32,000 nucleotides of DNA from Candidatus Electrothrix sp. GW3-4 (lineage in GTDB: Bacteria > Desulfobacterota > Desulfobulbia > Desulfobulbales > Desulfobulbaceae): positions 1,860,001 to 1,892,000 of the forward strand of contig NZ_CP147990.1 in NCBI RefSeq assembly GCF_037902255.1, written 5' to 3'. The notes under the pieces are model-generated. The model was not told the DNA's origin. It made no database searches and worked only from the letters and a program-made list of their open reading frames with translations. Both the position numbers and the translations under genes were made by a program. This document shows, in pieces, positions 1-32,000 of the stretch. How positions within the stretch are numbered: the first letter of the stretch is position 1; each line of letters opens with the position of its first letter.

Positions 1-44
1 TCATTGTAATTTTGCAGCGTTCGATTTGCTGCCCCTGATATCCT

Positions 45-1139
45 ATGCCCTCCTCCATTTTAACCTGTTATTATCGACCCAAGCCCGGCGGTTTTTGTAA
101 ACGACTCTTTCGTGGAATCAACGCGCTGCTTGATCGCGGGCATACAGTTCATTACCTCGCGGTTGTTTCTTTTCCTATCGAACATCCGAATTGCCATTTT
201 CATCGTTTTCCCTGGCCTGAAGCAAAAACTTCAGGCTATGTCTTCTGGGCTGTCTTTCATCTGCTCACTCCCCTCCTGCTTCTCTTTCTTGGATTCAAAT
301 ATCGAGTGAAGCATTTATTCGCTTTCGGACATACGTACTCCTTATTATTACAGCCAGTTAGGCTGGTGAAAAGTATTCCCTTAATTCTTTTTTTACGAGG
401 CGATATGCTTGAAAAACATCGAACAACAGGAAGATCAAGGTCGCTTGTCAGGCTTGAGCTGTTTCTTGAAGGAGTAGGAATTGCTGGAACTGTAATGTAT
501 GGTGTCTCGGAATCTTTAACCAACAGGATTAATGATCGACATCATTTTTTTCGAGCGACAAAATGTGGCATTCTTCGCAATGATATCCCTTCGCACTACA
601 CTGTGGACCATAGAAAGGCCTCTTTTCATCTTCCCCTCCGAGCAGCTTGCGTCGGCATGATCGAACCTGGAAAAAATCAGTTTTTCCTCCTTAATGTATT
701 CAAAAAAATGAGTATCGGGCAAATCCAGCTGTATCTTTACGGCACTGGTCCAGACGAGAAGCTTCTGAGGGCGTTCACAGCAAAAGAAAACATGTCGGAC
801 CGAGTTTTGTTTAGAGGTTGGGTACAATCGGAGCAAATATGGCCTGAGATTGACCTGTTGCTCATGCCCTCCCGTCACGAAGGAGCACCGAATGCCGTGT
901 TAGAAGCGTTGGCAACGGGCACCCCTGTTTTGGCAAGTGATATTCCAGAGCATCGCGAGATCTTACCGAAAAGCTGTCTGCTCTCCCTTTGTGATGAGGC
1001 GGCATGGCAAGAGAGACTCTGTGCAATCTCAGCAAATCCTGAGAAACACCTCTCCCAGATTGCCCGTGAGCAAGAATCCGCATGTATGCAGTTACAATTT
1101 GATTGGGACGATAAAATTGTCAGCTCTATTGTAAATTGA
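45..1139 (+). CDS. Glycosyltransferase, group 1 / GT4-like (GT-B fold)
   Basis: 364-aa ORF. The C-terminal block RHEGAPNAVLEALATGTPVLASDIPEHREIL matches the E-x7-E sugar-nucleotide-binding region typical of group-1 transferases. An in-frame TGA lies directly upstream of the ATG at 45. Confidence 0.8.
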   Translation: MPSSILTCYYRPKPGGFCKRLFRGINALLDRGHTVHYLAVVSFPIEHPNCHFHRFPWPEAKTSGYVFWAVFHLLTPLLLLFLGFKYRVKHLFAFGHTYSLLLQPVRLVKSIPLILFLRGDMLEKHRTTGRSRSLVRLELFLEGVGIAGTVMYGVSESLTNRINDRHHFFRATKCGILRNDIPSHYTVDHRKASFHLPLRAACVGMIEPGKNQFFLLNVFKKMSIGQIQLYLYGTGPDEKLLRAFTAKENMSDRVLFRGWVQSEQIWPEIDLLLMPSRHEGAPNAVLEALATGTPVLASDIPEHREILPKSCLLSLCDEAAWQERLCAISANPEKHLSQIAREQESACMQLQFDWDDKIVSSIVN

Positions 1140-1364
1140 TAAGGTCCTATTGTTTACAGGAGGATCAATTTTCATCCCCAAAAAATCGTCACATGTTCCG
1201 TAATAGGTATTTTGTTGTTTTTCGAGTAATATTCTGTCAAGACACGCCCCACTCCACTCCCTGCAATCGCTCTCTATTGTACAATCAGATTGAGAACGAG
1301 TATCATGTGGATACAAGAAGGCAGTTGATCTGCCGCAGAGGAAATTGGACAGGGAGAGGTTAGC

Positions 1365-2705
1365 ATGACCAAACAACATGTGCGCAAATCATTCATACTG
1401 GACACCAACGTGATCCTGCATGATTCATCCTGCATCAAACATTTTGACGAACATGATATCATAGTCCCCATTACAGTGCTGGAAGAACTTGACCATTTTA
1501 AAAAAGGAAACCAGAGTGTTAACTTCCATGCCCGTGAGTTTGTCCGCTCCCTGGACTGTCTGAGTGCCAACAAGCTGTTCAATGGTGGGGTCTCACTGGG
1601 AGAGGGCAAAGGCCGTTTATCCATCAAACTGGAACTGGCCCCACATCCAGAGTTAGTTCACCACTTTCCTGCTTCTGCGAAACCAGACCATCAGATCCTC
1701 AATATCTGCTATCATCTGCACAAGGAGGATACATCTCGTTTATTTATCCTGGTCACCAAGGACGTCAATCTGCGGATGAAGGCCAAGGCTGTGGGGTTGA
1801 TGGCAGAGAACTACATCACTGATCATGTCAAGGATTTAGGGGCGCTGTACACTGGTACCCGTGTTATTAATGACAATCCTTTCGGCCTGATTGATGAGCT
1901 GCACACCCGCGAGGAAATTCCAGCAAATGATCTGGATCTGCCCCCGGGGGAACCCTTGACCGCCAATGAGTTCATCATCCTTCGCGAGGCCAACAAGTCT
2001 GCCTTGGCAACCTACCATGCCGGAGAGAACAGAGTACACATTATCCATAAACAAAAGGTCTGCGGGATCCTGCCGCGCAATGCGGAACAGACTTTTGCCG
2101 TCCATGCCCTGTGTAATCCTGCGGTCCCCTTGGTGACTATCAGCGGTAAAGCCGGAACGGGAAAGACGCTGCTGGCCTTGGCATCGGCCTTGGAGCAGCG
2201 AAGGAATTACCGTCAGATCATGCTGGCCCGCCCCGTTGTGCCGCTCTCCAACAAGGACCTTGGTTTTCTTCCTGGAGATATCCAGTCCAAGATCGGTCCC
2301 TATATGCAACCGCTCTATGACAATCTGGCCGTCATTCGTAGCCAGTTCCAGAAACAGAGCAAGATGCATCAAAAACTTCATGATCTTCTTGAGGAAAAAA
2401 AACTGATCATCGAGCCCCTTGCCTATATCAGGGGCAGAAGCCTGGTCAAGATGTATATCATCATTGATGAGGCCCAGAATCTGACCCCTCATGAAGTCAA
2501 GACCATCATTACCCGTGCAGGTGAAGATACCAAGATCGTCTTTACCGGTGATGTTCACCAGATAGATCATCCTTATCTGGACTCCCAGTCCAACGGCCTG
2601 AGCTACCTGATTGAAAAAATGCGGGGCCAACACCTGTATTCCCATATAACCCTGCAAAAGGGAGAACGTTCGACCCTGTCTATGTTGGCCAGCGAGTTGC
2701 TGTAG
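1365..2705 (+). CDS. PhoH2-type protein: N-terminal PIN nuclease domain fused to PhoH-like ATPase
   Basis: 446-aa ORF. The N-terminus FILDTNVILHD...ITVLEELD is PIN-like. Walker A is ISGKAGTGKT and Walker B is IIIDEAQN. A GGGAGAGG RBS precedes the ATG. Confidence 0.85.
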   Translation: MTKQHVRKSFILDTNVILHDSSCIKHFDEHDIIVPITVLEELDHFKKGNQSVNFHAREFVRSLDCLSANKLFNGGVSLGEGKGRLSIKLELAPHPELVHHFPASAKPDHQILNICYHLHKEDTSRLFILVTKDVNLRMKAKAVGLMAENYITDHVKDLGALYTGTRVINDNPFGLIDELHTREEIPANDLDLPPGEPLTANEFIILREANKSALATYHAGENRVHIIHKQKVCGILPRNAEQTFAVHALCNPAVPLVTISGKAGTGKTLLALASALEQRRNYRQIMLARPVVPLSNKDLGFLPGDIQSKIGPYMQPLYDNLAVIRSQFQKQSKMHQKLHDLLEEKKLIIEPLAYIRGRSLVKMYIIIDEAQNLTPHEVKTIITRAGEDTKIVFTGDVHQIDHPYLDSQSNGLSYLIEKMRGQHLYSHITLQKGERSTLSMLASELL

Positions 2706-2803
2706 TTGAAACGGGGTAAGAAGGCCTTATCTCCCTGTTTGCCGCACGCCCGCTATAAAACCGGCGTTTTTGTCTTCGATGGGGATAAGGCCCTATGAGC
2801 AGG

Positions 2804-2853
2804 GCAAAAAAAGAGCGGTACGGCCTGAAAAATATACCAGGCTTTACCGCTCT
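2804..2853 (-). terminator. Rho-independent terminator after small acidic protein gene A
   Basis: Plus-strand arms agagcggta (2812-2820) and taccgctct (2845-2853) pair, with an inner ggcctg/caggc pairing. The A7 run at 2805-2811 becomes a U-run after the hairpin on the minus strand. Confidence 0.6.
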
Positions 2854-2898
2854 TGAACGATCAATGCTGTCTAGGAGCTAAACAGCATCAACAGAACG

Positions 2899-3186
2899 TC
2901 AGTCTTCGTCAGCGTCAGGTGCTTCTTCCTCACCTTCCCCTTCTTCTGCTGTCGCAGCGCTATCCTCTTCTCCGTCCTCTTCTCCCATCTCGGAGGAGGC
3001 TTCATCTGTCTCCTCTTCAGCCTCCTCAATAACCTCGTCTGCTGCGTTATCCATAGCATCTTCAGTAGCTTCAATCGCAGCATCCTCAGCTCCATCCACA
3101 GACGCTGAAACAGTCAGTGTCGTGCCAAAGCAAAGCAGGCCAGTGGCAACCAACGCAATAATCATTTTAATGGAATTACGCTTCAT
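2899..3186 (-). CDS. Small secreted, extremely acidic protein (paralogue A), unknown function
   Basis: 95-aa ORF with an AAGGAG RBS. The signal peptide is MKRNSIKMIIALVATGLLCFGTTLTVSA. By hand count the remaining 67 residues contain 33 D/E and no K/R/H. Confidence 0.7.
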   Translation of the reverse strand: MKRNSIKMIIALVATGLLCFGTTLTVSASVDGAEDAAIEATEDAMDNAADEVIEEAEEETDEASSEMGEEDGEEDSAATAEEGEGEEEAPDADED

Positions 3187-3221
3187 AATCTTACATACTC
3201 CTTAGCAGGAAAAAATCCTGT

Positions 3222-3280
3222 AAAAAAACGGCATCGGGCTCTCACTTTGACAGCCCCATCACCTTACTCAGGGATTGCCG
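3222..3280 (-). terminator. Hairpin plus U7: terminator of gene B and/or attenuator in front of gene A
   Basis: In minus sense the sequence is UUUUUUU-CGGCA...GGGCU-gucaaagugag-AGCCC..UGCCG-UUUUUUU. The outer stem pairs 3229-3233 with 3276-3280 and the inner stem pairs 3236-3240 with 3252-3256. The hairpin encloses the CCUGAGUAAGGUGAU motif that also occurs in the leaders of genes B and C. Confidence 0.5.
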
Positions 3281-3333
3281 AAAAAAACAGACGCTGTGTA
3301 ATGATCGTCATGCACTAACAAGGCATTCTTGAT

Positions 3334-3645
3334 TTACTTATCGGTTTCTTCCTTCTCCTCGTCAGCTTTTGCTCCTTCTTTGGCCTCATCAGCTACTGTC
3401 TCTTCCTTCTTGTCCTCAGCAGTTACTTCCTCTTTTTTCTTCTCCCCCATAGCGTTTGCCATAGCCTCACCGGCTTCTTCTTTGGCCTTTGCAACGGCTG
3501 AATCTGTTGCACTGCCAACAACTGCCTCTGCGGCATTAGTAATACTTTTAACAACTTCTTGGTCGGACGCAAAGGCCGTCAGGGAGACACCAAGAGAAAA
3601 CAGGACAGCTATTGCCAGAGAAACAATTCCTTTTACGCTTTTCAT
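3334..3645 (-). CDS. Small secreted charged/acidic protein (paralogue B), unknown function
   Basis: I place the start at the internal ATG (3645), which has an AAGGAG RBS, not at the track start 3681. The signal peptide is MKSVKGIVSLAIAVLFSLGVSLTAFA. SITNAAEA is shared with paralogue C, and the tail is E/K/A/D-rich. Confidence 0.75.
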   Translation of the reverse strand: MKSVKGIVSLAIAVLFSLGVSLTAFASDQEVVKSITNAAEAVVGSATDSAVAKAKEEAGEAMANAMGEKKKEEVTAEDKKEETVADEAKEGAKADEEKEETDK

Positions 3646-3813
3646 GGGTAACAACTCCTTATAAAAATAAAATAGCAACATAAAAACTAGACCTTCACTA
3701 TGAAAGCCCTTTGATCACCTTACTCAGGCGCTTACCGAAAAAGAAGCCAGAGCCAGCAAGGATTTCTTTCCCGGAAAACAGCTGACTCTATCAGCTGTAC
3801 CGTTCTGAACACA
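3646..3813 (-). promoter_or_regulatory. Conserved structured 5' leader of gene B (candidate cis-regulatory RNA / attenuator)
   Basis: The leader lies between the predicted -10 and the RBS. P1 is the palindrome ACAGCUGA-uagag-UCAGCUGU (3778-3798). P2 is an 11-bp stem (3735-3745 with 3764-3774) whose loop UUGCUGGCUCUGGC is conserved. The CCUGAGUAAGGUGAU motif follows, then an 8-bp hairpin (3690-3708) followed by UAGUUUUUA. It aligns with 4451-4622. Confidence 0.5.
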
Positions 3814-3820
3814 ACGCGTC

Positions 3821-3849
3821 AATATAGAATATAAAATAAATTTTGTCAG
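3821..3849 (-). promoter_or_regulatory. Sigma70-type promoter for gene B
   Basis: In minus sense the -35 is CTGACA (3844-3849), the spacer is 17 nt, and the -10 is TATATT (3821-3826). The same hexamers and spacing recur upstream of gene C. Confidence 0.6.
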
Positions 3850-3975
3850 CAAATAACGACATGCGCAACTATTGAATGCGACGATAAAAAATGTTTTTTA
3901 TAACCTGAAATATCCTCACCTAACCCTATTTTTCAACACATTCCACAGCATCCCGCACATTGCGGAATAAATATA

Positions 3976-4026
3976 CTACAACGTGTCGTAAAGAAGCGTC
4001 AATAACTTTCGTGAATTCTTCTCGCC
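3976..4026 (-). pseudogene. Relic of the 3' end of the PNP/UDP-family phosphorylase gene (duplication scar)
   Basis: The minus-sense translation is GEKNSRKLLTLLYDTL-stop. It aligns with the true C-terminus of the 4744-5457 gene (...SRKLLMLLCNTL-stop) and with its nucleotides at 4744-4805. Confidence 0.6.
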
Positions 4027-4092
4027 TTGTTGGCAAAATGTAAGGAAGAGCCTAAAACATCCTCTCTGAAGGGAATGGTTTTCTATGGCGTA

Positions 4093-4139
4093 ATAAAAAA
4101 GGACGATAACAGCCTGAGCAAAGATCAGCCATTATCGCC
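4093..4139 (-). terminator. Rho-independent terminator after gene C
   Basis: In minus sense an imperfect long hairpin GGCGAUAAUGGCUGA-ucuuugc-UCAGGCUGUUAUCGUCC (4101-4139) is followed by UUUUUUAUU (4093-4100). Confidence 0.55.
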
Positions 4140-4192
4140 CTCGAAAGAAGATAAGCTTAACAACTTGCTATAAAAAGAGAGTTATTTCCGAT

Positions 4193-4450
4193 CTACTTTT
4201 CGGTTTCGTCTTTCTTATCGTCATCCTTTGCTTCCTTTTTTTTCTCCTCATCCATAACGTCAACCATAGCTCCGCCAGCCTGTTCCTTGACAGCTTTAAC
4301 TGCAGATTCTCTTGCACAATCAGCGGCGGCTTCTGCTGCATTAGTAATGCTTTGAATAACCTTGGGATCGGATGCAACAGCTGTCATGGTGATACCGAGT
4401 GAAAACAGCACTGCCATTGCCAGAGAAACAATTACTTTTATGTTCTTCAT
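4193..4450 (-). CDS. Small secreted charged/acidic protein (paralogue C), unknown function
   Basis: 85-aa ORF with an AAGGAGGG RBS. The signal peptide is MKNIKVIVSLAMAVLFSLGITMTAVA. It shares SITNAAEA and a K/E/D-rich tail with paralogue B. Confidence 0.75.
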   Translation of the reverse strand: MKNIKVIVSLAMAVLFSLGITMTAVASDPKVIQSITNAAEAAADCARESAVKAVKEQAGGAMVDVMDEEKKKEAKDDDKKDETEK

Positions 4451-4622
4451 GAGAAAACCCTCCTTGTAAAATAAAATAGCAATACATAAAAACTAAGCTC
4501 CCTTCATGAAAGAAAGCCCCCTGATCGCCTTACTCAGGCGGTTGCCGAAAAAAAAGCCAGAGCCAGCAACAATTTTTTTCCGGAAAACAGCTGACTCTAT
4601 CAGCTGCACCGCTCTAAACATG
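4451..4622 (-). promoter_or_regulatory. Conserved structured 5' leader of gene C (second copy)
   Basis: The architecture matches 3646-3813. The palindrome lies at 4588-4606. The P2 stem pairs 4545-4555 with 4573-4583 and keeps the same loop sequence. The motif is CCUGAGUAAGGCGAU, and UUAGUUUUUAU precedes the RBS. Confidence 0.5.
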
Positions 4623-4629
4623 AGGGCGC

Positions 4630-4658
4630 AATATAGAATATAAGAATGCTTTTGTCAG
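4630..4658 (-). promoter_or_regulatory. Sigma70-type promoter for gene C
   Basis: In minus sense the -35 is CTGACA (4653-4658), the spacer is 17 nt, and the -10 is TATATT (4630-4635). Confidence 0.6.
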
Positions 4659-4743
4659 TAAATAACGACACGGTCAACTATATAATGTTACGGGAAAAAC
4701 AACAATGCCATCCAGTATCATATATAGCGACGAATGATATTTG

Positions 4744-5457
4744 TTACAAGGTGTTGCAAAGGAGCATCAATAACTTTCTGGACTTTCGCTTAAATTCTTT
4801 TCGGGAAAACTGTGGCTGCCAAGGCTGCCTCCAGACTTCATCGGAAACCAACATAGCTGCTGCCACCTCAATACTCCTGAAGGCAGCAACCGCACAAAGG
4901 GCGGAAAGCTCCATATCCACCCCATAGATTCCCAGGTTTGCATATTCAGTAATTTTGGCTCGGGTTTCCCGGTACGGTGCATCCGTGGTCCAGATCTTTC
5001 CGGTCTGGTAGGTCATGTCTGCTGCGGTTAGGATACTGCCAAGTTGTTCGTGCAATTTTGGGGAGGCAGAAATTGTATTTTCTTGATCATCCTGGTAATG
5101 TCGGCTGGTCCCTTCTTCAGAAAGAGCATCAGTTGGGAGAAATACATCCAAAGCGTGTAGTCTCTCCTGGAGAGAGCCGCACCAACCATAAAGAATAACC
5201 TTTTTCGCACCCAGAGCGATCAACTTCTCCAGGCACATCACCGCCATAGGGGCGCCTACAGCAGGTCCGGCCAAAAACAGTCGATCTGAGTAATAAAGGT
5301 TGGAGTGAAAGAGAAAGGAGCGCTGCATCCCGGCCTCTTTGGCATAGGCAGCCAGCACAGGGGCCTCGGTCGGGTTAACTGCCAGGAGGCCTATTTCCGG
5401 AAGAGTCGGTTCTCCCCTGCCCCGCTCCGGGTTGATGACACATTCTTGCTTATTCAT
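4744..5457 (-). CDS. Nucleoside phosphorylase-family protein (PNP/UDP type 1 fold); substrate unknown
   Basis: 237-aa ORF. LFLAGPAVGAPMAVMCLEKLIALGAKKVILYGWCGSL and GVDMELSALCAVA resemble the phosphate- and nucleoside-binding segments of the PNP/UDP/MTAN family. Its ATG overlaps the arfB stop (ATGA at 5454-5457). Confidence 0.65.
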   Translation of the reverse strand: MNKQECVINPERGRGEPTLPEIGLLAVNPTEAPVLAAYAKEAGMQRSFLFHSNLYYSDRLFLAGPAVGAPMAVMCLEKLIALGAKKVILYGWCGSLQERLHALDVFLPTDALSEEGTSRHYQDDQENTISASPKLHEQLGSILTAADMTYQTGKIWTTDAPYRETRAKITEYANLGIYGVDMELSALCAVAAFRSIEVAAAMLVSDEVWRQPWQPQFSRKEFKRKSRKLLMLLCNTL

Positions 5458-5897
5458 TCTTCCCGGCTAGAAACTCGTTTAGCCCGCTGCTGCTTCAGCT
5501 GCCCCCGTTTCTTTTTACTTTGCAAACGACGTTGCTTGGCATTACGCGAGGGCCTTGTCTTTTTTCGCGTCTTTTGAATATACAAGGCATCGCGTAATAA
5601 ACTTATAAAGCGTTGGATCACCTCTTCCTGATTGCCTCGCTGGCTACGCTGTCGGTCCCCATCCAATCGCAAGATCCCCTGCTTGTTGAGGCGATTGCCA
5701 AGACGATGCTTGAGCAGGGTTTTCTGTTCCTCAGTCAGACTTGGTGAAGCCTCAAGATCAAAGATAAGCGAGACCTTGGTATTGACCTTATTGACATGCT
5801 GGCCACCCTTTCCGCTACTGCGTGAGTAGCGGAAAAACAGCTCTGCGGCAGGAATGGTGCAGGATGAGGTTATTCGATAATGATCTTGCTTATCCAT
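5454..5897 (-). CDS. arfB: Alternative ribosome-rescue factor ArfB (peptidyl-tRNA hydrolase, GGQ class)
   Basis: 147-aa ORF. The RF-1-like domain carries SSGKGGQHVNKVNTKV (GGQ motif). The C-terminal tail is strongly basic (KTRKKTRPSRNAKQRRLQSKKKRGQLKQQRAKR). Confidence 0.9.
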   Translation of the reverse strand: MDKQDHYRITSSCTIPAAELFFRYSRSSGKGGQHVNKVNTKVSLIFDLEASPSLTEEQKTLLKHRLGNRLNKQGILRLDGDRQRSQRGNQEEVIQRFISLLRDALYIQKTRKKTRPSRNAKQRRLQSKKKRGQLKQQRAKRVSSREE

Positions 5898-5918
5898 ATT
5901 CTTTCTCTGCCGTTCTCT

Positions 5919-6254
5919 TTATTTGGGCAGAACAATCTGCTGTTCCCGGTCCAACTTCTTATTCGGCATATAGAGCAAAACCATCTTGCCGATGAGTTGG
6001 ACCAGGGCAGCACCGCTGTCTTTCGCCAACTGCTCTGCGGCCTCTTTCTTGGGCACTTCACAGTTCTGGCCCAGCTTGACCTTGATCAACTCACGGGTCC
6101 GCAGGGCATCAAGCACTGACTGCACCACATTCTCGGAAATCCCTTCTTTTCCCACGTATACGGTGGGGTCGACATGGTGTCCTAAGCCGCGCAGGTATTT
6201 ATTCTGTTTACTGTTGAGGGTAATCTGCGACTTTTTCTTTTTGTTTGTACTCAT
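5919..6254 (-). CDS. yhbY: YhbY-type CRM-domain RNA-binding protein (ribosome assembly)
   Basis: 111-aa ORF. LNSKQNKYLRGLGHHVDPTVYVGKEGISENVVQSVLDALRTRELIKVKL matches the YhbY/CRS1 pattern (L+..AH.L.P.V.IGK.G....V......AL..HELIKVK). Confidence 0.85.
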   Translation of the reverse strand: MSTNKKKKSQITLNSKQNKYLRGLGHHVDPTVYVGKEGISENVVQSVLDALRTRELIKVKLGQNCEVPKKEAAEQLAKDSGAALVQLIGKMVLLYMPNKKLDREQQIVLPK

Positions 6255-6353
6255 ATGTATTTGTCTTCCTATATACCAGGAGTTACCCTGGGCTCAGTAT
6301 ATTGACCCTTTCAGGGGTCGATTTTTCAATTTAACGACAAGATAAGTTTGCTG

Positions 6354-6465
6354 CCCACCGTTGAAACGGTGGGCTATTCTCGATCGACCCTCCGGGGCGG
6401 GGGAAACCCGGTAAACAGCGTCCCGGAGGGTCAGCCCGAAAATAGCCCGGTGTTTCAACACCGGG
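6354..6465. other. Nested-dyad, GC-rich structured intergenic element (candidate ncRNA or terminator complex)
   Basis: Hairpin H1 is cccaccg-ttgaaa-cggtggg (6354-6373). The outer stem pairs gggctatt (6371-6378) with aatagccc (6441-6448). The 11-bp inner stem pairs gaccctccggg (6386-6396) with cccggagggtc (6422-6432). Hairpin H3 is cccggtg-tttcaa-caccggg (6446-6465). H1 and H3 are near reverse complements of each other. Confidence 0.4.
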
Positions 6466-6486
6466 TACGAAAACCGCATGGTATAT

Positions 6487-9033
6487 TTAAATCTCTTGCG
6501 ACTTCCATTTCACAATCCTTACCAGCTGACTCTGTTCCTCGCTCAAACCCAGCACCTTTTCCAGGATTTCACGGGGGCTGGTACCAGCGGCTCCGTGGGG
6601 ATGGAGCAGATCCAGCAAGAGCACCCTGCCCTGTTCTGCATCCAGCTCCAAACGCTGAACCAAGGGACGGAGATCAAGCTCACGTTTTTTCTGCTTACGA
6701 ATCCGCTCAATCACGAATGCATCTGCTGCCAGGAAAGCTTGGCTCGTGACAGTAAGCTGATCAACATCAACCGATTCCGGTAAGGTGCATTGATAGCTGA
6801 TGATCTGATCTACTGGTGCTTTTTTCCGAATCGCCACGATTTCCTGCACAGCGAGAAAATCCGGCAGGCTGATATTCAGGAGTTCTGCTGTCTTCTGAGG
6901 ATTCTTGATGGGCGTAGCCAGATCGATATCAAAATACTCGATATAGCTCTCAACCCCGACCGGCAAGGCCGGACTAAAGGAAACCTTGGGCGATGGGTTA
7001 AAGCCTTGGGAAAAAAGCATGGGCAGGCCGCTCCGCTGCAAGCCCCGAAAAACCAGTTGCAGGACCTCCAAGTGCCCCAGAAAACGTCCGTCGCCTAAGC
7101 GGGCATAATGAACCCGATAACGGAACACTGTTTGTTGTCCCTGCTCGGTCCGTTTCCAGGAGCCTTTTGGGGGCTCAACCTGCTGCTCCATAGCCGGAGA
7201 CGATTCTTCTTTTTTCTGAATCAGCGGCTTAATGGACTTGAAATCACAAAGCCCGCATTGCTGACAACCCTTGTTGCGGCAATCCGGGGTATAGACCTGA
7301 TCCAAGGCCTTCTGATATTCCTTTTCAAGAAAAGCACGGTCAACCCCACAATGGAGATGATCCCAAGGCAGCACCTCGTCCTGATTTCTGGGACGCAGAT
7401 ACGAGTCAAGATCCAGCCCGAGCTGCTCCGCAGCCTCCTGCCAACGCTCCAGAAGAAAATGATCTGACCAGCCGTCCAGCCGGGCCCCGGCTTGCCAAGC
7501 CGCTTCAATCAAAGAGGCCAGCCGACGATCACCCCTGGAAAAAAGCCCTTCCAAAAAGGATTGATAGGGCTCATGCCATTTTAGGCGGAAGCCTTTACGG
7601 GGCAGCTTCCGCTTCAGGAAATCAATCCGTTCCTTGGTCTCGGCAATGGAGAGCTGACCATGCCATTGAAACGGGGTATGGGGCTTAGGAACAAAGGTGG
7701 ATACCGAAACATTGATCTGGGTTCTGCCGCCCATGGCCTCTTTTTTTGCCCGCATAGCCAGGTCGATAATCGCCTCAAGATCCTCCTGAGTCTCGGTGGG
7801 CAGGCCGATCATAAAGTAAAATTTAATCACGTTCCAGCCAGCAGCAAAGGCGTCCCGACAACCAGCCAGCAGATCTTCCTCAGTAATGCCCTTATTAATC
7901 ACCTCGCGCAGGCGATCCGTGCCCGCTTCCGGCGCAACTGTGAAGCCGCTCTTGCGCACCCGCCTGATCTGCTCAATAACCTCCGGGGTCAGGGTGCCAA
8001 CCCGCATGGACGGCAGGGCCACCGAGACATGTTCCTCAGCAAATCGGTCCATCAAATCTTTGAGCAACTCAGGAAGGCTGGAATAATCACCGGTGGACAG
8101 GGAAAGAAGGGCCAGCTCATCAAACCCGGAGTTATGTATCCCCTCCTCTGCCAGCTGCATGATCTGCTCTCTGCTGCGCTCGCGCACCGGACGGTAAGTC
8201 ATCCCGGCCTGACAAAAGCGACAGCTCCGGGTACAACCACGGGCGATCTCCACCCCGAGGCGATCATGAATCGGTTTAACGATGGGCACCAAGGGACGGG
8301 TCAGCAGTTCCACCGGCGGCAGCTCTGAGACAATGCGGCGGCTGACAGCCGGGTAATCCTTCTTGAGCGGCTCGATAGCGGTCAGCTGGCCATCAGTATA
8401 CTGAGGCTTAAACAGCGAAGGTACATAGACGCCCTCAATATCAGCGCAGCGTTGCAGGGTTTCGGCACGAGAAAACCCTTGCTCACGGGAAGCACGCAGG
8501 GCCCAAATAAGCTCCAGCAGGGCCTCCTCACCATCTCCCAGCACGATCAGATCAAAGAAATCCGCCACCGGCTCCGGGTTCATGGCGCAGGCCCCGCCGC
8601 CGATGATCAAAGGGAAGTCCTCACCCCGATCCTCAGAGCGAAAAGGAATTCCGGCCAAGTCCAGCACGGTCAGTATATTGGTGTAGCAAAGCTCATAGGG
8701 CAAGGTGAAGCCAATCACGTCGAATTCAGCCAGCGGTCTCCGGGTCTCCAGGGAAAAGATGGGGAGCTTCTGCTGGCGCAGCTGCGCCTCCATATCCACA
8801 TCCGGGGCATAACAACGCTCTGCGGCCAGGCCGGGTTGACGATTGATGATATGATAAAGGATCTGCAGGCCCTGGTGGGACATACCGATCTCATAGAGAT
8901 CCGGGAAGACCAAGGCAAAGGAAAGATCAACCTGGCTGTAATCCGGGCGCACGGCATTCAGTTCGCCGCCTATATATCGCCCCGGCTTTTGCACCAGGGG
9001 CAGAATGCTATCAAGAGGTACTTTTGTTGTCAT
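6487..9033 (-). CDS. B12-binding-domain radical SAM protein fused to a DUF2344-type C-terminal domain (TIGR03960 plus TIGR03936 type, from memory)
   Basis: The cluster motif ARGCTRSCRFCQAG is CX3CX2C. The N-terminus LVQKPGRYIGGELN is typical of this family. The C-terminal ~230 aa (RYRVHYARLGDGRFLGHLEVLQLVFRGLQRSGLPMLFSQGFNPSPKVSF) is DUF2344-like. I prefer the start at ATG 9033 (MTTKVPLDSILP...); the track ORF extends to 9087. Confidence 0.85.
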   Translation of the reverse strand: MTTKVPLDSILPLVQKPGRYIGGELNAVRPDYSQVDLSFALVFPDLYEIGMSHQGLQILYHIINRQPGLAAERCYAPDVDMEAQLRQQKLPIFSLETRRPLAEFDVIGFTLPYELCYTNILTVLDLAGIPFRSEDRGEDFPLIIGGGACAMNPEPVADFFDLIVLGDGEEALLELIWALRASREQGFSRAETLQRCADIEGVYVPSLFKPQYTDGQLTAIEPLKKDYPAVSRRIVSELPPVELLTRPLVPIVKPIHDRLGVEIARGCTRSCRFCQAGMTYRPVRERSREQIMQLAEEGIHNSGFDELALLSLSTGDYSSLPELLKDLMDRFAEEHVSVALPSMRVGTLTPEVIEQIRRVRKSGFTVAPEAGTDRLREVINKGITEEDLLAGCRDAFAAGWNVIKFYFMIGLPTETQEDLEAIIDLAMRAKKEAMGGRTQINVSVSTFVPKPHTPFQWHGQLSIAETKERIDFLKRKLPRKGFRLKWHEPYQSFLEGLFSRGDRRLASLIEAAWQAGARLDGWSDHFLLERWQEAAEQLGLDLDSYLRPRNQDEVLPWDHLHCGVDRAFLEKEYQKALDQVYTPDCRNKGCQQCGLCDFKSIKPLIQKKEESSPAMEQQVEPPKGSWKRTEQGQQTVFRYRVHYARLGDGRFLGHLEVLQLVFRGLQRSGLPMLFSQGFNPSPKVSFSPALPVGVESYIEYFDIDLATPIKNPQKTAELLNISLPDFLAVQEIVAIRKKAPVDQIISYQCTLPESVDVDQLTVTSQAFLAADAFVIERIRKQKKRELDLRPLVQRLELDAEQGRVLLLDLLHPHGAAGTSPREILEKVLGLSEEQSQLVRIVKWKSQEI

Positions 9034-9337
9034 GAACTCTTTGGGTAAAATAACGGTCTCTGTGGTTTTGCAAGCGGGCTGGCGCAATCTTCATGCGGGC
9101 CGTTGCAGGAAAAAAATGTCGCCTCGCTTTTAAAAAGCCAAGGCTTGTGATTTAATAGCGGCCTCTTGCTTTCTTGTTGCGGGCTGTGGATGAAAGAAAG
9201 CAAGGGCTGGATGTTTTGTTGCGAGATCTGGCAAGAAAGAATCCACTGCTTGCAATAAAAAAGTATGTGCTCGCAAGTTGATTGCAGCATCTCGCATCTT
9301 TTCTGCGAGAGCTTGCAACGTTAATGGAAGTCGTCCT

Positions 9338-9372
9338 TTTTAAAAACTGAAGGGGCAATTTATGAATTGCCC
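9338..9372 (-). terminator. Rho-independent terminator after the KAP NTPase gene
   Basis: An 8-bp stem pairs 9353-9360 with 9365-9372 around a 4-nt loop and abuts the TAA stop. In minus sense it is followed by cuucaGUUUUUaaaa. Confidence 0.5.
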
Positions 9373-10770
9373 TTACTTGAATTGGGCAGCCAGCTCAAGT
9401 TGGCTAACAGCATAATCTAAAGGAGGAGTAAGATATGAAAGATTCTCCAAGGAGTTGATTATATAGCCAGCCCGCTCTTTCTCAGTTTTTGTACTCGAAG
9501 TGTCGTCTATTATCTTTTTGTAAGCTTGGGCTTCTTCTGGCAATCCATATACCATGCTGCACTTTGCCATGATTAATTGCCTTTCTATTGCAAGACCAAT
9601 CTCAGAATCAACCAGTTGTGCTCCTTCATTATTACTCTTCACGTACTCCATGACACCTTTAACATTTCCTCCTTCCAGTGCAAATCTTCTATAAACGTCC
9701 AAGGCGTTTGTCCTGAGAATAGTTAATATAGTCAGTAAATAGGGTGAAGGAATGTCTCCTTTTTCGGATGTTAATATTGCAACTAAAATTCTGGTGAAAC
9801 AGTGTTCCATCGCTCGCAGACTCAAACCAAAATGTTTTGCCAGTTCAGCGAATAATCTTTGAAAATCTCTTTGATTAAGCTGTGAATCATTTTGGCTGCG
9901 AGCAGAAAGCACTTTGCTCAATCCAAATTTATCAAACAAGCTTTTGGCAAATGCTTTCATATCCGGCTTAGGCAACAGAAACTCCAAATCAATAAACCGC
10001 CGCAGATATTCATCCGCATTAATTCCCTGCCCATACACCGCCCCAAGGCTGGTGCGCAACTGCTGCTTATCCAAGGAAACAACAAAGATAACATTCTCGA
10101 TATTGAACAGATGCTTGATCCGCTCCAGCAGTTCCACAGCATAGGTCGGTCGACAACGGTCTATCTCATCAACAAAGATAATGATCTGTGAAGGTTTTCC
10201 TTCCTGATTCAGCTGATCCACAACCTTACTGAGCGTTTTGTGGAACTCGTCAATCAGCTCTTTTTCCTTCAGGTATTCATCTACAGCATCTGAAACCGAA
10301 TCAGAAACTCCATCCGCGACCGTTTTCTCGACAACCTTGTCTAAATCCAAAGCCCCATAGGTCGCAACTTTCGCCGCAGCCGGAATTACTCTTCTGGCAA
10401 GCCTGCCTGCAATCTTCTTCGCCTTGTCAAAATTCTTGGCGAGCGCAGAATCCTTACTAATATCCTCAGAGAGTAACGTTGATATCTCCCCAAGAAAAGC
10501 AACCAGCGGGTCTGTGGAAAAATCCGTCTCCCAGGCATTGAAATAGAGACAAGGATGCTCCTTCTTCTCCAATACTGCTTGCAACATCCGCACAAAGGTC
10601 GTCTTGCCGGTGCCCCAAGGCGAATCAATGGCCAGGACAAAAGGGCCACTCAATTCCCCAATCAGAGAAGAAACCGCCTCTACCGAAGGTTCTCTGTTCA
10701 GGGCATCAAAATGAAACGGATCATCCGAGGGGACGTCCAGCTCTGCGAGTTTATAGGTTATATCATCCAT
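9373..10770 (-). CDS. KAP-family P-loop NTPase (no transmembrane insert)
   Basis: 465-aa ORF with an AAGGGAG RBS. Walker A is IDSPWGTGKTTFVRML and Walker B is IIIFVDEIDRCRP, as in KAP NTPases. I see no hydrophobic stretch of 18 or more residues. Confidence 0.8.
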   Translation of the reverse strand: MDDITYKLAELDVPSDDPFHFDALNREPSVEAVSSLIGELSGPFVLAIDSPWGTGKTTFVRMLQAVLEKKEHPCLYFNAWETDFSTDPLVAFLGEISTLLSEDISKDSALAKNFDKAKKIAGRLARRVIPAAAKVATYGALDLDKVVEKTVADGVSDSVSDAVDEYLKEKELIDEFHKTLSKVVDQLNQEGKPSQIIIFVDEIDRCRPTYAVELLERIKHLFNIENVIFVVSLDKQQLRTSLGAVYGQGINADEYLRRFIDLEFLLPKPDMKAFAKSLFDKFGLSKVLSARSQNDSQLNQRDFQRLFAELAKHFGLSLRAMEHCFTRILVAILTSEKGDIPSPYLLTILTILRTNALDVYRRFALEGGNVKGVMEYVKSNNEGAQLVDSEIGLAIERQLIMAKCSMVYGLPEEAQAYKKIIDDTSSTKTEKERAGYIINSLENLSYLTPPLDYAVSQLELAAQFK

Positions 10771-10798
10771 GATGCTCCCTTAATGGTATGCCCGTAAA

Positions 10799-11848
10799 TC
10801 AAGACTCAACCCGATTCCGCCCGTTATTTTTTGCTAAATATAATTTTTCATCAACCGCTTCATATGCTTTCTGAAAAGAAGCAAAACGCGATACATCCAC
10901 CACCCCAAAACTACATGTAAAGGAGGGTACCTCACTTGTTTCAGTGGTTTTTTTTGCAACACGTTTTCTGATGTTATGAGCAATCATTTCAGCCTGAGGC
11001 AGGTCCTTCTCAATCAACACCATAAATTCTTCCCCACCCCACCTGACAAAAACATCATCACTCCTTATAGCTTCCTGGACAATCCTGACCAACTCAACTA
11101 ATGCCTTATCGCCAACATCATGACCGTATTGATCATTGATCTTTTTAAAAAAATCTATATCAATCATAATCAACGATAAAAATCCTTTTCCAAGACGAGA
11201 ACGTTTCATTTTCTCATCAATTATAGATTCGAAATAATGCCGGTTATAAATCCCTGTCAGCTTATCTATATTCGCTTTATTTTCAAGTTCCTGATTTTCT
11301 TCTTTTAAAGAAGCAACTTCACTCAAATCAACATCAACGCAAAACATCTCTGGATCTGAACTTCTTTCTCCAAGCATTATATGGGAAGAAAAAACATGGG
11401 CGGTCCCCCCATCTTTTCTTTGAAGTAATAATTCACCAGCTGGTATAACCTTTCCTTTTTCATACCAATCCGTAATAAAGGAAACAACATCTTCACGCAT
11501 TTTCTCAGGGATAATTAACTCCTCAAGCTTTTCTCCTAAAGCCTCAGTAGAGGTGTATCCATACATTTCTTCACTGGCTTTATTCCAATAAATAACTTCT
11601 CTTTTCTTGTTATAGCCCTGAACAGCAACAGACGGAATGCTATCAATTAACTCAATAAATTTCCTTTCTTCCCCCATACTCAGCAGCACCTGGCTTTTTG
11701 AGTATTTAATAATATTTGAAATTTTCTTTATTTTTTCTTCCTGTTCATCGGTAAAAGCAGACTCATGTAATGATGACAATATATGATTACAGTATTCAAT
11801 ATGTTCTTCTAATTTTTGCTTTATTTCAAACAACTCATCTTTATTCAT
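10799..11848 (-). CDS. PAS-GGDEF diguanylate cyclase with N-terminal coiled-coil region
   Basis: 349-aa ORF. The PAS-like segment is VAVQGYNKKREVIYWNKASEEMYGYTSTEALGEKL. The GGDEF domain contains IDKLTGIYNRHYF and RWGGEEF. An RSDD (RxxD I-site) lies five residues upstream of GGEEF. Confidence 0.85.
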   Translation of the reverse strand: MNKDELFEIKQKLEEHIEYCNHILSSLHESAFTDEQEEKIKKISNIIKYSKSQVLLSMGEERKFIELIDSIPSVAVQGYNKKREVIYWNKASEEMYGYTSTEALGEKLEELIIPEKMREDVVSFITDWYEKGKVIPAGELLLQRKDGGTAHVFSSHIMLGERSSDPEMFCVDVDLSEVASLKEENQELENKANIDKLTGIYNRHYFESIIDEKMKRSRLGKGFLSLIMIDIDFFKKINDQYGHDVGDKALVELVRIVQEAIRSDDVFVRWGGEEFMVLIEKDLPQAEMIAHNIRKRVAKKTTETSEVPSFTCSFGVVDVSRFASFQKAYEAVDEKLYLAKNNGRNRVES

Positions 11849-12161
11849 ATAATCATTCCCCAGAGTATGAACGCTTCAATCTCATCCCAGGGCAAACGCA
11901 TGACTTATGCCATAGAATTAATAGAATATGTAAACTCGTTCCATGTTTTATTGAAAATATGCTTCTCTCTATAGTTTTTATGCAATAACGACGCTTGGAT
12001 GACACTTTTTCAAGGAACTATACAAGCATTTTAACTATTTGTTATAAAAAGATAATATCTCGTGCGTTCGCCCTGAATCTCATCCTTTTCCGCAGTCAAC
12101 ATTTGGCCCGTATGCAAGGCAATCATAAGAACAGAAAGCCTATAAAGCCTGTGGAAATCTG

Positions 12162-12190
12162 TTGACACCAAGATATTAAACGTTATATAA
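12162..12190 (+). promoter_or_regulatory. Sigma70-type promoter for the AMIN-domain gene
   Basis: The -35 is TTGACA (12162-12167), the spacer is 16-17 nt, and the -10 is TATATA/ATATAA (12184-12190). It lies ~70 nt upstream of the ATG at 12262, which has an AAGGAA RBS. Confidence 0.55.
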
Positions 12191-12261
12191 CTATAAATAT
12201 TTACTGCGTAATATCATGTCTACCCAATCTTCCCATCACCAGTAGCAATAACCAAGGAACA

Positions 12262-13272
12262 ATGCTTAAAAATATCTCAGCGGTGACCGTCGCTCTTATC
12301 CTTCTGCTTTTCCAAGGCTGGCAGGCAACTGCGGCCCAAAAGATGCTTGAAGACATCAACTTCGAGTCCTCCGGCAACGGAGAAGATCGAATCATTTTTA
12401 AACTGAACGGCACCTATATCCCGAAAATATTCACTCTGCAAGGGAAACAACCGCGAGTGGTCTTTGATTTTCAGGATACCACTGCAGCCAAGGTGATTAA
12501 TAACATAATTAACACCAATGGTGAGCTGATTAAACGCATTCGGGTTGGTATCCATAAAGGGGACACCCCAAAGACCCGGGTTGTTCTTGATCTCCGTCCA
12601 AACAAGAATATTAATATTCGCCAGGATTTTGATAATAAAGAAAAAGCCTTGGTTGTCTCCGTTCACTACGCTGGCTTAAAACAGTCTGCTGAGCCAAAAG
12701 AACCTGTAGAAAAAACCGCTGCTGCCTCCCCTGAGCAGCTGGAAGAAAAACAGGAGCCCGAGGTCGTTGAGGAACAGCCGGAGCCAGCTGTTCAAGCTGA
12801 AGAAAAAATCCCTCAACAAGAAAAGAAAAAGGCTGAGTCCCAAACAGCTGAGCAGCCCCCGAAGCAGGAGGCAAAAGAGGTTGAAGAAAATCCAGGGGTA
12901 CCCACCCTAACCTCCGTTACCTTTGAAAATAACTCCAACCGGGGCGAGATGGTGCTGTTCAAGCTCAATGAGTTTCATCCCCCCATCGTCTTTGGTATTG
13001 AGGAAGGAACGCCAAGAGTGGTCTGTGATTTCAAGGACACCGTAGCAGCAAAGGATATCCCGGATAGCATCAAAATAGCAGGTAAATATATCCAGAAGAT
13101 TCGGGTCGGCAAAGACAAGAAAGAAAACAAGGTACGGGTTGTCTTAGATCTGATCCCGAATTACAGCTACGACCTGCAACAGGTCTTCTTTAAGGAAGAA
13201 AATCTCTTTGTGATTATCATCAATACGCTGGGCAATGCCCCTACGGGTGATCCTTCTGAACTGTTAAATTAA
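12262..13272 (+). CDS. Secreted protein with two AMIN domains joined by an E/P/Q/K-rich linker
   Basis: The signal peptide is MLKNISAVTVALILLLFQGWQATAA. There are two internal repeats: PRVVFDFQDTTAAK...IKRIRVGIH...KTRVVLDL and PRVVCDFKDTVAAK...IQKIRVGKD...KVRVVLDL. These match the AMIN fold pattern seen at the N-termini of AmiC and PilQ. Confidence 0.75.
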   Translation: MLKNISAVTVALILLLFQGWQATAAQKMLEDINFESSGNGEDRIIFKLNGTYIPKIFTLQGKQPRVVFDFQDTTAAKVINNIINTNGELIKRIRVGIHKGDTPKTRVVLDLRPNKNINIRQDFDNKEKALVVSVHYAGLKQSAEPKEPVEKTAAASPEQLEEKQEPEVVEEQPEPAVQAEEKIPQQEKKKAESQTAEQPPKQEAKEVEENPGVPTLTSVTFENNSNRGEMVLFKLNEFHPPIVFGIEEGTPRVVCDFKDTVAAKDIPDSIKIAGKYIQKIRVGKDKKENKVRVVLDLIPNYSYDLQQVFFKEENLFVIIINTLGNAPTGDPSELLN

Positions 13273-13297
13273 CAAGGCAGCGCAGATAAAAGTATAT

Positions 13298-13334
13298 AAA
13301 AAGGGACGCGGAATTGACCGCGTCCCTTTTTTTT
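13298..13334. terminator. Bidirectional Rho-independent terminator (AMIN gene on plus, TPR/LolB-like operon on minus)
   Basis: A perfect 9-bp GC-rich stem gggacgcgg/ccgcgtccc (13303-13326) has a 6-nt loop. It is flanked by A5 upstream and T8 downstream. Confidence 0.8.
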
Positions 13335-13360
13335 GTATTACTGAACAGCGGAGAAATAAT

Positions 13361-13585
13361 CTATTTCTTTTTATCTCTTCCTTCGTCCCAGCATTTAAAC
13401 TCTGGATACTTTTTAGGAAAATCAATCTCAAAGTAATTCTTGTACTTCTGATCCCTCGTTCCCAACCATTCCTCTATGTCAACAATAAATGGATTTCGTT
13501 TTGGTTTGGGTTTTAAGAATGGAGCAATAACGAGTACCACAACAATAAGAGCTATCATTACGAGCAACCCGCTCCCGTCATCCAT
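13361..13585 (-). CDS. Small single-pass membrane protein, unknown function
   Basis: 74-aa ORF with a strong GGAGGAGGG RBS. It has one hydrophobic helix (LLVMIALIVVVLVIAPFL) followed by a K-rich soluble tail. It is the last gene of the TPR operon. Confidence 0.5.
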   Translation of the reverse strand: MDDGSGLLVMIALIVVVLVIAPFLKPKPKRNPFIVDIEEWLGTRDQKYKNYFEIDFPKKYPEFKCWDEGRDKKK

Positions 13586-13618
13586 TGTCCCTCCTCCTAA
13601 CTAATATCCACCTCCCCT

Positions 13619-14443
13619 TCAGGATTCATTAATAATCTTTCGAATCTCGAAATGGGGCGGAATTTTTACCTGAAAACGTCTACGCTCCATCGGTTTAAAG
13701 TTAAAGATTTCTGTAAAGACGAGAGAGAAATCGGCATCCAAGGCGTCACCGGAAATTTCAATCCGGCCTGGCCAACTACACCTCTTTGGCGTTTTTGAGT
13801 ATTCGCTGTACTGGGCTTCAAACTGAATATTACCCTCTTTATCAAGCACCATATGACGGACTAACTGGTTCTTCTCATTAAGCGCCAGCATATGGCGCAT
13901 CTCCTTATCTTTACTGCTCTGAGGATAGGCGACCTCGTACCAGTACAGTTTATCCTCAGCATCCATCCTGGTTGATACGGTCTGCATGCCGTTCCGGTTG
14001 ATCCGACCACTGAGCCAATAGAAAAGATTATTGGTGGGGATAAACTCTGGGAGAAATTTTTTCACTACATCCAGATCCATTGTACCGGTGTAACCGATAG
14101 CCTCGTTATTATCGGCTAAGGTGAATCTGTTCCCGTAGGCTCCCAAGAGGACCAGCGGCCTGCCCAGGGGATCAATCATGGCCAGACGCAAAGAAGAGGG
14201 GTACATTGCCTGCATGGTTGCGGAAAAGGTCTTGTTCTGACCATAGGCCTGCCAGCTGAGCTGCACATCACAATCCACTGCATTCACACAGGATTGGCCG
14301 AGAAAACGGGTAAGTTTGCTTTCTACCTGCCGCAATTCCTTACTGTTGCTGATTTCTACGGTCTTTGGCGGTGTTGCCGCACACCCCGCCAATATTAACA
14401 CCCCTGCGCAACACCACAAGAGTCCCTGGGCGCTTACTTTCAT
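13619..14443 (-). CDS. LolB-like / DUF4292-like outer-membrane lipoprotein
   Basis: The lipobox is VLILAGC. IDPLGRPLVLLG...FTLADNN...NLFYWLSGR follows the LolB/DUF4292 pattern. Its ATG overlaps the stop of the TPR gene (14440-14443). Confidence 0.6.
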   Translation of the reverse strand: MKVSAQGLLWCCAGVLILAGCAATPPKTVEISNSKELRQVESKLTRFLGQSCVNAVDCDVQLSWQAYGQNKTFSATMQAMYPSSLRLAMIDPLGRPLVLLGAYGNRFTLADNNEAIGYTGTMDLDVVKKFLPEFIPTNNLFYWLSGRINRNGMQTVSTRMDAEDKLYWYEVAYPQSSKDKEMRHMLALNEKNQLVRHMVLDKEGNIQFEAQYSEYSKTPKRCSWPGRIEISGDALDADFSLVFTEIFNFKPMERRRFQVKIPPHFEIRKIINES

Positions 14444-16269
14444 TTGCTTTCTCCCGTTTCAAGACGATGAATTTTTTCCTGTATACGCTTACTTTCCTGA
14501 TCTTCTTTCCCCTTCCCTGCCTGCTCCTCTTTGTATTCTTGATACATGTCCAAGGCCTTGCGCCAGGTTTGCTTGGCTTTTTCTGGAAGTCCCAGGGCCA
14601 GATACGTCTCTGCCAGGTGATCAAGGATCGCTGGATCATCTGGTGCCAGCTCCACCGCCATCTCCAAAGACTTTCTCGCCTTTTCATATTCTCCCTGCTG
14701 GTAATGCACCCAGCCGAGACTATCGCGAATATAGCCGTTATCTGGTTTTAATTTCGCTGCACGGGAGATATACTGCAGGGCCTCAGTCAGATTTTTTTTC
14801 TTATCCGCCCAGGTATAGCCGACGTAATTCAAGGCCCCGGCATGTTCCGAGTCCATGGCAATAATCCGCTCCATGATCTCCAAAGCGGCATCCTGCTCTC
14901 CTCTATAATCCAGGAACAATCCGTATTCGTACAGCACCTGCTCATCTTCAGGATAGACCTCCAAGGCTCGCTGGAAGGTGTTGCGACATTGCTCTACCTG
15001 CCCAATAAACTGGTAGATGCCAGCAAGAAGGATGTAGAGATCCGGGGTACGTCCTTCTTCCTGGGCAAGCGCAGATTCCAGGGCCTGCACAGCCTCATGA
15101 TGTCGATTCAGCTCCTTCAAAGTCCGCACCTGCAAAAAAAGACTATCCTCATACTCCGTTGCCTCATGATCAACTTTCTGGAGATCTAACAGGACCTTTT
15201 CGTATTGCCCCTCCTGAAATCGAAGGGCTGCCAGCAGGTAACGGGCCTCGGAACTTTCATATTTTTGGAGAAATTCTTCAAGCGAGGCAATCGCCTTATC
15301 ATACTCCTCCCAGCGAGCATACAGGCGAATAATAGTGAGTTCGGCCTGCTTCGGGTTCTTGATGCTTTCCTTCAGGCGCTGCAACTCCGCTATCGCCTTA
15401 CGCTCTTTTCCCTGCAAGAGGTAGATATGAATAAGAGCGACTTGAGCCTCCTCATTTTGCTCATCATGATGAAGAATCTCCTGGTACAGTCCAACGGCCT
15501 GACCATATTTTTTTTGCCGGGTCAGGACATCAGCGAGTTCCAGCTGCAAGCCCTCAGACCAAGTGATATCCAGGGCTTGCTCGTAATGGCGTTGGCCCGC
15601 TTCAAAATTATCCTCAGCAACCAGGAGACGTGCCAAGAGAAGATGAGCAGAATAAGAACGCTCGTCAACTGTCAGCACATCGCGCAGGGCCGTTTTTGCC
15701 ATATCGTATTTATTCTCAGCAAGGTACAGCTCGCTCAGCAGGAGTAGGGCGGTGGTATCCTGGGCATCCAGTTGATGAATTCTTCGGTACTGAGCAGCAG
15801 CCTTTTGAAACTCGCCTTGGCGAATATACACCTTGGCCAACAACATCCTGGATATAGTATCTTTCGGATGATGGACGAGGTATTGTCTGAGACGAAGAAT
15901 GGCCTCTTCTCCGCGATTGAGGCGCAGGAGGAGCAGAGGGATCTTGCGGTGAACAAACTCCGCATCAGGCTTACATTGCAAAGATTTTTCGTACGCAGCA
16001 AGTGCCTTTTCATACTCTGCTGCCAGCTCAGCGTGCCGCCCCCAAAGAAAGTGAAAATAACTGCACCCCCTATCATCCCCGCTCTTCTGGGCTGAAGTGT
16101 CAACAGGCTTATCCGTCTTCGCCGCCACCTCCTGGCCCGTATGGTCCACAGCCTGGTGCTGTCCACAGCCACCAAGTCCAGTAATAAGAGCAAGCAAGAG
16201 CAAGCCCATCTTCAATTTTCGGGAGGAGAAATCCGTCCAGTTCAGATACAACATAGATTCTTTCGTCAA
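14440..16269 (-). CDS. Tetratricopeptide-repeat (TPR) lipoprotein
   Basis: The lipobox is ALITGLGGC. The body consists of repeated 34-residue A/Y/L-patterned TPR units throughout. The track start is a TTG at 16269, and the ATG at 16254 is an alternative start. Confidence 0.8.
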   Translation of the reverse strand: MTKESMLYLNWTDFSSRKLKMGLLLLALITGLGGCGQHQAVDHTGQEVAAKTDKPVDTSAQKSGDDRGCSYFHFLWGRHAELAAEYEKALAAYEKSLQCKPDAEFVHRKIPLLLLRLNRGEEAILRLRQYLVHHPKDTISRMLLAKVYIRQGEFQKAAAQYRRIHQLDAQDTTALLLLSELYLAENKYDMAKTALRDVLTVDERSYSAHLLLARLLVAEDNFEAGQRHYEQALDITWSEGLQLELADVLTRQKKYGQAVGLYQEILHHDEQNEEAQVALIHIYLLQGKERKAIAELQRLKESIKNPKQAELTIIRLYARWEEYDKAIASLEEFLQKYESSEARYLLAALRFQEGQYEKVLLDLQKVDHEATEYEDSLFLQVRTLKELNRHHEAVQALESALAQEEGRTPDLYILLAGIYQFIGQVEQCRNTFQRALEVYPEDEQVLYEYGLFLDYRGEQDAALEIMERIIAMDSEHAGALNYVGYTWADKKKNLTEALQYISRAAKLKPDNGYIRDSLGWVHYQQGEYEKARKSLEMAVELAPDDPAILDHLAETYLALGLPEKAKQTWRKALDMYQEYKEEQAGKGKEDQESKRIQEKIHRLETGESK

Positions 16270-16549
16270 ATTTTTGCGTCAATCCTGCTAGTTCTTGACA
16301 TTTGCGCCCGGTTCACACGGACAGGCAGTTACACAGACTTATTTATATAGCATGAAAGAGAATTCCACAACAAGAGAGAGATAAATTTCTCTAGAACCAA
16401 GAGAATAGTACTGGAGTCTGGCGTAGGCATTCCGTTTTTTGTACAATATAGCCAAGCTCCTGTACATAATCACACCGCATGACGGGAACAGATTGACCGC
16501 TTCAGCTTGCCTCTACCTTTTTTCAAGCAGGACAGAACGAATCCATCAA

Positions 16550-17479
16550 ATGACACAACACTATAAAATAAAATATATTTTTTGCAGAAGAACAGCATTA
16601 TTTTCCATTATTCTGTTCTTTTTGTTTGCCTTCCTCCTGGTTACACCAGGATATACCTATACTGACCAACAAGACGTGCAACATCATGAACGTACAACAA
16701 AAAAAAGCTCATGGTGGGATCGGCTCCATTTTTCAGCCACCGCTCGTCAACTTGATTTTGAGGATCTTAACGAGACCTTAACTCTCAGTCCTTTGGATCA
16801 ATTTATATATTCTGATCAGCCGTGGACCATTGACTGGCAGCAGGATATGTTCTATGGAAGTCTTTTCTACGATTTCCTTAACCGCCCTCACTTCACCCTC
16901 TCTGCCGGTCTCCATTTGGGGATAAGCCAAGGGGAATTTTCCGCAACTAATACTATTACCGGGTTCAATGAATGGTGGCAAACAGAACCAGCCTTGCTCT
17001 GGGGAATCCATTCCGCTGCCGAAATATTCTCCAAAAGAAGACAAGGACCTTTTCTGCGTCTGCGCTCTAATTATTTTGCAGCACGCGGCGATGAAGAAGA
17101 GGAAGTTGTCCGTAATGCCCGGCCCGGCAATAATGTTGATGCGAGAACAGCGTCCTTCCATTGGAAGACCCTGGAAACCGAAATGCTCATAGGCTGGCGT
17201 TTTGCCTCACTGAGCCCTTTGACCGGACTTTCCTACTCCTGGTTCAAGTTACGGAAGAGGCTGTCCCATCATATTACCAAAACAGGAGAAACGCCTTTTG
17301 AGTCATTATTGATTGCAACGCTCAATGCCGAAGATGCCAAATTCGAGTATAAGAACCACGATGAACTTGGCTGGCTCGTCGGCTTGGAGTGGCAACCGAC
17401 AGAACATTTTAGCTGTATTGCCACTTCGAAGATCACCAACCATCTTAGCTGGCAGCTTACAGCACGGCTCAGCTTTTAG
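16550..17479 (+). CDS. Putative outer-membrane beta-barrel protein
   Basis: I prefer the start at ATG 16550 (MTQHYKIKYIF..., followed by a hydrophobic signal) over the TTG at 16439. The protein has alternating amphipathic strands and a C-terminal aromatic end, ...WQLTARLSF. Confidence 0.5.
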   Translation: MTQHYKIKYIFCRRTALFSIILFFLFAFLLVTPGYTYTDQQDVQHHERTTKKSSWWDRLHFSATARQLDFEDLNETLTLSPLDQFIYSDQPWTIDWQQDMFYGSLFYDFLNRPHFTLSAGLHLGISQGEFSATNTITGFNEWWQTEPALLWGIHSAAEIFSKRRQGPFLRLRSNYFAARGDEEEEVVRNARPGNNVDARTASFHWKTLETEMLIGWRFASLSPLTGLSYSWFKLRKRLSHHITKTGETPFESLLIATLNAEDAKFEYKNHDELGWLVGLEWQPTEHFSCIATSKITNHLSWQLTARLSF

Positions 17480-17526
17480 AGCAAAAAAAGACGCTTTCTG
17501 GAAAAAACATAACCGAAATAGGCACA

Positions 17527-18705
17527 ATGTCTCCCTCCACTCTGTTCTTTCTCCTCTTTATGACGGTCGCTCTGGGTGTTTTTGCCTTAATGCATTATTA
17601 TTTCTGGCGACGAATGGTGAAAGATCCCGGTTTCAACCGCCGGGATAAAAGAATCGGCACAACAGTGCTTATCTGCCTTTTTTTCTTTTTCCCGACCACC
17701 CTTTTCCTGGCAAAACAGTTCTCCATTCAGCGGCTATTTCCTCTGGTATGGTTCGCCTATCTCTGGCTTGGCATCCTGATGCTCTTCTTTTTTTTCTTCC
17801 TGTTTATGGACAGCCTGAAGCTCTTTTATCATACTATGCGCTGCCTTCTAGCGGGCCGCAGTGAACTCCCTGATCCGGGACGGAGACGGTTTCTTGCCCG
17901 CACTCTTGCCTCTTCTGCCTCAGTATTGGTGCTTGGTGTTTCCGCCTTTGGCGTCAAACGATGTCTTGATCCACCTCAGGTCAAGCAATTATTTATCAAG
18001 ATGCCAGGACTTCCTCCCAGCTTTAAAGGCTTCTCCATTGTGCAAATATCAGACATCCATATCGGCGCCATGTCCATGCTCTCTGAACTGGCCGATATTG
18101 TCGCAATCGTAAACACATTGAAGCCAGACCTGATCGCCATAACAGGAGACTTAGTTGACGGGAATACGGCTCAGCTCCTCAGCGAGCTTACCCCCTTAAC
18201 TGAGCTCACAGCCCCACATGGTGTTTTTTTTGTCACTGGAAATCACGAGTACTACAGCGGCGTGGAGCAATGGCTGCCTGAAATAGAGCGACTCAATATC
18301 ACCGTGTTAAACAACAGGAGAACAGAGATACGTCGGGGCAATGACTCCTTTATCTTGGCTGGCGTAACCGATCACCAGGCCGGGAGGTTTGGCCAAGAGC
18401 ACGCCCCGGATTTTAACAAGGCATTAGGCAAAATGACCACAACACAAAAAAAGATCCTCCTGGCTCATCAGCCCAGAGCGGTCGAAAAAGCAGCCCAATA
18501 CGGGGTAGATCTGGTTCTTTCCGGTCATATGCACGGGGGGCAGATATGGCCGTTCAGGTATCTGACCCGTTTGCAACAACCCTATCTTAAAGGACTTTAC
18601 CGGCACAAGAAGACCCTGCTCTACGTCAACCAGGGCACAGGATACTGGGGGCCGCCCATGCGAGTTGGCACCTATAAGGAAATCACCAGGTTTATTCTCA
18701 GCTGA
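17527..18705 (+). CDS. Membrane-anchored metallophosphoesterase (calcineurin-like)
   Basis: Several N-terminal TM helices precede the phosphoesterase motifs QISDIHIG, GDLVDG, GNHEY and GHMHGGQ. Confidence 0.85.
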   Translation: MSPSTLFFLLFMTVALGVFALMHYYFWRRMVKDPGFNRRDKRIGTTVLICLFFFFPTTLFLAKQFSIQRLFPLVWFAYLWLGILMLFFFFFLFMDSLKLFYHTMRCLLAGRSELPDPGRRRFLARTLASSASVLVLGVSAFGVKRCLDPPQVKQLFIKMPGLPPSFKGFSIVQISDIHIGAMSMLSELADIVAIVNTLKPDLIAITGDLVDGNTAQLLSELTPLTELTAPHGVFFVTGNHEYYSGVEQWLPEIERLNITVLNNRRTEIRRGNDSFILAGVTDHQAGRFGQEHAPDFNKALGKMTTTQKKILLAHQPRAVEKAAQYGVDLVLSGHMHGGQIWPFRYLTRLQQPYLKGLYRHKKTLLYVNQGTGYWGPPMRVGTYKEITRFILS

Positions 18706-18835
18706 GCTGACATCTCCATATCATCCTGCCTGTAAAGAGCAATCCTGACGTAGCGACAACGCTACGATGCGAACTTTCGAAAAAACGAACGTGTCACGAA
18801 ACCATCAATCTTGAACTAAACCATTCAAAAATATT

Positions 18836-19567
18836 ATGAACCTCCTCCTCTTTGAACAGCATGAGCTGCATGCGGACCATTTACGCCTGACAGGTCATAG
18901 GGCCAAGCATATCCATACCGTACTTAAACTCAAAACCGGCGATAGCGTGCGCATCGGTATAGTGAACGGCAAAATGGGGCAAGGAACGATTACCCACATG
19001 GAGGAGAATGCGATCGAACTGGAGATAAGGCTGGACTGTGCCCCTCCCCCGCTACCTGAGATCGAGCTCATCCTTGCCCTGCCCCGCCCGATTATGCTCC
19101 AGCGTATCCTGAAACAGGCAACGGTTATGGGGGTGCGCCGTTTTCATCTAATCAGATCTGCCAAGGTGGAAAAATCCTTTTTTCAGACTCCGGTGTTGGA
19201 GCCGGAAAAAATTAAGGAACTCCTCCTGGAAGGCTTGACCCAAGCTATGGACACCCGCTTACCGGAGGTGCAGGTATTTCGACGCTTTAAGCCCTTTGTT
19301 CAGGATGTTGTGCCAACCTTAACCGGTTGTGGCCTCCTTGCTCATCCAGGGGGTACAGCAGAACTACCTGACGTCTATCTAACGTCTAGAGAAAAGAAAC
19401 GAATTCTGCTGGCTGTTGGGCCGGAAGGTGGGTGGAATGATTTTGAGGTGGACAATTTTCTTACTCAGGGTTTTTCTGTGTTTTCCATGGGACCCAGGAT
19501 TCTGCATGTGGATACAGCGGTTGTCGCCTTGTTGGCACAGCTACAGCTTCTGCGAGGTATTCAGTAG
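18836..19567 (+). CDS. rsmE: 16S rRNA (uracil1498-N3)-methyltransferase RsmE
   Basis: 243-aa ORF. The N-terminus is PUA-like. The SPOUT C-terminus carries LAVGPEGGW and MGPRILHVDTA, matching the RsmE signature. Confidence 0.85.
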   Translation: MNLLLFEQHELHADHLRLTGHRAKHIHTVLKLKTGDSVRIGIVNGKMGQGTITHMEENAIELEIRLDCAPPPLPEIELILALPRPIMLQRILKQATVMGVRRFHLIRSAKVEKSFFQTPVLEPEKIKELLLEGLTQAMDTRLPEVQVFRRFKPFVQDVVPTLTGCGLLAHPGGTAELPDVYLTSREKKRILLAVGPEGGWNDFEVDNFLTQGFSVFSMGPRILHVDTAVVALLAQLQLLRGIQ

Positions 19568-19648
19568 CTTATCTCTACAATAATCGATAGCATCTGGCAT
19601 AATATCATGCAAAATCATAGATTTACCTTGGCCTTTATTCGAGAAAAA

Positions 19649-21181
19649 TCATCCCACATCAAATTGTTGCCGTCGATATTGCACGGCTTCGGCAACATGC
19701 GAAGAATCAATCTGCTCAGCTCCGGTAAGATCGGCAATAGTGCGAGCAATCTTGATAATTCGGTGATAGGCACGCGCTGACAAGCCAAGTTGCTCAATAG
19801 CGCTATTGAGCAGGGTCTTTCCCGGCTGATCCAATGAACAAAATCTTTCGATTTGGCGAGACCCCATCTGGGCATTGCAGTTGATGAGCGGCGCAGAAAC
19901 AAAGCGTTGCTGCTGTCGTTTGCGAGCTGTATTAACCCGCTTACGAATTGTCACTGACGATTCGCCCGCCTTTTGGGTGCTGATCTCCTCTACCTGAACT
20001 GGTGGCACCTCCACATGCATGTCGATTCGATCCAGCAGAGGCCCTGAAAGTTGATTACGGTAGCGTTGCACCTGCACAGGCGAGCAGGAACACGACTTTA
20101 CTTTATCCCCCAAGAAGCCACAAGGACATGGGTTCATAGCGGCTACAAGCATGAAAGTTGCCGGAAAACGAAGACTTGCAGCTGCCCGGGCAATAGTGAC
20201 AATGCCGTCCTCCAAGGGCTGACGCATGACCTCTAAGACATGCTTACGAAATTCCGGCATCTCATCAAGAAACAGAACCCCGTTATGGGCCAATGAGACC
20301 TCACCGGGCCGGGGAATTCGTCCACCGCCAATTAATCCTGCATCTGAGATGGTATGGTGGGGTGTGCGAAAGGGACGGGTCACCAGCAAAGGCATATCTT
20401 CAGGGAGAAGACCAGTGGTGGAATAGATCTTGGTGGTTTCCAGGGCCTCTTCCAGACAAAGATCCGGCAGGATAGTGGGTAGCCTCCGGGCCATCATGGT
20501 CTTGCCGGTTCCGGGCACCCCGCTGAGCAAGATGTTATGCCCCCCAGCCGCTGCCACCTCAAAGGCGCGTTTAGCATGTTCCTGCCCACGCACCTCGGAA
20601 AAATCCACGGAGTATTGATTCCGTCTGGAAAATAAGGCCTGCACGTCGGTTCGAGACGGTGCAATACTCTGTTGTCCGGCAAGAAAGTCCATGGCCTGCC
20701 GCAGGCTTTGCACCGCAATGATCTCAATCCCATCGACCACAGCCGCCTCATGGGCATTATCCCCAGGAACCAAAAAACGTTGGATTTTATTCTGCTTTGC
20801 CTCCAACACCATGGGAAGAACACCCCGGACCGGTCGAACTGCGCCATCAAGGGACAGTTCTCCTACAATAGCGGTATGTTCCAATTCTGGACAGGTTAGC
20901 GTGCCTGAAGCAGCAAGAATGCCTAAGGCGATGGGCAAATCATAGCCAGCCCCTTCCTTTTTCACCGCTGCCGGGGCTAGATTCACCGTTATCCTGCGTG
21001 GTGGAAACTCATAGCTCGAGTTTTTTATCGCCGCTTTTACCCGATCCTTGGATTCACGTACTGCTCCCTCAGCCAGACCAACCGTGAAAAAACCGGGCAG
21101 CCCCAAGGCCAGATCCACTTCCACACGAACTATAAGACCGTCGACACCTGCGACGGCACCGCTAAGTGTTTTGGAGAGCAT
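19649..21181 (-). CDS. comM: YifB/ComM-family Mg-chelatase-like AAA+ ATPase
   Basis: 510-aa ORF. The N-terminus is Lon-protease-like (GLPGFFTVGLAEGAVRESKDRV). Walker A is SGVPGTGKTM and Walker B is VLFLDEMPEF. A Cys cluster NPCPCGFLGD...CSCS is present. Confidence 0.9.
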   Translation of the reverse strand: MLSKTLSGAVAGVDGLIVRVEVDLALGLPGFFTVGLAEGAVRESKDRVKAAIKNSSYEFPPRRITVNLAPAAVKKEGAGYDLPIALGILAASGTLTCPELEHTAIVGELSLDGAVRPVRGVLPMVLEAKQNKIQRFLVPGDNAHEAAVVDGIEIIAVQSLRQAMDFLAGQQSIAPSRTDVQALFSRRNQYSVDFSEVRGQEHAKRAFEVAAAGGHNILLSGVPGTGKTMMARRLPTILPDLCLEEALETTKIYSTTGLLPEDMPLLVTRPFRTPHHTISDAGLIGGGRIPRPGEVSLAHNGVLFLDEMPEFRKHVLEVMRQPLEDGIVTIARAAASLRFPATFMLVAAMNPCPCGFLGDKVKSCSCSPVQVQRYRNQLSGPLLDRIDMHVEVPPVQVEEISTQKAGESSVTIRKRVNTARKRQQQRFVSAPLINCNAQMGSRQIERFCSLDQPGKTLLNSAIEQLGLSARAYHRIIKIARTIADLTGAEQIDSSHVAEAVQYRRQQFDVG

Positions 21182-21215
21182 ATTGTTATTGTTCTGGTAA
21201 ATTTTGCTCGAAGAA

Positions 21216-22337
21216 TCAGGTGAAAGAATTAAAAATATCTACAAGTCGAGGTATAATCTTTTCTACCGAATAATGTTGTTCTACAACAGTTCTTCCTTTC
21301 TCACCCATTTGCTTCCGCAGAGCAGCACTATCAACTAATGCTGCTAAAGTATCTATCCATTCTGTATAGTTTCTCGGGCCAAAACCGATCTCATCTTTCC
21401 CGAGGACTTCTTTATTCATTCCAGTAGGAGAGACGACAACCGGAATGCCTGTTGCCATATACTGAAGCATCTTAAAAGAACATTTACCTTTTTCCCATTT
21501 AGTATCATGCAATGGCATAATACCAATGTCCATTTTTTGAACGGCCTGCACTTCTGTCTCAGGTGACCAAGGAAAGAAGCAAACATTTTGCGCAGGTAGA
21601 CGAGTAAATAGAGGAGGCGTATCCGCTACAACAAGTAATTTCACAAAAGGAAACTTTTCAAACAGATACAAAAGAACATTTTCAACATCATAAAGGTATT
21701 TGTAATTACCTGATGTTCCGATCCAGCCTATGTATAGACACTCTTGGGAAGAAAAGGACCTCGGGTACCAACGCTCGGTATCAACCCCGGTTGGAAGAAT
21801 CCACGTTGGAACATTACAACCCTCAAAATGATTAGCAAGCCATGAATTTCCGCAAATCAGCCCATCCATCTTTCGCACAATTTTCTGTGCAAAATTTTCT
21901 GTTGCTTTAAGCCTCAACCAGATAGCATCATCTACATCAAATATTCTCGGGCGGTTAGTTAGCCCTTCTGTCGTTGCGAAAGCCGTTAAGAACTCCCTCT
22001 GAATCCATGTAATATCAGATCGATAACTTTGAATAATTGCAGGAATTCTTGATGCAATCCTAAGCCCTGCTGTTCCTAGTTGAGGAATAGCTTGAACAGG
22101 TAATGAATATTTATGATACCAATACCTACCCGATTTAGAGATAAATGGATAGTATTCGCTAACATTAATATTATATTCAGCTAATCCATTGATATATTGG
22201 CGTACACGAAATCTTGCGGAAGGTTCGTTTTCTCCGCCAGTTATTGCGGTGATATTCAACGTAACTATCAAATATAAATTTATTATTTTTTGCCACAAGC
22301 AATCAAATTTACAGAAATAATTCTCTGCCAATCGCAT
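21216..22337 (-). CDS. Glycosyltransferase, group 1 / GT4-like
   Basis: The C-terminal KGKCSFKMLQYMATGIPVVVSPTGMNKEVLG block is the GT-B donor-binding region. The start is uncertain. ATG 22337 overlaps the upstream gene by 55 nt, while TTG 22271 would leave an 11-nt gap. Confidence 0.7.
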   Translation of the reverse strand: MRLAENYFCKFDCLWQKIINLYLIVTLNITAITGGENEPSARFRVRQYINGLAEYNINVSEYYPFISKSGRYWYHKYSLPVQAIPQLGTAGLRIASRIPAIIQSYRSDITWIQREFLTAFATTEGLTNRPRIFDVDDAIWLRLKATENFAQKIVRKMDGLICGNSWLANHFEGCNVPTWILPTGVDTERWYPRSFSSQECLYIGWIGTSGNYKYLYDVENVLLYLFEKFPFVKLLVVADTPPLFTRLPAQNVCFFPWSPETEVQAVQKMDIGIMPLHDTKWEKGKCSFKMLQYMATGIPVVVSPTGMNKEVLGKDEIGFGPRNYTEWIDTLAALVDSAALRKQMGEKGRTVVEQHYSVEKIIPRLVDIFNSFT

Positions 22338-23008
22338 TCACTAAAATAAATCATTATCCTTAGAAAGAAACGGACAGCAACGACGATAGACTTTTTAAGT
22401 GCAAAAAGCAGATTATAGACTCCTATTTCCTCTTGATAACAATGAATATCAACAAATCCTACATGCCGAAAAAGTTGAGTTAAAGATTTTTCATGAAATG
22501 ATATTGTGTGTGTTAAATCAAGATACCTTGATGCATGACTTAACGGACAGGCCGAGTTAATAGTTTTTACAATAATAAGTCCATTGGGTTTGAGAGATCT
22601 ATACAAAGCTTGCAAAAAAGAAATAAGATGTTCTTTCTCGATATGTTCTAATACATCGTTCATTGTGACCACATCGTATTTTTCTTCGTGCTGCAAACAA
22701 AAATCAACAGAGTCAACAACATGACGAAAATCAACATCAGGCTGCATCTTTAAAGCAAGCTCTATCTGGGTACTCGACATATCGATACCGGTAGTATTTG
22801 AAAACCCATCTTTTCGTAAATAAAAAAGAAACTGACCCAAGCCGCATCCTACGTCAAGAATTTTAGCATTTTTAGGAAGTGAAGAAAAAAAACGTTGATA
22901 GTTCCATCTATACTTTCTCGCTACCAACTCAAAACTTTTCAAGTCAAGGCCTTGACTTTTGCTTAGCGAAAATCCTTCCTCATAGTAATTATTATACAGT
23001 TCTTTCAT
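22283..23008 (-). CDS. Class I SAM-dependent methyltransferase
   Basis: Motif I is ILDVGCGLGQF, and an acidic post-I residue and VTMNDVLEHI are present. I prefer the start at ATG 23008 (MKELYNNYYEEG) over the track start 23086. Confidence 0.8.
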   Translation of the reverse strand: MKELYNNYYEEGFSLSKSQGLDLKSFELVARKYRWNYQRFFSSLPKNAKILDVGCGLGQFLFYLRKDGFSNTTGIDMSSTQIELALKMQPDVDFRHVVDSVDFCLQHEEKYDVVTMNDVLEHIEKEHLISFLQALYRSLKPNGLIIVKTINSACPLSHASRYLDLTHTISFHEKSLTQLFRHVGFVDIHCYQEEIGVYNLLFALKKSIVVAVRFFLRIMIYFSECDWQRIISVNLIACGKK

Positions 23009-24293
23009 GGGAGAGCCTAGCTTCAGATTTAATAAGATATGCGAGTGAGGCACACGCTGCAAGCAGCAAAGATATGCCACCGGCAAGAATACTGAGCTGC
23101 TGCACTAAACTAACGAGTATAAGCACATTGCAGACTAAAAAAAAAAGCTGTGACCGAAAAGTTATTTTACTCTCGTTAGCTCCTTTACTAGCTAGATAAT
23201 ATGTTTTCAGTTGCACATGAAATTGAACAGCATTAAACAGGCATAAACTGCTAAACAGCCCAAGTGACATTGGATACGAGTACATCCACAAAACAAACCC
23301 GCCTACAGTAACTGATACAAATATGGTAATTGGATACTGAAAAAGGATAAATTTTCCTAACAACTCACTAATATTATTACTTCTACAAAATATTGGAAAA
23401 ACATACGTCAAAATAATCGTCATAAAGGCGCTAATTATTCCATAGGTAGACAAAAAATGGGCCTGATAAACCCCTACTTCTTCAGCTCCAAGGGTTCTAT
23501 TAATAAGAATCCGATCGATGCTAAAAGTGGCCATCCCTACCAATCCATTGAGGAGTAAAAAATATCCTTGATAAAGAATATTTCTAATATATTCCAATCT
23601 AATCTTCTCAAAGAGAGCCAAAAAAAATTTCTTTGAAAAGCAAAATCCAGCAAAAAAATAACCTAGAAAAAAAATGTAACTGACTGCAACAAGGTCTGCC
23701 AGATACCAGCCCCAAAATAATCCCAATACTCCAAACAGCACAATAAGAGCCCATATATTTTCGATAAGCACATAAGCAGACCAATCCTCCCTGCCTTGGA
23801 CGATATGTTTTGTTAAAATCCACCAAGAGTAAAAAATAGTCATAATCAATGTCAGGCTCATCAGCTGTGGTGTGACGTTAAACAATCTTACAAAATAATT
23901 TTGCAAAACAGCGAGAAAAGTCGTCACAAGAAGAGAACTGACGAAAACTACCAAAAGTAAAGATGTTAAAGCCTGTCGTTTTTTTCTTTCTTCTTTCTCC
24001 TTTGACACGATTTTTATGAAAACCAACCCCCAACCATTCACTATAGGCATAGAAAAATAGCTAGATAAAAGAATAATCATGGTAAGTTGCCCATATACTT
24101 CCGGCCCTAACTTTCGTCCCATAATAATCTGAGCGGCTGTGGAGAAAACTCTTGCCGCCAGCATTCCCACCCCGAAAATTATAAATTTTTTAACCTGCGT
24201 TTGTGCCTGGGGAGAAGGATCGCTATGGAAAATACGTTGCCAGAAAAAAATGAAAGTACGTTCTATGATTGATTTCAGCATATGAAACTGCAT
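22992..24293 (-). CDS. Wzx-like polysaccharide/oligosaccharide flippase (MOP superfamily)
   Basis: 433-aa ORF with about 12 hydrophobic helices. It sits among glycosyltransferases, and its size and topology are typical of Wzx. Confidence 0.7.
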   Translation of the reverse strand: MQFHMLKSIIERTFIFFWQRIFHSDPSPQAQTQVKKFIIFGVGMLAARVFSTAAQIIMGRKLGPEVYGQLTMIILLSSYFSMPIVNGWGLVFIKIVSKEKEERKKRQALTSLLLVVFVSSLLVTTFLAVLQNYFVRLFNVTPQLMSLTLIMTIFYSWWILTKHIVQGREDWSAYVLIENIWALIVLFGVLGLFWGWYLADLVAVSYIFFLGYFFAGFCFSKKFFLALFEKIRLEYIRNILYQGYFLLLNGLVGMATFSIDRILINRTLGAEEVGVYQAHFLSTYGIISAFMTIILTYVFPIFCRSNNISELLGKFILFQYPITIFVSVTVGGFVLWMYSYPMSLGLFSSLCLFNAVQFHVQLKTYYLASKGANESKITFRSQLFFLVCNVLILVSLVQQLSILAGGISLLLAACASLAYLIKSEARLSHERTV

Positions 24294-24569
24294 TCAAGTT
24301 TCCACCTTCTCCCATGCAAGTCCAGAAATATTTTTTTCTGACCGTTACAGGTTTTTTTCTTTCGTATCAAAATCAATGCTGATCAGGTATACTGTGCTCA
24401 TTTCGCAATGATAATATCCCATTTTGACGGCCTGTTGGAGCGTTGAATTCTCCGCTCGTATGGTTTCATTTCTTTCTTGATAAGATGAATCCTGGGCTTA
24501 TGATCCCGTGAATCATTGAAAAATTCGGAACCCTGTGATTAGTTACGATCATTTACTCAAAAATCGGGG

Positions 24570-25262
24570 TCAAATATATGAAACAAAACCAAAAGCTGCT
24601 AAGCCAGCAAGATATTTTGAATGTCTTTTTGGGGTCATTGGCAAAAATCTTAATATGCCTTCGACATAGTTTTTGAGCTCTGGTGAAAATTTGATCTCCA
24701 TAATAATATGAGGATATGTAATTTGAGGAAACTCTTTAATCTTTCCTCTTGCAGTAAGGCTCCTGAACTTAACCTGTCTATCAAATGTCACCCGTACCCC
24801 TTGGTAATCTTCAAAGTACTGCCTGTAATATTCAATATGTAACACAGGGGTATAATATGAATGCGCCAAGCAATTAATTGACGGATTTTCGGTAAGCAAA
24901 TGTTGAGCAGAGTCAATGAGTTCACAAATCGGCTGGTCCAGTAACTTTTGTCTATTTTCTAAAGATAAATCAAATTTTTCCTTGTAACCCAACCGTCCTT
25001 CCCTGTTTTTATACTCAAGTGCAAACCTTTTTATCCCATCACCATCGCGATACCATCGAAATCTTATTTTTCGACGTCTTGATAGACCAACCAAATTGTC
25101 TTTAACTGCCTGGAAGTAAAGATCGTCAAGGTAGAGGCTGTTAACAAATCGTCCATCATATTTTTCCCGAATAAATGTATGAGAATATATCCAATCTAGT
25201 GCTGTTGTCAGGTTTATCTCATTTAAAATGAATTTTATCTCGTAACGATATTCGTGACTCAC
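24570..25262 (-). CDS. VTC-domain protein (polyphosphate-polymerase-type triphosphate-tunnel fold)
   Basis: 230-aa soluble ORF. YRYEIKF at the N-terminus, SLYLDD, RRRKIRFRWY, LEYKNR and IMEIKF match the alternating charged beta-strand pattern of bacterial VTC-domain proteins. The GTG start overlaps the CotH stop (GTGA at 25259-25262). Confidence 0.75.
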   Translation of the reverse strand: MSHEYRYEIKFILNEINLTTALDWIYSHTFIREKYDGRFVNSLYLDDLYFQAVKDNLVGLSRRRKIRFRWYRDGDGIKRFALEYKNREGRLGYKEKFDLSLENRQKLLDQPICELIDSAQHLLTENPSINCLAHSYYTPVLHIEYYRQYFEDYQGVRVTFDRQVKFRSLTARGKIKEFPQITYPHIIMEIKFSPELKNYVEGILRFLPMTPKRHSKYLAGLAAFGFVSYI

Positions 25263-27877
25263 TTCTTCATAATCTCTGTCTCATACAAATCTTTAGTGTC
25301 AAAGTCTGTTGCCGACACTTCTTCACCATCCATCAACATGGATGTTCCTATCTGACGCATAAAAGTCGTTTGCGTATTTTCACCAAACTCAGAATTCTTT
25401 ATGAGCAGCAACGGTGAATCATAAAAATCTTTTTTTATATAACTCATAGCAGCACTCAACGTATAGCCATCTACCGTGGAACCTTCAAATGTCGCCCGGC
25501 TTCCGTCCTTTACAGCAATCCCTACGCCGACATTTTTCAGGTAACAGCTCAATACATGCACGCTACTCGCCTCACCCACCGAGACAGCTTTATCTTTTAT
25601 ATCGACAAATTCGTTATGAGTTAGCGTAACAGAGCTTCCTGAAAAATCGACACCATCGCCATTTATCCTTTTAAAGGATGAATTCTGTACTTTTCCTGAT
25701 GAAAAATCGCTATCAAAAGCATCGGACGCAGTGGACTGAATTTCAATATTCGACAGAGAAAAAGTAGAGTGAACAATATTTAAAGCGTCTTCAGCTTGAG
25801 ATCCATCAAATATGATATTTTTCATTACAATGTTTGAAGAATAGAAAGTAACCCCACCAGTAAGTGAGAGTATACCATCTTCAAGTCTTTTAGTATGGCG
25901 TATAATTATATTTTCTAGATATGATTTTTCTTCTGCATTAATAATATATATTCCTTTCCACCACCCATTTTTTTGAGATTCTAATACAATACCTTTCCCT
26001 TCTTTTCCTCTAGCGTCTATACTTCCCTTAATGATTAAATATGCTTTCTCGGCAAAACGCAAAGTTGTTCCTGGTGATATTTGTAAAGAGCCATTCACCG
26101 TCAAGGGCTCTTTAATATCCCAACTCCCTGGAAGTATTTTCCAGCTATTTCTTTTGGTGCGCTGCAGGAAGGGTAAATCATCAGGCGTTGCATTCAGTAA
26201 GGGATTTGATATACCATCAGAAATTAACGTGATGCCGGAGTCAACTTTTCTAACATGCCCCTTAAACTCTGTTTCTACAATTATATCATTATCTTGAACT
26301 CCTGTTATTTTTGTTTTAATAATATAGGGACGATAGTTGGTATATCCTGGTATTACAATATCGTTGACCAGCTGATTTTTACCGTTAAAGAAAATTTTTT
26401 TTAACGTCACAGGTTCCTTTAAAAGATTGTACAACTCCAAAATTCCATTATCGTAGTGGCGAACATGAATATGTTTCGATAAGACCGCTGCTTCTCTGGT
26501 AGAAATTTTTTTTTGAACATCTATCTCCTTAGCTCCCTGAGAGTTAAGGTTATTTTGCTCAAAAAAACCACCCTGATATCTGTTAACTATTTGAAAATTA
26601 TTATAAACGATACCAGTATCTTCGTATTTATCTAATGGAAAAAAGCTATGATAGTAGTTAAGCTCTTTCCCTAAGAAATGAATCGCTTTTTTAACTTTCC
26701 CTACATTATTCTGAAAATTTCTTTCAAAAGCTTCACTTGATAAAATATCACGAAACTCAGGCTGGTTAAAAGGAGTATAGCCTATTGGGACCCAATGACC
26801 TTGTTTGTCTGTTTCGATTGGCAGAAACTTACCTTGATCGGTAGTGAGAGGTTCCAGCTTCAACGTGTAAGGATTATAGTAATGTCTGCAGTTTGTATTT
26901 GCCAGCGTATGATAATTATTCCACAAAGCTGCAAGTAGCAAAATTTTACTGTATTGATCTATACTGTAAAGATGAGCATGATTCTCTTTAAGTCTCTCTT
27001 GAGCAATATATGTAAATTGCTTCCTGTAATTTTTTTTTGTTAAATATTTTTTTTCACCAAATACACTGAGATTGAGAAGGCTGTCGCTCAGTCGGTACCC
27101 GGCGGGTAGTTTTGTATTTTTCTCCGTAAGCCATTTTTTGTCATTTGAGAACTTAACAACTAAAGAATCTTTAACATTCTGCTTTTCAAGTAATTCTTTA
27201 GAAATATGCTCTTCCATATTCATTACTCCCCAACTGCTGCCATTAACATAAACACGTACATATTTATGCTGAGGCGATAGACCACCAGCGTGACGTGCAA
27301 GGGCTTGAAAAGTTGCATCAAAAGGATGCTGCCTAGCTCTTGGTTTATGAATAGAAAACTTTTTAAATCCCAATATTGTTTTTTTACCTTTAATGCTAAC
27401 CCGTAAGCTAACCCGTTGTTTACTTATCCAATGATCTCCAAGGTCTCCTTTCAGTCGTAACTTCACTTTATACGTTTGATTATTAAACCTTATTTTCCCT
27501 TTTACTGTTGTTGGATCTATGAGCATTCCAGCTGCAATTGCCCTGTCTCTATCCTTCATAATTTTTTGATATTCAAGAAAATCTATATCAAAATCTAATC
27601 GTTCCAGAAAGGGACGTTCTGGAAAGCCGACTATATAGCCCTTAATGATATCATAACATTTTTCAATCCTTGCCTTCCCGTCACGCTCCTTCAGGTCCAA
27701 ATAGAGACTTTTTATAGATGAAAATCCAGGATCTAGCATTAAAACTTCATAAAAAGGATCAGAAAGAAAAAGCTGCAGTCTCTGACGTTCTATAAAGAAA
27801 GTTACCAGTAAAATTAACAGCGTAACTACGCATAATTTTATCTTATCTTTGGAATTTCGTTTCTCGTATACAATCAC
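25259..27877 (-). CDS. Membrane-anchored CotH-family (atypical kinase) protein fused to a C-terminal right-handed beta-helix domain
   Basis: 872-aa ORF. The N-terminal anchor is KIKLCVVTLLILLVTFFI. The CotH-like core is KFSIHKPRARQHPFDATFQALARHAGGLSPQHKYVRVYVNGSSWGVMNMEEHISKELLEK. The C-terminal ~280 aa contain PbH1-like repeats (NIVMKNIIFDGSQAEDALNIV..., INGDGVDFSGSSVTLTHNEF...). The start is GTG with no visible SD. Confidence 0.75.
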   Translation of the reverse strand: MIVYEKRNSKDKIKLCVVTLLILLVTFFIERQRLQLFLSDPFYEVLMLDPGFSSIKSLYLDLKERDGKARIEKCYDIIKGYIVGFPERPFLERLDFDIDFLEYQKIMKDRDRAIAAGMLIDPTTVKGKIRFNNQTYKVKLRLKGDLGDHWISKQRVSLRVSIKGKKTILGFKKFSIHKPRARQHPFDATFQALARHAGGLSPQHKYVRVYVNGSSWGVMNMEEHISKELLEKQNVKDSLVVKFSNDKKWLTEKNTKLPAGYRLSDSLLNLSVFGEKKYLTKKNYRKQFTYIAQERLKENHAHLYSIDQYSKILLLAALWNNYHTLANTNCRHYYNPYTLKLEPLTTDQGKFLPIETDKQGHWVPIGYTPFNQPEFRDILSSEAFERNFQNNVGKVKKAIHFLGKELNYYHSFFPLDKYEDTGIVYNNFQIVNRYQGGFFEQNNLNSQGAKEIDVQKKISTREAAVLSKHIHVRHYDNGILELYNLLKEPVTLKKIFFNGKNQLVNDIVIPGYTNYRPYIIKTKITGVQDNDIIVETEFKGHVRKVDSGITLISDGISNPLLNATPDDLPFLQRTKRNSWKILPGSWDIKEPLTVNGSLQISPGTTLRFAEKAYLIIKGSIDARGKEGKGIVLESQKNGWWKGIYIINAEEKSYLENIIIRHTKRLEDGILSLTGGVTFYSSNIVMKNIIFDGSQAEDALNIVHSTFSLSNIEIQSTASDAFDSDFSSGKVQNSSFKRINGDGVDFSGSSVTLTHNEFVDIKDKAVSVGEASSVHVLSCYLKNVGVGIAVKDGSRATFEGSTVDGYTLSAAMSYIKKDFYDSPLLLIKNSEFGENTQTTFMRQIGTSMLMDGEEVSATDFDTKDLYETEIMKK

Positions 27878-27898
27878 TGTACATTTAAAATGTTCTGT

Positions 27899-28562
27899 TT
27901 ATAACGGATTCTGTTGATATCCAGAATTTCCATTCATAAAGGCAGATATGAACAAATTGTTCAGCCACATGTCATCGTATCGTTTTCCGTTCGGACGTTC
28001 CGCCGGACAGATTTTCCCGCTATGTTTTTGACCGTTGCCGGTGACGAAGGACAAAAATTTCAGAGGAGTGCCAAGGCTCTGACACGTCGGTTTCCAGCTT
28101 CAAGCGTTCCGTAAAAATACATACTGTCAAAGCAGGCCCGATCTATGGATTTCATCAGACGATCAACCATATTACTGGTACGATGCGCATTTTTATGATC
28201 ATAGCTCTTGATAAAAAACTGCCGTTTTGCACATAAGTCCATGATGTGTTCCTTCATCGGAGAATCAAAAACCTGCTCTGTGACCCATTCTTTCAGACGT
28301 CTGAGACGCTGCGCGAACGATGCCTCTTTTCGGGCCCAATAAACACCATACCTTTTCGGATACCTGAGTAAAAGATTCTCTCAAGACTTTGGTCGCACGA
28401 TTGCGTATCTTGATGAATGCATTAAAAAAACATTGGATAACAGAACTTTTTTGGAAAAAGTTTTTTCCAAACGCTCTGAGTAGGAAGCCACCCGTCCGTA
28501 TTCACCGATTCGGGAGCATAAGCGGGGTTAACCCGACCGAGCCTCATCGGCAAAAACTCGGA
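27899..28562 (-). pseudogene. C-terminal remnant of a DDE transposase (family uncertain; multiple frameshifts)
   Basis: Pieces in three minus-strand frames read in order: APESVNTDGWLPTQSVWKKLFP; VIQCFFNAFIKIRNRATK; YWARKEASFAQRLRRLKEWV...NAHRTSNMVDRLMKSIDRACFDSMYFYGTLEAGNRRVRALALL; ICPAERPNGKRYDDMWLNNLFISAFMNG...stop. The N-terminal half is absent, and the upstream edge abuts the ISL3 remnant. Confidence 0.6.
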
Positions 28563-29604
28563 TCATCCGGCAAACGGGTACGTTGAAGCATGCATATCAT
28601 AAAGCCTGAGCTTGAAGTATTCCATATCTCTGAAGCCGTATGCCTGCCGTTTTATAGTTTTGATTTTATTATTGAGCCCCTCCAAAGGACCGTTTGTAAT
28701 TCTATGCGGGTAATAATTCAGCAGTCCACTCCAGTGCCTGAGCATCATGGCACCTATTGAAATAAGCTGCTTGAGAAAGGCTGCTGCTGTTTTTCCGTTG
28801 CGTTGCTGCCAAAAGAGCCGGAGCTGCTCTTTCATGCTGTACATAATAAACAGGGGGCGGTTTTGACTTCCAGGAGGTTTTCGAGCCTGCACTTGTTCCT
28901 CTCGGTCAGACTGTGAAAGTTACGCAGAAGGAGAAAACGAGATCCTTTCAGGATATTCTGTCCGGCAGTATCAAGCAGATTGAATTGTTCACGACGCAGG
29001 GAATCAATCCCCCGGTTTATCTGCGCCATAATATAACGATCAAAAATGATCGGAACATTGCGAAAAAATTCCTTGAACGAAGAGATAAAGCTACCGCTCA
29101 TATCCATAGAAACCGCCTTGATATTACGATACACGGTTGTCAGCTTCGCTTTATGGATATTTTTCACCGTATCCCAACCAATATGGAGATATTCGGCAAC
29201 AGATTTGATTGTTCCGAAACGAAGCAGATCAAGCACTGTCAAGGCAAAAGAGCGGGTATATCGAGCTGTTTCCTTCATAAAAGAAAGGCGCGGCCACCAC
29301 AGATTTTTACATTGTCCGCATTCCAGTCGATGCATCGTCAATTCAAGAACCGCATGTTTTCGACCGATTGGGGCATCCGCAGTTGCCTGACCTTCTTCCC
29401 CTTAAAAACGGAATACCGATGACCGCAGGCCGGGCACCGTATATGACGATCCGAGGCCTCAACTCTGAAGAAAATGGTGTTGCCGACAAAGTAAGTAGAT
29501 TGATAAATTACACCTTTTATGCCGAAAGCGTGGTAGAGTATGGAGCTGGACATGGTTGAGACCTCATGAAACTGTTTGTATGGGTAACAAACAGCATGTC
29601 TCAC
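28563..29604 (-). pseudogene. ISL3-family transposase, broken into three frames with internal deletions
   Basis: Three ORFs make up the gene. ORF 29338-29604 carries the zinc-finger segment HIRCPACGH. ORF 28832-29341 reads HRLECGQC...TIKSVAEYLHIGWDTVKNI...AVSMDM...IIFDRY. ORF 28563-28892 reads HRITNGPLEGLNNKIKTIKRQAYGFRDMEYFKLRL. The segment between YRNI and KAVSMDM is missing. Confidence 0.8.
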
Positions 29605-29656
29605 ACCATGTCTTTTCGCTACTCTTTTTTCTCAAAAGTACTCGTTTGCCGGATGA
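28563..29656 (-). mobile_element. Decayed ISL3-family insertion sequence
   Basis: The 19-bp terminal inverted repeats match at 18 of 19 positions: tcatccggcaaacgggtac (28563-28581) and gtactcgtttgccggatga (29638-29656). They bracket the broken ISL3 transposase. At ~1.1 kb the element is shorter than intact ISL3 elements. The 8 bp flanking each end differ, so I see no target-site duplication. Confidence 0.7.
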
Positions 29657-29699
29657 ACCTACAAAAAAACCAAAATGCAATTTTTTTTCAAAAAGACTG

Positions 29700-30392
29700 C
29701 TACCAATTTGTTTTAGCTTCATAAAAGGAGACTGTTGCACTTGGATCAAATTTATTCATTTCCTGTATTACATCACTTAGCTCTATCTCCTTTTCTGGCG
29801 ACAATAAAAGAACAGCTGTCTTCCCAGTTCCCCCAGAATCAAACCTTATTAACTTTATAGATCTTGAGTGGTTAGACAATATTTCCGCAAGAAATGTAAG
29901 CGTAAAAGAATCGTCTACCCAGTTAACTACTATATTGTACTCAAGTACCTCCCCCTCTTTCCTGTTAGAAAGCCATAAATATGTCATTGCAAGAGTTAAA
30001 ATTGTTAGCAATGAAGTGATTAAAGAATGACCCGCTGCGTACCCTAGACCAACAGATATTGCAAGAAACAGATAGACTAGTTCTTCAGGTTCCTTTATCG
30101 GAGTTCTAAATCTAACTATAGATAATGCACCAACTAAACCAAGAGATAAAGCAAGAGATGATTTTACAATAACTATTACGATAAATACAACAGATGACAA
30201 CAAAGGAAGAACTGAAGCAATATGATGTTTACCCGTCAAAGAAAAAGATCTCTTCAAGTAAAAATATCTAATTACAAATGACATAGCTACGCACAGCAAA
30301 AAATTAAAGCATGTAGGAAGTAAATCAAGCTGGTTCTGTGTAATTCGAAGCCCTTCCGTTATATTTAAAATATTTTCCATAAAATTATTCAA
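29700..30392 (-). CDS. DUF4956-family integral membrane protein
   Basis: 230-aa ORF with 4-5 TM helices and the family hallmark LVGALSIVRFRTPIKEPEELVYLFLAISVGLGYAAG. A soluble C-terminal domain follows. Confidence 0.75.
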   Translation of the reverse strand: MNNFMENILNITEGLRITQNQLDLLPTCFNFLLCVAMSFVIRYFYLKRSFSLTGKHHIASVLPLLSSVVFIVIVIVKSSLALSLGLVGALSIVRFRTPIKEPEELVYLFLAISVGLGYAAGHSLITSLLTILTLAMTYLWLSNRKEGEVLEYNIVVNWVDDSFTLTFLAEILSNHSRSIKLIRFDSGGTGKTAVLLLSPEKEIELSDVIQEMNKFDPSATVSFYEAKTNW

Positions 30393-30420
30393 CCTAAGAA
30401 TATAAAAAAATAATCTATTT

Positions 30421-31368
30421 TCATTTCAAATCCTTATTACACTCCATATCAAACCACATAGCAAACAGTGTAAATAAACTAGAGCTCATAAAGGAAAACA
30501 TGGCTGCCAAGGTATTGATAGGAGGAAGATGCCCATCAATACCGAGATAAATAAAGGCACGGACAGTCAGAATAAAGCCAAAAAACAAGAAGAGCCCTCC
30601 AAGAAAATAAAAAAAGATGAGCGGATGAAAATCACGAATTATGTATTTTTCCACCATCCTTCTCGTAAAGCCCTTAACAAGGATCAAGGGAATGGTACAG
30701 AGCACTTTTTTCACCTTAATACCGGAGACTTCTCCCACATTATAAACTGGTCGTATTGAGATATCCCTGACCCGAAAATTGGCAATATTCAGACTGATCA
30801 GAAGATCATTGGGCATTCCGTAGCGCGGATAGATTGCCTCCAGATCAAGAGCCTTCAATGCCTGCAATGAGATGGCGGTATATCCACTCTGTGAATCAGC
30901 CACATGCCAGTACCCTGAGGCTATCTTAGTAAACAAAGAAAGAAAAGAGTTGCCGATATAGCGATACTTGGGAATCATCCCCCATGACTCACCGCGAAAC
31001 AGCCGATTACCCTTTGTGTAATCGCATTCCCCCCTACAGACAGGCTCTAAAATTCTCGGCAGATCTTCCGGGTCCATCTGAAAATCAGCCGCCATGACAG
31101 CAGCCACATCTACCTGTTGATCCCGGGCCCAGATATATCCCGTTGCAATGGCTGCCCCGACACCTCGGTTCCGCTCATGTTCAAGGCAGACGATCTTCTT
31201 ATTCGCTGTTGCCAACGCCTGGACAACAGCCACGGTCTGGTCTTGACTGCGGTCGTCAACCACCACGATAATGTCCACATAGTTGGGCATGGTCTTGATG
31301 ACCTTTCCGATGAGTTTTTCCTCGTTATACGCAGGAATGACAACGGCTATTTTCTTTTCAAGGTGCAT
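30421..31368 (-). CDS. GT2-family glycosyltransferase with C-terminal TM helices (polyprenyl-phosphate sugar transferase-like, GtrB/ArnC type)
   Basis: The N-terminus is IAVVIPAYNEEKLIGKVI...IIVVVDDRSQDQT (GT-A with DxD region). Two C-terminal hydrophobic helices and the ~315-aa size are typical of GtrB-like enzymes. Confidence 0.75.
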   Translation of the reverse strand: MHLEKKIAVVIPAYNEEKLIGKVIKTMPNYVDIIVVVDDRSQDQTVAVVQALATANKKIVCLEHERNRGVGAAIATGYIWARDQQVDVAAVMAADFQMDPEDLPRILEPVCRGECDYTKGNRLFRGESWGMIPKYRYIGNSFLSLFTKIASGYWHVADSQSGYTAISLQALKALDLEAIYPRYGMPNDLLISLNIANFRVRDISIRPVYNVGEVSGIKVKKVLCTIPLILVKGFTRRMVEKYIIRDFHPLIFFYFLGGLFLFFGFILTVRAFIYLGIDGHLPPINTLAAMFSFMSSSLFTLFAMWFDMECNKDLK

Positions 31369-31676
31369 GCAATGGAACCATAGGTAAATACTGAACGGTT
31401 TAATATCTATTAAAAAAGATTATATCACCACCGCCCGGCAATAGCAAGTCGCCATCTACGATGTAACAAAAATCAGCAGAAAGCTCAAGCGCTCCCCCAC
31501 TCCACATGCCCCTTTAAGAACATTCACGCATACAACAACAACTCAATATCAGTCTATTAAGCTGAGGCTATAGACAGGGCTTCTCATGTCATGCCGCGCG
31601 ATGTCGATAAATCGCACCAAAAAAAACAGCGTTTGCCCACCTTACTTAATGAAAAAAAACTGGATTTATGGTTCAA

Positions 31677-31706
31677 TTGTCGAACTCAGTTCGTAAGTAC
31701 TATGAT
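31677..31706 (+). promoter_or_regulatory. Possible sigma70 promoter for gyrA
   Basis: TTGTCG (31677-31682), an 18-nt spacer, then TATGAT (31701-31706). It lies ~60 nt upstream of the gyrA ATG. This rests on sequence pattern only. Confidence 0.3.
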
Positions 31707-31764
31707 AGCATGCCAACCCTATTGGCACCATGCTGCGTCCTCTTTACAACAAGCAAAAAATCCA

Positions 31765-32000
31765 ATGACAACAGATCAGGAAAATAACTCGCCCGAACTC
31801 CACACCGTCGGCATTGAACAGGAGCTGCGCAAATCCTATCTGGATTATGCAATGTCCGTTATCGTTGGTCGGGCCCTGCCCGACGTTCGCGATGGTCTGA
31901 AGCCGGTGCACCGGCGCACCCTATACGCTATGCGGGAACTGGGCAATACCCATAATCGCCCCTATGTCAAATCAGCCAGGATTGTCGGTGATGTCATCGG
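31765..32000 (+). CDS. gyrA: DNA gyrase subunit A, 5' end (runs off the window)
   Basis: My own translation from ATG 31765 is [61 protein letters not shown]...[11 protein letters not shown], the canonical GyrA N-terminus. The ORF track omits it because it is open-ended. Confidence 0.95.

Follow-up and report, generated by a model that had tools for sequence, protein, structure and literature searches.

The question raised by this locus is what a long leader, at least as conserved as the genes that follow it, does in front of two duplicated genes for small secreted proteins, and whether it is a riboregulator, as was proposed in a preliminary description of the sequence. The window, that is, the whole stretch of DNA analyzed, comprises 32,000 nucleotides of the Candidatus Electrothrix sp. 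GW3-4 genome, and genes A, B and C, with the promoters and leader features described below, lie on its minus strand. Three paralogs are involved: gene A (2899-3186, 95 aa, a secreted acidic paralog), gene B (3334-3645, 103 aa, starting with MKSVKG) and gene C (4193-4450, 85 aa, a paralog of B). Their products are small and share an N-terminal signal peptide and a tail that is acidic and of low complexity, and in the gene B protein also rich in Lys and Glu. Searches of A, B and C against Pfam and NCBIfam gave no family above the cutoffs, and the domain search returned a sub-threshold resemblance of gene A to a small metal-binding protein family. In the homolog search, a Candidatus Electrothrix sp. 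GW3-4 protein matched the gene C product with 100% identity. Judged from the sequence, a module of two hairpins that precedes all three genes is probably a new gene-control element.

Genes B and C form a tandem duplication with a unit of 805-810 bp, within which the leader segments share 80-86% identity and the coding segment 73%. The boundary of the unit is marked by a remnant of the upstream PNP_UDP_1 gene, namely a piece of its 3' end (3977-4017), which is a copy of 4745-4785 with 80% identity (family D6). The larger homologous loci are syntenic, with genes for a radical-SAM protein, YhbY, an RF-1 domain protein and PNP_UDP_1, then the small gene(s) and a convergent PIN-PhoH gene.

The two promoters that had been described as identical were placed by the promoter scan exactly as proposed, at 3821-3849 for gene B (CTGACA at 3844-3849, a 17-nt spacer, and TATATT at 3821-3826) and at 4630-4658 for gene C (CTGACA, 17 nt, TATATT), each with 10/12 matches to the consensus. 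This promoter sequence is invariant across all Electrothrix homologs. For gene A itself the scan gave no recognizable sigma70 promoter. Counted from just past the -10 hexamer to the ATG, the leader of gene B (3646-3820) is about 175 nt long and that of gene C (4451-4629) about 179 nt, and across the homologs the leaders measure roughly 170-190 nt behind the strong, invariant sigma70-type promoter. The Shine-Dalgarno sequence AAGGAG of gene B (3655-3660) is invariant in all homologs, and the stretch between the last hairpin, P4, and this site is AU-rich and unstructured in every one of them. The corresponding parts of the gene C leader are P1 (4587-4607), P2 (4545-4583), P3 with the 15-nt motif (4524-4542), P4 (4495-4519), the U-run (4485-4492) and the Shine-Dalgarno sequence (4460-4465). 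The whole leaders fold only modestly better than shuffled sequences, with z = -2.1 (B) and z = -1.1 (C).

Homologs were gathered from the contigs of related proteins, a protein-pattern scan of GTDB and a DNA-pattern scan of JGI metagenomes. Protein and homolog-profile searches with gene B found only nine related protein clusters, and the GTDB scan gave five loci, including those of E. aarhusensis, E. laxa and E. marina. In the metagenomes, three of the 14 loci matching the DNA pattern are real, all of them upstream of the same gene family, and the other 11 are chance matches in unrelated coding DNA. Altogether, some 14 other Candidatus Electrothrix lineages, represented by several species and by metagenome contigs, have the leader in front of the orthologous gene, and it was found in every Electrothrix locus bearing that gene. 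In both the GTDB and the metagenome scans the element occurs only upstream of this one gene family and only in Candidatus Electrothrix. The preliminary description had allowed that the similarity of the two leaders might reflect nothing but a recent duplication; given homologous leaders in these other lineages, the leader is not merely a product of the local duplication.

The claim that the leader is at least as conserved as the coding sequence is borne out by the nine loci compared, in which the leader core is the best-conserved stretch of the locus, with a mean pairwise identity of 0.93-0.97 as against about 0.75-0.89 for the coding sequences of PNP_UDP_1 and gene B and 0.27-0.6 for the spacer before the promoter, although this conservation is due in part to short divergence times, since all sequences come from one genus. 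In eight leaders, including the most divergent (L026 and L027), a 24-nt core, UUUUCGGCAAYCGCCUGAGUAAGG, shows 94% identity over all pairs, while the same leaders share 61-66% identity on its 5' side and 72-77% on its 3' side.

The core of the gene B leader (3714-3741) consists of UUUUCGGUAAGCGCCUGAGUAAGG plus GUGAU. Within it lie P3, a hairpin (3714-3732), and, at 3714-3728, the 15-nt motif that was said to be shared by the three paralogs. This motif does indeed occur exactly in all three places (3714-3728, 4524-4538 and 3258-3272), and with up to three mismatches allowed there are seven matches in comparison with 0.9 expected. A covariance model of the P3 and P4 module likewise recovered exactly three copies in the 32 kb, those before genes A, B and C. 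The order of elements is a U-run, CGGCAA, P3 (AUCGCC-UGAGUAA-GGUGAU), a short linker, P4 and, usually, a second U-run, with 25-35 nt between the end of the core and the AAGGAG ribosome-binding site. The distance from the module to the start codon is fixed for all three paralogs. P3 is present in most sequences, with a C.C mismatch in L027 and L028; its loop varies among the gene-A copies (GAGUA, AAAU, GAAA, GAACA, GAUA or GACGU), with the CCU/AGG stem retained. Inspection found no pseudoknot partners for the P3 loop and no dyad symmetry in the core.

The second hairpin of the module, P4, is the best-supported helix of the leader. In gene B it lies at 3689-3709 (GGGCUUUCA-UAG-UGAAGGUCU, dG about -8 to -9 kcal/mol) and is followed, after an intervening AG, by a U-run at 3679-3686 (UUUUUAUG). 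Across the leaders it takes the form GGCUUUCA-NRG-UGARAGCC, and all 17 of the 17 distinct versions fold, with energies of -6 to -15 kcal/mol and varying loops. The changes seen in it include a two-sided expansion of the stem by 4 nt in copy C, a change from U-A to C-G in L026 together with a larger loop, and a change from C-G to A-U in L028A. The hairpin and U-run had been described as a terminator placed before the ribosome-binding site. A terminator pattern scan does detect both hairpins (3709-3689 and 4519-4495), each followed by AGUUUUUAUG, and from hairpin and U-run to AAGGAG (3655-3660 and 4460-4465) is about 25-30 nt. Terminator strength was scored by a discriminant d, which combines hairpin energy and the U-tract and reportedly originates with d'Aubenton-Carafa and colleagues in 1990. 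By this score P4 of gene B has d = -52 and the B/C-type hairpins in general -34 to -73, far under the threshold, the sole exception being L003B with +14, whereas the canonical terminators of the window, simple long hairpins after gene A and after gene C, have d = +27 and +16, respectively. The U-run itself directly abuts the P4 stem in L003 and L026, is degenerate in L002, L019 and L010 (GAUUAUUACAG), and is absent in L027-L029, so that termination is not a universally conserved function of these leaders. A standard terminator is thus not supported there; given the low scores and the patchy U-run, the hairpin of the B and C leaders would be at best a weak, lineage-dependent attenuator.

The situation upstream of gene A is different in structure. 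The module copy found there (3222-3287), between the stop codon of gene B and gene A, begins with a U7 run (3281-3287) and an outer stem formed by CGGCAAUC (3273-3280) and GAUGCCG (3229-3235), which encloses the P3 motif (3258-3272) and P4 (3236-3256) and is followed by a second U7 run (3222-3228). The motif is therefore held, as first described, within a structure flanked by U7 runs. Further downstream, the small hairpin CAGGAUUUUUUCCUG (3206-3220) and a Shine-Dalgarno sequence AAGGAG (3198-3203), together spanning 3198-3220, are conserved in all gene-A copies. The minimum free energy structure of the window's copy is a three-way junction of -23.4 kcal/mol (z = -2.97), and such junctions in the gene-A copies score d = +7 to +21 (+11 in this window), comparable to canonical terminators. 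No other terminator was found between gene B and gene A, and the modeled structure makes this copy a credible terminator, the sole one between the two genes. It resembles branched intrinsic terminators in that the outer stem of 5-7 bp leads directly into U7-8 and in its terminator-level d, but differs from them in its extra conserved branch, P3, which has no known role in termination. A similar junction can be drawn for the B and C leaders by way of UCGGC/GCCGA, but it was rejected, being 3-5 kcal/mol less stable than P3 and P4 as separate hairpins. A protein search with gene A gave no matches, so there were no more gene-A copies to add.

The 5' half of the leader is far more variable. P1 of gene B (3778-3798) is an exact palindrome, ACAGCUGA-UAGAG-UCAGCUGU, and in the general form ACAGCTGA-N5-TCAGCTGT has a chance expectation of 0.11; in the gene C copy (4587-4607) it has one mismatch, which amounts to a G.U pair in RNA. 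The perfect hairpin that had been noted is thus real in leader B but perfect only in this strain, as the central pair is G.G in nine of the 11 other leaders, and the left half of the palindrome is unconserved in other species. The G-to-C substitution by which P1 becomes perfect weakens, at the same time, an alternative extension of P2. P2 of gene B (3735-3774) has the stem CCGGGAAAGAA / UUCUUUUUCGG and a strain-specific loop, and the stem is present in most homologs, appearing at the alignment level in RNAalifold of 13 leaders as CCGRCAAAGAAG / CUUCUUUUUCGG. Its loop, UUGCUGGCUCUGGC, which had been called conserved, is common only to the two copies in this window, and at this position other species have either an inner hairpin (e.g., GAAGCC/GGCUUC, GAAACC/GGUUUC or GAAGCA/UGCUUC) or a different sequence, while in L027 and L028 the A-rich 5' strand of P2 is entirely missing. 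The compensatory change from G-C to A-U between copies B and C (columns 59/90) is also real, but it is a single event, situated in an A/U run.

Across 13 leaders, including divergent ones, RNAalifold predicts P1 (in part), P2, P3 and P4 in succession. Standard pairs fill 92-95% of the helix cells, a share that drops to 33-51% with pairing partners offset by 1-3 columns. The leader had also been described as showing covariation. Over the whole structure, every measure of covariation lay inside the distribution of the shuffled controls, the RNAalifold covariation term is +0.07 kcal/mol, and double-sided changes occur in three of 34 pairs, so this part of the description did not hold; only P4 has a few compensatory changes and two-sided insertions. 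An all-against-all comparison of columns was set aside, as it was dominated by the phylogenetic signal of the two copies in this window. Because several GCUUUC-like and GAAAGC-like elements occur in the leader, many pairings are possible, and they suit the data equally well. The P2 extension UCAGGUG:CGCCUGA, which excludes both P1 and P3, fits equally well (93.9% paired cells), CUUCUU pairs with the ribosome-binding site in RNAalifold of the closer set, and the 3' strand of P4 with the U-run can pair with the Shine-Dalgarno region. None of these alternatives is supported by covariation, and they include no conserved antiterminator or structure competing with P4. No conserved aptamer-like junction was found in the leader.

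The leaders have no counterpart in Rfam 15. At the gathering thresholds the window gave a single match, to Acido-Lenti-1 (6354-6399), away from the leaders, and at E-values up to 10 the region 2800-4800 gave only eukaryotic and archaeal families at chance level (E of about 1 or more). The preliminary description could not place the element in any riboswitch class known to it; the RNA motif is new to Rfam. Within the library searched, none of the papers dealt with leaders or riboswitches as regulators of cable-bacteria genes, and in the passages of a 2026 genomics paper that the search turned up these genes are not mentioned.

Taken together, the fixed distance to the start codon, the two structural contexts of the module, the compensatory changes in P4 and the invariant core indicate selection on what, from sequence comparison, would be an RNA element acting in cis on the gene that follows. 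The most fitting description is that of a cis-regulatory leader RNA with an unusual reuse as a branched intercistronic terminator. The reading we favor, with slightly less than even confidence, is that of a genus-specific, cis-acting leader or attenuator module of Candidatus Electrothrix. The module precedes every paralog of the small secreted acidic protein family, and would take effect once transcription has started, both as a leaky terminator or attenuator and as an mRNA structure element, to set the amount of translatable mRNA for each paralog. Before gene A it would probably terminate the gene B transcript, with read-through supplying gene A, and in the leaders of B and C the terminator would be weak. 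The core may well be recognized by a trans-acting factor, either protein or RNA, rather than forming a small-molecule pocket; a factor fits better than a ligand pocket since the core is nearly invariant even where its pairing partners change, and shows no covariation. No other non-coding sequence of the locus is as strongly conserved as this element, which stands before the genes of genus-specific secreted acidic proteins. If it is a true attenuator or factor-binding leader, it would offer a way to learn which signals these proteins answer to, and a compact regulatory part native to Electrothrix. Given the narrow distribution and poor covariation support, its general significance is modest unless a switch emerges.

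A module of this kind must be weighed against a simpler proposal, namely a constitutive structured 5' UTR that does no switching and serves to stabilize the mRNA and tune the translation of an abundant envelope protein, its hairpins protecting the 5' end from decay and the AU-rich tract ahead of the Shine-Dalgarno sequence aiding ribosome loading. This we consider unlikely, though it is the strongest of the alternatives. The strong invariant promoter would suit such a role, as would the conservation of the hairpins next to a U-run that some lineages do without, the poor terminator score, and the unstructured stretch after P4 in all homologs. The 3' strand of P3 with the linker (AGGUGAUC) also resembles a Shine-Dalgarno sequence, judging by the 3' end of the 16S rRNA; however, only AGGYG of this stretch is conserved across lineages. 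Nor would a constitutive 5' UTR explain the near-invariance of the core, including its U-run-CGGCAA segment, or the terminator-like three-way junction before gene A. The 5' UTR of ompA, which is long and contains hairpins, and the STAB-SD of cryIIIA are stabilizing 5' UTR elements of this type. The Electrothrix leader resembles them in being a long, conserved 5' UTR with hairpins, in belonging to a gene for a secreted, presumably highly expressed protein, and in having an SD-like sequence far above the real ribosome-binding site. It differs from them in sequence, to which it has no similarity, in that the SD-like stretch lies mostly in the P3 stem and is partly conserved, and in the reuse of the module between cistrons as a terminator-like three-way junction.

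The shared core could also be read as the seed of a set of sibling small RNAs, which is improbable. The leaders of B and C would yield RNAs of about 135 nt ending at P4, and the 3' UTR of gene B one of about 70 nt, all acting in trans through the shared seed CCUGAGUAAGG, much as CpxQ does. CpxQ is an Hfq-dependent small RNA produced from the 3' UTR of cpxP. The gene-A copy has a comparable setting, in the 3' UTR of a gene for a small periplasmic protein, with conserved sequence, a terminator and a U7-8 tail, and its anatomy of U-run, structure and tail is that of a terminator-proximal small RNA module; the host genes encode periplasmic proteins, and the three siblings have in common an invariant sequence of 15-24 nt amid variable flanks. 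Unlike CpxQ, however, the module also occurs in 5' leaders, at a fixed distance from the start codon, and its conserved sequence is largely paired, the putative seed lying for the most part within the P3 stem. The fixed position before the ribosome-binding site of each paralog argues for a role in cis, P4 of the B/C type terminates poorly by its score and has lost the U-tail in L027-L029, and no complementary target was found in the window.

About equally doubtful is a bolder version of the favored reading, in which the module would represent a riboregulator class that is new and found in cable bacteria alone, its conserved unit of P3 and P4 being recognized by a protein, an RNA or an ion dedicated to it. 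In this version the module would have a dual use as leader attenuator and as intercistronic three-way-junction terminator, perhaps also releasing sibling small RNAs, and it would control a genus-specific family of abundant acidic proteins of the periplasm, which may handle metals and be linked to the conductive machinery located there.

As for the candidate riboregulator of the preliminary description, the conserved leader, the lack of an Rfam match and a plausible regulatory role all stand, but its interpretation as a riboswitch is unsupported. A metabolite or ion riboswitch, in which P2 and P3 form the aptamer and the ligand decides whether the P4 terminator forms, is very unlikely. Its appeal lies in the layout of promoter, long leader, hairpin with U-run and ribosome-binding site, in the nearly invariant core, in the failure of any Rfam family to match, and in the downstream proteins, which are secreted and very acidic, with the sub-threshold metal-binding resemblance of gene A. 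The same layout, and a leader more conserved than the coding sequence, is what the Electrothrix leader has in common with intrinsic-terminator attenuators and riboswitch expression platforms in general. It departs from these in having neither an aptamer supported by covariation nor a conserved antiterminator, in the weakness of the B/C hairpin, with its 2-nt spacer and a U-run missing in some lineages, and in its confinement to one gene family of one genus with no Rfam match. For a riboswitch, specifically, one would look for a multi-helix junction with covariation support, which was not found among the leaders; P2 is unconserved in L027 and L028, the P3 loop varies freely among the gene-A copies, conserved structures that would compete with P4 were not found, several lineages have a weak terminator or lack its U-run, and restriction to a single gene family and genus is unlike most validated riboswitch classes.

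Least credible of all is a site acting at the DNA level, either a repressor operator (roadblock) or an internal promoter served by another sigma factor, with the hairpins incidental, since the compensatory changes and two-sided insertions in P4 are only sensible for RNA pairing, the core lacks dyad symmetry and the left half of P1 is unconserved in other species, even though the primary sequence is conserved without significant covariation, the core precedes gene A, which has no recognizable sigma70 promoter, and P1 forms a perfect DNA palindrome just downstream of the promoter in this strain. Promoters of the sigma54, sigmaE and sigma28 types were compared by eye with the core through their consensus sequences, and were rejected, as either the spacing or the key bases disagree; moreover, the part that would serve as -10 element is the most variable and the would-be spacer the most conserved.

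A leader peptide or upstream ORF was likewise rejected, as the frame and extent of the ORF differ between B, C and the homologs; two frames of the 15-nt motif contain stop codons. Automatic gene calls occasionally place the start of the ORF further upstream, as in P0005, P0007 and P0009.

Before the promoter of gene B, at 3977-4017 on the minus strand, lies a remnant of the 3' terminus of PNP_UDP_1, the gene upstream of the small genes. It is a copy of 4745-4785, and the B/C tandem duplication therefore included the end of this upstream gene. Other Electrothrix loci carry only one B-type gene, and the duplication is therefore specific to the lineage of the window. Several Electrothrix lineages encode a B-type protein with the long Asp/Glu-rich tail that is typical of gene A (475-879 in the homologous loci L002 and L019, 3001-3276 in L008, and also in L003 and L005), and these lineages have neither a separate gene A nor the intercistronic module downstream. 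The long-tailed genes look like B-A fusions that would have arisen through deletion. An apparently truncated gene A is present in another homologous locus, L007, at about 3330-3400.

Gene A (2899-3186, minus strand) gave a sub-threshold match to the Pfam family SMBP (E = 0.003, 18 bits, cutoff 29), a family of small metal-binding proteins, and gene C (4193-4450, minus strand) a sub-threshold match to DUF6110. The A/B/C protein family is otherwise without annotation, and seems to be limited to Electrothrix. Just 3' of the gene B stop codon, the sequence GGAACG-T7/8-GCAGGAC is conserved in several species (L009, at about 3300-3330, L010, L011, L017 and L007), whereas the window lacks it. Its resemblance to a sigma54 -24/-12 pair is loose, with a spacing that is wrong by at least one base.

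Near the predicted 5' end of the leader, short palindromes that differ among species occupy one shared site (columns 12-22 of leader alignment A3, the 3799-3809 region of the window), with GUUCAGAAC in the window and L009, and AGCCUAGGCU in L002 and L008. One column of this site covaries with a downstream GYUUU element (A-U 6, G-C 4), and the two may form an extra helix, or the pattern may be plain phylogeny. Further downstream, AGGUGAUC comprises the 3' strand of hairpin P3 plus linker (3714-3724 and 4524-4534, minus strand), with homologues in leader alignments A3 and A5, and is an 8-nt complement to the canonical 3' end of 16S rRNA. Across lineages, AGGYG is the only conserved part of this stretch, which is therefore no more than a candidate ribosome-binding or stabiliser site.

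Elsewhere in the window, Rfam flagged an Acido-Lenti-1 RNA (RF01687) at 6354-6399 on the plus strand (38.8 bits, gathering score 37, E = 1.5e-5), located in the spacer between a radical-SAM gene (6487-9087) and a YhbY-like ORF (5919-6254), both on the opposite (minus) strand.

Follow-up and report, generated by a model that had tools for sequence, protein, structure and literature searches.

A widespread VTC, DUF4956 and CotH-like gene trio in a cable-bacterium genome, a candidate polyphosphate system of the inner membrane

Bacillus CotH is a kinase that phosphorylates coat proteins with ATP. In the eukaryotic VTC complex (3G3Q, 7YTJ, 8I6V), the Vtc4 catalytic TTM domain is combined with a transmembrane (TM) channel made up of Vtc1/2/3/4. 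The co-occurrence of VTC, DUF4956 and CotH genes in bacteria has already been published: cotH, polyphosphate-polymerase and DUF4956 (/DUF4832) accessory genes adjoin Gram-positive pel operons (Whitfield et al., bioRxiv 10.1101/768473), and C. perfringens NELoc-2 carries VTC-'tubulin'-CotH genes (PMC2879425). Neither report assigned a function to the linked genes, and no functional study of the set was found in the literature. The alginate (Alg8/Alg44/AlgG) and cellulose (BcsA/BcsB) systems provide a further analogy, in which a polymerase at the cytoplasmic face and a conduit in the inner membrane are joined by a tethered periplasmic protein that handles an anionic polymer.

Here we analysed a 32,000-nucleotide stretch (the window; contig NZ_CP147990.1, positions 1,860,001 to 1,892,000) of the genome of the cable bacterium Candidatus Electrothrix sp. 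GW3-4. The original prediction for this DNA had described four minus-strand genes, encoding GT2, DUF4956, CotH and VTC proteins, followed by a Wzx-like gene, a methyltransferase and a GT4. The four open reading frames are present as predicted, profile matches bear out the placement of GT2 (PF00535), DUF4956 (PF16316, with a score above the Pfam cut-off) and VTC (PF09359), and the downstream genes are likewise confirmed by Pfam (Table 1). The DUF4956 frame spans 29700-30392, homologues favouring the ATG listed, and the methyltransferase is 241 aa long as called in a Logan contig. GC content is 0.34-0.43 over 21-31 kb of the window versus approximately 0.50-0.55 in the adjoining 18-21 kb, with GT4 as the last gene of this low-GC island. 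As also predicted, the window revealed no ppk-type gene: neither ppk nor ppx was found among the scanned ORFs, with about 2.7-4.7 kb devoid of ORFs of at least 120 aa lying outside the scan.

Table 1. Features of the trio locus and its flanking genes, in window coordinates.
Feature	Coordinates	Strand	Product or extent	Evidence
GT2	30421..31368	-		Pfam PF00535, E 1.9e-24
DUF4956	29700..30380	-	226 aa, ATG at 30380	Pfam PF16316, E 5.5e-15
ISL3-family IS remnant	28560..29659	-		Pfam matches and 25-nt inverted repeats
Degraded/non-coding extra sequence	27878..28559	.	~680 bp, beside IS remnant
CotH-fold/beta-helix	25259..27877	-	872 aa, GTG start	Pfam CotH and Beta_helix, structure model
VTC	24570..25262	-	230 aa	Pfam PF09359, E 3.2e-26
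Wzx-like flippase	22992..24293	-		Pfam Polysacc_synt, E 7.5e-17
SAM-dependent methyltransferase	22283..23008	-		Pfam Methyltransf_23, E 3.9e-27
GT4	21216..22337	-		Pfam Glyco_trans_1_4, E 2.1e-9

Linkage across genomes defines a conserved unit of three genes rather than the four originally proposed. DUF4956, CotH-like and VTC genes were all present in 17 of 17 distinct VTC-anchored loci, and the complete trio was found in 55 of 80 DUF4956-anchored metagenome loci, the other 25 all being cut by a contig end; that is, in 55/55 evaluable loci. The co-occurrence of these families in other bacteria, mentioned in the original prediction, is tight and widespread; linkage of the trio, without GT2, is far beyond chance and obligatory. 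In the window, the first 4 nt of the VTC gene are shared with the end of the CotH-like gene, an overlap of a length seen at 33 of 65 CotH-to-VTC junctions and from which the two genes appear to be translationally coupled. Gene order (DUF4956, CotH-like, VTC) is fixed in the subfamily to which the window belongs, found mainly in Pseudomonadota and other aquatic diderms. The Gram-positive pel and NELoc-2 sets link the same three families, often beside exopolysaccharide genes, but their CotH is shorter and additional genes are present, whereas the window subfamily combines this fixed order with a fusion of CotH to a PL3-like beta-helix and an Asp-to-His substitution.

The original prediction had overlooked that its module is interrupted. 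In the window, 1,822 bp separate the DUF4956 and CotH-like genes; in other loci the median gap is 11.5 nt and the longest 237 nt. The window gap contains an ISL3 remnant bounded by inverted repeats (28560-28584 and 29635-29659, 88% complementary), with a frameshifted transposase broken over three frames and DDE_Tnp_ISL3 and HTH_Tnp_ISL3 matches on ORFs 28563-28892 and 28832-29341. The extra sequence beside the remnant has no counterpart in other loci and holds only short ORFs, with no Pfam match even for a 105-aa conceptual translation. The remnant may disturb transcription of this copy of the trio. The 1.8 kb of IS debris, together with a MAG (L012) in which DUF4956 is split by an IS3-type element, could even suggest that the window copy is a decaying one, in which the insertion has uncoupled the operon and the genes are no longer co-expressed in GW3-4. 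We regard such decay as improbable: none of the three window ORFs is truncated or has lost a residue invariant in its family, and because the insertion lies between genes and shares their orientation, transcription of the CotH-like and VTC genes could still proceed by read-through or from a new promoter. The nearby IS elements, the low-GC island, the variable genomic context and the tandem paralogous copies on some contigs (L056, L087) would also suit a mobile defence or conflict cassette with no tie to polyphosphate (polyP). That reading is hardly credible, since PADLOC returned no match for any of the proteins, nuclease, NTPase and toxin domains are absent, and both the membrane/periplasmic architecture and the glycan context of the trio speak against it.

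PF09359, the catalytic domain common to the eukaryotic VTC complex and the window protein, matches residues 6-223 of VTC, i.e. its full length. The bacterial protein, predicted to lack any TM segment, differs from its eukaryotic relatives in standing alone, without SPX or a fused TM domain, and no VTC-DUF4956 fusion was found among the best 150 VTC-family representatives. The VTC family profile matches the structures of Vtc2 (3G3O, 1.1e-13) and Vtc4 (3G3Q, 1.8e-7), with the motifs RLRWY, ExK, YxR, RxTxD, ExK and SK aligned; of these, RLRWY, YxR, ExK and SK are conserved with the eukaryotic complex. The basic tunnel residues are conserved, as anticipated: 16 tunnel positions are unchanged in 69 or 70 of the 70 sequences, among them E8, K10, R67, R69, E83, K85, R147, E189 and K191 (70/70) and S215 and K216 (69/70). 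All alignable Vtc4 catalytic residues are present, among them the Ser-Lys pair that is missing from the inactive Vtc2/Vtc3, with the correspondence between K10 and Vtc4 K200 drawn from strand order, outside the printed alignment. The window protein has no Pfam CYTH match at E <= 0.01. This conservation suggests that VTC is a triphosphate-tunnel enzyme of the Vtc4 type, that is, of the active polyP polymerase type. TTM enzymes include hydrolases and cyclases, and a polymerase is not separable from a polyphosphatase by the VTC sequence alone.

In DUF4956, a 45-residue block (VKSSLALSLGLVGALSIVRFRTPIKEPEELVYLFLAI.IGLGYAAG) is almost entirely invariant across 30 homologues. A model of moderate confidence (pLDDT 69.5) shows helices at residues 2-43, 51-72, 75-90, 98-116 and 119-139, followed by a beta-alpha-beta-beta-alpha-beta domain, and Foldseek returned weak ACT-like matches. 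From this model, DUF4956 is predicted to have a membrane part of five TM helices that leads into an ACT-like C-terminal domain in the cytoplasm; its charge distribution favours an N-out, C-in topology, with both the C-terminal domain and the basic loops predicted to be cytoplasmic. Unlike the eukaryotic membrane partner, it is not a Vtc1 homologue: comparison with the yeast Vtc1 channel detected no homology (hhalign probability 3.9%; no Foldseek match), so that a 'VTC-like channel' is an analogy only, and the model shows no visible pore. DUF4956 is a candidate both for the membrane conduit and for the partner on which VTC docks.

The predicted CotH family membership has a weak and partial Pfam match (E 1e-6, residues 166-262 only; Beta_helix E 2.7e-7), but the fold was confirmed by a structure model (pLDDT 91.4, pTM 0.89) that Foldseek matched to B. 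cereus CotH (5JDA/5JD9, E 4e-12, target-normalised TM 0.65 for 5JDA). The model comprises an N-terminal TM anchor, a CotH kinase-like domain (~90-470), a beta-sandwich linker and a PL3-pectate-lyase-like beta-helix (~570-850). With a sole TM segment at residues 10-34, preceded by five and followed by two K+R residues, the protein is predicted to lie N-in with its bulk in the periplasm; a soluble VTC and a membrane-anchored, extracytoplasmic CotH/beta-helix protein had both been proposed from the outset. No counterpart of the latter exists among yeast Vtc1-4. The fold is that of the Bacillus CotH kinase (5JD9/5JDA), whose catalytic-loop Asn and metal-binding Asp correspond to the conserved N329 (64/67 sequences) and D347 (62/67). 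Unlike that kinase, the window protein has a membrane anchor, a predicted extracytoplasmic location and a fused beta-helix, and in its subfamily an invariant His (H323, 64/67) takes the place of the catalytic Asp (D228 in B. subtilis). It is therefore not a standard CotH kinase, and the substitution could equally be compatible with a pseudokinase. Four shorter VTC-linked CotH partners retain the canonical Asp and DxD as well as an N-terminal anchor, so that an extracytoplasmic kinase fold beside VTC and DUF4956 is a general feature. To our knowledge, no CotH-fold kinase is known to use polyP.

The C-terminal beta-helix aligns weakly with the PL3 pectate lyases (1EE6, 4YZ0), sharing a GxDAL and DK pattern with 1EE6 (profile E 1.4e-3). 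Foldseek matched it to lyases and epimerases, including the alginate beta-helix epimerase AlgG and a C. bescii PL3 enzyme (target-normalised TM ~0.4-0.46). Its invariant Asp and Lys residues would suit a polyanion or Ca2+. The domain resembles periplasmic enzymes acting on anionic polymers (AlgG, PL3 lyases), although it belongs to a far larger anchored protein and the likeness concerns predicted fold and profile, not catalysis.

Regarding the flanking genes, the best NCBIfam matches of GT2 (AglJ, PpgS, PgfS and ArnC) each fall below cut-off, and residues 247-279 form a single C-terminal hydrophobic stretch with room for two TM helices; the protein is of the polyprenyl-phosphate-sugar synthase type (GtrB/ArnC/AglJ-like). 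GT2, Wzx and GT4 had been proposed as partners of the module, yet the neighbourhood analysis upheld only the linkage of DUF4956 and CotH to VTC: among the loci examined, GT2 lies directly upstream of the trio solely in the window and in L017, no Wzx-like homologue adjoins the trio in the other loci searched, and GT2, Wzx and GT4 are missing from E. communis and many other trio loci. Together with the methyltransferase, they are local neighbours, not core. More broadly, glycan genes lie within 5 kb of the trio in 21 of 53 loci (~40%, a raw count without matched control), such as the PglB locus L017, the Wzy/GT4 locus L018 and the WecA/epimerase locus L025, and are recurrent neighbours, no more.

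This context raises the alternative that the trio modifies a surface glycan and exports no polyP, the CotH/beta-helix protein being a glycan-processing or -binding enzyme with a lyase/epimerase-like beta-helix on a pseudokinase scaffold, and VTC and DUF4956 regulating or energising the process from the cytoplasm and the membrane, respectively. In one such arrangement, triphosphate or polyP could be sensed or consumed by a TTM hydrolase, and the ACT-domain membrane protein would relay the signal. Besides the recurrent glycan genes, the lyase and epimerase matches, the replaced catalytic Asp, the ligand sensing suggested by the ACT-like domain and the preponderance of hydrolases among characterised bacterial TTMs, in the accessible part of the literature, all lend themselves to this interpretation. 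We nevertheless deem it rather unlikely: 32 of the 53 loci have no glycan gene detected nearby, VTC holds the full polymerase-type residue set and not a generic CYTH pattern, and the intact kinase site of other VTC-linked CotH partners argues for real phosphotransfer outside the cell.

The best-fitting model, to which we tentatively assign somewhat less than an even chance, is a three-protein inner-membrane machine in which VTC acts as polymerase, DUF4956 as path and the CotH/beta-helix protein as external user. Soluble VTC would polymerise the gamma-phosphate of ATP into polyP in the cytoplasm, docking on the cytoplasmic face of DUF4956 at its ACT-like domain and invariant SIVRFRTPIKEPEEL loop. 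Probably as an oligomer, DUF4956 would line the chain path across the inner membrane with its extremely conserved TM3-loop-TM4 block; docking and path are suggested by topology, conservation and obligatory linkage, and would be analogous, not homologous, to the yeast channel. Tethered by its single N-terminal helix, the CotH/beta-helix protein would receive the chain in the periplasm and either use polyP as phosphoryl donor in an ATP-free compartment, phosphorylating a surface glycan or protein, or bind, cap or anchor the chain. The low-GC glycan island may supply the acceptor, a link that would be local, not universal. The logic proposed to be shared with the eukaryotic complex is that of a cytoplasmic polymerase with an obligate membrane partner. 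By comparison with the alginate and cellulose systems, the trio lacks a GT2 synthase, a c-di-GMP receptor and an outer-membrane porin, no outer-membrane component being linked to it, and its polymer would be inorganic.

A VTC protein without TM segments, a C-in DUF4956 and a CotH-like protein with its bulk outside fit the geometry of polymerase, channel and external user put forward in the original prediction, even though homology to the yeast channel is absent; its observations are thus partly confirmed and its interpretation partly supported. The trio might instead build a periplasmic store, with the CotH/beta-helix protein serving only as a polyP-binding sheath or a length-controlling polyphosphatase, for phosphate buffering or metal sequestration and without phosphorylation of any acceptor. 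The trio occurs chiefly in marine or aquatic hosts (SAR86, Pelagibacter, Thalassospiraceae, Sulfurovum, Electrothrix and Tara samples), many trio loci are flanked by housekeeping genes only, and the invariant acidic and Lys residues of the beta-helix would be consistent with a polyanion bound through Ca2+ bridges, as it is in PL3 lyases. A mere store is quite unlikely, however, as it leaves unexplained both the constant linkage of a kinase fold, with its site intact in some partners, and the recurrent glycan context.

The source of PPK-independent extracellular polyP in bacteria is not known. The cable-bacterium genome examined here holds a widespread, functionally uncharacterised three-gene cassette that may both synthesise polyphosphate and move it through the inner membrane.

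The DUF4956 membrane protein, the CotH-like/beta-helix protein and the VTC protein encoded on the minus strand of the window belong to a three-gene unit (hereafter, the trio) that recurs across genomes. Anchoring on VTC homologues, we found the three genes together in 17/17 distinct loci with enough flanking DNA, in hosts that include E. communis, Alphaproteobacteria, an Akkermansia MAG, Sulfurovum, SAR86, Halioglobus and other Gammaproteobacteria. The genome-contig scan, which used a single peptide pattern, gave 13 loci, and this sparseness was made up for by an independent metagenome scan anchored on DUF4956: all three genes were present in 55 of its 80 loci, the remaining 25 were all cut by a contig end, and no locus with room on both sides lacked a partner. 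The co-occurrence of VTC, DUF4956 and CotH genes in other bacteria, which the original prediction had put forward, is hence borne out in every VTC-anchored locus and in 55/55 evaluable DUF4956-anchored loci. The module itself has to be redrawn. The prediction counted a GT2 gene as its fourth member and overlooked the 1,822 bp, carrying an ISL3 remnant, that set the DUF4956 and CotH-like genes apart in the window (27878-29699); the conserved unit comprises three genes.

The commonest gene order is DUF4956, CotH-like, VTC (46 loci), with a few loci presenting VTC before CotH, CotH first or a divergent DUF4956 gene. At 33/65 junctions the CotH-like gene runs 4 nt into the VTC gene, and at most others stop and start are a few nucleotides apart, which indicates translational coupling. 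Tandem paralogous sets are found on two contigs, three in L056 (4160-16449) and two in L087 (1566-7421), and suggest diversification, perhaps for different acceptors. The viral scan contributed a single IMG/VR contig (L029), on which a VTC-DUF4956 pair (4433-8567) lies beside a phage holin, a glucosaminidase and a MiaB-like radical-SAM gene; the contig, which stops approximately 2.6 kb beyond the pair and is probably the host flank of a prophage, yielded no CotH-like gene. This layout indicates that the VTC-DUF4956 pair can occur without an adjacent CotH gene. A tblastn search of plasmids with the CotH-like domain and VTC returned nothing useful.

Genes and features of the minus-strand block in the window
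Feature	Position	Strand	Evidence or remark
GT2	30421-31368	minus	Pfam E 1.9e-24
DUF4956	29700-30392	minus	Pfam E 5.5e-15; ATG at 30380 gives 226 aa, as typical in homologues
ISL3-family IS remnant	28560-29659		Inverted repeats and broken transposase
CotH-like/beta-helix	25259-27877	minus	Pfam CotH E 1e-6, Beta_helix E 2.7e-7
VTC	24570-25262	minus	Pfam E 3.2e-26, full length
Wzx-like	22992-24293	minus	Assignment borne out by Pfam
Methyltransferase	22283-23086	minus	Assignment borne out by Pfam
GT4	21216-22337	minus	Assignment borne out by Pfam
YifB-type Mg-chelatase	19649-21181	minus	

The family calls made earlier for GT2, DUF4956 and VTC stand, as do those for the Wzx, methyltransferase and GT4 genes downstream; NCBIfam holds no model for the three core proteins. 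These proteins, from the cable bacterium Candidatus Electrothrix sp. GW3-4, are 100% identical to NCBI MAG proteins, and the locus is also present on a 32.8-kb Logan contig. GC content is 0.34-0.43 over 21-31 kb against approximately 0.50-0.55 in the adjoining 18-21 kb, marking the block as a low-GC island, and gyrA lies divergently upstream. Promoter and terminator scans performed no better than on shuffled sequence (18 promoter-like sites against 21.4 expected), so that a TG-extended -10 site at 31447-31419 is taken as a hint only. Elsewhere in the window, the plus strand carries a match to the Rfam Acido-Lenti-1 sRNA at 6354-6399 (38.8 bits against a gathering score of 37, E 1.5e-5), close to the end of a radical-SAM/DUF2344 gene (6487-9087). 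GC is low again (0.35 at 11-12 kb) in a second region, which encodes a KAP-family P-loop NTPase and a PAS-GGDEF diguanylate cyclase (9373-11848).

The ISL3 remnant is bounded by 25-nt inverted repeats (28560-28584 and 29635-29659), its transposase is broken into three frames, and approximately 680 bp beside it have no Pfam match. In other loci, the DUF4956 and CotH-like genes stand closer together, the median gap being 11.5 nt and the longest 237 nt. A rival reading of this interruption is that the window copy is in decay; the three coding sequences of the trio are, for their part, intact and keep all family-invariant residues. As a separate observation, the DUF4956 gene of an alphaproteobacterial MAG (L012, 4489-6479) is split in two by an insert of two minus-strand ORFs that, judged by eye, have an IS3-type OrfA/OrfB look.

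The VTC protein matches PF09359, the Vtc4 catalytic domain, over its full length (92.8 bits against a cut-off of 23; residues 6-223 on profile positions 2-233 of 235). A single-sequence PDB search returned Vtc2 only (E 0.017) and was uninformative; we hence used a family profile, which matches the central domains of Vtc2 (1.1e-13), Vtc3 and Vtc4 (1.8e-7). In an alignment of 41 sequences, 25 columns are invariant and alternate as expected for a beta-strand tunnel. Motifs of the VTC protein and Vtc4 pair as KlRLRWY with HRLRWY, lEiK with VERK, YeReYF with YNRTAF, lRvTiD with VRISLD, ilEiKf with VLEVKL and RhSKYLaG with KFSKFIHG, and we take the aligned positions to be Vtc4 R264/R266, K281, Y359/R361, R373, E426 and S457/K458. 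Hothorn is said to have reported in 2009 that these residues, together with K200, are the active-type tunnel residues of Vtc4; judging from strand order only, VTC K10 would be the counterpart of K200. The alignments show the Ser-Lys pair replaced in Vtc2 (HGQW) and Vtc3 (FSLY). The tunnel residues are conserved, as the original prediction required: K10, R67, R69, K85, R147, E189 and K191, together with E8 and E83, are kept in 70/70 unique VTC sequences, S215, K216 and Y145 in 69/70, and R157 in 66/70.

The eukaryotic VTC complex has an N-terminal SPX regulatory domain and DUF202-type three-helix TM subunits (Vtc1-like), whereas the window VTC protein has no TM segment and its 230 aa are spanned end to end by the VTC domain, with SPX absent. 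The stand-alone family is large (12,232 cluster representatives at E <= 1e-3), and its best 150 representatives are all stand-alone proteins of 218-252 aa. Read from its sequence, the window protein is a VTC domain of the active type that lacks SPX and TM parts, has the active-type residues in common with Vtc4, and would presumably polymerise rather than hydrolyse. Neither ppk nor ppx was found among the window ORFs scanned, in agreement with the earlier remark that no ppk-type gene is visible. The sole phosphate-regulon-flavoured gene among these ORFs encodes a PIN-domain PhoH-like ATPase (1365-2705, plus strand).

The DUF4956 protein matches PF16316 (55.9 bits against a cut-off of 30.6) and has more than 8000 homologues at E <= 1e-5. 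Across 30 homologues, mean column identity is 65%, a block of approximately 45 residues is almost wholly invariant, and the extreme C-terminus (...F.EAKTNW) is conserved. The structure model (pLDDT 69.5) presents five helices followed by a beta-alpha-beta-beta-alpha-beta domain with weak ACT or PII-like Foldseek matches (E 1e-3 to 1e-2, approximately 80 residues). Foldseek returned nothing for the membrane part and no VTC-chain match for the model, and a single-sequence PDB search yielded chance antibody matches only. The acidic N-terminus and the basic segments after helices 1, 3 and 5 favour an N-out, C-in topology, so that the ACT-like domain and the invariant SIVRFRTPIKEPEEL loop would be cytoplasmic, on the same side as VTC. 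Its position and conservation make DUF4956 a plausible channel. Any likeness to the yeast VTC channel would be a functional analogy only: hhalign against yeast Vtc1 (8I6V_A) gave a probability of 3.9% over 24 columns, and a Vtc1-like identity found no support. The five-TM plus ACT-like architecture is reminiscent of MgtC/YhiD, an assignment prompted by one JGI name that found no support at Pfam E <= 0.01.

The call of a CotH family member held at the level of structure and less so at that of sequence. The Pfam CotH match (PF08757) is weak and partial (28.9 bits against a cut-off of 23.8), covering the N-lobe only; a single-sequence PDB search gave no match, and at the sequence level the family profile, too, failed to find CotH among PDB entries. 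The structure model, however, is confident (pLDDT 91.4, pTM 0.89), and its best PDB match by Foldseek is B. cereus CotH 5JDA (E 4.4e-12, target-normalised TM 0.65, approximately 380 columns). The homologues, 860-880 aa long, can be aligned over their whole length and have in common a basic start followed by a hydrophobic helix at the N-terminus, and we therefore prefer the 872-aa GTG start over NCBI's 826-aa version, which loses this conserved TM anchor; the E. communis orthologue (845 aa) is seemingly start-truncated likewise. The K+R bias around the helix, five before and two after, predicts the bulk of the protein outside. The modelled CotH fold and the shared N-terminal helix together uphold the membrane-anchored CotH/beta-helix protein that had been proposed.

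The 5JD9 sequence, retrieved with B. subtilis CotH as query (E 5e-142), was aligned to the CotH-like family with hhalign. NNYH-TLANT-N paired with QNFD-GFVH-N and LEPLTTD with FEVIPWD, at a low probability (6.9%), and the pairing agrees with the Foldseek match and with the model, in which helix, loop, strand, turn and strand follow one another in the same register. Since H323 is paired with the Asp of NFDGFVHN, it takes the position of the CotH catalytic Asp; N329 is the counterpart of the catalytic-loop Asn, and D347 that of the metal-binding Asp (D251 in B. subtilis). In B. subtilis CotH, D228 is the catalytic Asp, and the D228Q and D251A mutants are inactive (PMC7821199). H323 and N329 are each kept in 64/67 CotH-like sequences and D347 in 62/67. 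The window protein thus shares fold, Asn and metal-binding Asp with the CotH kinase family and differs in the catalytic Asp, replaced by His. In other loci, four shorter CotH proteins adjoin VTC and DUF4956. The two that were scanned match Pfam CotH over their full length (1e-42 and 1e-46); the motifs N.DWP..N and D.D are preserved, and the proteins start with a TM anchor. The Asp-to-His change is specific to the beta-helix CotH subfamily of the window. Because the shorter proteins are TM-anchored too, an anchored, outward-facing CotH fold emerges as a constant partner.

The C-terminal part of the CotH-like model matches beta-helix polysaccharide lyases, AlgG, NosD and PL3 pectate lyases (Foldseek E approximately 6e-3 for PL3 structures), and the family profile matches the PL3 structure 1EE6 weakly (E 1.4e-3). 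PL3 lyases combine a right-handed beta-helix with acidic residues that bind Ca2+ and a catalytic Lys/Arg; in the CotH-like family, beta-helix residues D741, D744, D762, K763, K790 and D791 are kept in 66/67 sequences. The extreme C-terminal tail (...LY...VMKK) is conserved and, like that of DUF4956, could be a docking or sorting signal.

The original prediction was over-extended in drawing in the adjacent glycan genes: GT2, Wzx and GT4 are missing from the E. communis, alphaproteobacterial and several other trio loci. Glycan-type genes do recur near the trio: a Sulfurovum MAG locus (L017, 4781-14041) presents GT2, GT2, the trio, GT4 and then a PglB/STT3 oligosaccharyltransferase, in N-glycosylation-type surroundings; a SAR86 locus reads GT2...trio-Wzy-GT4, and a Tara contig WecA/epimerase-trio-TylF/epimerases. 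In a rough phmmer census with no matched control, a glycan-type gene lies within 5 kb (<=5 kb) in 21/53 loci, or in 16/48 once the loci that supplied queries are left out. Being absent in several loci and recurrent in others, the glycan-cluster link is non-obligatory, and the trio is the unit. A rival account, in which the trio is a glycan-modification module and VTC and DUF4956 are regulatory, draws on these neighbourhoods and has to accommodate the loci that lack them. A defence role is unsupported and was rejected, as GT2, DUF4956, CotH-like and VTC gave no PADLOC match at E <= 0.01.

The combination of a polymerase, DUF4956, an outward kinase fold and an ATP-free compartment is best explained by polyphosphate (polyP) synthesis coupled to translocation and extracytoplasmic use, a reading that we infer throughout and regard as possible, if somewhat short of probable. 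The polyP idea of the original prediction is, on this footing, the leading hypothesis. The soluble active-type VTC polymerase would make polyP, and DUF4956, a small and obligatory membrane protein most strongly conserved in the parts predicted to face the cytoplasm, would couple synthesis to translocation. The outward-facing kinase fold, its gene apparently translationally coupled to that of the polymerase, would act in a compartment without ATP. There the CotH-like protein may have one of two roles: phosphorylating an acceptor, whether glycan or protein, with phosphate taken from polyP, or binding, capping or trimming the chain. With its invariant Asp and Lys, the PL3-like beta-helix would suit a Ca2+-bridged polyanion. 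A rival version is a periplasmic polyP store without phosphotransfer. Within the preferred reading of synthesis, translocation and external use, we give a low chance to a more specific version, in which the trio is a PPK-independent polyP synthase-exporter of bacteria: a Vtc4-type polymerase would pass polyP by way of DUF4956, as a new kind of channel, to an extracytoplasmic enzyme of kinase fold. With polyP in place of ATP as phosphoryl donor, and in the beta-helix subfamily possibly by way of a phospho-His intermediate, this enzyme would phosphorylate or polyP-cap glycans or proteins of the envelope.

Whitfield et al. listed cotH, a "poly-phosphate polymerase", DUF4956 and DUF4832 as accessory genes beside Gram-positive pel operons and speculated on Pel regulation by CotH, nothing further (bioRxiv 10.1101/768473), and Lepp et al. 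described two VTC-"tubulin" pairs beside CotH and a chitin-synthase-like gene in NELoc-2 of C. perfringens (PMC2879425). We suspect that these "tubulin" genes are DUF4956. The co-occurrence of VTC, CotH and DUF4956 is therefore already known, and our search of the literature on DUF4956 and VTC-domain/polyphosphate-polymerase-domain proteins found no functional study. A 2026 preprint describes PPK-independent extracellular polyP in the B. cereus group, with no VTC4 homologue there and a source that it calls unknown (PMC13484657). The present analysis adds figures for the linkage, the set of active-type residues, the topology, the replacement of Asp by His, the PL3-like domain and the missing homology to the yeast channel.

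Bacterial polyP synthesis is ascribed to PPK1 and PPK2, and VTC-type polymerases are regarded as eukaryotic. To our knowledge, there is no settled route by which polyP reaches the bacterial surface or medium. The trio is a real, widespread and uncharacterised cassette that sets a VTC-type enzyme in a non-homologous bacterial membrane and periplasmic setting, and the large VTC family, the tight linkage and the combination of VTC, membrane protein and outward kinase fold therefore make it a concrete, testable candidate for polyP synthesis and export. It raises the possibility of phosphotransfer in an ATP-free compartment. If this is true, bacteria would have an energy and phosphoryl currency outside the cytoplasm, and surface or extracellular polyP would have a genetic source; even if the polyP reading is wrong, three families at the level of "domain of unknown function" gain a shared context.
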